Shown: positions 1-64,000 of the stretch, piece after piece
Position numbering within the stretch: the first letter of the stretch is position 1
Layout: the number at the start of each line of letters is the position of its first letter
Assembly (NCBI GenBank): GCA_964650515.1
Contig: CAZYUB010000005.1
Location: 12,304 to 76,303 of the forward strand
Length of the DNA: 64,000 nucleotides
Reading direction: 5' to 3'
From: an uncultured Planctomycetia bacterium
GTDB lineage: Bacteria; Omnitrophota; Gorgyraeia; Pluralincolimonadales; Pluralincolimonadaceae
The notes under the pieces: model-generated
Seen by the model: only the letters and a program-made list of their open reading frames with translations
Database searches by the model: none
Told to the model about the DNA's origin: nothing
Made by a program: the position numbers and the translations under genes

Positions 1-2
1 TG

Positions 3-269
3 CTGACGGAAGTCGGCTATAAGAGCTCCACCGGCGCGGCGAAAGCCCCGTGGGAGCACCAGCTCGGCAGGGAGGTCGACCTCGAACTGCAGAAGGACTG
101 CTACACCGCGATGCTCGAGGCGTTCTGGGACAAACCGTGGTTCTACGGAATGTATTGGTGGTACTGGGGAACAAATGATAGAATGGGCGGAAGCACCGAC
201 CGCGGGTTCAATATACAGAACAAGCCCGCGCAGGACGCCGTGAAAGAATGGTACGGAAAAACGCGTTAA
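3..269 (+). CDS. C-terminal fragment of a glycosidase-like protein. The 5' end lies outside the window. It ends ...PWFYGMYWWYWGTNDRMGG...KEWYGKTR*. It may be a clan GH-A TIM-barrel hydrolase such as a mannanase, given the GH130 gene downstream.
   Basis: Open frame from the window edge to TAA at 267-269. The Trp/Tyr-rich C-terminal strand is typical of the last beta-strands of GH-A enzymes. It is followed by an AGGAGG RBS and the GH130 gene. The family assignment is a guess. Confidence 0.35.
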   Translation: MTEVGYKSSTGAAKAPWEHQLGREVDLELQKDCYTAMLEAFWDKPWFYGMYWWYWGTNDRMGGSTDRGFNIQNKPAQDAVKEWYGKTR

Positions 270-285
270 ACAACAGGAGGATAAG

Positions 286-1215
286 ATGAGGTTTGTCACG
301 AAGAAGTACGAGAAGAACCCGATAATAACGAAAGAGGACATGCCTTACCCGTGCGAATGCGTCTACAATTCCGGCGCGGCGAAATACAACGGCAAGTATA
401 TACTGCTCCTGAGGGTATTGCTGCTCAACGGCAACTGCGTATTCGGCCTGGCCGAGAGCGACGACGGCTACAACTTCAGGATACATCCGAAACCGGTCAT
501 GGTCCCGGCGACTACCGGCCCGTTCGCGAGATATGAGGAGAAGGGCATCGAGGACCCGAGGGTCACGAAGCTCGGCGACACCTATTATATCTTCTACAGC
601 TGCTATTCCGGGCTCGGGATGAGGATAGGCCTCGCGAAGACGAAGGATTTCCGGAAGTTCGAGAGGATCGCGATGACCACGACGATCGATTACCGGAACT
701 CCGTACTCTTCCCCGAGAAGATAAAAGGGAAGTACTGCCGTTTCGAACGGCCTAACGTCGGGCGCCAGGGCATATGGATATCCTATTCGCCGGACCTGGT
801 ACACTGGGGCGAGCAGGAGCACATTATGGCCCCTTACGGCAACCATATATGGGAGGACCATAAGATCGGCGCGGGCGCGCCCCCGATAAAGACGAAGAAG
901 GGCTGGCTCAGCATCTACCACGGCGTCACATGGACGATGGACGGGATGACATACAGGCTCGGCGTCGCGATGCATGACCTGAAAGACCCGGCGAAAGTAC
1001 TGGGTATCGCCGACCAGTTCATACTGAGCCCCGACGAGGTCTTCGAGAGGGTCGGTTATGTCCATAACGTCGTCTTTACGTGCGGCGCGATACCGGAGCC
1101 GGACGGCACCGTCAAGATATACTACGGTGGCGCGGATACGGTAATGTGCGTCGCTACGGCAAAGATAGACGACCTGGTTGACATTGCGCTGAAGGGAAAG
1201 AGGAAGCCGCTATAA
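286..1215 (+). CDS. GH130-family glycoside phosphorylase-like protein (DUF377 / beta-1,4-mannooligosaccharide phosphorylase family).
   Basis: 309 aa. An AGGAGG RBS sits 8 nt upstream. It has the N-terminal NPIIT motif, GIEDPRVTKLGDTYYIFYS, and a beta-propeller-like repeat pattern with conserved Asp residues typical of GH130. Confidence 0.75.
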   Translation: MRFVTKKYEKNPIITKEDMPYPCECVYNSGAAKYNGKYILLLRVLLLNGNCVFGLAESDDGYNFRIHPKPVMVPATTGPFARYEEKGIEDPRVTKLGDTYYIFYSCYSGLGMRIGLAKTKDFRKFERIAMTTTIDYRNSVLFPEKIKGKYCRFERPNVGRQGIWISYSPDLVHWGEQEHIMAPYGNHIWEDHKIGAGAPPIKTKKGWLSIYHGVTWTMDGMTYRLGVAMHDLKDPAKVLGIADQFILSPDEVFERVGYVHNVVFTCGAIPEPDGTVKIYYGGADTVMCVATAKIDDLVDIALKGKRKPL

Positions 1216-1262
1216 AGAATTACCTCGGCATTGACATAGGCGGGACGAATATCCGTCTCGGG

Positions 1263-2096
1263 GTGGTCGACAGCCGCGGAAGGATGTTGACGAGGTACCA
1301 CATGCCGACGCTTAAGGAGCAGGGACGCCGAAAGGTGATATCGCGGCTTCTCGACGCAATAGGCGCTATATTATACGGTTCGGGCTATAAGGTCGGGGCG
1401 ATAGGGGTCGGCTGCCCCGGGCCTCTCGACAACAAAAGAGGGATCGTCCTTTCCCCGCCCAACCTTCCGGATTGGCGCGGAGTGCGCCTGAAGGAGACCA
1501 TCGAAAGGAGATTCCGCATCCCGGTGATCGTAGAGAACGACGCGAACTGCGCCGGCCTCGGCGAGGCGATAACCGGTGCTGGCCGCGGCGCCTCGAGCAT
1601 GGTCCTGCTGACGCTCGGGACCGGCATCGGCAGCGCGATAGTCCTCGACGGGAAGTTGTGGACAGGCAAAGGCGGGTTCGCCTCAGAGCTTGGCCACACC
1701 TCAATAGACGTCGACGGGCCGAAATGCGGCTGCGGTAACAGGGGATGCATAGAATTATACGCGTCTGCCACGGCTGTCGCGCGCCGCGGTAAAATGGAAG
1801 CGGAAAAGGTATTTCGCGCGGCTGCCAAAGGCAATAAGATCGCGCGCAAGGTAGTTGATGATACTGCGTATTACCTCGGCTGCGCGCTAGCGAACATAGT
1901 GAACGCGCTCGACCCGGAGGTGATAGTCCTCGCGGGAGGCATGGCGAAAGCCGGCCGAAGATTCATGGGCAAAGCAGAGAAAACAATGCGCGAAAGGGCT
2001 TTGAAAGAATCGTCAAGGGGAGTCAGGTTGGTTACCGCTAAACTCGGAGAAGACGCCGGACTGATCGGCGCCGCATGGAGGGCTAAGGGGCTATGA
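1263..2096 (+). CDS. ROK-family sugar kinase (glucokinase/fructokinase-like). The true start is probably upstream near 1218-1230, because the ROK N-terminal motif LGIDIGGTNIRLG is encoded in frame before the first ATG/GTG/TTG.
   Basis: It has the glycine-rich ATP-binding DIGGT motif and the ROK zinc motif CGCGNRGCIELYAS. See the finding on the missing canonical start. Confidence 0.8.
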   Translation: MVDSRGRMLTRYHMPTLKEQGRRKVISRLLDAIGAILYGSGYKVGAIGVGCPGPLDNKRGIVLSPPNLPDWRGVRLKETIERRFRIPVIVENDANCAGLGEAITGAGRGASSMVLLTLGTGIGSAIVLDGKLWTGKGGFASELGHTSIDVDGPKCGCGNRGCIELYASATAVARRGKMEAEKVFRAAAKGNKIARKVVDDTAYYLGCALANIVNALDPEVIVLAGGMAKAGRRFMGKAEKTMRERALKESSRGVRLVTAKLGEDAGLIGAAWRAKGL

Positions 2097-4924
2097 AGAG
2101 GATGCTGCTTTCGTTATTAACCGTATTTATGATCTCGCCGTGCTGGGCTTCGGGTACGGAAACCGTTCTCTGGGACGGGTTTGAGTCCAGGAACCTGTGG
2201 ACGATCGCCCCGTGGGGAGATGCCGCAAAGCTCACGGTTTCGGCAGAGAACAAGGTCGAGGGCCAGAAGTGTTTTAAGGTCAGTTTTGGCCCTGAAGGAA
2301 AACAGAATCCCCCTAAGGGCGTCGTTCTCGAGAGGGAACAATCTGCGATAGACCTTGATACATCAAAAAAGCTGACGGTCGATATATATAACGACGGCCC
2401 TCCGTTTGAGCTTGCCCTGGTCCTTTATACGGACGAATTCATCGAAAGCTCGACAACTACGGTCAAGAAGGGCCTTAATAAGGACATAGAGTTTGACCTT
2501 CACGCGAAGGACTTTAAATCGCCCAACAGCAAGTGGCAGTATAATTATACCCCGCATCCCGGGACAATCGCATGGCGGATCATGTTCATCATGTATGCGG
2601 AAGATACCGAAGCCAAGGCCAACGTATATTTTGACAATATGCGGCTGGAAAGAGCGCCGAGAATAACAAGCGAGCAGAAGGTAATAGCGCTGGCAGATTA
2701 CACCGCGCCGGATATCACGGCGGTGAAGCCCGCGGCCGACAAGGTCGAGCAGTACGAGAAGTTCGAGATAGACGTCGCGTTCGGGGGCACGTACCAGTAC
2801 CCTTATAACCCGGATAACATAGACCTGACGGCATATTTCAAGTCGCCGGACGGGAAGAAGTATACGATGCCCGGGTTCCTCTATTCGGGAAAGGTCGACG
2901 GCGTGAACATATCGGACGCCGCCTGGAAAGTAAGGTTCGCGCCGGTCAAGCCCGGAAAGTGGGAGTATTACGTCACGGTAAAGAACCCGAAAGGCACGGC
3001 CAAGTCGGAGACGATGTCTTTCGAGTGCACGACTCCCGCGTCGCCTAAAAGAGGATTTGCGCGCATAAGCAAGAAGGACCCGCTCTTCTTCGAGTTCGAG
3101 AACGGCGAATATTACTATCCGTTGGGACAGAATGTTGCGTGGGCCCCCTCAGTGGATATGTTCGAGCACTATTTCTCGAAGATGCACGACAATATGTATA
3201 ACTGGACGCGCGTATGGATGTCGAGCTGGCAGTGCGCGATAGAATGGCTCGACGTAGGCGAGTACCACGGGCTCAACAATTATAACCTTAAGAACGCGAA
3301 ACTCCTGGACGACATAACGGACCTCGCCAGGAAATATGACCTGTATTACCAGCTCGTGCTGAACCAGCACGGCCAGCTAAGCACAAAGATCGACCAGGAA
3401 TGGCTGAACAACCCGTATAACAAAAAGAACGGCGGGCCCTGCGAGAAACCGTCGGACTTCCTGACAAACGCCGAGGCGAAGAGACTCTACAAGATGCGCG
3501 TACGCTATATAATCGCGCGCTGGGGTTACTCGACGAACATCCTCGCGTGGGAGCCGTGGAACGAGCTGACGCTCATGGACGGCTACGACGCGAAGCTCGA
3601 CATCCCGTGGCAGAAGGAGATGGCGCAGTACATGAATTCGGTCGACCCGCACAGGCACATGATAACGACGAGCTATTTCGGAAACTTCCCGAAAGAGATA
3701 TGGAAACAGCCCGAGATAAGCTACGGCCAGATACACATGTATACCCCCGAGATAGTGACTACGCTGGACGGGCTTTCGGTAATGATGAAAGATTACAAGA
3801 AAGCGTATTTCGTCGGGGAATACGGCGGAAGCAATTTAAGCGGCATTGACATACAGGACCCGGACGCGACGGTGCACCATAACGGGATCTGGGCCGCATA
3901 CATGACAGATTCCTCGGGAAACGCAATGCCATGGCAATGGGATGAATACATCGATCCGAACAACCTGTATTTCCACTGGCATTCGCTCGCCAAATTCAAC
4001 GAGGGAGAAGACAGGCGCAGCCAGCACTATGGGTACAGCCGCGGCACGCTGGAGCTTGACGACGGCACGATACTGATGGCCCAGGGCATACTGAACAACA
4101 AGAAGGCGCTTATCTGGGTCTATGACCTCTACAGGACGAAGTTCAACCAGGGCGCGCTTAAACCTCTCCATATAAAAGGGGCCCTGTTGACGGTCGCTGG
4201 GATGGATAAAGGCGATTACAGGGTGGAGTTCTGGGACACGTATAAGGGGGAAATCACCGGGACCGCGCAGGCGTCAAGCAACGGGAAGAAGATGGAGATA
4301 GCGTTGCCCGAAATAACGAAGGACTTCGCGCTGAAAGTGATAAGCATGAATGATAAGGCGCGCCCGAAAGCATGCAAGGCGCGTATAGAATCCAAATACC
4401 TGAATAAGGAAGCCGCCGAAGAGCCGCGCGACCTCTGGGAAGGTTTCGAGGCCAAGGGTGATTGGGACTATGCCGGATGGGGAGACATAGTCAAGGTCTC
4501 TCTCGCGAAGGACAGGGTGACCGAAGGCAAGAGCGCGTTCAAGGTCGTCTTCGATAAGGCAGGCAGGAGGACCGACGGAAAGGGCATATGCGTCCAGAAC
4601 ACGAAACTGGACCTCGACCTCTCAAAGGCGAAGAAGATGGTCTTCGACGTATATCTTGACGCCCCGAACTCGATAGAGGTATCGGTAGTCCTCAACAGCA
4701 AGGGATTCTGTGAAAGCGTGCGCCGGATAATAGTACCCGGCTGGAACAGGAACATCACATTCGACCTCATGGCGAAGACCTTCAAGAAGGAGTCGACGAA
4801 GTGGCAGCATAAGGGCGAGATCGACAGGGCGGAGCCGATGAAAGAGGTCATGTTCATGTTCTATCCGTGGGATGTCGAGTCCGGAAGTTTCTACCTGGAT
4901 AATATCGGATTTCGCAACGATTAG
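2093..4924 (+). CDS. Secreted GH5-like (clan GH-A) endoglycanase with a related CBM-like jelly-roll module at both the N- and C-terminus.
   Basis: 943 aa with a signal peptide (MKRMLLSLLTVFMISPCWASG). It carries the catalytic acid/base motif NILAWEPWNE and the nucleophile motif YFVGEYGG. The N-terminal module (VLWDGFESRNLWTIAPWGD...VYFDNMRLE) and the C-terminal module (DLWEGFEAKGDWDYAGWGD...FYLDNIGF) are clearly homologous. Confidence 0.7.
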   Translation: MKRMLLSLLTVFMISPCWASGTETVLWDGFESRNLWTIAPWGDAAKLTVSAENKVEGQKCFKVSFGPEGKQNPPKGVVLEREQSAIDLDTSKKLTVDIYNDGPPFELALVLYTDEFIESSTTTVKKGLNKDIEFDLHAKDFKSPNSKWQYNYTPHPGTIAWRIMFIMYAEDTEAKANVYFDNMRLERAPRITSEQKVIALADYTAPDITAVKPAADKVEQYEKFEIDVAFGGTYQYPYNPDNIDLTAYFKSPDGKKYTMPGFLYSGKVDGVNISDAAWKVRFAPVKPGKWEYYVTVKNPKGTAKSETMSFECTTPASPKRGFARISKKDPLFFEFENGEYYYPLGQNVAWAPSVDMFEHYFSKMHDNMYNWTRVWMSSWQCAIEWLDVGEYHGLNNYNLKNAKLLDDITDLARKYDLYYQLVLNQHGQLSTKIDQEWLNNPYNKKNGGPCEKPSDFLTNAEAKRLYKMRVRYIIARWGYSTNILAWEPWNELTLMDGYDAKLDIPWQKEMAQYMNSVDPHRHMITTSYFGNFPKEIWKQPEISYGQIHMYTPEIVTTLDGLSVMMKDYKKAYFVGEYGGSNLSGIDIQDPDATVHHNGIWAAYMTDSSGNAMPWQWDEYIDPNNLYFHWHSLAKFNEGEDRRSQHYGYSRGTLELDDGTILMAQGILNNKKALIWVYDLYRTKFNQGALKPLHIKGALLTVAGMDKGDYRVEFWDTYKGEITGTAQASSNGKKMEIALPEITKDFALKVISMNDKARPKACKARIESKYLNKEAAEEPRDLWEGFEAKGDWDYAGWGDIVKVSLAKDRVTEGKSAFKVVFDKAGRRTDGKGICVQNTKLDLDLSKAKKMVFDVYLDAPNSIEVSVVLNSKGFCESVRRIIVPGWNRNITFDLMAKTFKKESTKWQHKGEIDRAEPMKEVMFMFYPWDVESGSFYLDNIGFRND

Positions 4925-5138
4925 GGATATAGACGGAGAAACGCAAGGATTTCCCATAAAATAGCAACAATGTCATCTTGACAAAGGAACCTGAAAATGG
5001 TATATTTTCCCCGAAATAGTTATACCAGAGTATACTTGCCTTGTTCTCTAGTTAATTAGTAGCATTATGTCTGTACATCTCTGTTTTCATTAACTTAGTA
5101 TACTCGGATATACTAAACAAGGGAAAGGGGGTAGCAGG
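4925..5138 (+). other. AT-rich (about 35% GC) intergenic/leader region. It holds two copies of the palindromic 8-mer AGTATACT (5029-5036, 5097-5104) and a related GATATACT (5107-5114).
   Basis: Read directly from the sequence. The composition stands out against a 60% GC background. Confidence 0.5.
4978..5006 (+). promoter_or_regulatory. Sigma70-type promoter: TTGACA, a 17-nt spacer, then TATATT.
   Basis: TTGACA lies at 4978-4983 and TATATT at 5001-5006. They sit inside a 214-bp AT-rich intergenic region, about 130 nt upstream of the PEP-CTERM gene at 5139. Confidence 0.5.
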
Positions 5139-5768
5139 ATGGTAAAGATGCTCATGGTAATGGCGGTCATGGCTATGGTGCTGTGCCTTAACACCGCGGC
5201 GCATGCTACGGTCCAGTTCGATTTCGCTGCTGATACGCAAGGTTGGGCGGGCGAGGATTGGGGTTCGGGGCTTCCTGCTTTACAGCAGGTTTCGTGGTCC
5301 AAGGATCCCGCAACGGGGAGCCTCGAAGCAAGCACTTCAACCATGACGTATACGCGCGCTGACGGCTCCAACTGGGGCAAAGTATACCTTAAAAGTGATT
5401 TTTCCGCTTCGAAGAACCTGTCCGCAGAACCTCTCTACACGATGGATTTCTACGCTCCCGATAACATCTACTACGCGAAGGCAAAGCTCGGGGTAAGGAC
5501 AGGCGGCTCCTGGGACCTGACCGAATCGAGCGAGATAAGCTTAAATCCCGGCTGGAACACCCTCGTATGGGATATGAGCGGCGCCTCCAACCTTGCCGAC
5601 GCGAGACAGCTTGGCATCGAAGTGTCTGGATGGCTGCCGGTCACCGGCGATGCGAAATGGAATATCGATAACGTTGCGACAAATCCCGTCCCTGAGCCGT
5701 CGAGCATGCTGCTTCTCGGCGCGGGCCTCGCGGGAATATTCGGAGCAAGGAAGAGATCCTCGAAGTGA
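5139..5768 (+). CDS. PEP-CTERM-anchored secreted protein with an N-terminal CBM-like domain.
   Basis: 209 aa with a signal peptide. The C-terminus PVPEPSSMLLLGAGLAGIFGARKRSSK is a PEP motif followed by a TM helix and a basic tail. The N-terminus begins ATVQFDFAADTQGWAGEDWG. A GGGGG-type RBS lies upstream. Confidence 0.8.
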   Translation: MVKMLMVMAVMAMVLCLNTAAHATVQFDFAADTQGWAGEDWGSGLPALQQVSWSKDPATGSLEASTSTMTYTRADGSNWGKVYLKSDFSASKNLSAEPLYTMDFYAPDNIYYAKAKLGVRTGGSWDLTESSEISLNPGWNTLVWDMSGASNLADARQLGIEVSGWLPVTGDAKWNIDNVATNPVPEPSSMLLLGAGLAGIFGARKRSSK

Positions 5769-5798
5769 CTTTAAAATACCAAAAAGGGAGGAGGTGAA

Positions 5799-6464
5799 AT
5801 GATTATGATGAAGCGTATCCTCATTATTGCAGCTGTGTTATTGCTCGGTAATCCGGCGTTCGGCGCGACCCTGTATGACTTCGAATCGGGCACCGACGGC
5901 TGGACATTCCAGGATTATACCGACAGCCAGGCAATTTCCGCTGTCGCGCAGTCCTCGGCCCAGGCAAAATCCGGTTCTTACTCGTTGATGGGAACAGCGC
6001 ATCTCGTACCGGGCGACGCCAATTACAGCAAGGGCGAAGTACTGGTCAACAGGGGCGCGGCGAACACGTTGAACCTTAACGGGCTCCAGACGTCGGTATC
6101 CGTATTCGGACCTACGGGAGCGGCGGGAACCAACCCTTCGTCCCCCAACGGATGGCAGGTGTTCTTCAAAGACGCGAACTGGTTGTCATGGTACGGCCCG
6201 TGGACGAACATGACGGTCAACACATGGCAGACATTGTCAGTGACGCCCGGCGTGACGACCCCGGCATTCGTCGATTCCGGCTTCGACCCGACCCAGATAA
6301 TGGTCATGGGAGTGAAGCTCGGCACCGGCGGGGCCTCTACCGGCACCTATGACGGCGCGGTATACGTGGACCAGGTTAGCGTGGTCCCGGAGCCCGCAAG
6401 CATGCTTCTTCTCGGCAGCGGTTTGGTAGGCATCCTTGGTTTCGCGAGAAGGAAGAAGGCTTAA
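5799..6464 (+). CDS. PEP-CTERM-anchored secreted protein with an N-terminal CBM-like domain.
   Basis: 221 aa with a signal peptide. The C-terminus is VVPEPASMLLLGSGLVGILGFARRKKA. The N-terminus begins ATLYDFESGTDGWTFQDY. A GGAGGAGG RBS lies upstream. Confidence 0.8.
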   Translation: MIMMKRILIIAAVLLLGNPAFGATLYDFESGTDGWTFQDYTDSQAISAVAQSSAQAKSGSYSLMGTAHLVPGDANYSKGEVLVNRGAANTLNLNGLQTSVSVFGPTGAAGTNPSSPNGWQVFFKDANWLSWYGPWTNMTVNTWQTLSVTPGVTTPAFVDSGFDPTQIMVMGVKLGTGGASTGTYDGAVYVDQVSVVPEPASMLLLGSGLVGILGFARRKKA

Positions 6465-6516
6465 CAGGCAGTACAAACAAGGCGAGTATAAAAATGGCAA
6501 AGGGGGTATTAAAGCT

Positions 6517-8892
6517 ATGAGGAAAGTCGAAAAAGGCTTGCTCCCTCACCCGAAAATAGCTTTAATCACCCCCTTTGGCATTCCTCCACAGCGCCAGGGC
6601 GTGGCGCTTATAATGACGGTCGGCATCCTCGCGCTCATAACGCTCCTCGGCACGTCCTTCGCGATAAATATGTCCGCAGATTATAAAGGCGCCAGGAACT
6701 CCATCCAGGCCGTAAAGGCAAGGTACCTGGCGGAAGCCGGTATAAACAGGGCGGTCGCGGAGCTGCTCTACGGGGCGGAAGGTTTTACGAGCGACGCAAT
6801 CGATTCCTCGACGGAAGCATGGTCCGGGGCAAACCCGTATTCGGCGAATATAGGAAGCGACAACAGCGGGTATACCGTGACCGCAATATCCGATTGCGCG
6901 GGGCGCATCTTCATAAACGACATGAACCCGAACCTCAGGAACATGCTCGGCAGCCTTGCCGCGGCATGCGGGCTCGCGGCAGCCGACGGGCAGGCAATAT
7001 TCGACAACCGCCCGATAGGGGGGTATTCATCCGTCGAGGAGATAAAGACGGTCCCCGGCTTTACCCAGGTAAAATACGATGCGATATCCGATTCCATTAC
7101 TATCCACGCATATGTCGATCCTGATGTGTCGGCCGCAGCGCACCCGTATTCCGCGTCCCCGAGGGCGCCGGTCAACGTCAATACGGCCGGCAGGGAAGTC
7201 CTTATAGCGGTGCTCGGAGGAGTAAGCAACGGCGCAAACACCATCACATCCGCGGAAGCGGCATCGCTCGCGGACCACCTGATAAACGGCAGGCCTTATT
7301 CCACATACGACCAATTATTGGCGCGGCTGCTGACCGCTGAGACACTCGGTTATATATCGGACGGGGACGCGGCCGTCGCGATGGCCAACGCGAACCCGAA
7401 CACGGACATGATGTCCCTTAACCCGAATTATTCCTGGCGGTATAAACACGTATCAAAGGGGAATCCGAATGATGTCTCGGGATACGATGCCAACGGCCTC
7501 CCGTATGCCGTCGACAAGACATCGCTTTCAGCATATACGACGGAGTTTTCGTTCAACTCCGGCGGTTATTACGAGATAGAATCGGCCGGCATTGCCAGGA
7601 ACGCCGCAGGAATGCAGAATGCGGTAAAGAGGGTCAAGGCCTGCGTCAAGACCTTTGATATATGGCGTCAGACAACCCAGGCGCAGTTCGCGCTCGGGAT
7701 CCCGGCCAACACAGAGCTTTATCCTGAGCCGCCGGCGGTCGCCGCCGCGGCTTATGACGGCCAGGTGATGATATCGAGGATGCGCTCAACCACGCCTGCG
7801 GCTGGCGTCCCGCATTTCCTGCACAAGATGGACGGCCTGGACGCGGACAGCGCAGGCGGGAGCGCGGCAAGGACCAGTTTCGCATGGGTCCCCCTTAACC
7901 CGAACCTCGCAAGCGTGATAGACGCCGCCGATCCCGGCAACGTATTCCCCGACGGGCTCTTCTTCCCGAGGGACGACGCGACTACGAACTACTGGTTCAG
8001 GCCGGAGGGCAACATCGATTCCGCGGACGGCACGCTCGAGATATGGTTCAAGCCGAACTGGCAGTACCACTACGCGACCTTCAACAACGCGTGGCATTCC
8101 GCGAAGGTCTTCGAGGCGCAGGATAGGGGCACCGGGGGCGGCGGGTCGAACTGGGGCAACGCCTCTATGGATATCTATATTGCCGCCGACGACGACACGA
8201 TCCGCTGGAGGATAAACAACAAGAACGGCACGCAGTACACGATGCAGGCGGCGATGCCGAACACCTGGAAGCCGGGTACATGGCACCACATAGCGATAAC
8301 GTGGGATTACGAGGATTTCCTGAACGACCCCGCGCGCGCCCAGACGTTCTATATCGACGGCGCGAGCGTCATGTCATGGAACATAAAGGACGCGCCGAAA
8401 CAGTTCCTCGGGGATAACGGCCTCGAGTTCGGCTGCGATACGCCGTACCAGGAGCCGCCGAACGCGACTTACGGGGAGGTAAGGATATTCGCGTCAAGCG
8501 GCGCGACATCTCCCGGCATGGATTACGCGGCCGGGGTATATTACGATGTAGGCGACGCGGAGTTCCTGTCTTCCGCGAATACGCTCGGCACAGTCAGGTT
8601 AGGGACTCTGTCATGGACCGAGCATACGGCGGATGCCGCGGGAAACCCGGTCGTCCCGGGCGCCGACCTGACGTTCGACATATTCGACGGCGCGGCATGG
8701 CTCGGCAACAGCGCGGGCAGGTCGAACCCGGCGGGCAACCCGCTCGACGCGGTGACCGGAGGCGCGGGCGCGGTCCGATACAGGGCGTATTTCATCGAGA
8801 CAGGCAGCGGCCTCTTCGATACCCCTGTCCTCGACGACGTGACGATAACGTATTTCAGCAGGGCCGAGATGCTTTATTGGAGGGAGTTGTAG
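6517..8892 (+). CDS. GspK-like type II secretion / pseudopilin-family protein fused to a large C-terminal extension containing a LamG (concanavalin A-like lectin) domain.
   Basis: The N-terminus has a GspK-like hydrophobic segment (QRQGVALIMTVGILALITLLG) and two helix-hairpin-helix motifs characteristic of GspK (APVNVNTAGREVLIAVLGG and GGYSSVEEIKTVPGFTQVKYDAI). The C-terminal half has LamG-like segments (LEIWFKPNWQYHYATFNNAWH...WHHIAITWDYED...FYIDGASV). The start was taken at the ATG at 6517, which has an AGGGGG RBS. The ORF track starts at 6436, and an in-frame GTG at 6601 is also possible. Confidence 0.55.
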   Translation: MRKVEKGLLPHPKIALITPFGIPPQRQGVALIMTVGILALITLLGTSFAINMSADYKGARNSIQAVKARYLAEAGINRAVAELLYGAEGFTSDAIDSSTEAWSGANPYSANIGSDNSGYTVTAISDCAGRIFINDMNPNLRNMLGSLAAACGLAAADGQAIFDNRPIGGYSSVEEIKTVPGFTQVKYDAISDSITIHAYVDPDVSAAAHPYSASPRAPVNVNTAGREVLIAVLGGVSNGANTITSAEAASLADHLINGRPYSTYDQLLARLLTAETLGYISDGDAAVAMANANPNTDMMSLNPNYSWRYKHVSKGNPNDVSGYDANGLPYAVDKTSLSAYTTEFSFNSGGYYEIESAGIARNAAGMQNAVKRVKACVKTFDIWRQTTQAQFALGIPANTELYPEPPAVAAAAYDGQVMISRMRSTTPAAGVPHFLHKMDGLDADSAGGSAARTSFAWVPLNPNLASVIDAADPGNVFPDGLFFPRDDATTNYWFRPEGNIDSADGTLEIWFKPNWQYHYATFNNAWHSAKVFEAQDRGTGGGGSNWGNASMDIYIAADDDTIRWRINNKNGTQYTMQAAMPNTWKPGTWHHIAITWDYEDFLNDPARAQTFYIDGASVMSWNIKDAPKQFLGDNGLEFGCDTPYQEPPNATYGEVRIFASSGATSPGMDYAAGVYYDVGDAEFLSSANTLGTVRLGTLSWTEHTADAAGNPVVPGADLTFDIFDGAAWLGNSAGRSNPAGNPLDAVTGGAGAVRYRAYFIETGSGLFDTPVLDDVTITYFSRAEMLYWREL

Positions 8893-9783
8893 ATGAAACG
8901 CGCTCTCATATTATACATGGCGGTATTTTTCGCCTGTGCCTGCTTTCCGGCAGCGGCGGATGTGATAACTATCGGCACCGCGCGCGATACCGAGCTGAAG
9001 GCGGAGGGCTACGGCAGGGCCGCCTCGTCGAAATACGAGCTAAACGTAACCGCCCAGGCGAAACGGCTCGCGAACGGCGACGCGGTGCTGGTCAAATACA
9101 AGACGAACCTGCCCCGGATGACGGTGCTGTATATGTCGGTCCGCTCGCTAGACCAGGTGCTAGTCACGCGCAAACAGACGGTCGAAGGCCCCGAGTTCGC
9201 GATAAGGTTCGGGCCGTTCGACAACAAGAAATTCACGCCGGGCATTTACGTGGTCGAGGTATCGTGCATCCCCGAAAGGCAGGAGAGCGGCGCGGTCAAG
9301 AAGGAGCTCTCCGGCACGGACAAGCTTGTCGCTACGGCAGAACTCAGGATCGGGAACCAGGAGGATTTCGAGGTCACGACCGGCAAACGCAAGGCCGCGC
9401 TGGTAGCGGAGCTCAAAGAACTCGACTCGCTCTACTTCGCGATGAACGATGAATACGCTTTGCAGAAAAAGGAATTCAATAAGGCGAGATGGGACGCGTT
9501 CTCGGAGGATCTCCTCCTGCGCGTGAAGAAGATAGGGGATCTCGACGCGGACTACCGTTCGAAGATGCTCGTCATGGATTACGCGGCCCAGGAGAACATC
9601 AAGATGATGATAGTCGATACGCTCGGCAAGCTCCGGATACGCTATACGGAACAGCTCTGCAAGGACAACGGCGTGGAATTCAGCGCTCCGCCGTCGCCCG
9701 ACAACAGGCCGGCGGATATGCTTAACAAGGTGATGCAGGAACTTCTCGTCAATTCGCTTGACTTTTACTCGACAGGAAATTAA
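8893..9783 (+). CDS. Secreted hypothetical protein with a signal peptide and a coiled-coil-rich C-terminal half.
   Basis: 296 aa. Its ATG abuts the stop of the upstream gene (TAGATG), which suggests translational coupling. I recognise no family. Confidence 0.45.
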   Translation: MKRALILYMAVFFACACFPAAADVITIGTARDTELKAEGYGRAASSKYELNVTAQAKRLANGDAVLVKYKTNLPRMTVLYMSVRSLDQVLVTRKQTVEGPEFAIRFGPFDNKKFTPGIYVVEVSCIPERQESGAVKKELSGTDKLVATAELRIGNQEDFEVTTGKRKAALVAELKELDSLYFAMNDEYALQKKEFNKARWDAFSEDLLLRVKKIGDLDADYRSKMLVMDYAAQENIKMMIVDTLGKLRIRYTEQLCKDNGVEFSAPPSPDNRPADMLNKVMQELLVNSLDFYSTGN

Positions 9784-9792
9784 TATGAAACC

Positions 9793-11037
9793 ATGCGCGG
9801 CCACAAGACCGTAAAAATAACAGGGTGCCTTCTTTTGCCTTTGGCGGCCCTCCTCATGATCTGCCTCCCGGGCTGCGCGAAAAAGACCGGTGAAAAAGAG
9901 ATACTGATGTGGCTCGTCGGCTCGGAGAAGCAGGCCCAGAAGATAACCGAGCTCGGGCTTGATTTCTACAGGGAGACCGGCGTCAAAGTCAGCTGCGAGG
10001 CGATCTCGTGGGGCGAAGCGCACTCTAAATACCTGACCTCCGTCGTCGGTGAGGTGACCCCGGACATCGGCACGATGGGCCTGACGTGGGGGACCGAGTT
10101 CGGCAGCCTGGGCGCGATGGTCGACCTGCGCAAAGAATACCCGGAAGATCTTGAGCGGATATCGAAGAACATATTCCCGGGGCTGGCCGAATCTATCCGC
10201 TTCAACGACAGCGTCTTCGCGGTCCCGTTCGACATGAGCGAATACATAATGTTCTACAGGTCCGACCTGATAAAATCGCCGCCGCGGACGTGGAAAGAGC
10301 TGACATCGCTGCTATCGGAACTTAACGCTTCCGGGAAGTCGATGATAATCGATTGGGGCGGGCTCGGATGGATAGGTTATTGCCCTTACCTCTGGCAGAA
10401 CGGCGGGGATTTCTATAATAAGGACAGGACCTCTGCGACGCTCGATACCGAAGAAGCCGCGGCCGCGATGAGATTCTTCACCGACCTTTACAAGAAATAC
10501 CAGGTGCCCCTCGAGAACAAGCCGGTCGAACAGAGCTTCAGGGTAGGCGACCACCCAATATTCATATCCGGGAACTGGAAGATGAAGAGCCTCACGGATG
10601 TCGCGCCGGAACTCGACGGGAAATGGGCCATAGCGCCGCTTCCCGCCGGGCCGACCGGAAAGCGCACGGGCTTCATCGGCGGAAGGGTCATGGGGATATT
10701 CTCGATGTCGAAGCTGAAGGACGAGTCGTGGGAGTTCATCAAATACCTCTCAAGGGCGGATATACAGGTGAAGCTTTACGAAGCTACGCTCGAATCGCAC
10801 GACACGTACCTGCCCCCGAACATGAAGACGTGGGATACCATGCCAATGGACGCGTCCTTCAAGGGCCCGCTGAAAGATCAGGCGATGGATTCCAAGGGCC
10901 CGCCGTCGGTGCTCGGATGGGATGACAGCACGAGGTTCATAGATACCGCGATACAGCTTATAGTGCTCAAGGGCAGGGACGTGAAGGCGGCCCTTGCCGA
11001 AGCGGACAGGGAACTCGACAGCAGGAGGAAGCATTGA
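9793..11037 (+). CDS. Extracellular solute-binding lipoprotein of a carbohydrate ABC transporter (CUT1 family).
   Basis: The lipobox LPGCAKK follows a signal peptide. The 414-aa protein fits the family-1 binding-protein pattern and is followed directly by two permease genes. Confidence 0.75.
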   Translation: MRGHKTVKITGCLLLPLAALLMICLPGCAKKTGEKEILMWLVGSEKQAQKITELGLDFYRETGVKVSCEAISWGEAHSKYLTSVVGEVTPDIGTMGLTWGTEFGSLGAMVDLRKEYPEDLERISKNIFPGLAESIRFNDSVFAVPFDMSEYIMFYRSDLIKSPPRTWKELTSLLSELNASGKSMIIDWGGLGWIGYCPYLWQNGGDFYNKDRTSATLDTEEAAAAMRFFTDLYKKYQVPLENKPVEQSFRVGDHPIFISGNWKMKSLTDVAPELDGKWAIAPLPAGPTGKRTGFIGGRVMGIFSMSKLKDESWEFIKYLSRADIQVKLYEATLESHDTYLPPNMKTWDTMPMDASFKGPLKDQAMDSKGPPSVLGWDDSTRFIDTAIQLIVLKGRDVKAALAEADRELDSRRKH

Positions 11038-11936
11038 ACCGCGTCCTTAAGGAGATCAACAAGCAGAAGCCGGCGTATTTGTTCATAGCGCCGTCGTTTT
11101 TGCTCTTCACGGTCTTCCTTATCATACCGGTCTTCGCGTCGCTCTACTGGAGCTTTACGGAGTACAATATACTTCAGCCGCCGAAGTTCGTCGGGTTCCA
11201 GAACTACGCGAATATACTCTTCCATGACCCGCGGTTCTGGAAGGCGATGACAAATACGGCCATATTCGTCGTCGGCACGGTGCCGACGAGCATTGCAATA
11301 TCCCTGCTTCTCGCGATGGCGATAGACCAGAATATAAGGTTCAAGAACTGGTTCAAGACGTTCTTCTTTATACCGAGCATCACATCCATAATAGCGGTGT
11401 CCGTCATCTGGAAATGGCTTTACGCGAGCGGAAAATACGGGCTCTTCAACCACTTCCTGTCATCAGTAGGCATCCCGCCGGTCAACTGGCTCGGCGTCGA
11501 CTGGACGCTGCCGTCCATAATACTGATGAGCGTTTGGGGCGGGCTCGGGTATAACATGATTCTCTTCATCGCGGGCCTGCAGGGCATCCCGCAGGTCTTC
11601 TACGAGGCCGCGGAGGTCGACGGCGCGAGCGATTGGGACAAGTTCAGGAACGTGACACTGCCGCTCCTGAGGCCGACGATGCTCTTCGTCACGATAATGT
11701 CGGTAATAAGCGCGTTCCAGGTCTTCGAGCAGGTCTATATAATGACATATAACTCGGAAGGCGCGGTGGGAGGGACCCTCGACTGCGCGCTCACGATAGT
11801 CGCTTACCTTTACGAGACCGGGTTCCAGAGGTTCGCGATGGGGTACGCGTCGGCGCTGGCATACCTTATCTTTTTCGTGCTCTTCATAGTCACTATAATC
11901 AACATGAAGATAGTCGAAAAGAAGATAGAGTACTGA
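11034..11936 (+). CDS. Carbohydrate ABC transporter permease (MalF/UgpA-like).
   Basis: Six predicted TM segments. The EAA loop reads EAAEVDGASDWDKFRNVTLPLLRP. Confidence 0.85.
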   Translation: MNRVLKEINKQKPAYLFIAPSFLLFTVFLIIPVFASLYWSFTEYNILQPPKFVGFQNYANILFHDPRFWKAMTNTAIFVVGTVPTSIAISLLLAMAIDQNIRFKNWFKTFFFIPSITSIIAVSVIWKWLYASGKYGLFNHFLSSVGIPPVNWLGVDWTLPSIILMSVWGGLGYNMILFIAGLQGIPQVFYEAAEVDGASDWDKFRNVTLPLLRPTMLFVTIMSVISAFQVFEQVYIMTYNSEGAVGGTLDCALTIVAYLYETGFQRFAMGYASALAYLIFFVLFIVTIINMKIVEKKIEY

Positions 11937-11937
11937 T

Positions 11938-12819
11938 ATGGACATTAAAGAGATAAAGAGGTTCAACGGGGAAGAGGCGAGGCCTTCAAGCAAGGCGAGG
12001 CAGCAACGGCTGCTTAAGACATTCGTATACATATTCCTCGCAATAGGGTCTTTCATAATGGTGGTCCCGTTCGTCTGGATGGTCGTGACCTCGTTCAAGC
12101 CGCTCGACGAGATAAACACATACCCGCCGAGCTTCTTCATCAGGAAACCGACGTTCGCGGCCTACATCGAGCTGTTCAGCATAATACCGATGGGCAGGTA
12201 TTTCATGAACAGCCTCATAGTGACGTCCTCGATAACGCTCGCGAACATATTCTTCTGCTCGCTGGCCGGATACGCTTTCGCGAAACACCGTTTCTTCGGC
12301 CGCGACAAGCTCTTCCTGCTGCTGGTCGGCTCGATGATGATACCGTGGCAGGTCAACCTGATACCCAGTTTCGTAATAATCAAGAAGTTCGGCTGGCTCA
12401 ACTCGTTCTACGGCCTGATAATACCGGCGATGTCGGGCGCTTTCGGCATATTCCTCATGAGGCAGTTCATAATGAACATCCCGGACGACCTTATCGACGC
12501 CGCGAAGATAGACGGATGCAGCGAATTCACGATATACAGGAGGGTCATACTGCCGCTGATACAGCCGGCGCTCGCCTCCCTGGCGATATTCACGTTCATG
12601 GGCCAGTGGAACAACTTCGTATGGCCGCTCGTGGTCATATATTCGTCGAAGATGAGGACAATACCGCTCGCGCTCTCCGTCCTGAACGGGCAATTCGGCA
12701 CAAATTTCGCGATGGTAATGGCGGGGGCGGTCATAGCGACGCTTCCGGTCCTCATAGTGTTCATAGCGTTCCAGAAGTACTTCATAAAAGGCATAGCCCT
12801 GACAGGCCTGAAGGCCTAG
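11938..12819 (+). CDS. Carbohydrate ABC transporter permease (MalG/UgpE-like).
   Basis: The EAA loop reads DAAKIDGCSEFTIYRRVILPLIQP. It is polytopic. Confidence 0.85.
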   Translation: MDIKEIKRFNGEEARPSSKARQQRLLKTFVYIFLAIGSFIMVVPFVWMVVTSFKPLDEINTYPPSFFIRKPTFAAYIELFSIIPMGRYFMNSLIVTSSITLANIFFCSLAGYAFAKHRFFGRDKLFLLLVGSMMIPWQVNLIPSFVIIKKFGWLNSFYGLIIPAMSGAFGIFLMRQFIMNIPDDLIDAAKIDGCSEFTIYRRVILPLIQPALASLAIFTFMGQWNNFVWPLVVIYSSKMRTIPLALSVLNGQFGTNFAMVMAGAVIATLPVLIVFIAFQKYFIKGIALTGLKA

Positions 12820-12842
12820 CGCGCCCCTATGGGACGCGCTAA

Positions 12843-12886
12843 CTGTTACCGATAACATTGACAAATCCCGGTTCATCGTGTAAACT
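12843..12886 (+). promoter_or_regulatory. LacI-type palindromic operator CTGTTACCGATAACAT (12843-12858) overlapping a sigma70-type promoter (TTGACA at 12858-12863, 17-nt spacer, TAAACT at 12881-12886).
   Basis: Read from the sequence. The reverse complement of this 16-mer occurs upstream of the second LacI gene at 21505-21520. Confidence 0.5.
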
Positions 12887-12907
12887 TTATCGAAGGGTCA
12901 AAAAGCC

Positions 12908-13933
12908 ATGAAACGTTTCGAAAAATCCAGCATAACGATAAAAGACATAGCCAAAAAGGCGGGCGTCGCGCACTCTACGGTCTCTCTTGTTATGAACGAC
13001 CGCGAACACGTGTCGCCGAAGCTGCGCGAGAAGATCTTAAAGATCGCGAACGAGATGGGCTATATGCCCAACATGGTCGCGCGCAGCCTCATCAGCAAGA
13101 AATCCTCCACGGTCGGCGTCGTATTCCCCGAGAACCCGCACTTCTTCACGATAACGTACTTCCTTATGATAATAGAGGGCATCCAGAACGCCTGCAAGAA
13201 GTACAACCGAGCGCTTATGTTCTTCTCGCTCGACCAGACGAAAGGCGAGTCGTATTACCAGATATCCCGCAAATGGCTGATAGACCTGATGATAATAATG
13301 AACGTCGACTACACGAGGGACATCTCAAAAGATATCCAGGACCTGCGCGATAACGGCATATACTTCTCGTTCCTGACGAAATACCTCGGCAAGGAGAAGG
13401 TCAATTCGGTCTGCGTCGATAACTACGAAGGCGTGCGGCTCGCTCTCGAATATTTGGCCTCGCAAGGCCACAAACGGATCGGTTTCATCGCCGGCAACCC
13501 GAACTCGGCGGACGGCCCGGAGAGGTTCCAGGCATATAAGTCGCTCTCGAAGAAATTCGGGTTCGACCAGGACGAAGATCTCATAGCGCAGGGCGATTTC
13601 ACTTTCGAAAGCGGCGAGCGCGAGATGCCGAAACTCCTCGGCCTCAAGAAACGCCCGACGGCGGTCTTCGCCGCGAGCGATTACATGGCGATAGGCGCGA
13701 TGCGCGTGATAAAGGAGCAGGGCCTCTCGATACCTAAAGATATCGCCGTCATGGGGTTCGACAATACGCTCGAAGCCGCGTACGTAGAGCCGGCCCTTAC
13801 GACGGTAAGGCAGCCGCTGCAGGAGATGGGGGAGAAGGCCGTCGACCTCGCGATACGCTCTATGAACGACGAGAATTTTGAACCACAGACGCTTGCCATC
13901 AAACCGGAACTCATAAAGAGACAATCATGCTAA
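12908..13933 (+). CDS. LacI-family transcriptional regulator.
   Basis: The N-terminal HTH reads ITIKDIAKKAGVAHSTVSLVMN. A periplasmic-binding-protein-like sugar-binding fold follows. 341 aa. Confidence 0.85.
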   Translation: MKRFEKSSITIKDIAKKAGVAHSTVSLVMNDREHVSPKLREKILKIANEMGYMPNMVARSLISKKSSTVGVVFPENPHFFTITYFLMIIEGIQNACKKYNRALMFFSLDQTKGESYYQISRKWLIDLMIIMNVDYTRDISKDIQDLRDNGIYFSFLTKYLGKEKVNSVCVDNYEGVRLALEYLASQGHKRIGFIAGNPNSADGPERFQAYKSLSKKFGFDQDEDLIAQGDFTFESGEREMPKLLGLKKRPTAVFAASDYMAIGAMRVIKEQGLSIPKDIAVMGFDNTLEAAYVEPALTTVRQPLQEMGEKAVDLAIRSMNDENFEPQTLAIKPELIKRQSC

Positions 13934-16900
13934 AGATCCGCTTTAACCCATTGGTGTATTATGCCCTTTTCATTTTAGCGGTCTTCGCCGCGCCGGTATT
14001 CGCGGAAGACGCGGCCGCCGCCGCAAACATGACGCAGGGCCCGACTTTCGAGGTAAAACAGGTCGACGGCGTCAACGTCCCGTTCCAGAACGGCATACCT
14101 TTCCCGTCGTGGGAGAGGCAGGAGCGCGCATACGTGGACCTCAACGGCAACTGGAAGACGCAAAGGCAGAAAGCCGACCATAAGCTCACGCTGTATAAGA
14201 GGACGCTGGATAATATCACGCTTGTCGAGCAGGAAGGCGGCGGAAGGCACGGCGCCGGATACGATGATTCCGCGTGGAAAGAGAAAGCCATACCCGGCGT
14301 CGAGAACCCGGCTCCGGACAGGTATATGGACGGCGCATGGTACAGGCGGCATTTCAGCGTTCCGGCGGACGCGGCCGGAAAATACGTCAAACTTATGTTC
14401 GAGGCCGCGAACTATTTTACGGATGTCTGGGTCAACGACAAATGGGTCGGCTGCCATGAAGGCGGATATACGCCGTTCGCGTTCGATGTGAGCCCTTACC
14501 TCAATTACGGAAAGGATAACGTCATAGCCGTGCGGGTCGACAACATACCGTGGATCCCCAACGGCGACTCCTCGAAGGAGGCGCAGGCGACAAACGACCA
14601 TAACATAATCCCGTATGCTACCGGCGACTGGTGGAACTACGGCGGCATAACGAGGAACGTATATCTCGAGATATCGCCGGCCGTATCGGTCGTGCGCGCG
14701 GATGTCCGCTCGAAACCCTCGGGCGAGAAGGACTCCGAGCTGGCAGTCGAAGCGGTCGTTTATAACCGCAGCGGCGAGGAAGTCACGGCGACGGCGGGGG
14801 TCAGGGTCCTGTCGACCGGCATAAAAGATAAGAATATCGGCGAACTTTCGGTCAAGAAGGTCGCCACGAGCAAGACGATGCCCGTCCAGGGCGAGGCCTC
14901 GAAAGAGATAACGCTGAAGCCCGGCGAAGTGCGCGCGATAAGCTTCTCGCTGAAGTCGGGCGCGCTGAAGCACTGGTCGCCGGAGTCGCCGAACCTCTAT
15001 GTCCTGCAGGTCACCCTCGGGGATAAGAAGAAGAAATTCGACGAACTTTATACGCAGTTCGGCGTCAGGGAGGTCCGCGTCGACAAGGACAGCCCGAAGG
15101 TCCTGCTAAACGGCAAAGAGGTATTCTTGCGCGGCATAGCCAGGCACGAGGCATTCTACGGGGAGCCCGGCCCGGGAGAGTTCGGGGCCCCGAGGATCAT
15201 CGAGGATTTCAAACTGATCAAGGAAGCGAACGCGAATTTCGTCAGGACCGCGCATTACCCGAACGAACAGCAGACGTATTCCATAGCGGACAGGATGGGA
15301 TTGCTCGTGTGGGAGGAGATCCCGGTATTCTGGTTCGGCGGGCCCGAGTTCGTGATCCAGAAAAATGTGCGCGGCATCGCGAGGCAGATGTGGCTCGAGA
15401 TGATATACCGCGATTACAACAGGCCGTCTATAGTCATCTGGAGCACCTGCAACGAGTGCAGCTGGCAGAAGGAGAGGGCTGAATTCATAAAAGATCTGAA
15501 GGATAACGCGCAAAAAGCCGACGGCACCCGCCTCGTCGCGCAGTCGGCTTCAGGAAGCGACCCGACGGACCCGACCCAGAAGGAATGCGACATCATCGGG
15601 TTCACTACCTATTACGGAATATTCTACGGAAGCTCCTATTATTCCGACACGAAGGAAGCGCTCGAGAAGACGCGCAAGGCCTTTCCGGGTAAACCGGTGA
15701 TCTCCACCGAATACGGCATCTGGTCCGCTTACGGCGACGTTCCGCAGGAGAAGGTCCAGATAGAGGTCGCGAAGGATACGTTCGCGGCGTTCGCGGAGCT
15801 CCCGTATGTCACCGGCGCTGCGTGGTGGACGATCGCGGATTGGCATACGATGATAAACGAGCCGCAGCATATGGGCCTGCTGACGATAGACAGGAAGTTC
15901 CAGAAGCCCGTATATTTCCAGGTACAGCGCCAGTACGCGATGCTCCTCGGCGACCTTTCCGTCGGCATGAAAGAGCCGAAAGACGAGGAGACCGTAAAAG
16001 GAAAACTGAATATATCCGCCGAGATAACCGGCAAGGAGAAGCCTGAATTCGTCGACCTCATTGTGGAAGGGAAACAGCTCGGGCGCCTCTCTCAGAAGAA
16101 GGGCGTATACCAGATGGAGTTCGATACCGCCAAGATAGAGGACGGCATGAGGACCCTGATCGTGCGCGCGAAGAGCAAGAAAGGATATTTCGTATCCGAT
16201 TTCGTAAGGGTCAATGTCGATAATACCGATGAACCGCCTCTCCTCGGCATAGCGCTGAAGGACGGCGACCTCGTCATGGGCAAGGTGCTGCTGAGCGTGT
16301 CCGCGTCGGACGACAGGGCCGATCCGGTAGTGACGTATTCCGTGGACGGCGCGGAGCCGGAAAAAATGGCGAGCAGGGTAGAGGGTTCCTACCAGGCCGA
16401 ATGGGATGTCTCGGCGTTGGCCGACGGGTCGGAACACGAGATAAGGTTCCGCGCGGCCGATTCGGGCGGGCAGGCAGCGGAACGCAGCGTCAAGGTAAAG
16501 ATAGACGGCAAGCCGGGCAAATACGTCGACCTGCCGTACGACCACGACTGGATATCGGAGAACGGCAGGTATACTGACGGGACCGGATGGGATTACGCCG
16601 CCGAGGACCTGCCTGCATCCAATTCGGAGTTCATATATAACGGAAAGGACAGGGTCAAATTCAGGTTCGGGGACAAATCCGACGGGGCGAAGAATACGGT
16701 AGAGTGCGGCAAGCAAAAAATAACTTTTGCGCCCGGCTATTACGGCAAGGTCCATATACTCGCTGCGATGCATGACGGAGGCGCGAAGGTCCCGTTCCTG
16801 CTGAACTATACGGACGGGACGCAAGGGAAGGCCCTCGCGGGGTTCTCCGACTGGTGGGGCGCCAACGCGGTCTTCGGGGAAGACATAGCGATAAAGACAT

Positions 16901-18507
16901 CACACCACCACGAGGCGAGCGGCGAGCGCAAGCCCGGTTCGGGGATATATATGCAGACGATAGAGCCGGACAGCAGGAAGGTCCTCTCGTCGATAACGCT
17001 GCCGTCCGAGCCGAAACTGCATATCTTCGCGATGACGCTCGAAGGGGAGGTGTCGAACGATGCGATACCGGAGCCGTCGATAACAGCGCCGCAGGCCAAC
17101 TCCTCAGTGGGCGATACCGTGAAGGTCGAGGTCGAGGATAAAGAGGATGATATCGCGAAGGTGGAATATTCGGTCGACTCCGGGGCCTGGGTGCAAATGA
17201 AAGCCGTCGGCGGGGGCAGGTATACCGCCGAATGGGATACGTCAAAGGCCGAGGGGATAAACCACACGATAACGGTGAAGGCTACGGACAAGATAGGCCA
17301 GATAAATACGAAGTCCGTCGAGGTCAGGGTCGTGAACAAGGTCACGATAATATTCCCGTTCGAGGGCGCGAGCATCTACAGGACCGCGACACTGATGGTC
17401 GAGCCGAGGGCGAACCGGGAGATAGAGAAGATAGAGTATTCCGTGGATAACGCGGAGTTCACGCAGTTGTCGCCGTCGGGGATGGGCCTCTATACGGCCG
17501 AATGGGACACGGAGGGCTATAAGGCGGGTTCCGGCCATGTGCTCATAGTCAGGGAGTACGAAAAAGGCGGCGGCGTCACGATAGATACGGTCAAAGTCAC
17601 CGCGGACTCGATAAAGGTCATGATAGCCGAACCGCTGAAAGGCCATTCGATCAAGGTCGACAAGAGCATCCGCGACTGGAAAGGCGAGGCCCCGTCGCAG
17701 GACAATACGGCCACTGTCAATAACGGGGAGTTTATCTGGAAGGACGAGAAGGGCGACGACACCGGCAACGGCCATTATACGTACCCGACGAACAAGGCCG
17801 TCAGCAGGGGCTCCGATCTCAGGGAGTTCCGGATCACATGGGATAATGAGAACCTCTATATGCTTATAAAATGCGACAGGCCCGGTGATTTTTGGGCTCC
17901 TTACAGGATAATAGGGATAGATACCGACGGCGCGAGGGGCGGTAAGGGCGGCTCGCAAGTACTCGCGATCGGCGATATGGATGATGTCAGCCCGGACAGG
18001 GGCTGCTACGGCGAGATAAAGGTCGCGCCGGAGCTCGCGTGCGAATTTACGGTTGGAATATTCAATTCATACAAAGGCAGGATATGGGGGTCGGACGGCA
18101 AGCTCATAGCGTCCAAGGAAGCCAAGCCGGATGATACTCCGGGATTCATGGTCGATGATTACGGCTGGAGTTCGGTCGAGGTAGCGATACCGTGGAAGAT
18201 ACTCGGCGGAGCGCCCCCGTACGGCCAGACATGGAGGTTCGTCGTCGGCATCGGCCAGCAGGATAACGATGTATTCAGGGAGATAGAAAAGGATGCTTCC
18301 GAGTGGCGCGGAGGCGGCGGCGAGTCGAGCGATATGTTCGGGCCCGACCCGGACGTATTCGATCTCGCAAGCCCTGACAGGAAGACCCAGGAATATGAAC
18401 TTCGCAGCTATGATGCACAGGGCGAGCCGGGTAACCCGGACGGCTTTGCTGTTATAAAGAGATCATACCTTGTTGTGACCTTCAGCGAGGAGAAGCCGGC
18501 CAAGTAG
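13927..18507 (+). CDS. Giant secreted GH2-family glycosidase (beta-galactosidase/beta-glucuronidase/beta-mannosidase-like) with four Ig-like repeats, an unknown beta-sandwich domain and a C-terminal module of about 300 aa that is paralogous to the three downstream proteins.
   Basis: 1526 aa with a signal peptide. It has the GH2 sugar-binding domain (WYRRHFSVPADAAGKYVKLMFEAANYFTDVWVNDKWVG), the acid/base motif IWSTCNEC and the nucleophile motif ISTEYG. Repeats of about 90 aa share a Y..EWD motif. The C-terminal module begins around 17611. Confidence 0.8.
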   Translation: MLKIRFNPLVYYALFILAVFAAPVFAEDAAAAANMTQGPTFEVKQVDGVNVPFQNGIPFPSWERQERAYVDLNGNWKTQRQKADHKLTLYKRTLDNITLVEQEGGGRHGAGYDDSAWKEKAIPGVENPAPDRYMDGAWYRRHFSVPADAAGKYVKLMFEAANYFTDVWVNDKWVGCHEGGYTPFAFDVSPYLNYGKDNVIAVRVDNIPWIPNGDSSKEAQATNDHNIIPYATGDWWNYGGITRNVYLEISPAVSVVRADVRSKPSGEKDSELAVEAVVYNRSGEEVTATAGVRVLSTGIKDKNIGELSVKKVATSKTMPVQGEASKEITLKPGEVRAISFSLKSGALKHWSPESPNLYVLQVTLGDKKKKFDELYTQFGVREVRVDKDSPKVLLNGKEVFLRGIARHEAFYGEPGPGEFGAPRIIEDFKLIKEANANFVRTAHYPNEQQTYSIADRMGLLVWEEIPVFWFGGPEFVIQKNVRGIARQMWLEMIYRDYNRPSIVIWSTCNECSWQKERAEFIKDLKDNAQKADGTRLVAQSASGSDPTDPTQKECDIIGFTTYYGIFYGSSYYSDTKEALEKTRKAFPGKPVISTEYGIWSAYGDVPQEKVQIEVAKDTFAAFAELPYVTGAAWWTIADWHTMINEPQHMGLLTIDRKFQKPVYFQVQRQYAMLLGDLSVGMKEPKDEETVKGKLNISAEITGKEKPEFVDLIVEGKQLGRLSQKKGVYQMEFDTAKIEDGMRTLIVRAKSKKGYFVSDFVRVNVDNTDEPPLLGIALKDGDLVMGKVLLSVSASDDRADPVVTYSVDGAEPEKMASRVEGSYQAEWDVSALADGSEHEIRFRAADSGGQAAERSVKVKIDGKPGKYVDLPYDHDWISENGRYTDGTGWDYAAEDLPASNSEFIYNGKDRVKFRFGDKSDGAKNTVECGKQKITFAPGYYGKVHILAAMHDGGAKVPFLLNYTDGTQGKALAGFSDWWGANAVFGEDIAIKTSHHHEASGERKPGSGIYMQTIEPDSRKVLSSITLPSEPKLHIFAMTLEGEVSNDAIPEPSITAPQANSSVGDTVKVEVEDKEDDIAKVEYSVDSGAWVQMKAVGGGRYTAEWDTSKAEGINHTITVKATDKIGQINTKSVEVRVVNKVTIIFPFEGASIYRTATLMVEPRANREIEKIEYSVDNAEFTQLSPSGMGLYTAEWDTEGYKAGSGHVLIVREYEKGGGVTIDTVKVTADSIKVMIAEPLKGHSIKVDKSIRDWKGEAPSQDNTATVNNGEFIWKDEKGDDTGNGHYTYPTNKAVSRGSDLREFRITWDNENLYMLIKCDRPGDFWAPYRIIGIDTDGARGGKGGSQVLAIGDMDDVSPDRGCYGEIKVAPELACEFTVGIFNSYKGRIWGSDGKLIASKEAKPDDTPGFMVDDYGWSSVEVAIPWKILGGAPPYGQTWRFVVGIGQQDNDVFREIEKDASEWRGGGGESSDMFGPDPDVFDLASPDRKTQEYELRSYDAQGEPGNPDGFAVIKRSYLVVTFSEEKPAK

Positions 18508-18522
18508 GGAAAGGTCAGGAAG

Positions 18523-19458
18523 ATGGTAGTGCTAGCGGTCGTGCTGTTGTTGTTGTGCCCGTCCCTGGGTTGCGCGGAAGCCATAGGAAGTACCCCGTTC
18601 ACGGGGCATAAGATAGAAGCTGACAAATCGTTCTCTGACTGGAAGGGTGTCGCGCCTGAGGCCGAGAATACCGCGGCCATCAGCGAAGGCGAGTATATAT
18701 GGAAGGACGCCGTCGGCGACGATACCGGCAACGGGAAGTATACCTATCCTCTCGATAAAGCCCTGAAGAAGGGCGCGGACCTGAAGGAGTTCAGGGTCAC
18801 GTTCGATGACGATAACCTTTACTTTCTCGTAAAGACGAACCGTCCCGGCGACTGGTGGACGCCCTACAGGGTGATAGGCATTGACACCGACGGGGCTTCC
18901 GGAGGCACGGGCGGAATGCAGGTGTTGGCCGAGGGCGACCTGGATACGTTATCGTCGGATTCGGGGACATACGCGGAGCTGAAGGTCGCGCCGGAACTCG
19001 CGTGCGAATACGTCGTGGCGCTCTCATCTACGTACAAGGGCCGTATATGGGATGTGAACGCGAAGCTTGTCGCGTTCAGGGACGACCAGCCGGAGGATAC
19101 GCCCGGGTTCAAGATCGCGGACATAAACTGGAACACGATCGAGGTCGCGATACCGTGGGCGCTGATAGGGGGCAAGCCGCAGGGCAAGGCATACAGGTTT
19201 ATAATCGCGGTGGGGCAGCAGGACGGCGACACTGCCAGGGAAATTCACGAAGTCGCCAGCGAATGGCACGGAGGAGGTGGTGAGACGAGCGACGCCGGCG
19301 GTGTAGATCCCGACGTATACGACCTGGCTGGCGCTGAGCGCGCAGTCCAGGAGAAGGAGCTGGGAAGTTTCAGGATGAGCGCTCCGCCCGGGGACACTGA
19401 GGGCTTCGCTACGATAGACAAGTCATATCTGACGGTCTATTTTGGCCCGAAACAGTGA
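18523..19458 (+). CDS. Secreted paralog B of the GH2 C-terminal module (function unknown; possibly glycan-binding).
   Basis: 311 aa with the signal peptide MVVLAVVLLLLCPSLGCAEA. An RBS (GGAAAGG) lies upstream. It shares every family motif. Confidence 0.7.
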   Translation: MVVLAVVLLLLCPSLGCAEAIGSTPFTGHKIEADKSFSDWKGVAPEAENTAAISEGEYIWKDAVGDDTGNGKYTYPLDKALKKGADLKEFRVTFDDDNLYFLVKTNRPGDWWTPYRVIGIDTDGASGGTGGMQVLAEGDLDTLSSDSGTYAELKVAPELACEYVVALSSTYKGRIWDVNAKLVAFRDDQPEDTPGFKIADINWNTIEVAIPWALIGGKPQGKAYRFIIAVGQQDGDTAREIHEVASEWHGGGGETSDAGGVDPDVYDLAGAERAVQEKELGSFRMSAPPGDTEGFATIDKSYLTVYFGPKQ

Positions 19459-19486
19459 ACCGATAATAAAACAGGAGGTGGTCAGA

Positions 19487-20425
19487 ATGAGAAGGGTATT
19501 GGTAGTTTTGGTTGCGGCGCTGGCGTTCTGCCCGGTCTGGACAGCAGCCAATGCCGAAGACGTCGCCGTGAACGGCCATAAGATAGCGGTCGATAAGGCG
19601 ATACGCGACTGGAAGGGCGTCGCTCCCGAAGCGGATAACACCGCCGCGGTAAGCGAAGGCGAGTACATATGGAAGGACGCCTCAGGCGATGACGCGGGGA
19701 ACGGCAAGTATGCATACCCGCAGAACAAGGCCCTGAAGAAGGGCGGAGACCTGAAGGAGTTCAGGGTCACGTTCGATAACGAGAACCTGTACTTCCTTAT
19801 CAAGACCGACAGGCCCGGCGACTGGTGGGTGCCTTACAGGATAATAGGCATAGATACCGACGGCGCTTCAGGCGGCAAGAACGGCAGCCAGGTGCTCGCG
19901 CAGGGCGACATGGACGAATATGCCTTTGATTCCGGCTGCTTCGCCGAGTTGAAAGTATCTCCGGAACTCGCGTGCGAATACGTAGTCGCGGTATCCTCGA
20001 CGTATAAGGGCCGCATATGGGACGCGAAAGGCAAGATGATAGCGCGCAAGGAAGCCCAGCCCGATGATACGGCCGGCTTCAAGATAGAGGATTACAACTG
20101 GAACGCGGTCGAAGTCGCGATACCGTGGTCGCTGGTAGGCGGCAAGCCCGCCGAAGGCACGTCCTGGAGGTTCGTGGTCGCGATAGGCCAGCAGGATAAC
20201 GACCTCGCTCGCGAAGTCGAAGAGGAAGTAAGCGAATACCGCGCAGGCGGCGGAGAATCGAGCGAAGATAACGGCGTCGATCCGGACGTGTTCGACCTCG
20301 CGGGCGCGGATAAGGCGACCCAGGAGAAGGAGCTCGGCAGCTACAAGGCCGACGGAGAGCCGGGAGACGCGGGCAGTTTCGCGACGATAGACAAATCGTT
20401 CCTTACGGTCAAGTTCGGCAAGTAA
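19487..20425 (+). CDS. Secreted paralog C of the same module.
   Basis: The ATG at 19487 is preceded by an AGGAGG RBS. The ORF track starts at a TTG at 19442, which overlaps the upstream gene. The signal peptide is MRRVLVVLVAALAFCPVWTAANA. It is about 70% identical to paralog B. Confidence 0.7.
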   Translation: MRRVLVVLVAALAFCPVWTAANAEDVAVNGHKIAVDKAIRDWKGVAPEADNTAAVSEGEYIWKDASGDDAGNGKYAYPQNKALKKGGDLKEFRVTFDNENLYFLIKTDRPGDWWVPYRIIGIDTDGASGGKNGSQVLAQGDMDEYAFDSGCFAELKVSPELACEYVVAVSSTYKGRIWDAKGKMIARKEAQPDDTAGFKIEDYNWNAVEVAIPWSLVGGKPAEGTSWRFVVAIGQQDNDLAREVEEEVSEYRAGGGESSEDNGVDPDVFDLAGADKATQEKELGSYKADGEPGDAGSFATIDKSFLTVKFGK

Positions 20426-20506
20426 GGGCGGCGTAAAGATTGCCGGGAGTGCGGAAGGATTGATCAGGGAATCCTTCCGCACGAACGTGCGAGAAAGGAC
20501 GGGAGG

Positions 20507-21466
20507 ATGACAAAAAAGACGGCAGTATACGTCATTTTCGTCGTAGCTCTTTCATTCTGCGATTTCCTATCCGCCGATATGGGCAGCGGTTCGTTGACGG
20601 GCCATCCGATAAGGGTGGATGGGTCGGTTGCCGATTGGACAGGTACCCCGCCATCCAAGCCAAACTCTTCCGTCATAAGCAAGGGCGAATTCATCTGGAA
20701 GGACATTCAGGGAGACGATACGGGGAACGGGAAATACACATACCCGAAGACCCCCGCATTCACGAAATCCGCGGATCTCGAAGAATTCCGCATCACGTGG
20801 GACAGCAAGAATATTTATTTCCTGATAAGGTCATCGAAGCCGGGCGACTGGTGGTCCCCCGTGCGCGTGATAGCGATAGATACCGACGGCATGGGCGGAG
20901 GCAGGAGGGGCATGCAGGTCATCCAGCAAGGCGATATAAATACGATGGATGCCGATACCGGCACTTTCGGCGAACTCAGGGTATCGAAGTCGCTCTCGGC
21001 CGATTATGTCATATGCATAGCCGGCACGTATAAGGGACGCATCTGGGACGCGCAGGGAAGGCTCATAGCTAAGGCGATAGGGGAGAAGACCGATACGAAA
21101 GGATTCAAAATAAAGGATTCAAACGCGGTCGCGCTCGAGGTGCAGGTCCCGCTGAAGATAATAGGTAACCCCGCAGGTAAGACCTGGAGGTTCGTGGTTG
21201 CCATGGGGACGGAAGACAAGGAGCACCTGCGCGAGATATACAAGGAAGCGGATGACTGGCACGGCGGCGGCGGCGAAGCGACGACCTCCGACGACGGGGT
21301 AGACCCGGACTATTTCGACCTGGCAAGCCCGGACCAGAACACGCAGGAGATAGAGCTCTCAAGTTATAAGCCGAATGCGCCGGCCGGGGATACGTCGGCG
21401 TTCGCGGAGATAAAGAAATCATTCCTGCAGGTGAAGTTTTCCCCCTACATGCAGGTTGCGAAGTAA
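20507..21466 (+). CDS. Secreted paralog D of the same module; this is the most divergent copy.
   Basis: 319 aa with a signal peptide. It keeps the GEFIWKD..GDDTGNGKYTYP, IAIDTDG, TYKGRIWDAQG, WRFVVAMG and WHGGGGE motifs. Confidence 0.65.
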   Translation: MTKKTAVYVIFVVALSFCDFLSADMGSGSLTGHPIRVDGSVADWTGTPPSKPNSSVISKGEFIWKDIQGDDTGNGKYTYPKTPAFTKSADLEEFRITWDSKNIYFLIRSSKPGDWWSPVRVIAIDTDGMGGGRRGMQVIQQGDINTMDADTGTFGELRVSKSLSADYVICIAGTYKGRIWDAQGRLIAKAIGEKTDTKGFKIKDSNAVALEVQVPLKIIGNPAGKTWRFVVAMGTEDKEHLREIYKEADDWHGGGGEATTSDDGVDPDYFDLASPDQNTQEIELSSYKPNAPAGDTSAFAEIKKSFLQVKFSPYMQVAK

Positions 21467-21476
21467 ATAATCGCTC

Positions 21477-21520
21477 TTGACAAATCCGCCGCCGATGGTA
21501 TTATATGTTATCGGTAACAT
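21477..21520 (+). promoter_or_regulatory. Sigma70-type promoter (TTGACA at 21477-21482, 16-nt spacer, TATTAT at 21499-21504) followed by the LacI-type operator ATGTTATCGGTAACAT (21505-21520), just upstream of the second LacI gene.
   Basis: Read from the sequence. The operator is the reverse complement of the 12843-12858 site with one mismatch. Both promoters share the 11-mer TTGACAAATCC. Confidence 0.5.
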
Positions 21521-21523
21521 AAT

Positions 21524-22537
21524 ATGAAGAAAGTCACGTTCAAAGAGATATCCAAGATCGTAGGCGTATCGCCGATGCACGTATCGCGCGCGTTGGCGGG
21601 CCATCCGTATGTCAAGGAAGAGCTCAGGCGCAGGATATTCAAGGTCGCCAAGCAGCTCAACTACAGCGTGAACCCGTTCGGGCGGGGCCTCTCCAAGAAT
21701 ATCCAGATGAAGGCAAGGATGATATGCCTCCTCACTAAATACGATAATTTCTTCCAGACGGAATATTTCATAAACCTGACCGACGCGATTAGCAACAGCG
21801 CGAGGTCGAAAGGCTACGACATAATAATCGTGAGTTTGGGCGACGACGAGGCGGGTAACATCAAGAGGCTCAAGAACCTTATAAATTACTATGAGGCGGG
21901 GATAATCGAGGGTTTCGTATTCATCGCGCCGGCGATGGGCGCGAAGGAAGGCCTCTTCCTGCACGGGGAGAAGGCCAACCTCGTATGCGTAGGCGGCAAG
22001 CTCGAGGCCGATACGAAATACATCGACGTGGATAATTTCGAGGCGGGATACGAAGCCGCCGCGTACCTTGCGGACCTCGGTCACAGGCGCATCGCGTTTG
22101 TAGGCGGGTTTGAGGACAGGTATGACACGCAGGACAGGAGGCAGGGTTTCATGAACTGCCTGCGTATGAAGGGCATTGAGCCGGATCCAGGGCTCATGCT
22201 GGACGGGCGTTACGATAAGGCCGGCGGGAAGAAAGCGACCGCGGAACTCTTCTCGAAGGGCCGCAGCGCGGACGCCGTCTTCTATACGAACGACCTTATG
22301 GCTTTCGGAGGAATGGAATATTTCAAGGAGAACGGGATAGCGGTCCCGCAGGATGTGTCGATAGTAGGCTTCGATGACCTTATGGCCTCGGCAAGCGCGG
22401 AACCGCCCCTGACGACTTCAAGGCAGCCTTACGAGGAGATGGGCAAGGCGGCCGTCGAGTCGCTCCTGCAGAAAGGCACGGTATCGAGGAAGATCCCTGC
22501 AAAGATGATAATAAGGAAGAGCTGCGCGAAACAATAG
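21524..22537 (+). CDS. LacI-family transcriptional regulator (second copy).
   Basis: HTH: VTFKEISKIVGVSPMHVSRALAGHP. A sugar-binding domain follows. 337 aa. Confidence 0.85.
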   Translation: MKKVTFKEISKIVGVSPMHVSRALAGHPYVKEELRRRIFKVAKQLNYSVNPFGRGLSKNIQMKARMICLLTKYDNFFQTEYFINLTDAISNSARSKGYDIIIVSLGDDEAGNIKRLKNLINYYEAGIIEGFVFIAPAMGAKEGLFLHGEKANLVCVGGKLEADTKYIDVDNFEAGYEAAAYLADLGHRRIAFVGGFEDRYDTQDRRQGFMNCLRMKGIEPDPGLMLDGRYDKAGGKKATAELFSKGRSADAVFYTNDLMAFGGMEYFKENGIAVPQDVSIVGFDDLMASASAEPPLTTSRQPYEEMGKAAVESLLQKGTVSRKIPAKMIIRKSCAKQ

Positions 22538-22554
22538 GAGAGCAAAAGAGTAAA

Positions 22555-25500
22555 ATGGGGAAAGCACCGGCATACAAACTCGGGCAGGACAACGAATTCA
22601 TAATCGAAAATTATAACCACTCGAAACCGTTCTCGAGTTTCCTGCCGGGCATTGCGGGCCTCGACGGCATCCCGATGTGGACGTTCTATGTTAACAGGAA
22701 CCAGGCGGTCTGCAGTTTCGGCATCGAGGGCAAGGACCGCTCGATGATGGAGTACTTTCCCGCGAATTTCGCTTACCAGCTCGTCGGCTCGCAGGGATTC
22801 AGGACATTCATAAAGATCGCCTCCAAGGGCGGATTTGTGTTATATGAGCCGTTCCGCACCTACGAGAATGAAGAGCCGTATGTACCGGCCCAGACGATGG
22901 TTATCAACCCGTACTCCGTCACGCTGAAGGAAGAGCATAAGAGATACGGCCTCAGCGTCGAGGTCAGGTACTGCAACGTGGTAGGCAAGCCGTTCCCGGG
23001 GCTAATTAGGCGCCTCGAGGTCAGGAATATCTCCGGGAAGGCGCTGAAGTACGAGCTTATAGACGGCATGCCCCAGGTCATACCCTTCGGCATGGACGAC
23101 TACAGCCTGAAGAGGATGAAATACCTCGTGAAGTCGTTCAGCTTCGTAGAGAACCTTGACGGCAAAATACCCTATTTCCATATAAAGACGACGCATGAGG
23201 ACGGCCCCGAGGTCGCGATGGTAAGGCGCGGCCACTATTACGCGTGCTTCAGGCCGGAAGGCAAAGGCATGGAGCTCATAAGGCCGATGGTGGATGCCTC
23301 GCAGATCTTCGGCATGCGGAAGGATTTCATCTTTCCGCAGGCCTTCAATGTCAGGAAGAAATTCTCGTACGACCGCAAGGGAGAGCTTACAAGCGGCGAA
23401 TTCGCGTGCGCGATGTGCTACGATACCGGGACGCTGGGCAAAGGCAAGGCCCTTGAGCTGACGTCCGTCGCGGGCACGGTCGATTCGCTCTCCGACGTAT
23501 CGAAGGTAAAAGCGGCGGTCACCGCCGATTTCATGGAGGTGCAGCTCGCGAAGAACAAGGCGCTCATCGAGTCGCTGATGGCAAGGTCCCTTGTGATAAG
23601 CGAGGACCGGCGCTTCGACAGGTATTCGTCGCAGAACTTCCTCGATAACGTGCTGCGCGGAGGCCTGCCCATACCAGTGACCGATGACCGCAGCAAGATA
23701 TTTTACGTCTATTCGAGGAAGCACGGCGACCTCGAGAGGGACTATAACCAGTTCTACACCTCCCCGACGGAATACTCGCAGGGGGACTCGAATTACAGGG
23801 ACGTGAACCAGAACAGGCGCAACGACCTCTTCTTCAATCCCGACGTAGGGATGGCGAACATCGTCAATTACATAGGGCTGATACAGCTCGACGGGTTCAA
23901 CCCGCACGGCGTCGGCGGCATAACTTACAGGTACAAAGGAAGTCCGGAAGACCTCCGGCAACTCTTCGGCTCCCGCGCCGGTGACGCCGCGGAATTCTTC
24001 GGCAAACCGTTCGCGCCGGGAGATCTTTTCAAGTTCATGGAATGCAATTCGCTGAAGGCGGGAATGCCTAAGGAGAAACTGCTGTCGCGCGTGCTCGAGA
24101 AGTCGGAGACGATCCAGAACTCGCAGCATATAGAAGGATACTGGAGCGACCACACCTTCTATAACCTCGACCTGATAGAGAGCTTCCTCGCGATATATCC
24201 CGACAGGAGGAAGGAACTCTTCTTCGGGGCCAAGCTGTTCACGTTCCATGACAGCACCTATGTCGTGATGCCGCGCGACGAGAAATATGTCGTCTGGGAC
24301 GGCAAGCCGGTGCAGCTCGGCAGCGTGAGGCCGGACGAGGAAAAGAAGAAGATGATCGCCGACAGGAGGTCCGACAAGACGCTCGTGCGCAAGACGGACG
24401 GCAAGGGCGACGTCTACAGGACCGACCTCATCACCAAATTGTTCATACTTGCGGTCAACAAGATAAACTCGATAGGCCCGGACGGATGCGGCATCGAGCT
24501 TGAGACCGATAAGCCGAACTGGTATGACGCGCTGAACGGGCTTCCGGGCATGTTCGGCTCCTCGTCGAACGAGACGTTCGAGCTGAAACGGCTCATATCC
24601 GTGATAACAGATAACCTGGGCGGCGCAACGCTCGAGATACCGGAAGAAGTGGCCGATGTCGTAAGGGATTCGAAGGATGTGCTCGGCGGTTTCGTGGAAG
24701 GCAGGCTCGATGACTTTGCCGCCTGGGACAGGCTCACGTCGCTCAAGGAAGAGTTCAGGAAGAGGACGAAGCTCGGTATCATAGGCCGCCTGATCCCGGT
24801 GCCGGCGGAAGAGATAAACGGGTACCTAAACCTCGCCGCGAAGCGCGTTCAGGCGGCGATAAACAAGAGCTTCGACGAGAAGTCAGGGCTCTTCTCGGGG
24901 TATTTCATGAATACGCCGGTCGAGTACGACCAGATAACATATACGGGGGCGGACGGCAGGGAGACGCAGAAGCTGAATTACAAGGGCCTGCCGTGCATAA
25001 AGGTCTCAAGGTTCGAGTCGAAACCTCTGCCGCTCTTCCTCGAGGCGCAGGTCCACGCGCTCAGGGCGGAGAAGGACCCCGCGGTTGCGGCAAAGCTTCA
25101 CCGCAACCTGATGAAGAGCGCGCTCGTCGACAAGGAGCTCAAGATGTTCTTCGTGAACGCCTCGCTCGCGGGCATGCCGTATGAGATAGGCAGGACGAAG
25201 ACGTTCAACCCCGGATGGCTCGAGAACCAGTCGATTTGGCTGCACATGGAATACAAGTATATGCTCGAGCTGTTGAAGGCCGGGCTCTACGATGATTTCT
25301 TCGCTAACATGAAGAACGTGCTCGTGCCGTTCCTGAAGCCGGAGGTCTACGGCAGGAGCGTATTCGAAAATTCGTCTTTCATAGCGAGCAGCGCGCATCC
25401 CGACAGGAAGGTGCACGGCCAGGGTTTTTACGCGCGCCTTTCGGGTTCCACGGCAGAGTTCGTCCACATGTGGCTCATAATGATGACCGGCGGCAGGCCG

Positions 25501-25854
25501 TTCGGGCTCGACAATGACGGGAAGCTCTCGTTCAGCCTCTGCCCGGCGCTCCCGAAGGATATGTTCCTGAAGAAAGACCGGAAGGCCTGTTATTACCTGC
25601 CGGACGGGACGCTCATAGAAGAGACCGTGAAGAAGGGGACCATCAAGTTCATGCTGCTCGGAAGCATTCCCGTGACATATCACAATCCTAAGATGAAAGA
25701 TATATTTGGGGCCGTTGAGGGAAAGGCGCAGGTAAGGTACGAAGTGACGCCGGATGAAGGCAAGACAGGGACTTTTGCCGGAAAGGTCCCCGAGCCGTAT
25801 TCGGCGATGATAAGGGACAGGAAAGTAAAGGAGATAAAAGTCTTCTTTAACTGA
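22555..25854 (+). CDS. Large cytoplasmic GH94-like glycoside phosphorylase, a candidate (alpha/alpha)6-barrel enzyme of the cellobiose/chitobiose/beta-glucan phosphorylase type.
   Basis: 1099 aa with no signal peptide. The segment QGDSNYRDVNQNRRND resembles the GH94 RDSNQD motif. The segment DKPNWYDALNGLPGMFGSS resembles the GH94 catalytic WND(A/C)LN region. The assignment comes from motif memory only. Confidence 0.45.
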   Translation: MGKAPAYKLGQDNEFIIENYNHSKPFSSFLPGIAGLDGIPMWTFYVNRNQAVCSFGIEGKDRSMMEYFPANFAYQLVGSQGFRTFIKIASKGGFVLYEPFRTYENEEPYVPAQTMVINPYSVTLKEEHKRYGLSVEVRYCNVVGKPFPGLIRRLEVRNISGKALKYELIDGMPQVIPFGMDDYSLKRMKYLVKSFSFVENLDGKIPYFHIKTTHEDGPEVAMVRRGHYYACFRPEGKGMELIRPMVDASQIFGMRKDFIFPQAFNVRKKFSYDRKGELTSGEFACAMCYDTGTLGKGKALELTSVAGTVDSLSDVSKVKAAVTADFMEVQLAKNKALIESLMARSLVISEDRRFDRYSSQNFLDNVLRGGLPIPVTDDRSKIFYVYSRKHGDLERDYNQFYTSPTEYSQGDSNYRDVNQNRRNDLFFNPDVGMANIVNYIGLIQLDGFNPHGVGGITYRYKGSPEDLRQLFGSRAGDAAEFFGKPFAPGDLFKFMECNSLKAGMPKEKLLSRVLEKSETIQNSQHIEGYWSDHTFYNLDLIESFLAIYPDRRKELFFGAKLFTFHDSTYVVMPRDEKYVVWDGKPVQLGSVRPDEEKKKMIADRRSDKTLVRKTDGKGDVYRTDLITKLFILAVNKINSIGPDGCGIELETDKPNWYDALNGLPGMFGSSSNETFELKRLISVITDNLGGATLEIPEEVADVVRDSKDVLGGFVEGRLDDFAAWDRLTSLKEEFRKRTKLGIIGRLIPVPAEEINGYLNLAAKRVQAAINKSFDEKSGLFSGYFMNTPVEYDQITYTGADGRETQKLNYKGLPCIKVSRFESKPLPLFLEAQVHALRAEKDPAVAAKLHRNLMKSALVDKELKMFFVNASLAGMPYEIGRTKTFNPGWLENQSIWLHMEYKYMLELLKAGLYDDFFANMKNVLVPFLKPEVYGRSVFENSSFIASSAHPDRKVHGQGFYARLSGSTAEFVHMWLIMMTGGRPFGLDNDGKLSFSLCPALPKDMFLKKDRKACYYLPDGTLIEETVKKGTIKFMLLGSIPVTYHNPKMKDIFGAVEGKAQVRYEVTPDEGKTGTFAGKVPEPYSAMIRDRKVKEIKVFFN

Positions 25855-25867
25855 TACGGAGGATGTC

Positions 25868-28636
25868 GTGGACAAGAAGGTGATATCGTTCGACGGGAAG
25901 AGCATGCTGATCGGCGGCAGGAGGGTCATGCTCTACGGCGGGGAGTTCCATTATTTCCGCGTTCCGCACGAACTCTGGGAAGACCGGCTGCAGAAGATGA
26001 AATCGGCGGGGCTCAACCTCGTCGTGACGTATATACCGTGGAATTTCCATGAGATGAGAGAAGGCGAGTTCCGCTGGGACGGCGACAGGGACCTCGATAA
26101 GTTCATCACGCTTACCCAGAAGTACGGGTTCTACCTGGTCATAAAACCGGGCCCCTATATATGCGCCGAATGGGATTTCGGCGGGTTCCCGGACTGGCTG
26201 CTCGGGAAGAAGATAAACCTGCGCGAGAAGGACCCCGAGTACCTGAAACTGATAGGCAGGTATTATAAGGAAATAGCGGGCATACTGAGGCCGCACCTGA
26301 TAACGAAGGGCGGCAACATAGTGCTGTTCCAGATAGAGAACGAGTACGACCACCTGATAGCGTTCACGGGGATAAAGAGGTATAAGGAAGGCGCGCTCGA
26401 GTACCACCTGAAGCTCCTCGACATGGCGAAGAAGGAAGGAATAGACGTGCCTACGTTCACCGTAGAGGGCAGCTTCCTCAGGAAGAGCGAGATAATCGAC
26501 GCGCGGACCTATTACCCGAACATCCCGTGGATATGGCTCTGGGAGTTCGACGATTTCGACAGGGTCATAAACGAGTCGGTCGCCCAGCAGCCCGGCAAGC
26601 CGCTCATGATAATGGAGCTCGAGACCGGATGGTTCGCGCAGTTCGGCAAGCCCCTCTACCAGATAGAGCCCGAGGTCACGCGCGCGATACTTCGCACGGT
26701 CATCGTCGAGGGCGCGTCGGTGATGAACCATTTCATGTTCGTCGGCGGCACGACGTTCCCGTACTGGAACTGCAAGGGCGATTACGGCGGGATAGGCACA
26801 TGCACTACCTACGACTTCGGCCATTCGCCGGTGAGGGAATGGGGCGAGGTCTCGCCGACTAAATACCATATGGCGCGCAATACCGCGCAATTCCTCGATT
26901 CGTTCGAGGAAGAGCTCTTCGAGTCGGACAAGAAAGAAGGCGACGCGAGGTTCGCGAAGGGCGGCGAGGCCGTCGCGCTCGTCGACGGCAGGAAGGCCGG
27001 GCTCAGGCCCGACTTCTCGGGGACCTTCGAGAACGTGAAGGCCGTAGAGAGGTACGGCAGGAAGGGCGGCTTCCTGATGGTCCGCAACCTGACAGAGGAC
27101 ACGCACAAGACGCGCGTCGCCTATTATTCGCCAGTTGAAAAGAAGGAGATGGTCCTCCCGTCCGCGCAGGACCTGAAACTCGCCCCGAGGTCCTCGTTCC
27201 TCTTCCCGGTGGATATAACTGTCGGCGACGATGTGATGATACGCTACTCGACATGCGAGCTCCTGCTGAAGAAGAAGATAGGCGGCCGCGAGTTCGTGTT
27301 CCTTTCCGGCAGGCCCGAGATCGACGGCGAGACGCTCATTAGGTGCGGGAAGGCGAAGCCGGAGATAATAGAAGGCAAGTTCGGGATAAGCAAAGCCAGG
27401 GGCGGCTATCTCATCGAGAACGATAACGAAGGGACCCGCATCGTCAGGATAGGCGGCGTATTCCTCGTCTTCCTCGACGACAGGACCGCCGCCAAGGTGT
27501 GGGACAAGGACGGCGCGGTCGCAATAAGCGACTACTATTACATCGAGGACTTCCTCGCGGACGGCAGGTCGATCGACATAAACGCGCAGGTCAAGAACGG
27601 CTGCAACCAGCGCACGAGGATATTCTGCGGCTTCGTTCCCAAGTCGGTGGCGATAAACGGCGAGCCGGCAGCGTTCAAATGCGACAAGGCGACGGGATCG
27701 GTGTCGTTCGACTACGATTGCGCGGTCGAGGAACTGCCGAAGATAACATGGCTCGACGCGCCGCGGTTCATCTCCGACGTCGAGGAGAAGGAGGAGGGCT
27801 TTGACGATTCCTCCTGGAAGGCGATAAAGCTCACGGATTCGCTCGAACAGGCCGGGTTGCTTGAGCACGGTTTCGTATGGTACAGGCAGAAGTTCAAGCT
27901 TAAGGCCAGGCCTTCCGAATGCAGGATAAAGATTGAGGCCAACGGCATGGACAGGCTCTACGTCTATGTCAACGGCAGGTTCGTCTGGCGCGGAATCGAG
28001 TGCCGCGAGATCGAAATCTCCGCGTTCGTCAAAAAGGGGACTAACCAGCTCGCGGTCAGGTATGAGAACGCATACCATACGAAAGCCCACCCGCACGAGG
28101 GCGCGATAAAGAAATACAGCGGCATACTGAAACCCGTAAAGATATCCGGGAGGATATCCGGCAAGGACTTCAGCATCGCGATCGCGGGCATGCTCGTGCG
28201 CGAGAAGGCCGGCGGGCTCATCAAGGGATACCACGAGCCTGACTGCAACGAGGCGCAATGGAAGAAGACCCATGCCGCGAGGAAGTACGTCTTCTCGGAG
28301 GAGATGGGCGAGCTCGTGTGGTACAGGAGGAAGTTCAGGTTCCTGCCGCGCAAGGGCGGTGTCTGCGCGCTTAAACTGACCGTAGATTACGCGTTCGAGC
28401 GGTGTATAATCTACCTGAACGGCAAGGCGCTCGGAAAATACGAATCGGTCGGCCCGCAGAACGATTTTTACATACCCGACTCGTTCCTGCGCGACGACAA
28501 TACCGTCGCGATATTGGTCGAGGGGCCCGGTTTCCATCCTGTCAAAGAATCCGGCTTCGTTCCGCCGGTGCTGAAGGATCCGAAGATCGGGTTCTATTAT
28601 ACGGCCAAGAAGATAATCGCCAGGGTCTCCTCCTGA
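25868..28636 (+). CDS. GH35-family beta-galactosidase.
   Basis: The N-terminal GH35 signature reads GGEFHYFRVPHELWEDRLQKMKSAGLNLVVTYIPWNFHE. The acid/base motif is QIENEYD. The 922-aa protein has C-terminal beta-sandwich domains. Confidence 0.85.
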   Translation: MDKKVISFDGKSMLIGGRRVMLYGGEFHYFRVPHELWEDRLQKMKSAGLNLVVTYIPWNFHEMREGEFRWDGDRDLDKFITLTQKYGFYLVIKPGPYICAEWDFGGFPDWLLGKKINLREKDPEYLKLIGRYYKEIAGILRPHLITKGGNIVLFQIENEYDHLIAFTGIKRYKEGALEYHLKLLDMAKKEGIDVPTFTVEGSFLRKSEIIDARTYYPNIPWIWLWEFDDFDRVINESVAQQPGKPLMIMELETGWFAQFGKPLYQIEPEVTRAILRTVIVEGASVMNHFMFVGGTTFPYWNCKGDYGGIGTCTTYDFGHSPVREWGEVSPTKYHMARNTAQFLDSFEEELFESDKKEGDARFAKGGEAVALVDGRKAGLRPDFSGTFENVKAVERYGRKGGFLMVRNLTEDTHKTRVAYYSPVEKKEMVLPSAQDLKLAPRSSFLFPVDITVGDDVMIRYSTCELLLKKKIGGREFVFLSGRPEIDGETLIRCGKAKPEIIEGKFGISKARGGYLIENDNEGTRIVRIGGVFLVFLDDRTAAKVWDKDGAVAISDYYYIEDFLADGRSIDINAQVKNGCNQRTRIFCGFVPKSVAINGEPAAFKCDKATGSVSFDYDCAVEELPKITWLDAPRFISDVEEKEEGFDDSSWKAIKLTDSLEQAGLLEHGFVWYRQKFKLKARPSECRIKIEANGMDRLYVYVNGRFVWRGIECREIEISAFVKKGTNQLAVRYENAYHTKAHPHEGAIKKYSGILKPVKISGRISGKDFSIAIAGMLVREKAGGLIKGYHEPDCNEAQWKKTHAARKYVFSEEMGELVWYRRKFRFLPRKGGVCALKLTVDYAFERCIIYLNGKALGKYESVGPQNDFYIPDSFLRDDNTVAILVEGPGFHPVKESGFVPPVLKDPKIGFYYTAKKIIARVSS

Positions 28637-28652
28637 CAACTATGATGACATA

Positions 28653-28680
28653 TTGACAAGGGCAGCGTTTATGATATAAC
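28653..28680 (+). promoter_or_regulatory. Possible promoter: TTGACA (28653-28658), a 16-nt spacer, then TGaTATAAC (extended -10, 28672-28680).
   Basis: Read from the sequence. It sits between the GH35 stop and the hairpin upstream of gltB. Confidence 0.3.
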
Positions 28681-28711
28681 TTAACTGCCTAAAACGGATT
28701 AGGACAAGACG

Positions 28712-28753
28712 AAGGCGTCTTCTATATATTCGATGTAGAAGACGCCTTTTTTA
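28712..28753 (+). terminator. Strong rho-independent terminator-like hairpin: a 13-bp perfect stem (AAGGCGTCTTCTA / TAGAAGACGCCTT), an 11-nt loop, then a T-tract.
   Basis: Bases 28712-28724 pair with 28736-28748, followed by TTTTTA. It lies 75 nt after the GH35 stop and only 17 nt before the gltB ATG. Confidence 0.7.
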
Positions 28754-28769
28754 TCAATTGGTTAAACAT

Positions 28770-31700
28770 ATGGCAAAGAAGAGCACAGGCAGGGCATATC
28801 CCGGGCATTTGCCCGCGAGGCAGGGGTTATACGACCCGCAGTTCGAGCACGACAGCTGCGGTGTCGGGTTCGTCTGCGATATAAAGGGGCGTAAGTCGCA
28901 CGATACCGTCGAGAAAGGCATCCTCGCGCTCGAGCACCTTATGCACCGGGGAGCCACCGGCTCCGATCCGGATACCGGCGACGGCGCGGGCGTGTTGATA
29001 CAGATACCCCACGGGTTCTTCGCGAAGGAATGCCGTAAGGAGGGCATAGACCTTCCGCCGGAGGGTGATTACGGCGCGGGTATTGTATTCCTTCCGGTCG
29101 ACGGGAAGAAGAGGAAGGCTTGCGAGGACGCGTTCAAAAAGATCGCCGAGGAAGAAGGGCTGTCGCTGCTCGGATGGCGCGACGTCCCGGTAGACGATTC
29201 CATGATAGGAAAGACCGCGCGCGACACGGAGCCGTTCATCAGGCAGGTGTTTGTCGGCAGGCCCGGGAGCGTCCCCGCTGGGCTGGCTTTCGAGAGGAAG
29301 CTTTACGTCGTGAGGAGGCGCGCCGAGAAGGACTGCTATATTACGGGCCTCTCGAGCCGGACGATATGCTATAAGGGCCTGCTTAAGTCGACGCAGCTCA
29401 AAGGATATTTCCCCGACCTCAACGACGGAAACGTCACGAGCGCCTTCGCGTTGATACACGCGCGCTACAGCACGAACACTTTCCCGACCTGGGACCTTTC
29501 CCAGCCGTTCCGTTTCATGGCCCATAACGGCGAGATAAATACATTGCGCGGCAACATCAACTGGATGGCCGCGAGGCAGGGGTTATTCAAGAGCGACGCT
29601 TTCGGCAGCGACATGAGGAAGATATTGCCGGTCATCGTCCCCGGCGGGAGCGATTCCGCGATGATCGATAATACGCTCGAGATGCTCGTGTTGAGCGGAA
29701 GGCCGCTACCGCATGTGATGATGATGCTGATCCCCGAGGCGTGGCAGGGAAACAACCAGATAGACGAGGACAGGAAGCATTTTTATGAATACCACGCGTG
29801 CCTCATGGAGCCCTGGGACGGCCCCGCGGCGATCGCCTTCACCGACGGCAAGCTCGTCGGCGCGATACTCGACCGCAACGGTTTGAGGCCTGCGCGCTAT
29901 GTCATAACAAAGGGCGGGCTCGTCGTGATGGCGTCGGAAGCCGGCGTCCTCGATATCCCAGCGGAGGAGATAGCTGTCAACGGCCGGCTCCAGCCGGGCA
30001 AGATGTTCCTTATCGATACCGCAGCCGGAAGGATAATCGAGGACAGCGAGATCAAGGCGGGCATGGCGTCCTCGCAGCCGTACGGCAGGTGGCTCGAGGA
30101 GAACATGGAGAAGCTATCAGACCTGCCTTTCCCGCACACTTATAAGGTCTGGCACGAGAAGGACCTTGCCGCGGCGCAGAAGGCCTTCGGCTATTCGAAG
30201 GAGGACCTGCGCAGGATCATAAAGCCGATGGCCGGCGACGGCAACGAGCCCACGGGTTCCATGGGCGACGACACGCCGCTCGCGGTCCTGTCGACGCGGC
30301 CCAGGATGCTCTACGATTATTTCAAGCAGCTCTTCGCGCAGGTCACGAACCCGCCGATAGACCCTATACGCGAGGAGCTGGTAATGACGCTCAACACGTA
30401 CCTCGGCCGCGAGAAGAACCTGCTCGAAGAGACGCCCGACCATTGCCACCGGCTGAAGGTCAATAACCCGATACTTACCAACATAGACCTCGAGAAGATA
30501 CGCGGTATCCGCAACAGGACCTTCAAGACGAAGACCATAACCACGCTCTTCGAGGCGTCCGGGACGAAGGCCGCCCTCAAGAAAGCGCTCGACAGGATAT
30601 GTAAGGAAGCGTCCGCCGCGATAAAGGCCGGTTATACTTTCATAATATTGAGCGACAGGGGCGTCGACGAAAAACATGCCGCGCTTCCCGCGCTGCTCGC
30701 GTGCGGAGCCGTGCACCATCACCTGATACGCGCGCAGGCGCGCACCCGGGCCAGCATAATCATCGAGAGCGGCGAGCCGCGCGAGGTCGCGCATTTCGCG
30801 CTGCTCTTCGGATACGGCGCGGACTGCATAAACCCTTACCTCGCGTACGAGACGATCGAACAGATGATAAGGGACAAGGACCTGATAATCGCGTTCCCCG
30901 ACCCGGAACTCGCCTCGAGCACCGCGCGCAAGAATTATATAGACGCCGTAAACCACGGCCTGCTAAAGATCCTGTCCAAGATGGGCATCTCTACGCTGCA
31001 GAGCTACCGCGGAGCTCAGATATTCGAGGCGGTCGGCCTAGACAGGCAGCTGATAGACAGATGTTTCAGCGGCACCGTCTCGCGTATCGAAGGCATAGGC
31101 CTCGACGAGATAGCGCAGGAGGTCATAAAGAGGCACGCTGGCGCGTTCTCAGGCATGGCAGCTGCGCTGTTAAACGGCGGAATCTACCAGTGGAGGCGTG
31201 ACGGTGAATCGCATCTCTGGAACCCGGAATCGATAGCGGCGCTGCAGGATGCCGCGCGCAATAACGACGCTACCGCCTATAAGAGATTTTCGGAACTGAT
31301 AAATAACCAGGCAGGGTACCTGACGACCCTGCGCGGCATGATGAAATTCACCCCGTCGTCCGCGACACGCCCTGTCCCGATAGAAGAGGTCGAACCGGCA
31401 TCTGAGATACTGAAGCGTTTCGTGACGGGCGCCATGAGCTTCGGCTCCATAAGCAGGGGCGCGCACGAGACGATGGCGCTGACGATGAACCGCATCGGCG
31501 GGAGATCAAATTCCGGCGAGGGCGGCGAGGACCCCGCGCGCTACAAGCCGCTGCCCGGCGGCAGCAGCATACGCTCCGCGACCAAGCAGGTCGCGTCCGG
31601 AAGGTTCGGTGTCACGATAAATTACCTTGCCAATGCGGACGAGCTCCAGATAAAGATAGCACAAGGAGCTAAACCCGGAGAGGGCGGCCAGCTGCCGGGG

Positions 31701-33317
31701 CACAAGGTCAGCGAGACGATCGCGAAAGTGCGCCATTCGACGCCCGGCGTCACGCTGATATCGCCTCCGCCGCACCATGACATATATTCAATCGAGGACC
31801 TCGCGCAACTGATATTCGACCTGAAGAACGCGAACCCCCGAGCGCGCATCAGCGTAAAGCTCGTTTCGGAGATCGGCGTAGGGACCATCGCGGCAGGTGT
31901 CGCGAAGGGCCACGCGGACATGATATTGATATCCGGCGGCGACGGCGGCACCGGCGCCTCGCCGTTGAGCTCGATAAAACATGCTGGCGTGCCGTGGGAG
32001 CTCGGGCTGTCCGAGACGCACCAGACGCTCGTCCTTAACGACCTCAGGAGCCGCGTGCGCCTGCAGACCGACGGCCAGCTCAGGACCGGGCGGGATGTAG
32101 TCATCGCGGCGATGCTCGGTGCGGAAGAGTTCGGTTTCGCGACCGCGGCGCTTATCGTGATGGGATGCGTCATGCTGAGGCACTGCCACCTGAACAACTG
32201 CTCGGTCGGCGTCGCGACGCAGGACGAGGAACTCGGGAAGCGTTTCGCCGGCAAGACGGAACACCTCGAAGCATATTTCCGTTTCGTCGCCGAAGAAGTG
32301 CGGACTATAATGTCCGGGTTGGGGGTCCGCAAGCTCGATGAACTGGTGGGCCGCACGGAGCTGCTCGATATAAATACGGATATCCTGAACTGGAAGGCGA
32401 GGAAGGTCGACCTTTCGAAGATATTATACAAGCCGGAGGTCCCCGCCTACGTAAAGACGCGCTGCTCGACCAGGCAGAACCACGGCATAGACGCCATACT
32501 TGACCTGAGGCTTATCGAGGCCGCTAAGCCCGCGCTCGAAAGAAAAGAGCGCGTGAAAGCTTCTTTTGATATCAGCAACACGGACAGGACCGTCGGCGCC
32601 ATGTTAAGCGGCGAGGTAGCCCGCCGTTACGGCGACGAAGGATTGCCCGACGGGACCGTGCATTATAAATTCACCGGGACCGCGGGACAGAGTTTCGGCG
32701 CGTTCCTCGCGAAGGGCGTGACGCTGGAGGTCGAAGGCCAGGCGAACGATTATGTCGGCAAGGGGATGTCGGGAGGAAGGGTGATCGTCTATCCGCCCAA
32801 GCATGCGGGATTCGAGCCGTCCGAGAACATCATAATCGGCAATACGACATTTTACGGCGCCACGTCGGGCGAAGCGTATATACGCGGCATGGCCGGCGAA
32901 AGGTTCTGCATCCGCAACTCGGGCGCTTACGCGGTCGTCGAAGGCGTCGGAGACCACGGCTGCGAATACATGACCGGCGGGCGCGTCTTCATCCTCGGGA
33001 AGACCGGGCGCAATTTCGCGGCGGGCATGTCCGGAGGCATCGCGTATGTCTACGACGAGGACCGCAATTTCAGATCGAGGTGCAATATGGGCATGGTCGC
33101 GTTCGAGCCGCTGACCGGCGAGGACAAGGCGGCAATAGAGCGCCTGCTTTCGGACCACTATAAATACACCCAGAGCGCGAAGGCCAAAGAAGTGCTCGAT
33201 GACATCGGCAACATGCTGAAGCATATAGTGAAGGTCATGCCGATAGAATACAAGCGCGCGCTGGAAGGCAGGACGATGAGGAAGGACGTGCTGTTCGAAG
33301 AGGTGAGCGATGGCTGA
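28770..33317 (+). CDS. gltB: Glutamate synthase large subunit.
   Basis: It has the N-terminal amidotransferase region (EHDSCGVGFV), the FMN and [3Fe-4S] domains, and the C-terminal GXGXG domain. The ATG at 28770 was chosen over the TTG at 28758 used by the ORF track. Confidence 0.9.
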   Translation: MAKKSTGRAYPGHLPARQGLYDPQFEHDSCGVGFVCDIKGRKSHDTVEKGILALEHLMHRGATGSDPDTGDGAGVLIQIPHGFFAKECRKEGIDLPPEGDYGAGIVFLPVDGKKRKACEDAFKKIAEEEGLSLLGWRDVPVDDSMIGKTARDTEPFIRQVFVGRPGSVPAGLAFERKLYVVRRRAEKDCYITGLSSRTICYKGLLKSTQLKGYFPDLNDGNVTSAFALIHARYSTNTFPTWDLSQPFRFMAHNGEINTLRGNINWMAARQGLFKSDAFGSDMRKILPVIVPGGSDSAMIDNTLEMLVLSGRPLPHVMMMLIPEAWQGNNQIDEDRKHFYEYHACLMEPWDGPAAIAFTDGKLVGAILDRNGLRPARYVITKGGLVVMASEAGVLDIPAEEIAVNGRLQPGKMFLIDTAAGRIIEDSEIKAGMASSQPYGRWLEENMEKLSDLPFPHTYKVWHEKDLAAAQKAFGYSKEDLRRIIKPMAGDGNEPTGSMGDDTPLAVLSTRPRMLYDYFKQLFAQVTNPPIDPIREELVMTLNTYLGREKNLLEETPDHCHRLKVNNPILTNIDLEKIRGIRNRTFKTKTITTLFEASGTKAALKKALDRICKEASAAIKAGYTFIILSDRGVDEKHAALPALLACGAVHHHLIRAQARTRASIIIESGEPREVAHFALLFGYGADCINPYLAYETIEQMIRDKDLIIAFPDPELASSTARKNYIDAVNHGLLKILSKMGISTLQSYRGAQIFEAVGLDRQLIDRCFSGTVSRIEGIGLDEIAQEVIKRHAGAFSGMAAALLNGGIYQWRRDGESHLWNPESIAALQDAARNNDATAYKRFSELINNQAGYLTTLRGMMKFTPSSATRPVPIEEVEPASEILKRFVTGAMSFGSISRGAHETMALTMNRIGGRSNSGEGGEDPARYKPLPGGSSIRSATKQVASGRFGVTINYLANADELQIKIAQGAKPGEGGQLPGHKVSETIAKVRHSTPGVTLISPPPHHDIYSIEDLAQLIFDLKNANPRARISVKLVSEIGVGTIAAGVAKGHADMILISGGDGGTGASPLSSIKHAGVPWELGLSETHQTLVLNDLRSRVRLQTDGQLRTGRDVVIAAMLGAEEFGFATAALIVMGCVMLRHCHLNNCSVGVATQDEELGKRFAGKTEHLEAYFRFVAEEVRTIMSGLGVRKLDELVGRTELLDINTDILNWKARKVDLSKILYKPEVPAYVKTRCSTRQNHGIDAILDLRLIEAAKPALERKERVKASFDISNTDRTVGAMLSGEVARRYGDEGLPDGTVHYKFTGTAGQSFGAFLAKGVTLEVEGQANDYVGKGMSGGRVIVYPPKHAGFEPSENIIIGNTTFYGATSGEAYIRGMAGERFCIRNSGAYAVVEGVGDHGCEYMTGGRVFILGKTGRNFAAGMSGGIAYVYDEDRNFRSRCNMGMVAFEPLTGEDKAAIERLLSDHYKYTQSAKAKEVLDDIGNMLKHIVKVMPIEYKRALEGRTMRKDVLFEEVSDG

Positions 33318-34749
33318 TACGAAGAGATTCCTCAAGATAAAGCGCGAGACCGCGCCTTACCGCGCCGTATGCGAGCGCGTGAAGGATTACAAGGAAGTCG
33401 CCGTCCTGCGTCCCGACGATAAGTCGCAGGAGCAGGGATCGCGCTGCATGGATTGCGGCGTACCGTTCTGCCATTGGGGATGCCCTATCGGCAATTATAT
33501 TCCCGAGTGGAACGACCTCATGTTCCGCGGGCAATGGAAGAAAGCCGTCGAATCGCTGCACGCGACGAATAATCTTCCCGAGATAACCGGGCGCCTCTGC
33601 CCGGCGCTCTGCGAGTTCTCCTGCGTGCTCGGGATAAACGACGACCCGATAACTATCCGCGAGAACGAGCTGGCGATAATCGAGCACGCGTTCAGGGAAG
33701 GATGGATAAGGCCCGAACCGCCTAAGAAACGCACCGGAAAGAAGGTAGCCGTGATAGGTTCGGGGCCCGCGGGGCTCGCGTGCGCCGACCAGCTCAACAA
33801 AGCGGGGCACAAGGTCACCGTATTCGAGAAGGACGACAAGCCGGGCGGGATACTGCGCTACGGCATACCCGATTTCAAGCTCGATAAATCCGTCATCGAC
33901 CGCAGGATAAAGATATTCAGGAAGGAAGGCATAGAGTTCAAGACCTCGACGGACGTCGGGGCGGATTATAAGGTGTCCAAGCTGAAGAAGGATTTCGACG
34001 CGGTCTGCCTGACATCGGGAAGCCGTTTCCCGAGAGACCTCAAGATACCGGGCCGCGAGCTCAAAGGGATATATTTCGCGATGGATTACCTGATCCAGTC
34101 GAACAGGAAGACGGCCGGCCAGAAGGTCCCGCCGGCAAGAATGATTGACGCGAAAGGCAAGAAGGTCGTCGTGATCGGCGGAGGCGATACGGGTTCGGAT
34201 TGCGTAGGCACCGCGCACAGGCAGGGTGCCGCGTGCGTGGTCCAGATAGAGCTTCTCCCGCAGCCGCCCGAATGCCGCACCAAGGACTGCCCGTGGCCGA
34301 GATACCCGATGTTGTTAAAGACCTCGTCGAGCCATCACGAGGGAGGGGAAAGGCGCTGGGCCGTCTCGACAAAGGAATTCAAGGGCGAAAAAGGCGTGGT
34401 TAAGAAACTTTCCTGCGTTAAGGTCGATATCGGCAAGGACGATAAGGGCCGCATGCTCATAAAGGATATCCCGGGCACCGCGTTCGATATAGAGACCGAT
34501 ATGGTCGTGTTAGCCCTCGGTTTCATCTATCCCGAGAAGGGCCTGATATCACAGCTAGGGGTCGAGCTTGACCCGCGGGGCAACGTCAGGGCCGACGAAC
34601 ATTACCTTACCTCGGTCAAGGACGTCTTCGCCGCCGGCGACATGCGCAGGGGGCAGTCCCTGATCGTCTGGGCCATCTCCGAAGGCCGCCGCGCCGCGCA
34701 CTCGATCGACAAATACCTCATGGGTTCCACCCGCCTGCCGTCCCTGTAG
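33310..34749 (+). CDS. gltD: Glutamate synthase small (NADPH) subunit.
   Basis: Cys-rich Fe-S motifs (CMDCGVPFCH..GCP), the FAD/NAD Rossmann motifs VAVIGSGPAGLA and VVVIGGGDTGSD. It overlaps the gltB stop. Confidence 0.9.
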   Translation: MADTKRFLKIKRETAPYRAVCERVKDYKEVAVLRPDDKSQEQGSRCMDCGVPFCHWGCPIGNYIPEWNDLMFRGQWKKAVESLHATNNLPEITGRLCPALCEFSCVLGINDDPITIRENELAIIEHAFREGWIRPEPPKKRTGKKVAVIGSGPAGLACADQLNKAGHKVTVFEKDDKPGGILRYGIPDFKLDKSVIDRRIKIFRKEGIEFKTSTDVGADYKVSKLKKDFDAVCLTSGSRFPRDLKIPGRELKGIYFAMDYLIQSNRKTAGQKVPPARMIDAKGKKVVVIGGGDTGSDCVGTAHRQGAACVVQIELLPQPPECRTKDCPWPRYPMLLKTSSSHHEGGERRWAVSTKEFKGEKGVVKKLSCVKVDIGKDDKGRMLIKDIPGTAFDIETDMVVLALGFIYPEKGLISQLGVELDPRGNVRADEHYLTSVKDVFAAGDMRRGQSLIVWAISEGRRAAHSIDKYLMGSTRLPSL

Positions 34750-34768
34750 GGCTTCCCTGTTTTTGTGC

Positions 34769-34796
34769 TTGAAATGCCGGGCCTAAGGCATATAAT
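34769..34796 (+). promoter_or_regulatory. Sigma70-type promoter: TTGAAA (34769-34774), a 16-nt spacer, then TATAAT (34791-34796).
   Basis: Read from the sequence. The GGAGG RBS at 34808-34812 and the ATG at 34818 follow. Confidence 0.5.
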
Positions 34797-34817
34797 GATA
34801 TACATCACGGAGGCGAA

Positions 34818-35222
34818 ATGAGAATAACCTGTCTTATGATTGCGTTGTCCGTCCTCTCCCTGGGTGTTCCCGCAGCCTGCGCCCGGGAGTACGAAGCCGT
34901 GCAGTACGAACTGAACATCAACGACGGCAGGAAGATACAGGACCCTTCGGACAAGGACATTACGGGCGCCATAAACGCGCTCTCGTCGAAGAAAGTGTTT
35001 TATTTCGTCATCCTGTCGAAGTCGGAGATGGACTATATCCAGGTCTGCACGAACGCTAACGGCGGTTATGACCTGGAATACCAGGAGGCGGATACCGGGC
35101 ATCATTACCGCGCGGCAAATAACGACATTAAGCCGAACGAGATAATCAAGGCGTTCATCCGGTACAGGAACGGGGATCCCGGTTTCAAAAAAATAACCAA
35201 ATGGAAACAGATCAAGTGGTAG
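34818..35222 (+). CDS. Small secreted hypothetical protein.
   Basis: 134 aa with the signal peptide MRITCLMIALSVLSLGVPAACA. There is a good promoter and RBS. No family recognised. Confidence 0.4.
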   Translation: MRITCLMIALSVLSLGVPAACAREYEAVQYELNINDGRKIQDPSDKDITGAINALSSKKVFYFVILSKSEMDYIQVCTNANGGYDLEYQEADTGHHYRAANNDIKPNEIIKAFIRYRNGDPGFKKITKWKQIKW

Positions 35223-35818
35223 GCGCTAACGATACCCTAAACGTGATCTACCGCCGCCACAGCATCCGGCAGTTCCGGGACACGCCGGTCGGAGACGAAC
35301 TCATCAGGACCGTCCTCGACGCCGCCAACAAGGCGCCCTCCGCACATAACCAGCAATCGTGGAAATTCATCGTCATAAAAGGCGAAAAGAAGCGCGAGCT
35401 CGCCGAGCTTGTGACGGAGCAGTCGGCGAACTTCCCTAAACCTTCCTCGTCGATATTGCGCATGGCCGCGCGCAGCATCATCAGCGCGCCGGTCGTCATC
35501 GCGGTAATGAACACGGGGACGCTCATAGCGCACGGCACGGAACTCTTCAGCATAGAGAAAGACAAGGCGGCTGATTTCTTCCGCACGATGGAGATACAGA
35601 GCTCGGCCGCGGCAGTCGAGAACCTGCTGATAGCGGCGACATCGCTCGGGCTCGGAAGCGTCTGGCTCGGGGTATTGTTCCTGATAAAGGACAAGGTCCT
35701 CGAATTCTTCGGCGAAGCCAAGGGAGAGTTCATGGCGGTCATCCCTGTAGGCTATCCCCTGGAGACGAGGGAAGGCCCGAAGAAGAAATCGCTCGAATAC
35801 GTGGTCAGGTACCTTTAA
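35201..35818 (+). CDS. Nitroreductase-family protein.
   Basis: It has the RHSIRQF motif, APSAHNQQSW, and a C-terminal region typical of NADH oxidase/nitroreductase folds. It overlaps the upstream gene by 22 nt, and a GTG at 35216 is an alternative start. Confidence 0.7.
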   Translation: METDQVVGANDTLNVIYRRHSIRQFRDTPVGDELIRTVLDAANKAPSAHNQQSWKFIVIKGEKKRELAELVTEQSANFPKPSSSILRMAARSIISAPVVIAVMNTGTLIAHGTELFSIEKDKAADFFRTMEIQSSAAAVENLLIAATSLGLGSVWLGVLFLIKDKVLEFFGEAKGEFMAVIPVGYPLETREGPKKKSLEYVVRYL

Positions 35819-35830
35819 ACGGAGGCGCTC

Positions 35831-36088
35831 ATGAAAAAGGCGATCGCTTTAACGGCCGCGATGGCGGTGATGGCGTTATCGGGTTGCGATAAAGCGGGTT
35901 CATGGGTCGATGAACAGCAGTCCGCCGTGGATAAAAGCGTCCAGGGCCGCATGGAGACGGTCAATATAGAAGCGCTCGGCGCGGTCGGGCAGAACAGCAC
36001 CGCAGTACGCAGGAGCGTAGACAAGGTCCTTGACGCTAACGACGCGAGAAACAGCGGTTTAGAGGCTATTACAGAGAAGATAAAATGA
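35831..36088 (+). CDS. Small lipoprotein (hypothetical).
   Basis: 85 aa. A lipobox-like LSGCDK follows a signal peptide. Confidence 0.4.
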   Translation: MKKAIALTAAMAVMALSGCDKAGSWVDEQQSAVDKSVQGRMETVNIEALGAVGQNSTAVRRSVDKVLDANDARNSGLEAITEKIK

Positions 36089-36969
36089 GAAGGCCGCCGG
36101 CTGCTTTTGTTATTGCCGCCGCGGCGATATTCCTGGGTTCGGGCTGCTCGACCTTCCGGGAAACGCCGCATACTGCGTCGGGCGACGAGATAAGCGCGAT
36201 ACGGGACGCGATGTCGGAATATCCGCAGACGCGCGGATTAAGGCCCGGATACGCGACGCCCGCCGCGCAGGCGTCGGTAAGGTCACCCGCTCCCGCGGCA
36301 AAAGGGCTTGCCCTGCATTATTCTTTTGACCGCGTCGCCCTCAGGGACGGGAAGGTCGCCGATGAAAGCGGACACGGCCGGGACGGCGCTGTTTTCGGGG
36401 CGGTCTTATCGGATGATGCCGAGAGGGGCAAGGTATATTATTTTAACGGCACGAACAGTTATATACTCGCCGGGAACCTCGGCAGTTTTCCGGAAGGGAC
36501 GATCTCGTTCTGGATGAAGGCCGAGGAGGTAAGGAATTGGCGCAATCCGTTCACAACCGACTACGCGAACTGGGATTCCTGCATCAGGTTCGAAGAGTAT
36601 ACGGATGAAAAGTTCGTCGTAGGGGCGCTCGGCCTCGGGACCGGGTTTTTCACATCCTCGATGAAGCCTATGACGTGGTACCATGTGGCCTATGCCTGGG
36701 ACGGCAGGGCAGGCTACGGGTATTTTGACGGCAAGGCGGTTTTCGGGACCAGGCATCCCGATCCAGGGTCCTCGGTGCATCCGAACATACCGAATACCGC
36801 GGGATACTGGAAAGGCAGGTCGCTGGATTTCAGGAATGTCGCGATAGGCAACGGTTATTCGACAGATCCCATGCGTTACTGGAAAGGGTGGGTCGACGAT
36901 GTGCGCATATATGACAAGGCACTGACCGAAAACGAAGTGTCTGAATTATATAAGGATACCGCAAAATGA
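36085..36969 (+). CDS. LamG-like (concanavalin A-like lectin/glucanase) lipoprotein.
   Basis: The lipobox reads LGSGCST. The LamG pattern is LHYSFD...DESGHGRDGAVFGAV...GKVYYFNGTNSYI...WYHVAYAWDG...YFDG. Confidence 0.6.
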   Translation: MRRPPAAFVIAAAAIFLGSGCSTFRETPHTASGDEISAIRDAMSEYPQTRGLRPGYATPAAQASVRSPAPAAKGLALHYSFDRVALRDGKVADESGHGRDGAVFGAVLSDDAERGKVYYFNGTNSYILAGNLGSFPEGTISFWMKAEEVRNWRNPFTTDYANWDSCIRFEEYTDEKFVVGALGLGTGFFTSSMKPMTWYHVAYAWDGRAGYGYFDGKAVFGTRHPDPGSSVHPNIPNTAGYWKGRSLDFRNVAIGNGYSTDPMRYWKGWVDDVRIYDKALTENEVSELYKDTAK

Positions 36970-37385
36970 CCAAAGAAGAGATACTGAAACTGATAAATTC
37001 CAACCTCTCATGCCATCTCGCTACGGCGGAGGGCGACCAGCCGCGAGTGCGCGGGATGATGGCGTACCGCGCCGACGAGGAAGGCATAATCTTCCATACC
37101 GGAAGCACAAAAGACCTTTTTAAGCAGGTCCGCGATAACCCGCTTGTCGAGGCGTGCTTCTTCGACCGCAATACGAATACGCAGGTGAGGGTCGCGGGCA
37201 AGGTGGCCATAATATACGACGACGACCTGAAGCGCGAGATCGTCGCGACGAGGCCTTTCCTGAAGCCTTGGATAGAGGAACTCGGCCTCGACATCCTTGC
37301 GGTCTTCCGCATGACGGAATGCGTCGCGTGCGTCTGGAAGTTCGAGGAAAATTTTGCCCCGAAAACATACGTTAAGCTTTCCTAA
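36966..37385 (+). CDS. Pyridoxamine 5'-phosphate oxidase-like FMN-binding split-barrel protein.
   Basis: 139 aa. The pattern CHLATAEGDQPRVRGMM...IFHTGSTKDLFKQVRDNPLVEACFF is typical of the PNPOx-like family. Confidence 0.55.
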   Translation: MTKEEILKLINSNLSCHLATAEGDQPRVRGMMAYRADEEGIIFHTGSTKDLFKQVRDNPLVEACFFDRNTNTQVRVAGKVAIIYDDDLKREIVATRPFLKPWIEELGLDILAVFRMTECVACVWKFEENFAPKTYVKLS

Positions 37386-38307
37386 GCTAATCCTCGCCCC
37401 CATGGCGGGGATTAGCGACCTGCCCTACCGCATGCTGAACCGCAAGTTCGGCGCCGGATTCGCGTTCACCGAGATGGTCAACGCGCGCTCGTTGAGCTAC
37501 AACAACGTTAAGGCGCTCGAGCTCCTCGGTTCAGCGAAGGGCGACAGGCCCCTCGGCGTCCAGCTCGTCGGCAACGAGCCCGAATACATCAACCGCGCGA
37601 TAGAAAAACTGCATAAGTTCAGGTTCGACGTGCTCGATTTCAACGCCGCGTGCCCCGAGCGGAAGGTCGTCGCGAAGGGGGAGGGCGCGGCACTGCTGAA
37701 AGACCTCAAGAAGCTCAAGCGCATCCTGAAGATATTCGTCAGGGAATCGAAGTGGCCAGTCACGGTAAAACTGCGCGCCGGATGGGACAAGACCACGGTG
37801 AACGCGCGTGACGCCGCGCTCCACGCCGAAGACGCGGGGGTCTCCGCCATATTCATCCATGGCAGGACCCGCAACCAGCTCTACGGCGGCACCGTAGATT
37901 ACGGGATAATAAAGGAAGTCAAGGATGCCGTAAGGATACCCGTCATAGGCAGCGGCGATGTCCTGTCGGGCCCGCAGGCGAGGAAGATGTTCGACGAGAC
38001 AGGCTGCGACGGCATACTTATCGCGCGCGGAGGGCTCGGGAACCCGTGGATCTTCGCGGAGATAGAGGAATACCTCGCACGCGGGACTTGCCCGCCGAGG
38101 CCGACGAAGAAAGAAGTGATAAGGACGATGGCCGCCCACCTCAACGCGTCGATAAGGTGCTTCGGTGCCAAAAGGGCAGTGCCGTCCTTCCGCAAGTTCT
38201 TCAGCTGGTATACGAGGGGCCTCGACAATGTCCGGCAACTGCGCGTGAAGGCATGCTTCGCCTCGACCAAAAAAGAGATGCTCGCGGTCATAAAAGAGAT
38301 TGACTAA
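37354..38307 (+). CDS. dusB: tRNA-dihydrouridine synthase.
   Basis: LAPMAGISDLPYRMLNRKFGAGFAFTEMV, then the FMN-binding TIM barrel with the DFNAACP segment and the conserved GRTR. Confidence 0.85.
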   Translation: MPRKHTLSFPKLILAPMAGISDLPYRMLNRKFGAGFAFTEMVNARSLSYNNVKALELLGSAKGDRPLGVQLVGNEPEYINRAIEKLHKFRFDVLDFNAACPERKVVAKGEGAALLKDLKKLKRILKIFVRESKWPVTVKLRAGWDKTTVNARDAALHAEDAGVSAIFIHGRTRNQLYGGTVDYGIIKEVKDAVRIPVIGSGDVLSGPQARKMFDETGCDGILIARGGLGNPWIFAEIEEYLARGTCPPRPTKKEVIRTMAAHLNASIRCFGAKRAVPSFRKFFSWYTRGLDNVRQLRVKACFASTKKEMLAVIKEID

Positions 38308-38351
38308 CATGCGGTTTGCTTATAGACTATTTTTATCATCCCGGAGAAAAC

Positions 38352-39440
38352 ATGAAGAAGAGAAGGATAGCGATACTTACAGGCGGCGGCGACTGCCCCG
38401 GCCTTAACGCGGTCATCCGCGCCGTCGCGAAGAAGGCGATGGGCGAGGGCGGAGAGGTCATCGGCATCGAGGACGGCTACGAAGGCCTTGTGAAGAACAG
38501 GGTGAAGAAGCTAGAGAACTCCGACGTGTCGGGCATACTGACCATGGGCGGCACGATACTCGGCACGTCCAACATAGCCAACCCTTATCGTTATGCAATA
38601 GAAGGGAAGGGCTGCAAGCTCGTCTTCAAGGATTACCATAAGAGGGCGGTCAGCAATTTCAGGAAGATGAAGGCCGACGCGCTTGTCGCGATAGGCGGCG
38701 ACGGGACGCTTTCGATGGCTTACAGGCTTTTTGAGGACGGCATCCCGATAGTAGGCGTTCCGAAGACGATAGATAACGATATAGTCGGAACCGACATAAC
38801 GTTCGGTTTCGACACTGCGGTTTCGGTCGCGACGGAAGGCATCGACCGCGTCCATACGACGGCCCAGTCGCACCATCGCGTGATGATAGTCGAGGTGATG
38901 GGCCGCACCGCTGGATGGATAGCCCTGCACGCGGGTGTCGCAGGCGGCGGCGACATAATACTCATCCCCGAGATACCGTACGATATAAATGTCATCGTCA
39001 AGAAGATAAGGGAAAGGCACGGCAAGGGCAAAAGGTTCAGCATCGTTGTCGTCGCGGAGGGCGCCAAGCCTAAGGGCGGCGATGTCGTGGTGCAGAGGAT
39101 CGTGAAGGCGAGCACCGAGGCCGTGCGGCTTGGAGGCATAGGGTTCGTGCTCGGCGACCAGATCGAGAAGCTTACCTGCATCGAGACCCGCGCGGTCGTC
39201 ATGGGCCACCTGCAGAGGGGAGGCTCCCCGACGCCGTTCGACCGCGTCCTGGCTACGCAGCTCGGGTCGAAGGCGGTGGATTTCATAGATGAAGGCGCGT
39301 TCGGCAATATGGTCGGCGTAAAGGACAACGATTTCGTCAAGGTGTCCCTGCGCGATGTCGCGAACGGGAAACGCCTCGTGCCGCGCGACAACTACCTGGT
39401 AGAAGCCGCCCGCGCACTGGGCACGTGTTTCGGCGATTGA
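38352..39440 (+). CDS. pfkA: 6-phosphofructokinase; ATP- versus PPi-dependence is not resolved.
   Basis: RIAILTGGGDCPGLNAVIRAV, GGDGT and MGR motifs are present. The ATG at 38352, which has a GGAG RBS, was chosen over the track start at 38316. Confidence 0.85.
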   Translation: MKKRRIAILTGGGDCPGLNAVIRAVAKKAMGEGGEVIGIEDGYEGLVKNRVKKLENSDVSGILTMGGTILGTSNIANPYRYAIEGKGCKLVFKDYHKRAVSNFRKMKADALVAIGGDGTLSMAYRLFEDGIPIVGVPKTIDNDIVGTDITFGFDTAVSVATEGIDRVHTTAQSHHRVMIVEVMGRTAGWIALHAGVAGGGDIILIPEIPYDINVIVKKIRERHGKGKRFSIVVVAEGAKPKGGDVVVQRIVKASTEAVRLGGIGFVLGDQIEKLTCIETRAVVMGHLQRGGSPTPFDRVLATQLGSKAVDFIDEGAFGNMVGVKDNDFVKVSLRDVANGKRLVPRDNYLVEAARALGTCFGD

Positions 39441-39457
39441 AATCATAGGAGGAAGAG

Positions 39458-39847
39458 ATGTCGCTTAAGGTCAATTCGGAGAAGAAACCCGGTGACGTAT
39501 TCGTATTTACGCTTAACGGCTCTATCGATTCGGACACATACAAGGAGCTCGACGACAGGATCTCGCCCATCCTGAATTCCGGGGCTAAGGTCGTGATATT
39601 CGACATGGACGGCGTCGAATACGTAAGCAGCATGGGGCTCAACACGATATTCAAGATACAGAGGACGCTCGACAAGTCCAACGGGACGTTCATGATGACG
39701 AACATCCAGCCGCAGGTCAAGAAAGTGTTCGAGATAGTCAAGGCACTGCCGAGCATGAAGATATTCGAGAGCATAGAGGAGGCGGACGCCTACCTCTACA
39801 AGATACAGTCCGAAGAGAAGAACAAGCAAAACCCCTCGGGATTCTAA
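39458..39847 (+). CDS. STAS-domain protein (anti-sigma-factor antagonist, SpoIIAA-like).
   Basis: VFVFTLNGSIDSDTYKELDDRI...VVIFDMDGVEYVSSMGLN pattern. A GGAGG RBS lies upstream. Confidence 0.7.
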   Translation: MSLKVNSEKKPGDVFVFTLNGSIDSDTYKELDDRISPILNSGAKVVIFDMDGVEYVSSMGLNTIFKIQRTLDKSNGTFMMTNIQPQVKKVFEIVKALPSMKIFESIEEADAYLYKIQSEEKNKQNPSGF

Positions 39848-39858
39848 GGAGGCACGCG

Positions 39859-40119
39859 ATGAAGAAATCCATTCTGATAGTCCTGCTGCGCACGAGGAGC
39901 AAGTCGGCGGTGCAGTTCCAGAAGGTGCTCACGAAGTACGGCTGTATCGTCAAGACGCGCCTCGGCATACATGACGGCGTCGCCGGAAGCTGTTCCGACA
40001 CAGGCCTCATAATACTCGAACTCGTCGGAAGCGGCAGGGAGACGGCCGGGCTCGCAAGGAGACTCAACGCGATAGCGGGCGTCTCGGCGAAACTCGTAGG
40101 CATATCCCTGAAAAAATAA
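39859..40119 (+). CDS. Small ACT/NikR-C-like protein of the TM1266-like family.
   Basis: 86 aa. The pattern ILIVLLRTRSKSAVQFQKVLTKYGCIVKTRLGIHDG...IILELVG...LARRLNAIAGVSAKLV matches my memory of that family. Low certainty. Confidence 0.4.
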   Translation: MKKSILIVLLRTRSKSAVQFQKVLTKYGCIVKTRLGIHDGVAGSCSDTGLIILELVGSGRETAGLARRLNAIAGVSAKLVGISLKK

Positions 40120-40123
40120 ACTT

Positions 40124-40786
40124 ATGCCGCGTTGCCGCGCCAGGGATATCCTGGAAGAACTGAAATCTCTCTCAAACCCCAAGAACGTCGAAGGGATGGC
40201 GCGCTTCGGCATCAACCCCCGCAATACCCTCGGCGTCCCTATACCCGTATTAAGGAAGATGGCAAGGCATACGGGCAAGGACCACGCCGTCGCCCAGGTA
40301 TTATGGTCGTCCGGCATACATGAGGCCAGGATACTCGCGGGCATGATAGATGACCCCGCCCTCGTTACGCCGCGCCAGATGGACCTCTGGGCGGAAGGTT
40401 TCGATTCGTGGGACACCTGCGACCAGGTCTGCTCGAACCTCTTCTCCTATACCGATGCCGCGCACAGGAAAACGTTCGAGTGGAGCAGGAGGAAGGAAGA
40501 ATACGTCAAGCGCGCGGGTTTCGCGCTGATGGCATGCCTCGCCGTACACGACAAGAAAGCCAAAGACGCAGCCTTCATGAGGTATTTTCCCGTGATAAAA
40601 AGAGAATCCCGCGATGAGCGGAATTACGTCAGGAAGGCCGTCAACTGGGCGCTGCGGCAGATCGGCAAGCGCAACGCGCGGTTGAAGAAAGCGGCGCTGA
40701 AAACCGCGAAAGAGATATATGATATCGATTCGAAGGCCGCTCGCTGGATCGCCTCGGACGCTATAAGGGAACTGGATAAGAGATGA
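40124..40786 (+). CDS. DNA alkylation repair enzyme-like HEAT-repeat protein (AlkC/AlkD family).
   Basis: 220 aa. The pattern RDILEELKSLSNPKNVEGMARFGINP...LGVPIPVLRKMAR...ARILAGMIDDPALVTPRQMDLWAEGFDSWDTCDQVC matches the DNA_alkylation family. Confidence 0.55.
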   Translation: MPRCRARDILEELKSLSNPKNVEGMARFGINPRNTLGVPIPVLRKMARHTGKDHAVAQVLWSSGIHEARILAGMIDDPALVTPRQMDLWAEGFDSWDTCDQVCSNLFSYTDAAHRKTFEWSRRKEEYVKRAGFALMACLAVHDKKAKDAAFMRYFPVIKRESRDERNYVRKAVNWALRQIGKRNARLKKAALKTAKEIYDIDSKAARWIASDAIRELDKR

Positions 40787-41250
40787 ACAGGATATTCATG
40801 CTGCTGGCCATTTCGGAAGCGGGGAAGAACCTCAAAAAGCCGGACGGAGGGCCGTTCGGCGCGTGCATAGTCAAGGGCGGGAAGGTCCTCGCGGTCGCGC
40901 GCAATACGGTGCTCAGGGACGACGCGTCATGCCACGCAGAGGTAAACGCCATACGCATCGCGTCCCGCAAGCTCAGGACATTTGACCTCTCTGGCTGCGA
41001 GATATACTCGACGACGGAACCGTGCCCGATGTGCTTTTCCGCGATACACTGGGCGCGCATCGGAAAGGTCATCTTCGGGACGGATACGAAGGACGCGAAG
41101 AAGATAGGTTTCAACGAGCTGATGATAACCGACAGCCGGCTGAAAGCCCTCGGGAAAAGCAGCGTAAAGATAGTCCGGGGTTTCATGCGCGGCGAGTGCC
41201 TCGAACTCTTCAGGAGGTTCAATGAACTGCCGGACAAGAAGCTCTACTGA
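40783..41250 (+). CDS. CMP/dCMP-type zinc nucleoside deaminase (guanine deaminase / TadA-like).
   Basis: It has the HAE motif (SCHAEVNAIR) and the PCPMC motif (TTEPCPMCFSAI). 155 aa. Confidence 0.7.
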   Translation: MNRIFMLLAISEAGKNLKKPDGGPFGACIVKGGKVLAVARNTVLRDDASCHAEVNAIRIASRKLRTFDLSGCEIYSTTEPCPMCFSAIHWARIGKVIFGTDTKDAKKIGFNELMITDSRLKALGKSSVKIVRGFMRGECLELFRRFNELPDKKLY

Positions 41251-41764
41251 CCGCCGCAGCGGAAGGTCGTGGCTCAGGATATATATCTGGGCCGTCGTGA
41301 TCTCGTCGGTGGCGTATTTCGGGTTCAACCTCGCGCGCGATATCTTCGGCGGCGAGGAGGCGAAGGTCCGCAAGTTCATTATGCAGGGCAAGTCCCGCCT
41401 CGAAAAGAGGGACATCATCGGCCTCTCGGACATGGTCTCGGCGGACTATAAGGACAAGTACGGCAACGACAGGATGACCGTCGTTTACGGCGCGAAATCG
41501 TTCCTCGCTTATTACAAGGACGTCTTCATAAATATAGAGAAGGCGGATATCGTCCTTAACGAGGCAAAGGATGCCGCGGATGCGGAGGTAACCGCGCTTA
41601 TCATAGGCAAGACCAAGGACGGCAAGTCCGATTCCATCATGGAAGGGCTCGAAGGGGAGAAGGACAGGTTCCGGCTGAAGCTCAGGAAAGAAGAGAACGG
41701 CTGGAAGCTCCTCGAGATCGAGTTCCTCCAGCCGTTAAATATTATGGGCGAGAGGGTAGGTTAG
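41222..41764 (+). CDS. Hypothetical membrane-anchored protein.
   Basis: 180 aa. The N-terminal TM helix is WLRIYIWAVVISSVAYFGFNLA. It overlaps the deaminase stop and converges on the ppiD-like gene. No family recognised. Confidence 0.35.
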   Translation: MNCRTRSSTDRRSGRSWLRIYIWAVVISSVAYFGFNLARDIFGGEEAKVRKFIMQGKSRLEKRDIIGLSDMVSADYKDKYGNDRMTVVYGAKSFLAYYKDVFINIEKADIVLNEAKDAADAEVTALIIGKTKDGKSDSIMEGLEGEKDRFRLKLRKEENGWKLLEIEFLQPLNIMGERVG

Positions 41765-43169
41765 GCTGCAGGTTCGCCTTCTTTTTCAGCTCGTCGTACC
41801 AGGTTATCGACGCGTAGAACTGTTTCTGCGCTATCAGCAGTTCCTTGAATTTTTCCTTATCCGCCTCGAATTTCTTCTCGTCTATCGGCGCTATCGAATC
41901 AAGCCTCACGACCGTGTAGCCGTTATTCACCTTAACGACCTTCCCGACGACCTCGCCCGGCTTTACCGATAGCGCGGCGTCCGTGAAATCCGGCGATATG
42001 CCGATGCCTTCTATATACTGGCCCGGCACGAAAGGATTCGTCTTCTTTTCATGCAGGGAAAGCTTCTTCGCGACGTCCTCGAACTTCGCGATGCCCTTCT
42101 GTATCTCCGCGAGCGCCTCTTCGGCCCTGACTTTCGCTATCTCGCCTGCCTTTTCGGACTTCAGCGCCGCACGCGCCTTATCCGCGGACTCCTCATACGT
42201 CGCGTCGCGTTCCGGCACCCTCTGCTTGAGCTTCATGAAGTATATCCCGCTTTTCGTCTCGATCGGGTTGCCTACGGCGCCTTCCTCGAGCGCGAATGCG
42301 GCCCCGGCGAATTTAAGGTCATAGCCGATCGCGGGTATCGACGCTTTTTCGTCGAAGAGCCCCGTCTCTTTGATGCTTAACGAGAACTTCTTCGCGGCGG
42401 CTTCGAGGTCCTTGCCCGCGGCGAGCTCATAGGCGATCTCGCGCGCCTCGCTCCTGGCCTTTTCCTTCGACTCTTCCTTATCGTCCGCGAACAGCTTCAC
42501 TATATATTCGACATTGACCTGCTCAGGTATCCTGAAGGCGTCCTTGTTCTTCTCGAAAAACGCTTTTGACTCGTCGTCGGAAGCCGAGACCTGCGGCAGG
42601 TAATCCGAGGTCTTCGCCAGTATATAGTCGGCCTTCGCCTTCTCGTTCAGGTACTTGTACTGCTTCAGGACCTCCTCGTCGGTGACCGCGGCAGTCTTCG
42701 TATGGATGTCTATAAGTTTTTCTATCGTGAGGTTCTCCCTGACTATCGTCTCGAACTCGGCAGGCGTAAGCCCGAAGTTATAGCGCAGTATCTCCTCGTA
42801 TAATCTCTTGCTGAACCAGCCGTCCTTGTCGTTGAACGCGTCTATCTTCTTGACGAAAGCGACTATCTCCTTGTCGTCGACTTTCACGCGCTCCTTTTTC
42901 GCCTGCGCGAGGAGTATTATCCTGTCCCAGGCCTGCTCTTCAAGGGCGGACTCGACCTGCCGGTCGCGCGGCAGCTCGCCGTACCTCATTATCATCTGCG
43001 TCCTCGCGGCGATATAAGATTTCTGGAATTCGCTGAACTGGATTTTTTTCCCGAAGACCTTACCTGCCGCCGGGCTCGTCTCATGGCTGCTGACGGCATA
43101 GAGGCCGATGAAAGCGACTATGAGTATATAAAGCGGTATCCTTGCGTTCTCCCTGATCTGTTTGAGCAT
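41742..43169 (-). CDS. PpiD-like periplasmic chaperone / parvulin-type peptidyl-prolyl isomerase with an N-terminal membrane anchor.
   Basis: The true start is the ATG at 43169 (Met330 of the 804-aa track ORF), preceded by an AGGAG RBS. The N-terminal TM is IPLYILIVAFIGLYAV. The parvulin domain reads EQVNVEYIVKLF...GNPIETKSGIYFMKL. The upstream part of the track ORF is antisense to real + strand genes. Confidence 0.7.
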   Translation of the reverse strand: MLKQIRENARIPLYILIVAFIGLYAVSSHETSPAAGKVFGKKIQFSEFQKSYIAARTQMIMRYGELPRDRQVESALEEQAWDRIILLAQAKKERVKVDDKEIVAFVKKIDAFNDKDGWFSKRLYEEILRYNFGLTPAEFETIVRENLTIEKLIDIHTKTAAVTDEEVLKQYKYLNEKAKADYILAKTSDYLPQVSASDDESKAFFEKNKDAFRIPEQVNVEYIVKLFADDKEESKEKARSEAREIAYELAAGKDLEAAAKKFSLSIKETGLFDEKASIPAIGYDLKFAGAAFALEEGAVGNPIETKSGIYFMKLKQRVPERDATYEESADKARAALKSEKAGEIAKVRAEEALAEIQKGIAKFEDVAKKLSLHEKKTNPFVPGQYIEGIGISPDFTDAALSVKPGEVVGKVVKVNNGYTVVRLDSIAPIDEKKFEADKEKFKELLIAQKQFYASITWYDELKKKANLQPNLPSRP

Positions 43170-43244
43170 TTTAGGTTCTCCTTTGGGGAAATTTAAGGTA
43201 TTATAACAGGAAACGGGATGCCGGGCAACTCCCAATTTCAGGTA

Positions 43245-43270
43245 AACTTTTTCTCGGCGCCGCCGTCTAA
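43245..43270 (+). promoter_or_regulatory. ECF/sigma-E-type promoter: AACTT (43245-43249), a 16-nt spacer, then TCTAA (43266-43270).
   Basis: Read from the sequence. It matches the RpoE consensus GGAACTT-N16-TCTAA core and lies 20 nt upstream of the operon Spy-like protein - ECF sigma - anti-sigma. Confidence 0.5.
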
Positions 43271-43290
43271 ACAGGTAAAAGGAGGAAGTC

Positions 43291-43695
43291 ATGAACAAGG
43301 GATATATAGCGGTAATGGCGGTGGCGCTGATACTCGTGGTCGCGCTCGTCTCCGTAACGGCCGGCATCACGATAGGCAAGTACCAGGCGCGCAGGGAGAT
43401 GTTCAGGGAAGCGCACAAGCGCTGGGAGATGCGCGGCGAGAAGATGAACGCCGGCGACATCGTATCGGGCATGCGCAGGGCCGAGAGGGGCAAGAGGTTC
43501 CACGAGTTTGCCGAGAAGAACCCGGAAGAGATGCAGAAGATGATGGATGCCAGGAAAGAGAAGGTCCGCGAGCGCCTTATCGCGCTCAAGCGCGACGATC
43601 CGGAAAAGTTCAAACAGGTCATGAAGAAGATGGATATGCTTGAGCGGAACCTGGAGTCGCTAAAGAGGGAACTGGCGGCTGAGCCGGTAAAATAA
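43291..43695 (+). CDS. Membrane-anchored/periplasmic helical protein, possibly of the Spy/CpxP (LTXXQ) family.
   Basis: 134 aa. It has an N-terminal hydrophobic helix and a charged alpha-helical body (KRWEMRGEKMNAGD...EEMQKMMDARKEKVRERLIALKRDDPEKFKQVMKKMDMLERNLESLKRE). A strong AAGGAGG RBS lies upstream. It is the first gene of the ECF sigma operon. Confidence 0.4.
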   Translation: MNKGYIAVMAVALILVVALVSVTAGITIGKYQARREMFREAHKRWEMRGEKMNAGDIVSGMRRAERGKRFHEFAEKNPEEMQKMMDARKEKVRERLIALKRDDPEKFKQVMKKMDMLERNLESLKRELAAEPVK

Positions 43696-43706
43696 CGGGA
43701 AGACCA

Positions 43707-44282
43707 GTGGACGAAGAGGCCGGGCTTATAGAGCGGGCAAGGAACGGCGAGCGGGCCGCCTTCAATTCGCTTGTGGACATGCACAAGGAGAAGGCGTTCG
43801 CGCTCGCGTTCAGTTTTATCGGCAACGTGGAGGACGCAAAGGATGTCCTGCAGGAAGCGTTCGTGAAGGCCTATATTGGCGTGATAAATTTTAGGGGCTC
43901 TTCGAAATTTTACACGTGGTTCTACAGGATACTGGTGAACCAGTGCAAGGATTTCCTCAGGAAGAAGAAGGCCAGGAGCGGCGTCTTCCTCGATCCGCTG
44001 CCTCCGTCCGAAGACGGCGAGGACGACGCTCCGGAAGCGGTGGACCCGGCCCCGCTGCCTTCGCAGGCGGCGCTGGACAGGGAGACGAGGCAGATGATAA
44101 ACGACGCGGTGACCGAACTGCCGGAGAGGCAGAAGGCCGTATTCATGCTGAAACATATACAGGGAATGAAATTAAACGAGATCGCCGAAACAGTGGGCTG
44201 CAGCGAATCGACCGCGAAGGTCCACCTCTTCAGGGCGGTAAGGGGGTTAAGATGCAAACTGGCAAAAAATTTGACGACCTGA
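43707..44282 (+). CDS. ECF-subfamily RNA polymerase sigma-70 factor.
   Basis: Region 2 reads ERAAFNSLVDMHKEKAFALAFSFIGNVEDAKDVLQEAFVKAY. Region 4 reads [45 protein letters not shown]. Confidence 0.85.
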   Translation: MDEEAGLIERARNGERAAFNSLVDMHKEKAFALAFSFIGNVEDAKDVLQEAFVKAYIGVINFRGSSKFYTWFYRILVNQCKDFLRKKKARSGVFLDPLPPSEDGEDDAPEAVDPAPLPSQAALDRETRQMINDAVTELPERQKAVFMLKHIQGMKLNEIAETVGCSESTAKVHLFRAVRGLRCKLAKNLTT

Positions 44283-44623
44283 TATCCAAGGCGCCTATGC
44301 CTAAGATGCCGAAGGGCTTTTGGGCCAGGTTCGATGCCGAACTGGGCGCGAAGCTCGACAGGGCCGAAATAAAGCGTATCTCGGTCAGGTCGGCCGTGCT
44401 CGGTGTGCTGGAGGATCTCAGGGCCGCCTTCGCAAATCCCGAGTTCAAGCGCGCACTCGCGACCGCCTCGGCGGCGGTAATGGTGGTCGGTTTCAGCATA
44501 ATATTCGCCGCCAAAGGGGGGCCGGGGCTCTATCCCGTCTCTTCCCTGACGAGCGAAGAGCTTGTGGATGAGATAGTCATGCTCGACGCCTACCCGGCCA
44601 GCGAAAATATAATTGACTTTTAG
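44252..44623 (+). CDS. Putative anti-sigma factor, 124 aa with a single TM.
   Basis: The ATG at 44252 is Met113 of track ORF 43916..44623 and overlaps the sigma gene by 31 nt. TM segment: [14 protein letters not shown]. Gene order and topology are typical of ECF anti-sigma factors. Confidence 0.5.
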
Positions 44624-44648
44624 CCCCTTTGAATATAGAATAGGGGCC

Positions 44649-45524
44649 ATGTCAAGGTTAAAGATAGGACTACCAAAGGGTAGCCTTCAAGAGGCTACCT
44701 TTAAGCTGTTTAAGAAGGCCGGATTTTCGATATCCGGCTCCGAAAGGTCGTATTTCCCGTCCGTGGACGACCCCGAGCTTGAGCCCGTGCTGTTGAGGGC
44801 CCAGGAGATGTCCCGCTATGTCGAGCAGGGCATCCTCGACTGCGGCATAACCGGCAACGACTGGGTGCTCGAGAACGGCTCGGACGTGGTCCGCGTCGAA
44901 GAGCTTACCTACGCCAAACAGAGCTTAAACCCGGTGCGCTGGGTCCTGGCCGTGCCCGAAAAATCGAATATCCGCAGCATCAGGGACCTCAACGGCAAGC
45001 GTATAGCCACCGAGCTCGTGAATTTCACGAGGGATTACCTGAAGAACAAGAAGGTTAAGGCGGAGGTGGAGTTCTCGTGGGGCGCGACAGAGGCGAAGGT
45101 CTATTCCGGCCTCGTAGACGCCATCGTGGAGCTTACCGAGACCGGCTCGTCGCTGAGGGCGCACAACCTGAAGATAGTCGAGACATTATGCACTTCCACC
45201 ACGCAGCTTATCGCGAACAGGAAATCCTGGAAGGACGCGTGGAAGAAGTCGAAGATAGAGAAGATCGCGATACTGCTCAAGGGCGCCATCGCGGCCGAGG
45301 AGAAGGTCGGCCTCAAGATGAACATAAAGGAGGGCGACCTCAAGAAGGTGCTCGGCGTGCTGCCCGCGATGCGCAGGCCGACGATATCCCACCTGAGCGT
45401 CAAGGGATGGGTCGCCGTCGAGACGATAATCGACGAGAAGCAGGTCCGCGAGCTTATACCGAGGTTGAAATCAGCCGGGGCGGAAGGTATCATCGAATAT
45501 CCGCTCAACAAAGTCATATACTAA
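44649..45524 (+). CDS. hisG: ATP phosphoribosyltransferase (long form).
   Basis: [23 protein letters not shown]...[29 protein letters not shown]-terminal regulatory domain is present. The start is Met13 of the track ORF. Confidence 0.85.
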
Positions 45525-45541
45525 AGGAGGGGAGTCAGAAG

Positions 45542-45637
45542 ATGCCGTGCGGCAAGAAACGTAAAAGAAGGAAGATCAGGACGCACAAGAGGAAAAAGAG
45601 ACTCCGCAGGGACAGGCACAAGAAGAACAAGAACTAG
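45542..45637 (+). CDS. 31-aa hyper-basic peptide (MPCGKKRKRRKIRTHKRKKRLRRDRHKKNKN), possibly a bS22-like small ribosomal protein.
   Basis: A strong AAGGAGGGGAG RBS lies 8-18 nt upstream of the ATG. Its composition resembles the mycobacterial/flavobacterial bS22 (about 30 aa, K/R-rich). It is the last 31 codons of the spurious track ORF 45077..45637. Confidence 0.4.
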   Translation: MPCGKKRKRRKIRTHKRKKRLRRDRHKKNKN

Positions 45638-45646
45638 CGTCTTCCT

Positions 45647-47155
45647 GTGGCCCTGACTTTTTCTCACGTGAAAAAGTATTTTGTCTTATCCGCGATAGGG
45701 GTGGCCCTTTTCATGCTGGTAAAAGGGTCACCCTCGTATTCGAGGTCTTCCGAAGCGAGCCCGGGCACGAGGTCATACGCGCACTTCCTGATGGGCGCGG
45801 TGCTCGACGGCGAGAGCAAATTCGAAAAGGCCATCGAGGAGTACAAGCTCGCGTTGAAGTCCGACCCGGGTTCTTCCACGGTAAACACGAGGATAGCCCT
45901 CGATTACATAAGGCTCAACAAGCCTGACGAGGCCTCGAAGTACCTCGATACAGCCATAGCGAAGGATCCCGACGATACGAAGGCCAGGTTCATCCTCGCG
46001 CTGCTCCATACGATAAACAAGGACTACGACGGGGCGGCGAGGCAGTACGAGGAGATAGTAAAGAGGGACCCGCACGACATAAAAGCCCTCGCTTCGCTCG
46101 CGGACCTCTACGTGTTGCAGCAGAAGATAGAGGAAGCTGCGCAGGCCTACGAGAGCATCCTGAAAGAAGGCAAGAGCTCGAGCCTGATCCATTTTACCCT
46201 CGGGATCTTTTACAGCAAATTAGAGAAATATGACGATGCGCTTTCGCATTTAGACGAGGCGCTGAAGATCGACCCCGATTACTCCGAAGCGCGGCTGAGC
46301 AGGGCCATACTTTACGAGCTTAGGGGCGACTACCCGAAGGCCGAGGAGGACTACAAAAAGATACTCGAGGCCGAGCCGCTGAACACGAAAGTATACAAGC
46401 TGCTCGCGCACGCGTATTACAGGGACGGCAAGACCGGCGAGGCGATAAAGACGTACAAGCTCGCGGTCGACCTCGAGCCGGACAAGGCGGACGGTTATCT
46501 TGAGCTCGCCTACCTCTACCTTAACGAGAAAAAACCGGACGACGCTATAAAGCTGCTCGATAAGGCGGCGGCCCTTAAGGACGAGCCGATGATAAGCGTC
46601 GTCTATATAGTAAAGGGCATGGCGTACTCGCAGAAGGGGCAAAACGACGAGGCGGTCAGGTCGCATAAGAGGGCGGTGGAGCTCGCGCCCAACGATGCGG
46701 AAGGGTATTTTTACCTCGGAGCGGCGTACGAGAAGCAGGGCGACAAAGAGAACGCTAAAGCGCAGCTGAAGAAGGCGATAGAGCTGAACCCGAAACATGC
46801 CGACGCACTGAACTACCTCGGGTATATGTACGCCGAAGAAGGCGTGAACCTTGACGAGGCGGTAGGGATGATAAAACGCGCGATCGAGATCAGCCCGAAC
46901 AACGGCGCGTACGTGGACAGCCTCGGCTGGGCTTATTACCGGAAGGGCATGACCGACGAGGCGATAGCGCAGCTCGAGAAGGCGGTGGCGCTCTACGGCA
47001 AGGACCCGATCCTGTACGACCATCTCGGCGACGCTTATTCGAAGAAGGGACTCAAGGACAAGGCGAAGGACTGCTGGAAAAAGTCCCTGGAACTGAAACC
47101 CGACCAGAAGCAGGTCAGGGAAAAACTGGAAAAATCCGAAAGAGCCCAAAAATAG
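45647..47155 (+). CDS. TPR-repeat protein with an N-terminal signal/anchor.
   Basis: 502 aa with more than 10 TPR units (for example AEGYFYLGAAYEKQGDKENAKAQLKKAIELNPKHADALNYLGYMY). Confidence 0.7.
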   Translation: MALTFSHVKKYFVLSAIGVALFMLVKGSPSYSRSSEASPGTRSYAHFLMGAVLDGESKFEKAIEEYKLALKSDPGSSTVNTRIALDYIRLNKPDEASKYLDTAIAKDPDDTKARFILALLHTINKDYDGAARQYEEIVKRDPHDIKALASLADLYVLQQKIEEAAQAYESILKEGKSSSLIHFTLGIFYSKLEKYDDALSHLDEALKIDPDYSEARLSRAILYELRGDYPKAEEDYKKILEAEPLNTKVYKLLAHAYYRDGKTGEAIKTYKLAVDLEPDKADGYLELAYLYLNEKKPDDAIKLLDKAAALKDEPMISVVYIVKGMAYSQKGQNDEAVRSHKRAVELAPNDAEGYFYLGAAYEKQGDKENAKAQLKKAIELNPKHADALNYLGYMYAEEGVNLDEAVGMIKRAIEISPNNGAYVDSLGWAYYRKGMTDEAIAQLEKAVALYGKDPILYDHLGDAYSKKGLKDKAKDCWKKSLELKPDQKQVREKLEKSERAQK

Positions 47156-47983
47156 ATGAACAGGCCAAGCGTAGAACAGCTTAAGGGGATAGCGAAGGAG
47201 ATAAGGAAGGACGTCGTCACGATGCTTTCCGAGGCAGGCTCGGGGCATACTTCCGGTTCGCTTTCGTGCGTAGATATCATTGTCGCGCTGTATTATTACA
47301 AGCTGCAGAACGACCCGAAAAACCCAAAGTGGGCCGACAGGGACAGGTTCATACTTTCAAAGGGCCATACTTGCCCGACGCTCTACGCGGTGCTCGCGCG
47401 CAGGGGATTTTTCCCTTGCGAGGAACTCATGACACTGCGCAAGCGCGGCTCGATATTGCAGGGGCACGCGAGCCTTTGCACGCCCGGATGCGAAGCATCG
47501 ACCGGTTCGCTGGGCCAGGGGCTTTCGATTGCCAACGGCGTCGCGCTGGCGGCGCGGCTTGACTTCAAGGATTACAGGATATACTGCCTTATGGGCGACG
47601 GCGAACAGGACGAGGGCCAGGTATGGGAGGCCGCTATGACAGCCGCCCATTACAAGATAGACAACCTCTGCGCGATAATAGATTACAACAAGCAGCAGAT
47701 AGACGGATGGCTCAGCGATGTCAAGAACATCGAGCCGCTCAGGGAAAAATGGTCGGCGTTCGGATGGAACGTCATCGAGGCGGACGGCCATGATTTCAAG
47801 CAGTTGATGGACGCGCTCGACAAGGCGGAGATGATAAAGGGCAAGCCGACCGTCATAATAGCGCATACGGTCAAGGGCAAGGGCGTCTCGTTCATAGAGA
47901 AGAACTCGGTCGGTTTCCACGGCACGGCACCCAAGAAGGCCGACCTGGAAAAGGCCATAAAAGAGATAGAAGAGGGGATATAA
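47156..47983 (+). CDS. Transketolase, N-terminal (TPP-binding) subunit.
   Basis: GSGHTSGSLSCVDIIVALYY...DRFILSKGHTCPTLYAVL...LMGDGEQDEGQVWEA. It is a separate 275-aa ORF. Confidence 0.85.
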   Translation: MNRPSVEQLKGIAKEIRKDVVTMLSEAGSGHTSGSLSCVDIIVALYYYKLQNDPKNPKWADRDRFILSKGHTCPTLYAVLARRGFFPCEELMTLRKRGSILQGHASLCTPGCEASTGSLGQGLSIANGVALAARLDFKDYRIYCLMGDGEQDEGQVWEAAMTAAHYKIDNLCAIIDYNKQQIDGWLSDVKNIEPLREKWSAFGWNVIEADGHDFKQLMDALDKAEMIKGKPTVIIAHTVKGKGVSFIEKNSVGFHGTAPKKADLEKAIKEIEEGI

Positions 47984-47987
47984 TCAA

Positions 47988-48929
47988 ATGGCTGACCTGA
48001 AACCTACACGCGACGGGTTCGGAGAAGCGCTCGTCGAACTCGGGAAGGTGAACCAGAACGTCGTTGTGCTCTCCGCAGACCTTACGTCTTCGGTCAGGGC
48101 CAACTGGTTCAGGGACAAATATCCCGAGAGGTTCTTCGATTTCGGGGTCGCCGAGCAGGACATGATGTCCGCGGCCGCCGGTTTCGCTTTAGGCGGCAAG
48201 ATACCTTTCGCGGCGACGTTCGGCATCTTCGCGTCGGGGCGCGCGTGGGACCAGATCCGCTTGTCGATATGCCATATGAACCTTAACGTGAAGGTCGTCG
48301 GCAGCCACGGCGGGATCTCCGTCGGGCCGGACGGCGCGTCGCACCAGGCGCTCGAAGAGATTACGTTGATGCGCGTGCTTCCCAACATGACGGTCATAGT
48401 GCCGTGCGATTCCGAAGAGGCGCGCCTCGCTACACTAGCCGCAGCTACGCATAAGGGGCCGGTCTACCTGCGCCTCGGTCGCGAGCCGTTCCCGATCATC
48501 ACAAGTTACAAAGGGGATTACAAGATAGGGAAAGCGGTGACGATGGCCGACGGTTCGGACCTCACGATAGTCGGCACCGGCATAATGGTCCAGGAGGCGA
48601 TGAAAGCCCTTGAAGACCTGAAGAAGCAGGGCATATCGGCCCGCGTGATAGACCTTCATACGATAAAGCCCATAGACAAGGATACGCTTATAAAGGCGGC
48701 AAAGGAGACGGGCGCGATAGTCACCGCGGAAGAGCATACGGTCGTGGGCGGCATGGGAAGCGCCGTAGCCGAAGTGCTCGCCGAGAACCAGCCCGCGCCT
48801 GTCCGTATGGTCGGCATGAGGGACAGGTTCGGTGAATCCGGGGAAGCGAGGGACCTCATGAAGTATTTCGGCCTCGACTCCGCGGGCATCGTGAAGGCCG
48901 CGCTCGAAGTCCTCAAGCTGAAAAAGTAA
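47988..48929 (+). CDS. Transketolase, C-terminal (pyrimidine-binding) subunit.
   Basis: DFGVAEQDMMSAAAGFALGGKIPFAATF...GPDGASHQALEEITLMRVLPNM. 313 aa. Confidence 0.85.
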   Translation: MADLKPTRDGFGEALVELGKVNQNVVVLSADLTSSVRANWFRDKYPERFFDFGVAEQDMMSAAAGFALGGKIPFAATFGIFASGRAWDQIRLSICHMNLNVKVVGSHGGISVGPDGASHQALEEITLMRVLPNMTVIVPCDSEEARLATLAAATHKGPVYLRLGREPFPIITSYKGDYKIGKAVTMADGSDLTIVGTGIMVQEAMKALEDLKKQGISARVIDLHTIKPIDKDTLIKAAKETGAIVTAEEHTVVGGMGSAVAEVLAENQPAPVRMVGMRDRFGESGEARDLMKYFGLDSAGIVKAALEVLKLKK

Positions 48930-49792
48930 TGCTTTCGGTAACCTTAAAGTCACCCGCCAAGATAAACCTTTACCTCAGGGTCCTCGGCAAGAGGCCCGAC
49001 GGTTACCATGATATCGAGACCATCTTCGAGCGCATAGACCTCTGCGACGAACTCTCCTTCAGGCCAATCCCGGAACAGATCGTCGTAAAATGCGACGACC
49101 CGCAAGTGCCTTGCGACCAGCGCAACCTTGTATATAAGGCCGCGCAAATGCTCAAGGACCGCTACGCGATACCTTCCCTCGGAGTGGAGATAACATTAAA
49201 GAAGAATATACCGGTCGCCGCGGGCCTCGGAGGCGCCAGCTCGAACTGCGCCTATACGCTGCGCGGCTTGAACGAATTATGGGGGCTTAAACTGGAAAAG
49301 CGGGAGATATTCGAGATCGGCAGCGCGATAGGGGCCGATGTCGCCTTCTTCCTGCTGGATACCGGCAGGGCGATAGGCCGAGGCAGGGGCGAGGCCCTCG
49401 AGGCGGTGCCCCAGGGCGCCGACTTCTGGTACCTGCTCGTGAACCCGGGCTTCCCGGTGCTCGCAAAAGACGCCTATCAGGGCCTAAATTTGGGCTTGAC
49501 ACCCACCCCCGGCCATAGTAGAATCAATCCCGCGTCTCTTGAGGGTATCGATACCGATAGGCTTAAGGGGCTAATATTTAATAGTTTAGAAGACCCGGTG
49601 GTTCGCAAGCACGTTGCCATCTCCGAGATCAAGTCAGAAATCACCAGATCCGGGCTTAAAGTAGTAATGATGAGCGGAAGCGGGCCAACTGTCTTTGGAG
49701 CGGCCTCAAGCAAGGAAGAGGTCCTCGATGCCAGGAGCAGGCTTGCGTTAAAGGAGGGCTGGCGGGCTTTCATCGCGTCAACGCTTTGGTAG
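48929..49792 (+). CDS. ispE: 4-diphosphocytidyl-2-C-methyl-D-erythritol kinase.
   Basis: The N-terminal PAKINLYLRVLGKRPDGYHDIETIF is a GHMP kinase motif. The ATP-binding loop reads IPVAAGLGGASSN. Confidence 0.85.
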   Translation: MLSVTLKSPAKINLYLRVLGKRPDGYHDIETIFERIDLCDELSFRPIPEQIVVKCDDPQVPCDQRNLVYKAAQMLKDRYAIPSLGVEITLKKNIPVAAGLGGASSNCAYTLRGLNELWGLKLEKREIFEIGSAIGADVAFFLLDTGRAIGRGRGEALEAVPQGADFWYLLVNPGFPVLAKDAYQGLNLGLTPTPGHSRINPASLEGIDTDRLKGLIFNSLEDPVVRKHVAISEIKSEITRSGLKVVMMSGSGPTVFGAASSKEEVLDARSRLALKEGWRAFIASTLW

Positions 49793-49831
49793 GCCGGCCG
49801 CTTTCATCCATGGCAAAAAGGAGCGGGTCAG

Positions 49832-50266
49832 ATGGTCATTACCGAGGTAAGGGTCTTTCTTAAGGAAGGTCAGGACAAAAAACTAAAAGCATACGCAACG
49901 GTGACATTTGACAATTGTTTCGTAGTAAGGAATATTAAGGTAATAGAAGGACAGAAGGGGCTGTTCGTAGCGATGCCTTCGAGGAAGATGAAGGAGTCGT
50001 GCCCGAAGTGCAGGTTCAAGAACGTCGTTCGTTCAAAATATTGCAATAACTGCGGCGGTAACCTGGAGAACATCGTCCGCCCGGCGGCTAAATCGCCGGA
50101 GGAAGAGGCCTCGGCCCGCCAGTCAGAGCATAAAGATATAGCCCATCCGATCACTCTCGAGTTCAGGGAGCTGATCCAGAAGAAAGTCCTGGACGCTTTC
50201 GACGGCGAGAAGAAGAAGGGCCCCGCCCCCGTCAGAGGGGGAGATTACGCAGAAGAAGAGGACTAA
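49832..50266 (+). CDS. spoVG: SpoVG-family protein with an inserted CxxC-x12-CxxC zinc ribbon of about 45 aa.
   Basis: The SpoVG core reads [52 protein letters not shown] ... [22 protein letters not shown]. An insertion ([38 protein letters not shown]) interrupts it. An AAAGGAG RBS lies upstream. Confidence 0.8.
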   Translation: [144 protein letters not shown]

Positions 50267-50278
50267 TCCCACAGGGAT

Positions 50279-50310
50279 AGGCCTACCCGCTCCACTAAGG
50301 GTAGGGCCTA
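50279..50310 (+). terminator. GC-rich hairpin (AGGCCTACCC / GGGTAGG(G)CCT, 10 bp with one bulge) between spoVG and tRNA-Gln. It could be a terminator or an RNA-processing structure.
   Basis: Read from the sequence. Only a weak T-run follows (TAGTTTGAATTCTT). Confidence 0.3.
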
Positions 50311-50331
50311 GCCCAGTAGTTTGAATTCTTC

Positions 50332-50405
50332 TGCCCGGTAGTGTAAAGGTAGCACACGAGAATTTGGATCTCGGCGTTGAGGTTCGAATCCTCACCGGGC
50401 AACCA
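50332..50405 (+). tRNA. tRNA-Gln (anticodon UUG) with the CCA end encoded.
   Basis: Cloverleaf folded by hand. The 7-bp acceptor stem UGCCCGG/CCGGGCA includes a U1:A72 pair, as in E. coli tRNA-Gln. The D-stem is GUGU/GCAC. The anticodon stem is CGAGA/UCUCG with loop AUUUGGA. The T-arm is UGAGG-UUCGAAU-CCUCA. The discriminator A is followed by CCA. Confidence 0.8.
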
Positions 50406-50421
50406 GTGCGGGACATATAAA

Positions 50422-51663
50422 ATGGCAGAAAGATGCTCGTTTTGCGGGAAATCCCGCGAAAAAGTAAAGAAACTTTTCTCCGGGCAGGGCGCATATATCT
50501 GTGAGAGCTGCGTCAAGCTTTGCAGCCAGATACTGTCCAGCGACGAGGAAGAGGAGCTGAAGACCAAGCGTGAGGCGAAGGTCAAGGAACTCCTGAAGCC
50601 CGCGGAGATAAAGCGCCAGCTCGACCAATACATTATCGGCCAGGAGCGCGCAAAGCGCCAGCTTTCGGTCGCCGTCTACAACCATTACAAGAGGATAATA
50701 ACGCAGGCCCAGAACCGCGACGTCGAGTTCGAGAAATCGAACGTGTTGCTTATCGGCCCGACCGGTTCGGGAAAGACGCTGCTTGCCAGGACGCTCGCGA
50801 AGGTCCTCGATGTGCCGTTCGCCCTCTGCGACGCGACTCCCCTTACGGAGGCGGGATACGTCGGAGAGGACGTCGAGAACGTGCTACTGCGGCTCCTGCA
50901 GGCGTGCAACTACGACGTGAAGCGCGCGCAGTTCGGCATAATATATATCGACGAGATAGACAAGATAGGTAAGACGCAGGAGAACGTCTCGGTAACGAGG
51001 GACGTCTCGGGCGAGGGCGTCCAGCAGGCGCTGCTCAAGATACTCGAAGGCACGACCGCGAACGTGCCGCCTCAGGGCGGAAGGAAACACCCCCAGCAGG
51101 AATATATCCAGATAGACACGACGAATATACTCTTCATATGCGGCGGGACGTTCTCGACGCTCGACAAGATAATCGAACGCAGGGCCGGAAAGAAGACGAT
51201 AGGGTTCAATAACCAGGAAGACAGGACGAAGAAGCTCGGCGAGGTGCTCTCGCAGGTCGAGCCGGAGGACCTGCTGAAGTTCGGCATGATACCCGAGTTC
51301 GTCGGGCGTTTCCCGGTCGTCGCGACGCTGAACCCTCTCGACGAGAAGGACCTTATCGAGGTCCTCGTAAGGCCGCGGAACTCGCTGATCAAGCAGTACA
51401 CGAAATTTTTCGAGATGGAGAACGTGAAGCTTTCGTTCCCGGACGAGGCGCTTGCCGCTATCGCGAAGAAAGCGATGCACAAGGGCACCGGAGCCAGGGC
51501 GCTGCGCTCCATCCTCGAGGAGATAATGTTCGAAGTGATGTATGATATCCCTTCTCAGAACGAGATTGCGGAGTGCGTCATCACGCCTGAATGCATAACG
51601 CGCGGGGTCAAGCCCATACTGATCACCCGCGACGAAGAAAAAGACAAGCGTAAGATAGCGTAG
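50422..51663 (+). CDS. clpX: ATP-dependent Clp protease ATP-binding subunit ClpX.
   Basis: N-terminal zinc-binding domain CSFCGK...CESC. Walker A motif [14 protein letters not shown]. Characteristic IYIDEIDKI segment. The ATG at 50422 was chosen; the track's TTG start at 50377 would overlap the tRNA. Confidence 0.9.
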
Positions 51664-51675
51664 AAGGCGGTTTAA

Positions 51676-52947
51676 TTGAGCGGTTTCGGCTGCATAATCC
51701 TTGCCGCCGGCAAGGGCACGCGTTTTTTTTCGGATACTCCGAAAGTCCTGCATGACCTGCACGGTGAACCCGTCCTGCAGCATGTCCTGGAGACGGCGAA
51801 GTCGGCGGGATTCCGCCGTCCGGTCGTCGTCGTGGGGCGCGGGTCCGACGCGCTGGAGCGCTTTCTCAAAGGCCGCGCGGCGCCTGTAGTCCAGAAGAGG
51901 CAGCTCGGTACCGCAGATGCGGTAAAGTCGGCCGAAAGGCAGCTTTCGAAGTACGATGATATTGCGGTCCTCTACGGCGATGTCCCGCTTGTGCGCGAAG
52001 AGACGCTGAAGTCGCTGGTCGGGTCCCATAAGGCGTCGGGCGCGTCATGCACGGTGCTGACCGTGGAGATGGATGACCCTTCGGGATACGGCAGGATCGT
52101 GCGCGGCATCTTAGGCGACGTCGAAGCGATCGTCGAGGATAAAGAGGTGTCCAAAGAAGAGAGGGAGATCCGCGAGATAAACGTCGGGCTCTACTGCTTT
52201 GACAATAAAGACCTTTTCGGCGCAATAAAAAGGATACGCAAGTCAAAAATAAAGAAAGAATATTACCTGACGGACGCTATAGCAATACTGATATCCGCGG
52301 GAAAGCGGGTCAGGGCTTTCAAAACCAGGGATCCCGACGAGTCGATCGGGATGAATTCGAGGTCTGATTTGGCGAACGCATATTCGATAATAAGCAGGAG
52401 GAAAGCGTCGGAGCTGAACAGTGGCTCCGTGACGGTGCTCGACCCGGCCTCGACGTTCATCGCGCCGGACGCGAAGATCGGCAGGGACACGGTGATATAT
52501 CCTTTCACGGTCATCGAGAAAGGTGTCGTTATAGGCAGGCGCTGCTCGATAGGGCCGTTCTGCAGGCTCAGGCCCGGAACCGTCATAGAGGACGATGCCG
52601 AAGTAGGCAATTTCGTCGAGGTTGTCCGCAGCAGGATAGGCAGCGGGGCCAAAGCGAAACATTTGACGTACCTCGGCGACTCCGTCATAGGTAAGGGCGC
52701 CAACATAGGTTGCGGGACCATCACGGCGAATTACGACGGCAGGAAGAAGAGCAGGACGTCCGTGGGGGATAAAGCGTTTATCGGGAGCGGCACGGTACTT
52801 GTCGCGCCCGTGAAGATAGGCAGCGGCGCGGTAACGGGCGCCGGAAGTGTCGTGTTAAAAAATAAAAATGTGCCGGCGCGCAAAGTCGCGGTGGGTGTAC
52901 CGGCGAGGATATTGGACAGGTCTAAAAACAAAAAGGGAAAAAGATGA
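51676..52947 (+). CDS. glmU: Bifunctional UDP-N-acetylglucosamine pyrophosphorylase / glucosamine-1-phosphate N-acetyltransferase.
   Basis: The N-terminal nucleotidyltransferase motif is ILAAGKGTRF. The C-terminal left-handed beta-helix hexapeptide repeats are present. Confidence 0.85.
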   Translation: MSGFGCIILAAGKGTRFFSDTPKVLHDLHGEPVLQHVLETAKSAGFRRPVVVVGRGSDALERFLKGRAAPVVQKRQLGTADAVKSAERQLSKYDDIAVLYGDVPLVREETLKSLVGSHKASGASCTVLTVEMDDPSGYGRIVRGILGDVEAIVEDKEVSKEEREIREINVGLYCFDNKDLFGAIKRIRKSKIKKEYYLTDAIAILISAGKRVRAFKTRDPDESIGMNSRSDLANAYSIISRRKASELNSGSVTVLDPASTFIAPDAKIGRDTVIYPFTVIEKGVVIGRRCSIGPFCRLRPGTVIEDDAEVGNFVEVVRSRIGSGAKAKHLTYLGDSVIGKGANIGCGTITANYDGRKKSRTSVGDKAFIGSGTVLVAPVKIGSGAVTGAGSVVLKNKNVPARKVAVGVPARILDRSKNKKGKR

Positions 52948-53900
52948 AGATCAACGGTAACCTGCTTGTTTTTTCCGGGAATGCGAACCCCGCGCTTGCC
53001 AAGAGGATATGCGCCCACCTGAAGGTCCGCCTCGGCAACGCTTCCGTCGACAGGTTCAACGACGGCGAGATAAGGGTGCGCGTCGACGAGGATGTCAGGG
53101 GAAAGGACGTATTCATAGTCCAGCCGACATGCTTCCCCGGCAACGATAACCTCATGGAGCTGCTTATACTGATCGACGCGGTCAAGCGCTCGTCCGCGCG
53201 CCGCATCACGGCAGTCATGCCGTATTACGGATACAGCAGGCAGGATAGGAAGGACCGCCCCCGCGTCCCGATAACGGCGAAACTCGTCGCGAACCTCATA
53301 ACGGTCGCGGGCGCGAACAGGGTCCTCACGATGGACCTGCATGCCGGGCAGATACAGGGATTTTTCGATATACCGCTCGATAACCTTTTCGCGGTAAATA
53401 CGTTCATGCAGCATTTCGAGAAGAGGCACCTTCCCGACCTCGTCGTCGTATCGCCGGATGTCGGAAGCATAAAGATGGCGCGCGCGTACGCGAAGAAATT
53501 CAAGTCGGGGCTGGCCGTCGTAGACAAGAGGCGCATAAACGACAAGCAGGCCGAGGTGATGAACATAATGGGCGAGGTCAGGGGTAAGAACGTCTGCCTT
53601 ATAGACGACCTCGTGGCTACAGCCGGCACGCTCGTCGAAGCCGTAGCGGCGCTGAAGAAGGCGGGAGCGAAGAAGGTCTTCGCAGCGGCCACGCACGCGG
53701 TCCTTTCGGGCCCGGCCATAGAGAGGATACAGGATTCCGAGCTCGAGGAGCTCATAGTGACGGACACTATCCCGATACCGAGGGAGAAGATGATACCGCA
53801 GATAAAGGTATTGTCGGTAGGCCCCCTGCTGGGCCAGGCGATAGCGAGGATACACAAAGAGCAATCGATCAGCATACTGTTCGATAAGGTCTACCAATAA
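52944..53900 (+). CDS. prs: Ribose-phosphate pyrophosphokinase.
   Basis: LLVFSGNANPALAKRICAHL...DLHAGQIQGFFDIPLDNL...VVSPDVGS...CLIDDLVATAGTL. Confidence 0.9.
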   Translation: MKINGNLLVFSGNANPALAKRICAHLKVRLGNASVDRFNDGEIRVRVDEDVRGKDVFIVQPTCFPGNDNLMELLILIDAVKRSSARRITAVMPYYGYSRQDRKDRPRVPITAKLVANLITVAGANRVLTMDLHAGQIQGFFDIPLDNLFAVNTFMQHFEKRHLPDLVVVSPDVGSIKMARAYAKKFKSGLAVVDKRRINDKQAEVMNIMGEVRGKNVCLIDDLVATAGTLVEAVAALKKAGAKKVFAAATHAVLSGPAIERIQDSELEELIVTDTIPIPREKMIPQIKVLSVGPLLGQAIARIHKEQSISILFDKVYQ

Positions 53901-53924
53901 AAGGGAAGAAAGGAAAAAACGGAG

Positions 53925-54626
53925 ATGGAACAGGTAAAACTGGAAGTCAAAGTAAGGAAAGAGACGGGAAAAGAGGCCGCGAAGCGCGAGCGCGAAAAGG
54001 GCATCATACCCGCCGTCGTATACAGGAAGGGCGAGAACGCGATGCCGCTCTACCTGGACAGGAAGGCGATGGAGACGGCGCTGCATACGTCGGCCGGAGA
54101 GAACGCGCTTATCAATCTCAAGATAGAGGGCGATGAGAAGGCGAAGGCGAAGACGTGCATAATAAAGGAAATACAGCATGACCCGCTCAGCGGCAATATC
54201 CTGCATGTGGATTTCAACGAGATATCGCTGACCGAGGAGATAAAGGTAGACGTACCGCTTGCAGCCAAGGGCGAGGCCGTCGGCGTCAAGCAGGACGGAG
54301 GCGTGCTCGAGCATCTGCTCTGGGAGATTCAGGTCGAGTGCTTGCCTACGGATATCCCGCAGAAACTTGAGGTCGATGTCAGCAACCTCAAGATCGGCGA
54401 TGCATTGTTCATCAAGGACATAGCCGTTCCTAAGGGAGTCAAGATACTCAACGACCCGGACGTCAGGATATTCGCGGTCGAGAAGCCGATAGAGATCAAG
54501 CCCGAAGAGGCGGTTGCCGCGGCGGAGACAGCTCCTGCGGAACCCGAAGTGACTAAGCAGAAGAAACCCGAGGAGATAGCAGCTGAAGATGCTGCGAAGG
54601 CCAAGGCCAAGGAGAAGAAGGAATAA
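53925..54626 (+). CDS. rplY: Ribosomal protein bL25 / general stress protein Ctc.
   Basis: N-terminal L25 domain (KLEVKVRKETGKEAAKREREKGIIPAVVYRKG) with a C-terminal Ctc-type extension and an acidic/lysine-rich tail. Confidence 0.8.
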   Translation: MEQVKLEVKVRKETGKEAAKREREKGIIPAVVYRKGENAMPLYLDRKAMETALHTSAGENALINLKIEGDEKAKAKTCIIKEIQHDPLSGNILHVDFNEISLTEEIKVDVPLAAKGEAVGVKQDGGVLEHLLWEIQVECLPTDIPQKLEVDVSNLKIGDALFIKDIAVPKGVKILNDPDVRIFAVEKPIEIKPEEAVAAAETAPAEPEVTKQKKPEEIAAEDAAKAKAKEKKE

Positions 54627-54635
54627 CGGCGCCCG

Positions 54636-55208
54636 ATGAAATTGATCGTCGGCCTGGGTAACCCGGGAACGAAGTACGAAAGGACTCGGCACAACGTCGG
54701 ATTCATGGTGGCTTCGGCGCTGGCCGGTAAGCACGGCATAAGGTTAAGCTCCAAAGCGTACGATTCGCTCGTTGGAAAAGGGAAGTTATGCGGAGAGGAA
54801 GTCGCGATCGCGTTGCCCCAGACATATATGAACAGGTCGGGGCAGGCGGTGGCATCCCTCTCTTCGCGCAGGAAGGCGGGCCCCGCGGATATACTCGTCA
54901 TCTGCGATGACGTGAACCTGGAGCTCGGGATAATAAGGATCCGGGCCGACGGCTCTGCGGGCGGGCACAACGGCCTCGCTTCAATAATAGAGCACCTCGG
55001 CAGCTGCGATTTCGCGCGCCTGAGGATAGGCATAAGCCGCAGGGGAGGCCCCGCGTTAAGCGGTTACGTCCTCTCGCCTTTCACAAAAAGTGAGATTGAA
55101 ACGCTCGGATGTACCATAGAGAAAGCAGTGGAATGCTGCGAGACATGGGCCAGGGACGGCGCCGAACGCGCAGCGAACTTGTTTAACGCTAAGAATAGAA
55201 AGGAATGA
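54636..55208 (+). CDS. pth: Peptidyl-tRNA hydrolase.
   Basis: MKLIVGLGNPGTKYERTRHNVGFM and the HNG motif (GGHNGLASI). Confidence 0.85.
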   Translation: MKLIVGLGNPGTKYERTRHNVGFMVASALAGKHGIRLSSKAYDSLVGKGKLCGEEVAIALPQTYMNRSGQAVASLSSRRKAGPADILVICDDVNLELGIIRIRADGSAGGHNGLASIIEHLGSCDFARLRIGISRRGGPALSGYVLSPFTKSEIETLGCTIEKAVECCETWARDGAERAANLFNAKNRKE

Positions 55209-55501
55209 AGATGAAGAAATACGAAGGGCTGTTCATACTGAAACCGAACCTGACCGACGAAGAGTACGGGAAACTTACAACCTCTGTGCTTGACGTCATA
55301 ACCAAGAACGGCGGCAAGGTGGACGCTAAAGAGGACCTCGGCACGCGCGACCTAGCTTACATGATCAAGAAGGACAAGAAGGGGCGTTACCTGCTCGTAT
55401 ATTTCACCGCAGAGACGTCATCTATCACGGCGATGGAAAGGTTATACAAGATAAACGAGTCGATACTCAGGGCCGTGATCTTCATCCACGAGGCCGCATA
55501 G
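55205..55501 (+). CDS. rpsF: Ribosomal protein bS6.
   Basis: The YEGLFILKPNLTDEEY...RDLAYMIKKDKKGRYLLVYF pattern, in the conserved rpsF-ssb-rpsR-rplI context. Confidence 0.75.
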   Translation: MKMKKYEGLFILKPNLTDEEYGKLTTSVLDVITKNGGKVDAKEDLGTRDLAYMIKKDKKGRYLLVYFTAETSSITAMERLYKINESILRAVIFIHEAA

Positions 55502-55512
55502 GAGGGCAGGCG

Positions 55513-55932
55513 ATGGCTAGCCTAAACAAGGTATTTCTGATAGGGAACCTCACGCGCGACCCGGAGCTCAGGTATATACCGAGCGGCAGCGCGGTGACTA
55601 CGTTCACGATAGCGGTGAACAGGGTCTATACTCAGCAGGGCGAGAAGAAGGAAGAGGTATCTTATATAAAAGTGGTCGTCTGGGCTAAGATGGCTGAGTC
55701 GTGCGGGGAGTACCTTTCGAAAGGAAGCCCCGTTTTCGTGGAAGGCAGGATACAGAGCAGGAGCTGGGAGACCCCGCAGGGCGAAAAACGTTCCGCTACG
55801 GAAGTAATCGCCGAAAGGGTGCAGTTCCTCGGCAGGGGCAAGGGCAGCAAGCAGGAACAGGGCGCCGCCCCCGACGCCGAATCCCCGGACGCCCAGCCCG
55901 GCGGTTCGCAGGGCGAGGATGTCCCGTTCTAA
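55513..55932 (+). CDS. ssb: Single-stranded DNA-binding protein.
   Basis: LNKVFLIGNLTRDPELRYIPSGSAVTTFTIAVNR is an OB fold. The acidic C-terminal tail ends in DVPF. Confidence 0.85.
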   Translation: MASLNKVFLIGNLTRDPELRYIPSGSAVTTFTIAVNRVYTQQGEKKEEVSYIKVVVWAKMAESCGEYLSKGSPVFVEGRIQSRSWETPQGEKRSATEVIAERVQFLGRGKGSKQEQGAAPDAESPDAQPGGSQGEDVPF

Positions 55933-55974
55933 CAGTCGTAATATAAAGACCAAAGAGGAGAAGACAGAAACGAA

Positions 55975-56205
55975 ATGGAAAGAAGAGAGAGAAGGGTATT
56001 CAGGAAAAAGGTCTGCAAGTTCTGCGGCGAGAAGATCAACTCGATAGATTACAAGGACATCATGAAGCTGTCCAAGTTCATTACCGAGCGCGGCAAGATC
56101 ATACCGTCGAGGATCTCGGGGAACTGCGCAAAGCACCAGCGCATGATGGCCAGGGCGATCAAAAAAGCGCGCCTCGCGGCTTTCATTCCCTATACATCCG
56201 TCTAA
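55975..56205 (+). CDS. rpsR: Ribosomal protein bS18.
   Basis: [60 protein letters not shown]. Confidence 0.85.
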
Positions 56206-56235
56206 CGGTCTACGTCAAATCGAAGGGGTCATACG

Positions 56236-56685
56236 ATGTCTATAAAAGTCATATTATTGAAGGATGTCGATGGTCTCGGCAAGTCGGGCGATCTGGTATC
56301 CGCAAGCGAGGGGCACGCGAGGAATTTCCTTTTACCGCGCAAGTTGGCCCTCCCGGCGACTGATCAGAACATAAAGATGGCCGAGGCGAACAGGAAACAG
56401 AGGGCGGAGGCCCTTGAGAAGGAAAGGCAGGAAGCGCTGAAGCTCGCGGACGCGATAGCGAAGGCGTCGGTCACGATCGCGATGGAAACGGGCAAGGACG
56501 ACAAGCTCTTCGGGTCTGTGACGGGCGCCGATATACAGAAAGCGCTCGAGTCCGAGGGCATAACCGTCGACAAGAAGAAGATAGACCTGAAGGAGCACAT
56601 AACGCAAACAGGCATATTCCAGGTGCCCGTAAAACTGCACCCGGAGGTAAACGCGTCGCTGAAGCTCTGGGTGGTCAAAAAGTAA
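56236..56685 (+). CDS. rplI: Ribosomal protein bL9.
   Basis: MSIKVILLKDVDGLGKSGDLVSASEGHARNFLLPRKLALPAT. Confidence 0.85.
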   Translation: MSIKVILLKDVDGLGKSGDLVSASEGHARNFLLPRKLALPATDQNIKMAEANRKQRAEALEKERQEALKLADAIAKASVTIAMETGKDDKLFGSVTGADIQKALESEGITVDKKKIDLKEHITQTGIFQVPVKLHPEVNASLKLWVVKK

Positions 56686-58044
56686 ATGGCCAACAAGGAA
56701 GGCAAGGACATATCGCTGGAGAAGCTGCCGCCCCAGAATCTCGAGGCGGAGATGGCAGTCCTCTGCTCTATGCTCATAGAGGAAGAGGCGATCTCGCACG
56801 CTTTCGAGATACTCTCCGAAGACGCCTTCTATAAGCAGGCCCACCGGCTCATATTCAGGGCGATAGTCGGCCTTTACAGCAACAGCAAGGCGGTCGACCT
56901 TGTCACGCTCGTCGAGGAGCTCAAGAAGAAGGGTGAGCTCGAGGACATCGGAGGCATCAATTACCTGACGACGTTGAGCACCTACGTGCCGACCGCAGCG
57001 AACGTGCGCCATTACGCTAAGATCGTCAAGGACAAGAGCATGCTGCGCAGCCTCATCTCGAGCGCGACGACGATCCTCTCGGAGGCGTACGACGGGCAGG
57101 ACGAGGCGAGGGAGCTGCTCGACAAGGCCGAGCGCATGATATTCGAGATATCGTCAAAGAAGATAGAAGGCGGTTTCGTCTCGCTGAAGGAGATAATTAA
57201 GGATTCGATAGAGACGATAGATTCCCTCTACCAGCGCAAGACGAACATAACAGGCCTCGCGACGGGGTTCGACGATTTCGACAAGATGACATCCGGACTG
57301 CATGAAGGCGAACTTATAGTCGTGGCCGGAAGGCCTTCGATGGGCAAGAGCGCCCTGGCCTGCTGCATAGCCGAACATGTCGGCATCGCCTTGAAGCAGC
57401 CCGTGGCGATATTCAGCTTGGAGATGTCGAAGGAATCGCTCGCGCAGAGGATGCTCTGCTCTCACGCGAGAGTCGACGCGAGCAGGGTCAGGACGGGTTT
57501 CCTTTCGCAGTCCGACTGGCCGCACCTCGTCAATGCCGCAGGCAAGTTCTCGGAAGCGCCGATATTCATAGACGACTCTTCGGCGTTGTCCGCCCTGGAA
57601 TTGCGCGGCAAGGCCAGGAGGCTGAAATCGCAGCACGACCTTAAGCTCATCATAGTCGATTACCTCCAGCTGATGGAGAGCCCCTCGATGCGTTCGGAGG
57701 GCAGGCAGCAAGAGATAGCGGATATATCGCGTTCGCTTAAGGCGCTGGCAAAGGAGCTCAACGTCCCGTTGATCGCCGTCAGCCAGCTTTCGCGAAAGCC
57801 GGAAGGCAGGGATGACAAGAGGCCGCAGCTGGCCGACCTGCGCGAATCCGGCGCCATCGAGCAGGACGCTGACCTTGTGCTGCTGCTGTTCAGGGAGGAA
57901 TTCTACGCGCCCACTGACGAGAACAGGGGCATAGCCGAACTTATGATAGCGAAGCAGCGCAACGGGCCCACGGGGCCTATAAAACTCGCGTTTATCAAGG
58001 AATTGACAAGGTTCGAGAACCTCTCGATCAGGCAGGAAGCATAG
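56686..58044 (+). CDS. dnaB: Replicative DNA helicase.
   Basis: N-terminal DnaB domain (PPQNLEAEMAVLCSMLIEEEAI). Walker A motif GRPSMGKSALA. Later motifs IVDYLQLM and SQLSR. Confidence 0.9.
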   Translation: MANKEGKDISLEKLPPQNLEAEMAVLCSMLIEEEAISHAFEILSEDAFYKQAHRLIFRAIVGLYSNSKAVDLVTLVEELKKKGELEDIGGINYLTTLSTYVPTAANVRHYAKIVKDKSMLRSLISSATTILSEAYDGQDEARELLDKAERMIFEISSKKIEGGFVSLKEIIKDSIETIDSLYQRKTNITGLATGFDDFDKMTSGLHEGELIVVAGRPSMGKSALACCIAEHVGIALKQPVAIFSLEMSKESLAQRMLCSHARVDASRVRTGFLSQSDWPHLVNAAGKFSEAPIFIDDSSALSALELRGKARRLKSQHDLKLIIVDYLQLMESPSMRSEGRQQEIADISRSLKALAKELNVPLIAVSQLSRKPEGRDDKRPQLADLRESGAIEQDADLVLLLFREEFYAPTDENRGIAELMIAKQRNGPTGPIKLAFIKELTRFENLSIRQEA

Positions 58045-58096
58045 CCCGATTATTTGCTTTACTTTGCCTTACACGTATGTTAAATTAGACGATTAA

Positions 58097-60490
58097 ATGA
58101 GGATTTTTATGAGGATCTTCCCTGGATTCTTCTTTATTCTTGCCCTCTCTGCCGGGCTTCTTAACCCCGTATTTTCCGAAGAAACGGCTTTGCCCGACAC
58201 CGTGGCGTTACCCGATGCCGCGGTTGTTTCCGATATGACGGCGGCCCCGGTCCCGGCATCAGCTCCGGCTGTGGAGAAGACGGTAAAGAACGTTTTTGTA
58301 GTAGGCAACAAGACGGTATCTTCCTCGCTGGTCCTGTCGAAGGTGAAGACGAAGCCGCAGGAGGCCTACAAGAAGGGCACGGTCGACGAGGATATCAAGC
58401 GCATATACGGGCTCGGGTTCTTTTCGGACGTAAAGGCCGAGGTAAAGGAGTTCGCGGACGGCCTCGAGGTGGTGTTCATAGTCACGGAGAAGCCGCCCAT
58501 AGGGCAGATAATCTTCGCCGGCAACAAAGTCATCCGCGACGAGAGGCTCAAGAAAGAGCTTAAGGTCAAGCAGGATGAGATCCTCGACGAACGTCAGCTG
58601 AAGGAAGGCATAAAGGCGATAAGGGAGCTCTATTACAAGAAGGGCTTCACGCATTCCAAGATAGATTACGCGATACGGCTTGACCCGACGACCAATAAGG
58701 CCGTCGTCACGATAATGGTCGAAGAGGGCAAGAGGGTCAAGATACGCAGGATAACCTTCGAGGGGAACAAGGCGTTCAAGTCGGACGTCCTGCTGAGGCT
58801 CATGTCGACGAAGACCGCCTGGTGGTTCATCAGGTCGGGCATATTCAACGAGGACGCTTTCGAGACCGACATGGACAAGCTTAAGGCGTTCTACGAATCG
58901 AACGGCTACCTCGACGCTAGGATGGAGCCCGAATTCAAGTACGACGATGACGGGAAGTTCCTGTTCGTCCATATTAAGGTCGACGAGGGCAGGAAGTACC
59001 TCGTAAATTCCATTGGGATATCGGGCAACGCGGTCATCAGCGAGAAGGACATGCGCAAGGCGCTGAAGATGACCGTCGGCAAGGCGTTCAGCCAGGACGC
59101 CCTGCGCGCCGACGCGGATGTGCTTCAGGGCATGTATTTCGACAAGGGCTATATATACGCGGTGGTCAAGACCGAGAGCTCGATCAACGCCGAGACCGAG
59201 AATATAGACGTTAAGTACACGATAACCGAGAACGACCTGACGTTCGTCAACAGGGTGGAGATTCGCGGAAATATCCGCACGAAGGACAAGGTCATCAGGA
59301 GGGAGATAAGGCTGAAGCCGGGCGAACCGTTCAACGGCGCGAAACTCCAGCGCTCGAAGGAGCGCCTGTATAACCTCGGGTATTTCGAGGACATAACTTT
59401 CGATACCGGAAAGACAGAGGAGCCGGACAAGGCGGACCTGCTCGTCGACGTAAAGGAGACGAAGACCGGGGAGTTCTCGTTCGGCGGCGGTTTCTCCACG
59501 GTCGACAAGCTCGTAGGTTTCGTGCAGGTGACACAGCGGAATTTCGATATCATGAACTGGCCGACCTTCACCGGCGGCGGGCAGCAGCTTGTCCTCAGGG
59601 CCGAGCTCGGTACGACAAGGCGCGATTACCAGCTCAGCTGGACCGACCCGTGGATATTCGACTATCCGTACCTGCTCGGTTTCGACATATACCAGAACAC
59701 GAGGTTGTCGTCGAGCAGCACAGGTTACGGTTATGACGAGAGGAGAAGGGGTTTCGACTTCCGCCTCGGCAAGGAGTTCGACGATCTCGACAGGGCCGAC
59801 CTCACTTACAGGCTGGAGGAGGTCAGGATATCCAATGTCGACGACGGCGCCACGAACGACCTGAGGAAAGAGGCGGGTATAAACAACATCTCGAGCCTCC
59901 AGCTCGGTTTTACGAGGGACACCAGGGATTCGTCGTACAGCCCGACTAAAGGATATATAGCGTACGCGTCGGTCGAGGGCGCGGGCGGGCCGTTCCAGGG
60001 CGATAAGGACTTCGTGAAATGGTACGGGTCGGCAATGGCGTATTTCTCCCCGATACAGAAACAGGTCCTTGAGCTCAGCACGCATGTAGGCGCGGTCGGG
60101 GCTTACGGAAACTCCGACAGTGTGCCGATATACGAGAGGTTCTTCGCGGGCGGCGCGGATTCGGTGCGCGGTTATAAGGAAAGGGTCCTCGGCCCCAAGG
60201 ATCCCGCGACCAACGACCCGTTGGGCGGCGAGGCGATGGTAGTGGCCAGCGCGGAATATACGTTCCCCGTCGTGGAGTTCCTTAAAGGCGCGGTCTTCTT
60301 CGATGTCGGCAACGTATGGGAGAAGGAAGGGGATTTCGGTTCGGGCGATTACAAATATTCCACGGGCGCCGGTATCAGGGTCAAGACGCCGGTAGGCCCG
60401 GTCAAACTCGATTACGGTTATCCGCTGAAGATAGACCCGGGCGAGAAGAAAAAAGGAAGGTTCCATTTTAGCCTCAGCAGGGCTTTTTAA
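58097..60490 (+). CDS. bamA: Outer membrane protein assembly factor BamA (Omp85).
   Basis: Signal peptide, repeated POTRA domains (VKNVFVVGNKTVSSSLVLSKV...) and a C-terminal beta-barrel ending ...RFHFSLSRAF. Confidence 0.85.
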   Translation: MRIFMRIFPGFFFILALSAGLLNPVFSEETALPDTVALPDAAVVSDMTAAPVPASAPAVEKTVKNVFVVGNKTVSSSLVLSKVKTKPQEAYKKGTVDEDIKRIYGLGFFSDVKAEVKEFADGLEVVFIVTEKPPIGQIIFAGNKVIRDERLKKELKVKQDEILDERQLKEGIKAIRELYYKKGFTHSKIDYAIRLDPTTNKAVVTIMVEEGKRVKIRRITFEGNKAFKSDVLLRLMSTKTAWWFIRSGIFNEDAFETDMDKLKAFYESNGYLDARMEPEFKYDDDGKFLFVHIKVDEGRKYLVNSIGISGNAVISEKDMRKALKMTVGKAFSQDALRADADVLQGMYFDKGYIYAVVKTESSINAETENIDVKYTITENDLTFVNRVEIRGNIRTKDKVIRREIRLKPGEPFNGAKLQRSKERLYNLGYFEDITFDTGKTEEPDKADLLVDVKETKTGEFSFGGGFSTVDKLVGFVQVTQRNFDIMNWPTFTGGGQQLVLRAELGTTRRDYQLSWTDPWIFDYPYLLGFDIYQNTRLSSSSTGYGYDERRRGFDFRLGKEFDDLDRADLTYRLEEVRISNVDDGATNDLRKEAGINNISSLQLGFTRDTRDSSYSPTKGYIAYASVEGAGGPFQGDKDFVKWYGSAMAYFSPIQKQVLELSTHVGAVGAYGNSDSVPIYERFFAGGADSVRGYKERVLGPKDPATNDPLGGEAMVVASAEYTFPVVEFLKGAVFFDVGNVWEKEGDFGSGDYKYSTGAGIRVKTPVGPVKLDYGYPLKIDPGEKKKGRFHFSLSRAF

Positions 60491-60507
60491 CTGAAAGGAG
60501 AAACAAG

Positions 60508-61035
60508 ATGAGGGCATTATCGAGGTTGTTGGTAGCAGCGTTTTTTGTGACCATGGCATTATCGTCTGTCAATTCCTCTTTCGCGGCGGAGCAGAAGCTG
60601 GGCCATATGGACTTCGCGAAGGTCTTCGACGAATATAACAAGACCAAGGATTTCGACAAGCAGCTCGAGGCTAAGGGCAACGCGAAACAGGGCGACAGGG
60701 ACAAGCTTGTCGCGGAGATAAAGAAATTAAAGGACGAGCTCGATGTGGCTTCCGAGAAGGAGAAGGCGAAGAAGCAGGCCGCCGTCGAAGAGAAACTCAA
60801 GAAGCTCCAGGAGTTCGACAGGGATTCGAGGGAAGCTCTCAGGAAAGAACGCGATGACATGGCCAGGGGCATATTCAAGGAGATCAAGGACGTCGTCGAT
60901 GAGATCGGCAAGAAAGAGAACTACAAGTACATCATCGACAGCAGGATGGTCCTTTACGGAAGCGCGAGCGACGACCTGACCACCCGCGTACTGAAGATAC
61001 TCAACGACAAATACCAGGTCAAGGGAAAGAAATAG
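60508..61035 (+). CDS. skp: Periplasmic chaperone of the OmpH/Skp family.
   Basis: 175 aa with a signal peptide and a lysine-rich coiled coil. Its position between bamA and lpxD is canonical. Confidence 0.7.
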
Positions 61036-61039
61036 AGAA

Positions 61040-62125
61040 GTGTCCGGAGAAGGTTCGCCTATCCGCAAGACTCTTAAAGAGATTGCGCAACTGATAGACG
61101 GTGAAGTAGTAGGGGACAGCGGCACTGTAATTACCGGAATTAGCGGCATAAGGGAAGCGGAAGAAGGCGACCTTACGTTCCTTGCGAACCCGCGTTACGC
61201 CCCGCTGATGGAAACTACTCGCGCGGCCGCGATAATAACATCGCGCGAGACGACAGACGCCCCGAAACCCATCATCAGGACCGCGAACCCTTCGCTGGCA
61301 TTCGCCAAGATAATCTCTATAATGATGCCGAACGACCAGCAGTTCCCGTCCGGTATTCATCCTGCCGCGGTCGTCGGAAAAGGCGTTAAGCTGGGCCGTG
61401 ATGTCGCGATACAGGCCTATGCCGTCATAGATGACGGCGCTTCCGTCGGCGACAGGACTATAATATATTCTGGGGCGTATGTAGGGCATAACGCGAAAAT
61501 AGGCGCGGATTGCCTCATATACCCGAATGTCGTGCTGCGGGAGAAGGTAGTGTTGGGCGACAGGGTCGTGATACACCCCGGCACCTGCATAGGCAGCGAC
61601 GGGTTCGGTTTCGCGTCCGTCAACGGCGAGCACCGCAAGATACCGCAGATAGGTACCGTCGTGGTAGAGGACGATGTCGAGATAGGCGCGAACGTCACGA
61701 TAGACAGGGCGCGTTTCGGCAAGACCGTAATAGGCCGCGGGACCAAGATAGACAACCTGGTCCAGATAGCGCATAACGTGATCGTAGGCCAGAACACTCT
61801 GATCATCGCGCAGGCCGGGATATCCGGCTCGACGGTCATCGGCAATAATGTAACGATAGCGGGGCAGGCGGGACTCGTAGGGCATATAACGGTCGGAGAT
61901 AATTCTGTCCTCGCCGCGCAGGCGGGGGTGACCAAATCGGTCCCTGCGAACGCGTGCGTATCGGGTTATCCGGCAAAACCGCACGACGAGGCGAAGAGAT
62001 TGAACGCTTTCGTGTCGCGGCTGCCGCAGATAGTCGATGAGCTGAAAAAACTTCAAGAAAGAATAAACCAGTTGGAGAGCAAGATCGCAGATGGAACAGC
62101 AGCTGACGATAAAAAACGCGGTTGA
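61040..62125 (+). CDS. lpxD: UDP-3-O-(3-hydroxyacyl)glucosamine N-acyltransferase.
   Basis: The N-terminal LpxD domain is followed by left-handed beta-helix hexapeptide repeats ([38 protein letters not shown]). Confidence 0.85.
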
Positions 62126-63422
62126 GATAGAAGGCACAGGCCTGCATACGGGCGCGAGGACGAAGGTGCGCCTTTTGCCCGCCGAACAGAACGCGGGAAT
62201 AAGTTTCGTGCGCACCGACCTGCCCGGCTCGCCGGTCATAAAGGCGAATATCGCGAACGTGATGGAATCGAGCCGCAAGCTCAGGAGGACATCGCTCGCA
62301 TCCGACGGCGCCGAGGTCCATACCATTGAACACCTCATGTCCGCGTTGAGCGGCATGATGATAGATAACGTGAAGGTCGAGATAAACGGCCCGGAGGTCC
62401 CCGGCATCGACGGCTCGGCTACGCCGTTCGTGGAACTCATAAAGAAGGCCGGCATACAGCCGCAGGCCGAACAGAGGAAGTCGTTCACGGTAAAGGAGCC
62501 GATCTGGCTCGAAGAGGATGACACTGTCCTCGCAATATTGCCGGATTCCGAGTTTAAGATATCGTATATGCTAAGCTATGACCATCCGATGCTGAGGTCG
62601 CAGTATGTGTCGATAGTCCTCACGCCGGAGACATACGAGAAGCAGATAGCCCCGACGAGGACCTTCTGCCTTGAAGCCGAAGCCGAAGCGTTGAGGCACC
62701 AGGGTCTCGGCAAGGGGGCGAATTTCGACAATACGCTTGTGGTCGGCAAAGAAGGCGTCATAAAGAACAAACTGAGGTTCGACGACGAGTTCGCGCGCCA
62801 CAAGGTCTCCGACCTCATAGGCGACCTCTACCTTCTCGGTATGGCGCTGAAGGGGCATGTCATTGCGGTCAAGTCCGGCCATCCGTTGAATATCCGCCTG
62901 TTGCAGAAGATAAGGCAGCAGCAGGAGCGCATGCGCGCTGGCGCGATGGAGAGCAAGGGCCCGGGCATCGTCGGGACCCCTCTCGACATAAATGACATAA
63001 AGAAGATACTTCCGCACCGCTACCCGTTCCTGCTCGTCGACAGGGTCATTGAGCTCGAGGACGACAAGAGGGCGGTCGGGATAAAGAACGTCACGATGAA
63101 CGAATTTTATTTCCCGGGCCATTTCCCGAACATGCCGATAATGCCCGGAGTCCTGATAATGGAGGCGCTCGCGCAGGTGGCCGGCGTCATGATGCTGAAC
63201 AAGAGGGAGAACCTCGGGAAATACGCCTTCTTCATGTCGATGGACAAGGTGAAATTCCGCAAGGCCGTCGTGCCCGGGGACCAGCTGGTCCTCGAGACCG
63301 AGGTGCTTAAGCTCAGGTCGAAGACCGTGCAGGTAAAGGCGGTCGCGAGCGTGGACGGGAAAGTCGCGGCCGAGGGCGAATTCATGTTCGCGCTTGTCGG
63401 CGGAGAAGAGGCCTCGGAATAG
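62091..63422 (+). CDS. lpxC-fabZ: Bifunctional fusion of UDP-3-O-acyl-GlcNAc deacetylase (LpxC) and 3-hydroxyacyl-ACP dehydratase (FabZ).
   Basis: The N-terminal LpxC region reads [26 protein letters not shown]...[10 protein letters not shown]. The C-terminal FabZ hot-dog region reads [16 protein letters not shown]...[24 protein letters not shown]. It overlaps lpxD by 35 nt. Confidence 0.85.
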
Positions 63423-63434
63423 CGACAGGATACA

Positions 63435-64000
63435 ATGAAGATACATCCTACAGCGATCGTAGATAAAAAGGCAGAGTTGGCCGGCTCGGTTGAAGTCGGC
63501 CCTTATGCTTTTATTGGCCCCGACGTGAAGATCGGCGACGGGACCGTCGTGGGCGCGCACGCCGTAATAGACGGCTATACGTCCATAGGCAGGAACAACA
63601 GGATATTCACCGGCGCCGTCATCGGCTCGATAACCCAGGACCTGAAGTTCAAGGGCGAGCGGAGCTTCGTGAAGATCGGCGACGGCAACATAATACGAGA
63701 ATACGTCACGGTCAACATGGGCACCGACAGGGACACATCCACCGTCGTGGGCAATAACGTGCTGCTGATGGCCTATTCGCACGTCGCGCATGACTGTATC
63801 GTAAAAGACGGCGCTATACTAGCAAACTGTGTCGCGCTTGCGGGCTATGTAACGATAGAAGAGAAGGCGGTCATAGGCGGCCTCAGCGGCGTGCACCAGT
63901 TCGTCCGAATAGGGCGGCTCGCGATAATCGGCGGCTGTTCCAAGGCGACGCAGGATGTAGTGCCGTTCTCGAACTGCGACGGGCACCCGTTGAAGATATA
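63435..64000 (+). CDS. lpxA: Acyl-ACP--UDP-GlcNAc O-acyltransferase, N-terminal part. It runs off the window end and is not in the ORF track.
   Basis: ATG at 63435. The product MKIHPTAIVDKKAELAGSVEVGPYAFIGPDVKIGDGTVVGAHAVIDG... carries hexapeptide repeats. Canonical position after fabZ. Confidence 0.8.
   Translation, partial: MKIHPTAIVDKKAELAGSVEVGPYAFIGPDVKIGDGTVVGAHAVIDGYTSIGRNNRIFTGAVIGSITQDLKFKGERSFVKIGDGNIIREYVTVNMGTDRDTSTVVGNNVLLMAYSHVAHDCIVKDGAILANCVALAGYVTIEEKAVIGGLSGVHQFVRIGRLAIIGGCSKATQDVVPFSNCDGHPLKI

Follow-up and report, generated by a model that had tools for sequence, protein, structure and literature searches.

Within the 64-kb stretch of Omnitrophota DNA analysed here (hereafter the window), the gene of a secreted enzyme, enzyme G, is followed by the genes of two small proteins, A and B, and by a gene in which a minor pseudopilin N-terminus is joined to a lectin domain (Table 1). 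The pseudopilin-lectin gene lies immediately 3' of B and keeps this position in the related loci L001-L006 and L010; its start codon is uncertain, and the longest open reading frame begins at 6436. The genes for an ABC importer with its solute-binding protein follow 3 kb downstream of A and B. The locus has the conserved content of a mannan-type catabolic locus, with GH113, GH130, a ROK kinase, an ABC importer, LacI, GH2, and GH35. Relatives have, just beyond the upstream edge of the window region, a gene for an unanchored module protein of 193 residues, representing a fifth copy of the module carried by enzyme G, A, and B. The order conserved in the Omnitrophota clade is the unanchored module, the enzyme, the two anchored modules, the pseudopilin-lectin fusion, and the ABC importer. 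The enzyme-A-B synteny is retained at ~45% identity and in 8 Omnitrophota MAG loci, and in L007 a GH5_mannosidase with the same CBM59-like module comes directly after. Judging from the presence of the diderm markers BamA, OmpH, LpxC, and LpxD, the organism is a diderm.

Table 1 Features at the locus, with positions numbered along the window
Feature	Position	Strand	Characteristics
GH130 mannoside phosphorylase	286-1215	+	PF04041, E 8e-58
ROK sugar kinase	1263-2096	+	PF00480, E 1e-67
Enzyme G, secreted, 943 aa	2093..4924	+	Signal peptide, CBM59-like module, DUF5060 and clan GH-A (GH5-like) core, second CBM59-like module
G_N, N-terminal CBM59-like module (residues 22-187)	2156..2653	+	162 bits on G-family HMM; AF2 pLDDT 94.9, beta-sandwich
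G_C, C-terminal CBM59-like module (residues 775-941)	4415..4915	+	Paralogue of G_N; 175 bits on G-family HMM
Near-consensus sigma-70 promoter, TTGACA-17 nt-TG-n-TATATT	4978..5006	+	In the 214-bp gap upstream of A; 11/12 matches and extended -10 TG
Two invariant blocks with palindrome AGTATACT (5029-5036, 5097-5104), operator-like	5029..5104	+	Between promoter and start codon of A
Protein A, 209 aa	5139..5768	+	Signal peptide 1-23; CBM59-like ectodomain 24-182 (5208-5684); PEP-CTERM sorting signal 183-209 (5685-5765)
Protein B, 221 aa	5799..6464	+	Signal peptide 1-22; divergent CBM59-like ectodomain 23-195 (5865-6383); PEP-CTERM sorting signal 196-221 (6384-6461)
GspK/PilX-like minor pseudopilin N-terminus fused to Laminin_G_3 (concanavalin-like lectin)	6517..8892	+	PF13385, E 5e-11; PF03934, PF14341, and NF037980 at N-terminus
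ABC sugar-binding protein	9793-11037	+	ORF; Pfam families of orthologues in L001-L006
Two permeases	11034-11936, 11938-12819	+	ORFs; Pfam families of orthologues in L001-L006
LacI regulator	12908-13933	+	ORF; Pfam families of orthologues in L001-L006

The hexamers of the promoter upstream of A are invariant in loci where A itself is only ~45% identical. Both palindrome blocks downstream of it are invariant in 5 divergent loci, and the palindrome occurs only twice in the 64 kb. An RNA element in the conserved 5' region of A was also considered and rejected, since the region had no Rfam match and was not unusually stable (fold z-score 0.4); a DNA operator-like element is therefore favoured. A conserved strong promoter of their own, together with the operator-like palindrome pair, suggests that expression of A and B is high and regulated.

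The initial annotation had described enzyme G as GH5-like and had recognised a W/FDGFE...W...yfDN architecture twice within it. Both of these modules are present, one reading VLWDGFESRNLWT...VYFDNMRLE (G_N, residues ~22-187) and the other DLWEGFEAKGDWDYAGWG...FYLDNIGF (G_C, residues ~775-941). They are 35% identical over 159 residues (BLASTP, E 7e-35) and, by this sequence comparison, are true paralogues. Neither G_N nor G_C had a match to PF21253 in Pfam, and G_N gave a sub-threshold match to PF09092 (Lyase_N). Outside the modules, PF16586 (DUF5060) was detected in enzyme G with an E value of 1.9e-13, and the core (residues 217-749) matched PDB 9gmj, a 'DUF5060 domain-containing protein', with an E value of 8.7e-80. 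The putative catalytic motifs WNE (489-491) and GEYG (575-578) are both conserved with 9gmj, and weak matches to the GH5 mannanases 1qno, 3ziz, and 1rh9 were obtained. PF00150, on the other hand, did not match the window enzyme and gave only weak matches in its orthologues. On these sequence grounds GH5-like appears a reasonable label. Since nothing relevant was found in the literature on 9gmj and DUF5060, we infer the substrate of enzyme G rather than take it from that literature.

Proteins A and B are built alike. In A, the signal peptide MVKMLMVMAVMAMVLCLNTAAHA, followed by T, leads into an ectodomain that starts with ATVQFDFAADTQGWAGEDWG and closes with WNIDNVATN, after which comes the tail PVPEPSSMLLLGAGLAGIFGARKRSSK; in B, a signal peptide ending in GNPAFG, followed by A, precedes ATLYDFESGTDGWTFQDY, VYVDQVSV, and the tail VPEPASMLLLGSGLVGILGFARRKKA. 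The ectodomain of each measures ~160-170 residues. By inspection of the sequence, both have Sec signal peptides with hydrophobic cores and cleavage-type sites (AHA before T in A, AFG before A in B), and neither has a lipobox. Each C-terminus carries VPEP, then a hydrophobic helix, and finally an Arg/Lys cluster at its very end. These tails exceed the curated cut-offs of both PF07589 (A 34.1 and B 32.1 bits; cut-off 20.7) and TIGR02595 (A 26.1 and B 23.2 bits; cut-off 16), and their VPEP is invariant across the clade. No other open reading frames in the 64-kb window carry a PEP-CTERM tail. The canonical PEP-CTERM ends that had been assigned to A and B were thus borne out, and the motifs quoted for A, B, and the enzyme were all found at the positions given for them. 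Pfam family PF21253 (Mann_GBD_bact, 'mannanase galactose-binding-domain-like') matched A with 34.0 bits, above the gathering cut-off of 27. B alone scored 22.0 bits, under this cut-off, and several orthologues of B carry precomputed PF21253 matches. In sum, each of A and B has a Sec export signal, a single beta-jelly-roll CBM59-like module, and a canonical PEP-CTERM sorting signal.

The two ectodomains had been proposed to be copies of the modules of the neighbouring enzyme, for which an alignment of the four domains had been suggested as a check. Pairwise BLASTP of A and B against G_N and G_C gave no signal (E > 0.2), and hhalign against a shallow profile of 3 G sequences gave a probability below 1%, whereas a deep profile gave a clear, whole-domain relationship. 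Because a word-indexed homologue search with G_C recovered only 3 fragments, the exhaustive HMMER search was run with the G modules; it yielded 548 relatives at E <= 1e-3, and the deep G-family profile was built from 179 domains of this search. The G-family HMM scored 33.2 bits on A, the best of 2000 shuffles reaching 8.1, and a weak 10.8 bits on B. It scored 30 bits over the whole domain of the B orthologue of L007 and 86 bits on the standalone 193-residue module. When the ectodomains alone were compared by hhalign, A matched the G family with a probability of 98.0% (E 2.5e-13, 139 columns) and B with 96.1% (E 3.3e-9, 145 columns), while B matched A with 90.7%. Profile-profile similarity between the PEP-CTERM N-terminal domains and the terminal domains of the enzyme, whose absence would have spoken against the proposal, was therefore found. 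Since B alone lies under the Pfam cut-off and scores weakly on the G-family HMM, its placement comes from the profile-profile comparison and from its orthologues. PF21253 is the Pfam model matched by A and B; it also matches 15 of 47 G-family members (best E 4.7e-12), and bridging family members match both profiles.

In the family HMM, the start and end motifs FE..GW and Y.DN fall on the first and the last strand, both conserved. As these motifs are widespread in the jelly-roll CBM superfamily, they are insufficient by themselves to establish a specific relationship, and the proof is supplied by the profile tests. Besides the terminal motifs, an internal signature, TG..W.W.ES....L.PGWN, is common to A/B and the G modules. 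Identity between A/B and G_N/G_C is 16-22% over match columns, and A and B are closer to the unanchored 193-residue protein of the same locus (31-35%). The domains are therefore of the same kind, as had been proposed, but the word copies was too strong.

The combined profile matched the solved CBM59 of PDB 1wky (residues 314-463) with an E value of 1.9e-12, followed by the mannan-specific CBM27 (E 1.2e-5) and CBM11 (E 8e-4). With an HMM built for each group, A, B, and G scored 30.9, 25.5, and 29.2 bits against the 1wky CBM59, with 1000 shuffles reaching at most 14. This module is the CBM59 of a GH5_8 mannanase (PMC8952944). The AF2 models of G_N (pLDDT 94.9) and A (83.3) are all-beta with identical strand order. 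In Foldseek searches, the 1wky CBM59 came first for A (E 2e-9, 24% identity), ahead of CBM27 and CBM11; G_N matched CBM11 first and also CBM4, CBM22, and CBM28, with 1wky also listed, so that the two lists overlap. Because the A, B, and G profiles match 1wky and a common CBM jelly roll emerges from the AlphaFold models, the four domains are assigned to one CBM59-like family. It is very improbable that the resemblance reflects merely a generic jelly-roll CBM fold with common FE...W and Y.DN ends, and that A and B are functionally unrelated to the G modules. The blank pairwise and shallow-profile comparisons, the low identity, and fold matches spanning many CBM families would fit such a view; against it, the deep HMM and hhalign scores lie far above those of shuffles with whole-domain coverage, a single solved CBM59 is matched about equally well by the A, B, and G groups, internal signatures are shared beyond the ends, and bridging members match both profiles. 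With the deep profile the homology of A, B, G_N, and G_C is clear; they are placed in one CBM59-like family, probably that of PF21253, as distant relatives and not as recent copies.

By analogy with surface glycan-binding proteins (SGBPs), the best explanation of this arrangement is probably that A and B are exosortase-anchored glycan-capture proteins of the cell envelope, serving the soluble enzyme and the importer. After export, the C-terminal helix would keep both proteins in the inner membrane, until an exosortase encoded elsewhere cleaves at the PEP motif and they pass to the cell envelope or surface. There their CBM modules would bind a beta-mannan-type polysaccharide or its fragments, concentrating the substrate beside soluble enzyme G, whose two modules would target the same glycan, and the resulting oligosaccharides would supply both the ABC importer and the GH130 phosphorylase. 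The glycans bound by CBM59-like and CBM11-like modules are varied, and the ligand of A and B is proposed solely from their likeness to CBM59 and CBM27 and from the genes around them. B, being divergent and under the Pfam cut-off, may have a different ligand or none. Our data suggest that this Omnitrophota bacterium holds mannan-type sugars at the cell envelope during digestion.

The anchoring step could also end at the inner membrane. No exosortase (EpsH/Xrt, PF09721) was found among the genes of the 64-kb window by Pfam scans or in the fetched flanks; PF09721 has at least one entry in an Omnitrophota annotation table (a paper supplement), where the count is uninterpretable. A and B might accordingly escape exosortase processing, their helix tethering the CBM to the inner membrane on its periplasmic side, from where manno-oligosaccharides would be handed to the ABC binding protein or a periplasmic enzyme. 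The importer and solute-binding protein encoded nearby fit such a route, as does the diderm cell, in which surface exposure requires an additional export step; we know of no general account of how PEP-CTERM proteins cross the outer membrane. The canonical tails above curated cut-offs, with a VPEP invariant in the clade, argue instead for a dedicated sortase over a generic anchor, and type-B CBM folds typically bind polymer chains. We consider this route unlikely.

Only marginally more probable, and likewise not favoured, is the reading of A and B as PepA-like matrix or floc proteins, which would bind the cell's own exopolysaccharide and join cells or biofilm, with the adjacent degradation genes remodelling the self-made polymer. 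PEP-CTERM systems are reported to have been defined through their association with exopolysaccharide loci (PMC1569441). The NCBIfam model floc_PepA does match A and B, mostly over the tail, but the scores of 30 and 24.5 bits are far under its cut-off of 80. A G-family member with a PEP-CTERM-like tail encoded elsewhere (P0082) lies outside any glycan locus, which lends this reading some support and implies that anchored modules of the family are not always coupled to an enzyme, so that the enzyme-adjacent arrangement is not general to the family; the contig of P0076 is too short for context. Within the window, however, no EPS-biosynthesis genes (glycosyltransferases, Wzx/Wzy, Wza) were found, and the neighbours of A and B are catabolic and uptake genes whose arrangement is conserved as such.

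Another possibility, less probable than either of these, is that A and B are adhesins attaching an ultra-small, possibly host-dependent cell to mannan-bearing surfaces of host or prey, the locus harvesting host glycans. Most Omnitrophota have been reported to be ultra-small and to show traits of host dependence or predation (PMC10066038), and anchored lectin-like modules do share the locus with a pseudopilin-LamG fusion and with enzymes that degrade glycans. The gene content, with GH113, GH130, GH2, and GH35, nevertheless suits ordinary catabolism of plant or algal mannan. Beyond envelope glycan capture by A and B, we raise tentatively, as a rather doubtful extension, that the locus represents an undescribed type of polysaccharide-utilisation locus, in which the exosortase-anchored CBM59-like lectins and the pseudopilin-lectin fusion would form a surface glycan-capture apparatus. 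Exosortase sorting would then be used for nutrient acquisition, or for attachment to host glycans by an ultra-small, host-dependent bacterium, and not for EPS matrix proteins.

Sorting by PEP-CTERM and exosortase occurs widely among environmental diderm bacteria, and a function is known for few of the proteins so sorted. The present analysis gives two predicted exosortase substrates a concrete putative role, envelope glycan capture, and hints at a way in which polymer capture may be arranged in a phylum that lacks Sus-type systems. It also places the unannotated end modules of DUF5060/GH5-like enzymes in a large CBM59-like family, which aids the annotation of many multi-module enzymes. The combination is modestly novel, every part being individually known; as the architecture of PF21253 with PF07589 is moreover already precomputed in databases, the result is incremental and no surprise.

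Among known systems, the closest in sequence family and fold is the CBM59 of 1wky, the C-terminal module of the GH5_8 alkaline mannanase of Bacillus sp. JAMB-602, which shares FE..GW, KTG..W.W, and Y.DN with the A, B, and G modules and is, like them, associated with mannan-active enzymes. The module of 1wky is appended once, at the C-terminus of a secreted Gram-positive enzyme. In the present case a DUF5060/GH5-like enzyme has one at each end, a further module forms a free secreted protein, and two more make up stand-alone proteins with PEP-CTERM tails. The next-nearest solved relatives by profile and fold are CBM27 (Thermotoga maritima Man5, Caldicellulosiruptor ManA) and CBM11 (C. thermocellum Lic26A-Cel5E); both are jelly rolls of the chain-binding type B and stand clearly further away than CBM59.

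In their proposed role, A and B resemble the SusE/SusF-like SGBPs of Bacteroidota, which are likewise non-catalytic CBM-like beta-sandwich proteins, tethered to the envelope, encoded beside enzymes and a transporter, and often present as two adjacent paralogues, as A and B are adjacent. Unlike the SGBPs, A and B belong to another phylum and have a PEP-CTERM anchor in place of a lipoprotein signal, and their locus has ABC-type uptake genes with no SusC/D-type genes; the likeness is a functional analogy only. With the PEP-CTERM/exosortase system (Haft et al. 2006, PMC1569441), A and B share the signal peptide, VPEP, helix, basic cluster, and diderm host. Unlike the typical PEP-CTERM case, a low-complexity protein beside EPS-biosynthesis genes, the cargo of A and B can be recognised as a CBM, and it is encoded in a locus for glycan catabolism.

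Our analysis established the architectures of the secreted enzyme G and of the two small PEP-CTERM proteins A and B next to it, in agreement with the reading frames and coordinates of the initial annotation. A Pfam scan identified DUF5060 in G (PF16586, E 1.9e-13), and G residues 217–749 matched a solved 'DUF5060 domain-containing protein', 9gmj (E 8.7e-80). The catalytic core retains the GH5-type WNE and GEYG motifs, and GH5 mannanases are among its weak matches. The tails of A and B, previously described as canonical sorting signals, both scored above the curated PF07589 and TIGR02595 cut-offs, and are the only PEP-CTERM tails within the 64-kb window.

Features of the window and of related loci (L-numbers, loci from relatives)
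Feature	Position	Size	Description
Enzyme G	2093-4924	943 aa	signal peptide, ~165-aa module (G_N), DUF5060, catalytic core, second ~165-aa module (G_C)
Promoter and two invariant blocks	4978-5104		near-consensus sigma-70 promoter with the two blocks 3' of it; in the 214-bp gap 5' of A
Palindrome pair	5029-5036, 5097-5104		AGTATACT, one copy in each invariant block
Protein A	5139-5768		signal peptide, one ectodomain, C-terminal VPEP/helix/basic tail
Protein B	5799-6464		signal peptide, one ectodomain, C-terminal VPEP/helix/basic tail
Pseudopilin-Laminin_G_3 gene	~6517-8892		GspK/PilX-like minor pseudopilin N-terminus, Laminin_G_3 lectin-type domain; directly 3' of B
GH2	13927-18507	1526 aa	bears Glucodextran_C (PF09985)
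Three tandem paralogous secreted proteins	18523-19458, 19442-20425, 20507-21466	~310-327 aa	Glucodextran_C (PF09985) module only
1099-aa ORF	22555-25854	1099 aa	between second LacI regulator and GH35
Laminin_G_3 protein	36085-36969	294 aa	lipobox-like N-terminus (FLGSGC), Laminin_G_3 domain
Single-module protein	L001:3234-3815, L019:3239-3823, L020:3242-3826, L021:7-588	193-194 aa	secreted, anchorless
GH5_mannosidase (PF26410)	L007:5366-7624	752 aa	two modules of the G/A/B family (one strong match, one weak)
Tandem-module protein	L007:7645-9813	at least 722 aa	two B-type modules (172, 190 bits); cut by contig end

The ectodomains of A and B had been proposed to resemble the end modules of the enzyme and to be copies of them. 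By BLASTP, G_N and G_C are clearly paralogous (35% identity, E 7e-35). BLASTP of A and B against G_N and G_C gave no signal, and hhalign against a three-sequence G profile gave a probability below 1%, so that on these results alone the proposal would fail. An exhaustive HMMER search with the G_N + G_C profile (E <= 1e-3) returned 548 proteins; this G family is large, with up to five module copies in proteins of 1000-1400 aa, and also includes stand-alone proteins of ~190-260 aa. On a deep G-family HMM built from 179 domains, A scored 33.2 bits, whereas none of its 2000 shuffles exceeded 8.1, and B scored 10.8 bits against 8.1 in a match confined to the N-terminal motif. When hhalign was limited to ectodomains, with signal peptide and PEP-CTERM tail removed, the G family was matched by A at 98.0% (E 2.5e-13, 139 columns) and by B at 96.1% (E 3.3e-9, 145 columns), and A matched B at 90.7%. 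The link was confirmed by bridging sequences, since the L007 orthologue of B scored 30 bits across the entire G-family model, a 193-aa protein without an anchor, whose gene lies upstream in relatives, scored 86 bits, and PF21253, the sole Pfam domain in the A and B ectodomains, is matched by 15 of 47 G-family members. A also keeps the internal family signature as KLGVRTGGSWDLTESSEISLNPGWNT (consensus LALKTGDGWEWYESKPVKLKPGWN). That the resemblance reflects merely a generic fold is the least likely of four alternative readings; these profile statistics argue strongly against it. The proposed resemblance therefore held in the deep HMM and ectodomain alignments, although not in BLASTP or the shallow profile, whereas the description as copies did not: at 16-22% identity to G_N and G_C, A and B are, judging from their sequences, old relatives rather than recent copies. 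Their identity to the 193-aa protein is 31-35%.

The combined A + B + G profile matched residues 314-463 of 1wky, the module at the C-terminus of a GH5_8 mannanase from Bacillus JAMB-602, with E 1.9e-12, followed by mannan-specific CBM27 (1.2e-5) and CBM11 (8e-4). This 1wky module is a CBM59 (PMC8952944). Against it, the separate HMMs of A, B and G scored 30.9, 25.5 and 29.2 bits, and shuffles no more than 14. AlphaFold predicted a beta-sandwich with identical strand order for G_N (pLDDT 94.9) and for A (pLDDT 83.3). The top Foldseek hit was 1wky for A (E 2e-9, 24% identity, rmsd 3.2 Å) and CBM11 for G_N, and the two lists overlap widely (CBM4, CBM11, CBM22, CBM27, CBM28 and agarase CBM-like domains). 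The profile matches and modelled folds together show that A, B, G_N and G_C belong to one CBM59-like family.

Related modules were found in other loci. The 193-194-aa protein, a single CBM59-like module ending in ...YYVDNIRLE, has a GH113 gene on either side, and its sequence falls between those of the anchored and the enzyme-borne modules; its L001 copy, assigned to PF21253, is ~2 kb before the position of the window start. The more distant locus L007 carries two more genes after A and B, one of them for the tandem-module protein, indicating that B-type modules are not confined to PEP-CTERM proteins. Four stand-alone G-family members from other metagenomes returned by the exhaustive search (P0082, P0076, P0083 and P0088) have PEP-CTERM-like tails with the variant motifs LPEP, YEP, PEH and CEP, and a glycan-utilisation context is absent around P0082.

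The promoter hexamers before A are invariant across divergent loci, and the promoter/palindrome element is conserved where protein A is only ~45% identical. The two copies of AGTATACT are the only ones in the 64 kb. An RNA element before A was considered and rejected, with no Rfam match and no unusual folding stability (fold z-score 0.4). An operator therefore seems the better reading of the element and, given this conserved promoter and palindrome pair of their own, A and B look like a separately, strongly promoted and repressor-controlled unit.

The catabolic context of the pair is conserved. In the window, a GH130 mannoside phosphorylase and a ROK kinase are encoded upstream; downstream are the pseudopilin-Laminin_G_3 gene, a 296-aa secreted protein without assigned function, an ABC importer and a LacI regulator, then the GH2, a second LacI and GH35. 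Relatives carry two GH113 mannanases, GH35 and the 193-aa module protein just 5' of the equivalent of the window start. The enzyme-A-B order was found in 8/8 genome-collection loci, all from Omnitrophota MAGs (one labelled Planctomycetia), and persists even at ~45% identity of A. The likeliest of the four alternatives, that A and B are lectins of an EPS or floc matrix, is weakened by the absence of EPS-biosynthesis genes from the 64-kb window.

Several other features accompany the locus. The pseudopilin-Laminin_G_3 gene keeps its position after B in close relatives (L001-L006, L010). Because its longest ORF, with a TTG start at 6436, reaches back into B, translation probably begins near 6517. 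The product may be the tip of a pilus or pseudopilus, with a head that binds carbohydrate. The C-termini of the three Glucodextran_C proteins closely resemble that of the preceding GH2. Here again the locus pairs an enzyme with stand-alone copies of its accessory module, this time without a PEP-CTERM tail. At E <= 0.001 the 1099-aa ORF matches no Pfam family, and its product lacks an obvious signal peptide; it could encode a glycan-locus enzyme not described before. The 294-aa Laminin_G_3 protein lies among housekeeping genes, outside that locus.

BamA, OmpH, LpxC and LpxD are encoded in the window, indicating a diderm cell. We infer that Sec would export A and B, that their C-terminal helix would keep them in place, and that an exosortase encoded elsewhere would process them for display on the envelope. 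No exosortase gene was found within the 64-kb window, a point for the second likeliest alternative, that A and B are unprocessed periplasmic binders tethered to the inner membrane. Host-attachment adhesins rank third, a reading prompted by reports of host-dependent traits in Omnitrophota (PMC10066038). In the display model, the CBM59-like modules of A and B would bind a mannan-type polymer beside soluble G, which would target the same glycan via its own two modules, and the ABC importer and GH130 phosphorylase would receive the degradation products. Every single part of this arrangement is already known, including the PF21253 + PF07589 architecture recorded in databases; our literature search found no description of PEP-CTERM-anchored CBMs as components of glycan-utilisation loci. 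A and B are not members of the Bacteroidota surface glycan-binding protein family: unlike those proteins, they lack a lipobox, and their locus has an ABC-type importer and no SusC/D. By analogy, however, they would work in a similar way.

Follow-up and report, generated by a model that had tools for sequence, protein, structure and literature searches.

In type IV filaments, the K subunit caps the H-I-J-K priming complex, and a missing Glu at mature position +5 is a hallmark of this capping subunit. Tip complexes of the type II secretion system (T2SS) contact substrates, and the classical Pul T2SS is part of a sugar (maltose) regulon. Modular minor pilins are found in the type IV pili of Streptococcus sanguinis, in which PilC has a glycan-binding, concanavalin A (ConA)-like lectin module, placed at the pilus tip by modelling (PMC9934059), and PilB has a vWA module (PMC9934059, PMC8179133). 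CofB and TcpB are type IVb tip pilins with the secreted partners CofJ and TcpF, respectively, and the lectin-fold domain of CofB, located at the pilus tip, binds and exports the operon-encoded CofJ rather than binding a glycan (PMC6048534). Cellulose use by Cytophaga hutchinsonii is reported to require a T2SS (PMC5553014). Planctomycetes bear glycan (dextran)-binding fibres that are unexplained (PMC5394234). According to a 2026 preprint, its Omnitrophota genome collection is without canonical TonB-dependent/Sus-type import systems, and two papers on Omnitrophota mention T2SS-like loci next to giant genes only. A prior description was not found in the literature on Omnitrophota and pseudopilins, or on GspK and polysaccharide utilisation.

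Here, we describe a gene at positions 6517-8892 of a 64-kb stretch of Omnitrophota DNA (the window). Its product is best read, from sequence, as a K-type (GspK/PilX-class) minor pilin with an added LamG-like module and C-terminal beta-sandwich. We propose with moderate confidence that it would serve a type IV pilus-like fibre, built by machinery encoded elsewhere, as a cap subunit that is specific to its locus and probably binds glycans.

Architecture of the K-type protein and its partner

The gene, the modules of its product and the adjoining partner gene are as follows.

6517..8892, + strand, stop codon included: predicted K-type (GspK/PilX-class) modular minor pilin, 791 aa
6517..6771, + strand: leader (aa 1-27, ending RQG) and hydrophobic alpha1 helix (aa 28-85), from motif, model and HMMs
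6772..7731, + strand: GspK-like body (aa 86-330) with two HhH-type motifs, and small beta domain (aa 331-405)
7951..8502, + strand: LamG/ConA-like jelly roll (aa 479-662), the fastest-diverging module
8503..8889, + strand: conserved C-terminal beta-sandwich (aa 663-791), end ...PVLDDVTITY...LYWREL, from model and alignment
8893..9783, + strand: partner protein, 296 aa, with Sec signal peptide, beta-sandwich (aa 37-153) and four-helix bundle (aa 156-293)

Positions 6517-8892 translate without a stop into 791 aa, with an AAGGGGG Shine-Dalgarno motif 10 nt upstream of the ATG at 6517, and an identical copy of the product is on record in NCBI. The N-terminus (...PPQRQG/VALIMTVGILALITLLG, the slash marking the putative cleavage site) is prepilin-like (RQG/VALIM) and resembles a class III signal peptide in its basic leader, Gly at -1 and hydrophobic alpha1 helix; the leader, at 27 aa, exceeds the usual length in type IVa or T2SS pilins. 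Across 35 homologues the motif [KR]-x-G/[VIT]-A-L-I is kept, and Glu at +5 occurs in none of them (0/35), this position being M, L, I or V in every aligned sequence. Matches to the PilX_N and GspK N-terminal HMMs cover aa 27-105, and in the AF2 model of the protein (pLDDT 81, pTM 0.80) aa 24-85 form a helix. GspK/XcpX can be superposed on the predicted N-terminal domain, with a GspK-type fold match that spans 218-234 residues and includes the HhH-type motifs (about aa 152-195, and RAPVNVNTAGREVL at about aa 216-235). As modelled, the domain shows the pilin fold of the crystal structures 3CI0 and 5VTM, into which a large helical segment is inserted.

Pfam T2SSK reached 25.5 bits against a cut-off of 24.2 over the whole protein, a marginal match in which no single stretch passes alone, and Pfam PilX_N remained under its cut-off at 19.7 bits. 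NCBIfam T2SS_GspK (NF037980; E 1.5e-9) gave 37.8 bits, far below the equivalog cut-off of 130, and the Verru_Chthon cassette protein A model (TIGR02600) matched aa 28-83 only, with 20.2 bits against 332.3. HHH_3 was sub-threshold (16.6 bits against a cut-off of 27, E 0.0088), and a family sequence profile searched against the PDB matched ComEA 8dfk_A (E 0.002) and GspK (E 0.02) weakly. An earlier note on this DNA had proposed GspK hallmarks for the N-terminal region, and the proposal holds: the T2SSK match exists, although it is marginal, and the predicted fold and the synteny of paralogues, described below, support it strongly.

The LamG-like domain proposed in the same note is solid. Pfam Laminin_G_3 aligns with aa 489-659 (E 5.3e-11; 43.3 bits, over the cut-off of 27.6) and the model has a jelly-roll fold; HMM and model together place a pilin moiety and a grafted ConA-like module on one polypeptide. 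Beyond this module, beta strands run across aa 682-790 of the model, and the C-terminal 40-110 aa align with paralogues that have an unrelated middle region. The N-terminal ~390 aa are conserved, as is the C-terminus; the middle is replaced and is the most variable part, and paralogues have PA14, CBM_4_9 or LamG modules. Conservation within the LamG module is confined to structural core residues (W584, G587, W589, G615, G639), and no conserved sugar-binding residues were identified in it. A LamG fold is no proof of carbohydrate binding, and glycan binding at a pilus tip is put forward here as a deduction; the quick divergence of the module could stem from relaxed constraint instead of shifting specificity.

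The TAG stop of the K-type gene is followed directly by the ATG of the partner gene (gagttgTAGATGaaa), in agreement with the proposed translational coupling (TAGATG) to a secreted protein. The partner has a plain Sec signal peptide, without a lipobox or sorting signal, and matched no family in Pfam or NCBIfam. In its AF2 model (pLDDT 85.7), the four-helix bundle resembles periplasmic sensor or chemoreceptor ligand-binding domains, generically only. A partner homologue directly follows the K-type gene in 28/47 cases, and, judged from gene order, the secreted partner is a conserved companion of the K-type family rather than an incidental neighbour. It is not universal, since an iterated partner HMM left out the small proteins of 216-265 aa encoded downstream of class-D K genes, as well as the TPR protein that follows K in locus L043.

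A predicted operon in a mannan locus

The surroundings of the pair agree with those given in the earlier note, two PEP-CTERM proteins lying upstream of the K-type gene and, past the partner, a solute-binding protein (SBP) and two permeases downstream.

286..4924, + strand: upstream enzymes (Pfam), a GH130 mannoside phosphorylase, a ROK-family protein (probably a sugar kinase) and a 943-aa DUF5060 protein
4978..5006, + strand: promoter-like site, TTGACA, 17-nt spacer, TATATT and TG extension, 11/12 consensus positions
5017..5040, + strand: invariant block just 3' of the -10 element, with operator-like palindrome TATACcagaGTATA (5021-5034)
5097..5115, + strand: second operator-like site, AGTATACTcggATATACTA, just 5' of the ribosome-binding site
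5139..5768, + strand: PEP-CTERM protein with Mann_GBD-type CBM-like domain, 209 aa, first gene of the predicted operon
5799..6464, + strand: second PEP-CTERM CBM-like protein, 221 aa (Pfam)
9793..12819, + strand: sugar ABC importer (Pfam), SBP 9793-11037, permeases 11034-11936 and 11938-12819
12908..13933, + strand: LacI-family regulator (Pfam LacI and Peripla_BP_3) with its own promoter-like site at 12858-12886
13927..18507, + strand: 1526-aa GH2 enzyme with Big_7 and SLH-like Glucodextran_C module (Pfam), probably at the cell surface

Both the -35 and -10 elements are invariant among 9 orthologous loci (alignment A4), as is the 5017..5040 block, whose flanks vary. The sequence AGTATACT occurs twice in the 64 kb, both times within this leader, where the TATACnnnnGTATA sites are candidate twin operators. 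Paired GTATAC sites, 67-68 bp apart, lie upstream of the first PEP-CTERM gene in 10/10 class-A loci, the window included. These palindromes were identified by sequence reading and alignment; an automatic inverted-repeat search of the leader found nothing.

Pfam assignments were clear for the 209-aa protein (PEP-CTERM E 2.4e-8, Mann_GBD_bact E 4.2e-8), while the 221-aa protein matched PEP-CTERM (E 1.1e-7) and, under the cut-off, Mann_GBD_bact (E 2.1e-4). The importer genes matched SBP_bac_1 (E 6e-32) and BPD_transp_1 (E 1e-15 and 9e-21), with gaps of 9, -4 and 1 nt for the SBP and the two permease genes. A scan of the + strand found no terminator-like site between 5006 and 12819. Co-transcription of the two PEP-CTERM CBM-like genes, the K-type gene, the partner and the sugar ABC importer as one operon is predicted because of the tight spacing, the strong conserved promoter, the twin operator-like sites and the lack of a terminator-like site as far as 12819. 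The orthologous locus L001 also has GH113, GH5_mannosidase and CBM9. Since BamA, Skp, LpxD and LpxC are encoded in the window, the cell should be diderm and would therefore require a surface-reaching device.

Related genes and competing readings

When every other sizeable ORF of the 64 kb was scanned with Pfam, none proved to be a T2SS or type IV pilus gene, as the earlier note had stated, and the focal copy does not stand in the K slot after gspH-I-J (or fimU-pilV-pilW) of a pilus/T2SS cluster. Neither does the window contain a paralogue, apart from a weak LamG similarity at 36.6 kb, which is due to a separate 294-aa LamG protein. The description of the gene as "lone" is thus apt within the 64 kb and fails family-wide, the family being multi-copy with other members that follow gspH-I-J-like genes. 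Because the window is without an I/J-like pilin, prepilin peptidase, ATPase or secretin, the pilus machinery was deduced from related genomes.

This family is large and unnamed (939 cluster representatives at E <= 1e-30), and related Omnitrophota genomes have at least 5-7 K-type paralogues; ten distant representatives, taken from MAGs or nameless entries, yielded no cultured planctomycete host. One cluster-member fragment is named "DNA uptake protein ComE-like" by JGI. For the related loci, both gene calling and labelling were crude. In L005 and L024-L028, paralogues with 30-38% identity stand immediately behind gspH/I/J-like genes, in the K slot, and the slot is held in pilus/T2SS-type clusters by the paralogues of L005, L024-28, L035-38, L043, L068 and L076. 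Other paralogues lie within operons of pilB/gspE, pilC/gspF, G-H-I-J-like pilin, K and pilM genes, which have PilT in L043, are without PilT in L076 and have PilM-PilN and a secretin in L021. Among the related Omnitrophota genomes are pilB-pilT-pilC-G-H-I-J-K-pilM operons. In Auribacterota, K and partner directly follow G-H-I-J-like genes, and they also occur in H-I-J-K operons.

A second setting is catabolic. Among the K-type genes of Omnitrophota-type loci, 25/47 lie amid genes for GHs, CBMs, ABC components and regulators, the nearest pilus gene, if any, being more than 6 genes away, a count that is no unbiased frequency since the survey comprised the 76 loci most similar to the query. At least three types of sugar locus have a K gene (mannan GH130/GH113/GH2; beta-glucan types GH94/GH9/CBM30 and GH26-CBM9/GH94), which is usually accompanied by the partner, and genome JBAZJG01 has three such sugar loci as well as a core pilus operon (L007, L023, L030, L076). 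K-type genes are syntenic with pilin or sugar genes and in no case with competence genes.

Under the cap reading, the focal protein would be transcribed with the two PEP-CTERM CBM-like surface proteins, the secreted partner and the sugar ABC importer from the regulated promoter of the beta-mannan locus. On induction of the locus, its alpha1 helix would insert it in the inner membrane, where prepilin peptidase would probably cut it at RQG/V. It would join GspI/J-like minor pilins encoded elsewhere and cap the pilus or pseudopilus of a pilB/pilT/pilC/pilM/secretin machine, likewise encoded elsewhere. Shown at the fibre tip, the lectin-like module could bind the polysaccharide of the locus, directly or via the partner, and the bound substrate would be tethered or reeled in to the surface enzymes and importer. 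The analysis itself covers the architecture, the predicted fold, the distribution of the family, synteny and the operon-like gene order; we infer the tip location, processing, glycan binding, partner role and retraction. Several sugar loci of the related genomes each have one such cap, mostly with a partner, and we therefore propose that the caps are interchangeable heads, specific to their substrates, of one shared machine.

The nature of the machine bears on a different, in our view unlikely, function, in which the K paralogue caps a short T2SS-style pseudopilus and its variable module recognises exoproteins of the locus and pushes them through the secretin. Each locus would then bring a cargo-specific piston head, the cargo being large GH2 or DUF5060 enzymes, the PEP-CTERM CBM proteins or the partner. 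A GspK-like scaffold would suit such a role, as would the secreted partner whose start abuts the stop of the K-type gene, the large, probably exported enzymes with cell-surface modules in the locus, the substrate contacts of T2SS tips, the place of Pul in the maltose regulon, the export of CofJ by CofB and the T2SS-dependent cellulose use of C. hutchinsonii. In the relatives, however, the cognate machinery has PilT, PilM/N and a secretin and resembles a type IVa pilus of the retractile kind, not a classical T2SS, and the variable modules belong to carbohydrate-binding types (LamG, CBM_4_9, PA14) instead of being established receptors for cargo. We know of no cargo-recognition signal that might be tested.

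The gene lies away from any pilus gene and ahead of those for the SBP and the permeases, a position that would also be compatible with a protein that never enters a filament, its alpha1 helix acting as a signal anchor while LamG module and partner hold oligosaccharides in the periplasm for the ABC importer. The unusually long leader and the partner's plain Sec signal peptide and sensor-like four-helix bundle, the latter a generic likeness only, fit this arrangement. We nevertheless think it improbable: the G-1 motif and the GspK scaffold, which would be expected to be lost from a mere anchor, are kept whole at 30-40% identity and shared with operon-encoded K proteins, K and partner directly follow G-H-I-J-like genes in Auribacterota and occur in H-I-J-K operons, and the importer already has its own SBP. 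A ComEA-like DNA-uptake or DNA-binding protein, which the earlier note had named as a reading that would overturn its own, is very hard to sustain and was rejected, given that the weak HhH matches (HHH_3 E 0.0088; 8dfk_A E 0.002 with the family profile; TIGR01259 E 0.057, 13.4 bits against 152) and the JGI label are set against scores far under every ComEA/HhH cut-off, HhH motifs that belong to the GspK-type fold, and the synteny described above.

The cap reading can be extended, tentatively, to a general arrangement in which each sugar locus of Omnitrophota, and possibly of related PVC bacteria, may have its own regulated K cap, with a substrate-specific lectin-like module, and partner that retarget one shared retractile pilus-like machine to the glycan at hand, the polymer being captured and reeled to the surface or through the secretin for the enzymes and ABC importer of the locus. 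If true, cells without TonB-dependent Sus systems would have in their pili a counterpart of the SusC/D paradigm, and the glycan-binding fibres of Planctomycetes would gain a molecular candidate. It would explain how Omnitrophota, whose uncultured cells are small and diderm, capture and import polysaccharides, and swapping the capping subunit under substrate control would give one type IV filament machine many specificities. The K-type and partner genes would together serve as a practical genomic marker of sugar-utilisation loci in Omnitrophota, and they add a large unnamed protein family and a conserved partner family without known relatives.

Comparison with known systems

Closest to the focal protein are the K subunits of the H-I-J-K tip complex, GspK/XcpX of the T2SS and PilX of type IVa pili, which share the Gly-1 prepilin-like N-terminus without Glu5 and a gene position, seen in the focal paralogues, directly after H-, I- and J-like pilin genes. 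The focal protein differs in being 2.5-3 times larger, with the LamG module and C-terminal beta-sandwich added, in scoring well under the GspK equivalog cut-off, and in the location of this copy apart from pilus genes in a sugar operon, with several paralogues per genome.

Like PilC and PilB of S. sanguinis, it has a pilin moiety with a grafted adhesive module and a proposed tip location, with an I-like pilin as nucleator. This likeness is drawn from the literature only, and PilC has a short pilin moiety that is not a GspK-type scaffold, belongs to the pil locus of a monoderm host-associated bacterium, and is neither multiplied per genome nor linked to catabolic loci. CofB and TcpB are likewise large tip minor pilins with a lectin-fold domain, and their operon-encoded secreted proteins parallel the abutting partner gene. 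They differ in their H-type lectin, trimeric initiator, lack of a GspK scaffold, virulence context and unrelated partner families.

The Verru_Chthon cassette A-D (NCBIfam TIGR02600, TIGR02596/98/99) of the PVC group similarly has a very large protein A beside three prepilin-type proteins. The focal protein weakly matches A, and the H/I/J-like proteins of L005 weakly match D/B/C, respectively, although every score is far under its cut-off (20 bits against 332 for A) and the cassette is itself uncharacterised; we are aware of no description that links it to sugar loci. SusD and the surface glycan-binding proteins of Bacteroidota polysaccharide utilisation loci offer a functional analogy only, that of a locus-specific, fast-evolving, non-catalytic binder found once per locus beside a transporter. 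PEP-CTERM CBM-like proteins of the relatives weakly match SGBP_B_XBD. There is no homology with SusD, and here the importer is of the ABC type rather than a TonB-dependent SusC, and the binding module is carried on a pilin scaffold. We regard the focal protein as a variant of the known modular minor pilins.

Identity and architecture of the focal protein

The open reading frame at 6517-8892 (+ strand) comprises 791 uninterrupted codons, has a ribosome-binding site (AAGGGGG) 10 nt 5' of its ATG, and encodes a product identical to a 791-aa protein in a public NCBI record. Close orthologues are publicly named 'hypothetical', 'LamG-like jellyroll' or 'ComE-like', and three orthologue records of 759 aa (MDD5270676.1, MBP6943852.1 and MFA5164524.1) start at Met33 (window counterpart 6517-6615), which cuts off the leader and the Gly-1 motif, the most informative pilin mark. 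The 791-aa form is considered real because most homologues have Leu at position 33 and the protein sequence ahead of Met33 is conserved. Its N-terminus consists of a basic leader with Gly at -1 (PPQRQG) and a hydrophobic helix (VALIMTVGILALITLLG), and Glu at +5 occurs in none of the 35 aligned homologues. A missing Glu5 is the established signature of the K subunit that caps type IV filaments (restated in PMC9934059).

Family-model matches of the focal protein, with model cut-offs
aa 489-659: Pfam Laminin_G_3, E 5.3e-11, 43.3 bits (cut-off 27.6)
N-terminus: NCBIfam T2SS_GspK, E 1.5e-9, 37.8 bits (cut-off 130)
Focal protein: Pfam T2SSK, 25.5 bits (cut-off 24.2), no single stretch passing
Focal protein: Pfam PilX_N, 19.7 bits (cut-off 25.5)
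Focal protein: Pfam HHH_3, 16.6 bits (cut-off 27)

An AlphaFold2 model, for which 35 homologues served as input (pLDDT 81, pTM 0.80), has a long helix (aa 24-85), an alpha/beta and helical region to ~aa 310, a small beta domain, a jelly roll (~aa 480-660) and a C-terminal beta-sandwich. An earlier note had claimed a GspK-like N-terminus, helix-hairpin-helix (HhH) motifs of the GspK type and a LamG-like segment. All three were borne out: the first by the Gly-1/no-Glu5 motif, a marginal T2SSK score and the GspK-type fold, the second by the location of the motifs within that fold, and the third by the Laminin_G_3 match and the modelled jelly roll. The focal protein is very probably a K-type minor pilin, and it retains all that defines a K subunit.

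The K family, its loci and the partner protein

Across species-representative genomes 205 relatives were found, and 76 loci were kept and labelled using our own ORF calls, HMMs for K and for the partner (the secreted protein encoded directly 3' of the focal gene), the prepilin motif and similarity to Pfam-annotated reference genes. Nearly all homologues belong to metagenome-assembled genomes (MAGs) of Candidatus Omnitrophota, and the Omnitrophota loci sort into five recurring classes.

Recurring classes of K-type loci (L numbers denote loci in other genomes)
Class A, the window's type: DUF5060, one or two PEP-CTERM CBM-like proteins, K (~800 aa), partner (~290-360 aa), SBP, two permeases, LacI, GH2; order kept down to 45% identity
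Class B: K (~830 aa), partner, CBM30 PEP-CTERM protein, GntR-type regulator, GH94, CBM protein, GH9
Class C, stand-alone minor-pilin operon (L005 3171-17281; also L024, L025, L026, L028): GspH-like (151 aa), GspI-like (123 aa) and GspJ-like (237 aa) prepilins, directly followed by K (964 aa, PA14), partner, partner, K (1041 aa, weak LamG), partner, K (1027 aa, CBM_4_9); housekeeping genes 3' (EF-G, ruvCAB)
Class D: CBM11 PEP-CTERM protein, K (~730 aa; Pfam T2SSK 30.4 bits), small secreted protein, GH26-CBM9, CBM30, GntR, GH94
Core operon L043 237-15446: two PilB/GspE ATPases (one with an MshE-type c-di-GMP-binding N-terminus), a PilT/PilU ATPase (TIGR01420, 426 bits against 319), PilC/GspF, seven pilin genes (three G-, two H-, one I- and one J-like), K (812 aa), TPR protein, PilM
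Core operon L021: K, PilM-PilN fusion, secretin
Core operon L076: GspE-, GspF- and GspG-like genes, two further prepilin-type genes (one GspI-like), K (503 aa), PilM-like gene

By gene content, the class C operon is a set of three putative alternative caps behind a single H-I-J set. PilZ-domain genes are present in a sugar locus (L006) too. Several classes occur within one genome. JBAZJG01, which carries a 92% orthologue of the focal protein, has L007 (A), L023 (B), L030 (D) and L076 (core), and JBAYMW01 has L008 (A), L018 (B), L028 (C, three K), L033 (D) and L082 (core), giving seven K-type genes, whereas the stretches seen contain no more than about two H-I-J sets. In a sample of 47 K-type genes that is biased to relatives of the query and labelled by similarity, 25 have carbohydrate genes around them and no pilus gene up to six genes away, 19 adjoin pilus genes, 3 belong to neither group, and 28 are followed by a partner gene. 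The earlier note's description of the gene as lone stands for the 64 kb, but relatives' genomes hold multiple K paralogues, some of them in pilus operons; the other K-lectin fusions and pilin clusters that it proposed to look for both exist there.

The scaffold is constant and the head variable. In BLAST with the focal query, the N-terminal ~390 aa are 25-40% identical to paralogues, including core-operon K proteins, and the last 40-110 aa are likewise conserved; K proteins of class C, class D and the core operons have a middle that either is replaced or cannot be aligned. Among sequences that can be aligned, divergence is fastest in the LamG region and in the linker preceding it (36-42% identity for these regions, 38-41% for LamG itself, where scaffold modules are 60-72% identical), and paralogues differ in carrying LamG, PA14 or CBM_4_9 heads (Pfam).

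The window's partner (8893-9783, 296 aa) has a Sec-type signal peptide with no conserved lipobox cysteine and matched no family in Pfam or NCBIfam. Its homologues are restricted to the same kinds of genomes as the K family. Many have an extra ~60-aa N-terminal domain (D-x-V-x-L-K-N-G-R-x-L-E-G-E-I...), including those at L001 12431-13510 and L005 7717-8733 and 13130-14197 and many of the homologues P0081-P0088; the window's protein and its closest relatives do not have it. K-partner pairs also occur in Planctomycetota MAGs and, in Auribacterota (L035, L036), after G-G-H-I-J-like genes. When 1.84 billion cluster representatives were scanned in full with HMMER, 939 K-family proteins passed E <= 1e-30 and 2,902 passed E <= 1e-10, and none of ten distant representatives checked was tied to a named cultured host.

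The predicted operon and its genomic setting

Features of the window
0.3-28.6 kb: beta-mannan/galactoside-type utilisation region (GH130, ROK-family protein, DUF5060, two PEP-CTERM CBM-like proteins, ABC importer, two LacI regulators, GH2, three SLH-like Glucodextran_C proteins, GH149-like protein, GH35); housekeeping genes beyond
4978-5006: near-consensus promoter-like site
5021-5034: palindrome-like candidate operator, TATACcagaGTATA
5098-5113: palindrome-like candidate operator, GTATACtcggATATAC
18523-21466 (+): three tandem paralogues (311, 327 and 319 aa) made of the SLH-like Glucodextran_C binding module; the 1526-aa GH2 enzyme just 5' has a C-terminal module of the same type
22555-25854 (+): 1099-aa protein, weak GH149-like match (96.9 bits against 1150), candidate PEP-CTERM-like C-terminus by simple pattern alone
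36085-36969 (+): 294-aa protein, signal peptide with lipobox-like LGSGC, Laminin_G_3 E 2.3e-14; the sole other LamG protein in the window, surrounded by housekeeping genes
41742-44156 (-): 804-aa SurA_N and Rotamase_2 peptidyl-prolyl isomerase, no pilus gene adjoining
58097-63422 (+): clustered BamA (five POTRA domains), Skp/OmpH, LpxD and LpxC-FabZ fusion

From 5139 to 12819 the intergenic gaps are 30, 52, 0, 9, -4 and 1 nt; the focal stop codon abuts the partner's start codon (TAGATG), and the flanking PEP-CTERM (5') and sugar ABC importer (3') genes are as the earlier note described. A terminator scan found no + strand terminator-like site between the promoter and 12819. The two leader palindromes (within 4978-5115) are GTATAC-centred and lie 68 bp apart, 3' of the promoter, and AGTATACT has two copies in the whole 64 kb, both in this leader. 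The -35, the -10 and both palindromes are invariant in nine orthologous loci, with variable flanking bases, and loci of classes B and D also have GTATAC sites, 5' of K, PEP-CTERM or GH genes. Together, these features support regulated co-transcription of the predicted cap, partner, CBM-like surface proteins and importer. All other sizeable ORFs of the window were scanned and no pilus or T2SS gene was found, in agreement with the earlier note. Since BamA, Skp, LpxD and LpxC-FabZ are encoded here, the cell has an LPS-containing outer membrane. In Omnitrophota, a conserved Rotamase_2 isomerase is reported to adjoin T2SS-like loci of giant genes (10.1101/2023.11.21.568195).

Proposed function and comparison with known systems

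The focal protein is best read as a locus-specific cap subunit of a type IV pilus-like filament, because K traits are kept, relatives occupy K slots, the fast-evolving module has a carbohydrate-binding fold, and predicted expression is with one polysaccharide's uptake system; as a whole mechanism, we judge the chances roughly even. The protein would assemble with I/J-like pilins encoded elsewhere and be exposed at the filament tip, where the LamG module may bind glycan, and the filament would retract. For these uncultured organisms, we infer the functional steps on the basis of sequence, synteny and predicted structure. The lectin-tipped pilus proposed earlier is upheld in its K identity and LamG module, while tip placement and glycan binding stay conditional. 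It is unlikely, though with precedent in CofB exporting CofJ (PMC6048534), that the protein is instead a cargo-specific piston head of a T2SS, export of the partner included. Somewhat less likely again is a membrane-anchored periplasmic binding protein that acts independently of any filament. A ComEA-like DNA-binding protein, the refuting alternative of the earlier note, was rejected as highly improbable, with ComEA models far below threshold and the HhH motifs part of the GspK-type fold.

The observation that began this analysis is confirmed, and its interpretation as a pseudopilin tip protein with a lectin domain is supported and extended at the level of a predicted function. To a pilus or T2SS specialist, K caps encoded in substrate loci are unexpected, and the idea is open to direct test. 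Several K caps per genome, the presence of K caps and a dedicated partner within different regulated polysaccharide-utilisation loci beside ABC importers and PEP-CTERM CBM-like proteins, and the partner family all appear to be undescribed; the literature searched gave no earlier description of multiple K caps per genome, K caps in such loci or the partner family. Papers on Omnitrophota mention T2SS-like loci solely beside giant genes.

A GspK scaffold with LamG is not new in kind, because minor pilins with grafted adhesive modules are already established. PilC of S. sanguinis binds glycans, carries a ConA-like lectin module and, in a model, sits at the tip beside an I-like pilin (PMC9934059), and the secreted protein CofJ is anchored by the lectin-fold tip domain of ETEC CofB (PMC6048534). 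Weak matches of K-family loci to Verru_Chthon cassette proteins A-D, themselves uncharacterised, suggest that the arrangement may be part of a broader PVC-group theme. In Planctomycetes, pili-like fibres bind dextran and have a suspected role in macromolecule uptake (PMC5394234); among planctomycetes, K-family relatives were found in MAGs.

Follow-up and report, generated by a model that had tools for sequence, protein, structure and literature searches.

Two 16-bp palindromes, site 1 (CTGTTACCGATAACAT) and site 2 (ATGTTATCGGTAACAT), mark the promoters of two LacI-family regulator genes, LacI-1 and LacI-2, in a 64-kb stretch of Candidatus Omnitrophota DNA, all of which was analyzed here and is called the window. 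Both palindromes are most likely genuine, conserved LacI-type operators with the consensus ATGTTAnCGnTAACAT, and LacI-2 alone is most likely the regulator that reads them. Site 2 would therefore serve autoregulation of LacI-2, and site 1 would place the LacI-1/GH2 operon under the control of LacI-2. LacI-1 appears to have an operator of its own, the palindrome GAAACGTTTC at its start codon, and to regulate itself through that palindrome.

To our knowledge, essentially no transcription factors have been characterized in Candidatus Omnitrophota. The analysis offers a concrete candidate pairing of an operator with its regulator in this uncultured phylum and suggests that the recognition rules established for LacI-family proteins of Firmicutes and Proteobacteria, which pair Met16/Arg20 with GTTA half-sites, also hold in Omnitrophota. 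It also delimits a small putative regulon consisting of a GH2 enzyme, surface-anchoring modules, a GH161 phosphorylase, and a GH35 enzyme, which can aid the annotation of this glycan-utilization locus. The regulatory design is ordinary and involves no new regulatory principle. The useful refinement is the assignment of the shared site to LacI-2, probably to the exclusion of LacI-1, so that one regulator would govern the operon of the other.

Organization of the Locus and Its Promoters

The window derives from a genome of Candidatus Omnitrophota, and LacI-1 is 98% identical to proteins from two Omnitrophota MAGs; an exact-protein look-up with LacI-1 returned no match. All listed genes of the locus, from position 286 to gltB/gltD, lie on the forward strand (Table 1). 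Both regulators match the LacI helix-turn-helix family (PF00356) together with Peripla_BP_1/3 and share 27% identity. Each comprises about 340 residues, like the best-matching dimeric PurR chains (340 aa), the Lac repressor being longer (360 aa). The 1099-aa protein encoded downstream of LacI-2 had been labeled "GH94-like" in the initial annotation. This label is roughly right: the protein has no Pfam match, and solved GH161 phosphorylases match it (9qqk/9h8v, E ~1e-196; 9qqk, E = 3.8e-196), which identifies it as a GH161 phosphorylase homolog. The gene order downstream of site 1, with the GH2 and Glucodextran_C genes, is syntenic in relatives.

Table 1. Genes, predicted promoters, and putative regulatory elements of the locus (window coordinates)
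Feature	Position	Strand	Remarks
GH130 phosphorylase	286–1215	+	
ROK kinase	1263–2096	+	
DUF5060 protein	2093–4924	+	
Two PEP-CTERM proteins	5139–5768, 5799–6464	+	
Pseudopilin-like LamG protein	6436–8892	+	
296-aa protein	8893–9783	+	No Pfam match
ABC sugar importer (binding protein and two permeases)	9793–12819	+	
GC-rich hairpin	12817–12841	+	Directly 3' of permease stop codon, just 5' of site 1
Site 1, putative LacI-type operator	12843–12858		Abuts -35 of LacI-1/GH2 promoter
Predicted sigma-70-type promoter, LacI-1/GH2 operon	12858–12886	+	TTGACA-17-TAAACT, 10/12 matches
Candidate LacI-1 operator CATGAAACGTTTCGAA	12907–12922		Perfect 10-bp palindrome GAAACGTTTC at 12910–12919
LacI-1, LacI-family regulator	12908–13933	+	First gene of site-1 operon; Pfam
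GH2 enzyme	13927–18507	+	1526 aa; Pfam
Three Glucodextran_C (SLH-like) proteins	18523–19458, 19442–20425, 20507–21466	+	Pfam
Predicted promoter, LacI-2/GH161/GH35 operon	21477–21504	+	TTGACA-16-TATTAT, upstream TG (extended -10), 11/12 matches, best in 9.5–29 kb
Site 2, putative LacI-type operator	21505–21520		Between -10 and LacI-2 ATG
LacI-2, LacI-family regulator	21524–22537	+	Pfam LacI and Peripla_BP_3
GH161-type phosphorylase	22555–25854	+	1099 aa; PDB matches 9qqk/9h8v
GH35 beta-galactosidase	25868–28636	+	Pfam GH35
gltB, gltD	from 28758	+	

A consensus scan of the region from 9.5 to 29 kb was performed, and the two best forward-strand intergenic sigma-70-like promoters were those that hold sites 1 and 2. 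The placement of the sites described in the initial annotation proved accurate. Site 1 overlaps the -35 element, sharing 1 bp with the hexamer at 12858–12863, and site 2 lies between the -10 element (21499–21504) and the LacI-2 ATG (21524), ending 3 nt before the latter and thus occupying -19 to -4 relative to it. With transcription assumed to start ~7 nt past the -10 element, site 1 is centered at about -42.5, and site 2 spans the predicted start from about -6 to +10, with its center at about +1.5. A center near -42.5 is also a classic position for an activator. LacI/GalR operators have been defined as even palindromes of 16–22 nt with a central CG pair, and their usual range is -140 to -30, so that site 2 lies nearer to the ATG than is customary (Ravcheev 2014, PMC4052901).

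The 11-mer TTGACAAATCC, previously noted as common to both promoters, indeed occurs at 12858 and 21477 and only there. Its conservation is limited to the closest relatives of the window: other orthologs retain TTGACA(A) without ATCC and read TTGACAAAACC, TTGACAAAGCA, TTGACAAAATA, and TTGACATGCCT at this position. The 11-mer as a whole was accordingly rejected as a functional element. Upstream of site 1, a 45-nt stretch (12798–12842) that includes the GC-rich hairpin and a smaller one folds at -23.3 kcal/mol, and relatives carry hairpins of differing sequence in the equivalent place after the permease. The GC-rich hairpin is likely the 3' end or an insulator of the upstream ABC-transporter operon. 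On account of this hairpin after the permease stop codon, the LacI-1 promoter seems to open a transcription unit of its own.

Two Copies of One Palindrome

When the sequence was re-read, the two 16-mers were found at the positions originally assigned to them and proved reverse-complementary at 15 of 16 positions. Both are even palindromes in which ATGTTA/TAACAT arms flank nCGn; the inner TGTTA/TAACA arms form a perfect inverted repeat with a central CG, also as first described. The 14-bp cores, TGTTACCGATAACA in site 1 (12844–12857) and TGTTATCGGTAACA in site 2, are exact reverse complements. The window holds no third copy, in agreement with the initial reading of its intergenic regions, and the next-best matches to TGTTAYCGRTAACA within the 64 kb carry at least three mismatches. 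A weak copy, TGTTTTCATTAACT, with four mismatches and no CG center, is present at 5082 in the intergenic region 4925–5138.

Chance was assessed by simulating random pairs of 88 and 57 nt, matched in length to the two intergenic regions, with a first-order model derived from the window. Of 257,000 pairs, 6 shared a 14/14 word on either strand (~2e-5), with palindromy not required. In 1.04 Mb of unrelated loci, exact TGTTANCGNTAACA occurs twice, each time beside a LacI-family gene. A shuffle test allowing up to two mismatches was weak, with 0.37 matches expected and two matches reached by 6 of 100 shuffles. A known RNA element was considered and rejected, as an Rfam scan matched neither site and returned a tRNA at 50332–50402 as its sole match. 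The original interpretation of the sites as operators of the LacI/GalR type is upheld by the even palindrome with its CG center, the adjoining LacI-family genes, the position at promoters, and conservation in orthologous loci.

Conservation and Co-occurrence With LacI-2

Orthologous loci were compared in a set comprising 14 LacI-1 loci from genomes and further LacI-2 loci from metagenomes and assemblies; a metagenome scan with LacI-2 yielded five loci, three of which duplicate genome loci. Site 1 recurs as TGTTAnCGnTAACA, both n being variable, at a constant distance from the LacI-1 ATG in L001–L006, L009, L013, L085, and L087. It reads CTGTTACCGATAACAT in L001 and L013, [C/G]TGTTAGCGATAACAT in L002–L004, and TTGTTATCGCTAACAT in L005 and L006, i.e., TGTTA[C/G/T]CG[A/C/G]TAACA throughout L001–L006 and L013. 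In L009 and L087 (ATGTTACCGCTCACAT) and in L085 (ATGTTATCGGTCACAT), the right arm has a C (TCACA). The sequence 5' of site 1, in the hairpin region, diverges from locus to locus while the arms are kept. The -35 and -10 elements of the LacI-1 promoter are conserved in all LacI-1 orthologs.

Site 2 shows the same pattern. It reads ATGTTATCG[G/A]TAACAT, followed by TAA[T/C/G]ATG, in L001, L013, L081, L009/L087, and L085, and is unchanged but for one central base in five lineages, while the promoter spacer and the upstream sequence diverge. For example, L081 keeps TTGACA-16-TATAAG with the spacer TGCCTGCTTACGGGGC in place of the AATCCGCCGCCGATGG of the window, and L009 has a wholly different sequence upstream of site 2. 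Retention of the sites amid diverged flanks constitutes the phylogenetic footprint of a LacI/GalR operator. In L005, L006, and L083, site 2 is missing and the gap before LacI-2 measures ~18 bp; in L089, the LacI-2 promoter is deleted and only AAGTAATCGATAACAT is left. Autoregulation through site 2 would thus not be universal, because LacI-2 is present in L005, L006, and L083 without a site 2 of its own.

Across the few independent lineages and incomplete contigs available (L002–L004 and L008 stop short of the place of LacI-2), every locus in which a LacI-2 gene was seen has an intact site 1, namely the window, L001, L013, L005, L006, L009/L087, and L085. In L007, LacI-2 is absent from its syntenic place, where the third Glucodextran_C gene directly adjoins the GH161 gene, and site 1 has decayed to GCGTTGGCGGTCACAT. 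The arrangement of L085 is of the L007/L008 type, with a DUF5060 paralog upstream of LacI-1, and it contains LacI-2 and intact copies of both sites; of the sister loci L085 and L007, the former has LacI-2 with an intact site and the latter neither. Site 1 is also gone in L010 and L011, in which no LacI-2 gene was seen, and in L008, a contig too short to reach the place of LacI-2, although LacI-2 could sit elsewhere in the L007, L010, or L011 genomes. Through L001–L010, the helix-turn-helix of LacI-1 is letter-for-letter identical, as is the hinge apart from conservative changes at positions 56–57 in L009 and L010. The helix-turn-helix of LacI-2 is likewise identical across its orthologs, except for one V-to-I change in L009.

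Recognition Code and the Choice of Regulator

In PurR numbering, the recognition helix is SPMHVSR in LacI-2 (P15, M16, R20) and AHSTVSL in LacI-1 (H15, S16, L20), and the half-site of the palindrome reads T(-7) G(-6) T(-5) T(-4) A(-3). According to the published recognition code, Arg at AA-20 accompanies G at NT-6, AA-15 and AA-16 set NT-5 and NT-4, and the hinge residue Leu54 accompanies the central CG (Camas et al. 2010, PMC2978694). LacI-2 agrees with this code, since its M16 and R20 match the T at NT-4 and the G at NT-6, respectively, and it carries the hinge Leu. LacI-1, with S16 and L20, disagrees with it; its hinge is canonical (PNMVARSL) and suits a CG center.

The published classes allow the comparison to be refined. 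Met16 is associated with T at NT-4, the KM class having TT at 43 sites, the EM and LM classes TT, and the AM class AT or TT, while the PM, SM, and TM classes have mostly AT at NT-5/NT-4 (Table S1, PMC2978694). The PM class is mostly GATA, only one PM regulator having TGTTAGCGCTAACA, and the HS class reads TGCACACGTGTGCA, unlike the palindrome described here (PMC2978694). Among the KM-class sites of Dataset S1, TGTTACCGATAACA (Salmonella gntR) and TGTTATCGGTAACA (B. subtilis yvdE) reproduce both cores of the window letter for letter (PMC2978694). Because positions 17–20 are TVSL in LacI-1 and HVSR in LacI-2, both regulators fall outside the TVSR set for which the code was published.

The pairing of Met16 and Arg20 with the palindrome was also seen in unrelated regulators. 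Among 53 unrelated LacI-family regulators in other loci, exact TGTTAnCGnTAACA lies near two of the three with M16 and R20 (L016, STMTVSR; L017, SAMTVSR) versus none of the 50 others. The recognition code, this check in unrelated regulators, and the co-occurrence described above are three independent grounds for assigning the palindrome to LacI-2. The initial annotation had proposed that one or both regulators could recognize the shared site: LacI-2 fits this role by its residues P15, M16, and R20, whereas LacI-1, with H15, S16, and L20, does not.

A Probable Separate Operator for LacI-1

The candidate operator of LacI-1 overlaps the start codon of its gene (ATG AAA CGT TTC GAA) and lies at about +22 from the predicted transcription start. 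Its palindrome is unvaried in 11 orthologs, and codons 2–4 of LacI-1 show zero synonymous variation versus 53 of 65 degenerate codons that vary within the first 70. In L010, the copy at the start codon reads GAAACGTGTC, and its exact reverse complement is found inside TTCGACACGTTTCGAA, downstream of the -10 element of the promoter of the next operon. In L014, ATCAAAACGTGTCGAA directly follows TTGACA-17-TAATAT. The palindrome lacks G at NT-6, in keeping with Leu20 of LacI-1. Given this putative operator at the start codon, the LacI-1/GH2 promoter would carry two unlike operators, one at about -42.5 and the other at about +22.

These results bear unequally on the autoregulation that had been proposed for the locus. 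For LacI-2 acting via site 2, autoregulation is well supported. For LacI-1 acting via site 1, it is probably not the case, in view of the recognition residues, the loss of site 1 in loci without LacI-2, and the separate palindrome of LacI-1. The further suggestion that the shared site links the part of the locus with GH2 to the part with GH161 and GH35 is also supported.

Regulatory Model and Alternatives

The sites, their position relative to consensus promoters, their conservation, their co-occurrence with LacI-2, and the match between residues and half-site are direct observations, from which we infer physical binding, a repressive sign, the transcription starts, and an effector. A LacI-2 dimer probably binds both sites and represses both operons until a sugar effector releases it, with LacI-1 as a separate input. 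At site 2, the dimer would lie across the transcription start of its own gene and block open-complex formation or promoter escape, thereby repressing the LacI-2/GH161/GH35 operon (autoregulation). At site 1, it would lie against the -35 element of the LacI-1 promoter and occlude this element and sigma region 4, thereby repressing the LacI-1/GH2/surface-module operon (cross-regulation). The sugar effector would release LacI-2 and turn both operons on together, and, via the palindrome at its start codon, LacI-1 would provide its own operon with another, distinct input. Repression is favored over activation because site 2 covers -6 to +10 and both promoters are near consensus.

An unlikely variant is a two-tier LacI cascade, in which LacI-2 would be the master regulator, repressing itself from +1.5 and controlling LacI-1/GH2 from about -42.5, perhaps as an activator. 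If such a cascade were true, the LacI-1 promoter would integrate two sugar signals via two unlike operators ~64 bp apart. It is rather improbable, too, that LacI-2 acts with opposite signs at the two sites, repressing its own promoter and activating the LacI-1/GH2 promoter. Activation from upstream sites is known for other members of the LacI family, namely Cra/FruR and CcpA, and site 1, centered directly upstream of the -35 element, occupies a class-II-like activator position; in addition, the -10 element of the LacI-1 promoter in the window (TAAACT) is imperfect. However, the -35 element of the same promoter is a perfect TTGACA followed by a 17-nt spacer, the -10 element is extended in relatives, and the one-base overlap of the 16-mer with the -35 element favors occlusion. 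In L007, moreover, LacI-2 and the site have been lost without a compensating promoter change, the -35 and extended -10 elements being unchanged in comparison with L085. Activation from -42.5 is thus disfavored by the near-consensus promoters and by the unchanged L007 promoter.

Little weight is likewise given to the possibility that LacI-1 binds the palindrome, alone or with LacI-2, which would make site 1 a case of classical LacI-1 autoregulation. Site 1 lies directly upstream of the LacI-1 gene, autoregulation has been predicted for 72% of the regulators in the LacI family (Ravcheev 2014, PMC4052901), and the hinge of LacI-1 is compatible with the CG center. Against these points, LacI-1 carries Leu in place of Arg at AA-20 and Ser in place of Met at AA-16, and neither residue leads one to expect a G at NT-6 or a T at NT-4. 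The site also decays or vanishes in L007, L008, L010, and L011 despite an identical LacI-1 DNA-binding domain. Finally, a different conserved palindrome (scan form TTCGAAACGTTTCGAA) is located at the LacI-1 start codon, with further copies at other promoters of such loci.

The sites are very unlikely to be read by a third regulator whose gene lies elsewhere in the genome, e.g., a CcpA-type protein of global catabolite control. The degenerate cre consensus is TGWAANCGNTNWCA, and the core differs from it by one mismatch, counted by eye; the survey, for its part, covered 64 kb of the genome. Within these 64 kb, however, the two copies are both at regulator-gene promoters, their presence tracks the LacI-2 gene across lineages, and LacI-2 carries the residues expected for the half-site. 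That the palindromes are no protein operators at all is scarcely credible: the TTGACAAATCC shared by both promoters in the window might suggest a remnant of a duplicated promoter cassette, and site 2, which would be transcribed, could form a 6-bp stem just before the ATG as an RNA hairpin in the LacI-2 leader, but the palindrome is conserved and the 11-mer is not, site 1 lies upstream of its own promoter, and neither site is matched by an Rfam family. Simple duplication of a promoter cassette was rejected because the order of elements differs, the operator preceding the -35 element in one case and following the -10 element in the other.

Relation to Known LacI-Family Systems

Repression of both operons by LacI-2, the preferred reading, has much in common with the generic local LacI-family regulons of the RegPrecise type, for which autoregulation and even, CG-centered palindromes are the norm (Ravcheev et al. 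2014). Shared features include the even, CG-centered palindrome, a site ~20–70 bp from the start codon, the control of adjacent carbohydrate-utilization genes, and autoregulation, as in 72% of the family. The present locus differs in that it combines two paralogous regulators (27% identical) and two unlike operators, and in that LacI-2 apparently controls the operon of LacI-1.

The closest resemblance in operator sequence is to GntR/IdnR of E. coli and Salmonella, which respond to gluconate/idonate and whose operator, ATGTTA-N4-TAACAT, is matched here. The core of site 1 equals the E. coli gntT-region operator ATGTTACCGATAACAG, which has been used as a working GntR site (PMC10450161), as well as the predicted Salmonella gntR-gntK site. 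GntR and LacI-2 both possess Met16 and Arg20, and both are local sugar-responsive repressors, as predicted in the case of LacI-2, with sites that overlap promoters. However, LacI-2 is 24% identical to Salmonella GntR and E. coli IdnR, no nearer to them than to other family members, and has Pro15/His17 where GntR has Lys15/Thr17. Its genomic context (GH2, Glucodextran_C, GH161, and GH35) likewise differs from the kinase and permease genes of gluconate/idonate systems. LacI-2 was thus rejected as a GntR/IdnR ortholog on account of the 24% identity, its closest solved relatives being ancestral LacI, PurR, RbsR, and CcpA. Orthologs of LacI-2 occur only in Omnitrophota, and their identity declines from 68% to 33%. 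The site shared with GntR is best explained by a common recognition code and common residues, not by orthology.

A second parallel is provided by YvdE of B. subtilis (KMTVSR class), for which a predicted site downstream of yvdE, TGTTATCGGTAACA, equals the core of site 2. YvdE also carries Met16 and Arg20, as LacI-2 does. It differs in belonging to another phylum, with 26% identity to LacI-2, and the context of LacI-2 is GH2/GH161/GH35.

A second palindrome at the LacI-1 promoter

Besides the 16-bp LacI-type palindrome shared by both regulator promoters, a second palindrome, GAAACGTTTC, overlaps the start codon of LacI-1, the LacI-family regulator gene ahead of the GH2 gene. It is unchanged across LacI-1 orthologs, among which codons 2-4 beneath it show no synonymous variation. 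Related copies, TTCGACACGTTTCGAA and ATCAAAACGTGTCGAA, lie directly 3' of the -10 element at other promoters in LacI-1 loci. On sequence grounds, GAAACGTTTC is likely to be a LacI-1 operator, and is put forward as a candidate.

Coordinates of the features discussed
Feature	Position	Remarks
Palindrome GAAACGTTTC	window 12907-12922	overlaps LacI-1 start codon
GAAACGTTTC-related copies	L010 13923-13938; L014 9858-9873	
GC-rich hairpin	window 12817-12841	immediately 3' of ABC permease stop codon
Deleted LacI-2 promoter/operator region	L005 18584-18604; L006 17009-17029; L089 6651-6663; L083	
Predicted LacI-2 leader and start codon	window 21511-21526	
Glucodextran_C (SLH-like) modules	window 17600-21466	C-terminal part of GH2 enzyme and three tandem genes
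1099-aa protein gene	window 22555-25854 (+)	directly after LacI-2
Overlapping site pair	L016 11570-11605	unrelated MAG
tRNA	window 50332-50402	one copy

Loss of the LacI-2 promoter in relatives

In four related loci (L005, L006, L083 and L089), the promoter and operator of LacI-2, the second regulator gene, are deleted, leaving a gap of 13-20 bp between the upstream gene and LacI-2; with this arrangement, transcription of LacI-2 would have to start at the promoter of LacI-1. The shared palindrome is retained at the LacI-1 promoter in L005 and L006, the two loci in which it could be read, as this promoter lies off the contig in L083 and L089.

Predicted transcript ends and translation start

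For LacI-2, the leader of the predicted transcript is just ~13 nt long and lacks a Shine-Dalgarno sequence, and the LacI-1 leader offers only a distant AAGGG as a Shine-Dalgarno-like sequence. Judged from these leaders, translation of the two genes may initiate in a near-leaderless or Shine-Dalgarno-independent manner. The hairpin following the permease gene lacks a U-tract; relatives carry hairpins of dissimilar sequence at the equivalent position, and it possibly marks the operon 3' end or acts as a stabiliser.

Encoded proteins and further observations

The 1099-aa protein matches solved structures of GH161 phosphorylases (9qqk, 9h8v; E ~1e-196). A Pfam search with this protein returned no match, and the GH161-type phosphorylase family seems to be without Pfam coverage. 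The Glucodextran_C modules share 48-69% pairwise identity, and their separate genes vary in copy number, from two to three per relative.

At the unrelated locus L016, two overlapping sites, ACATGTTAACGATAACAGTTAACGATAACATG, are spaced 13 bp apart between a LacI-family gene (recognition-helix residues STMTVSR) and a 909-aa gene. The layout is identical to the 13-bp overlapping arrangement described for GntR sites (Ravcheev 2014, PMC4052901).

Across the window (1-64000), the + strand holds nearly all long ORFs, and GC skew and AT skew are each positive in 31 of the 32 two-kb bins.
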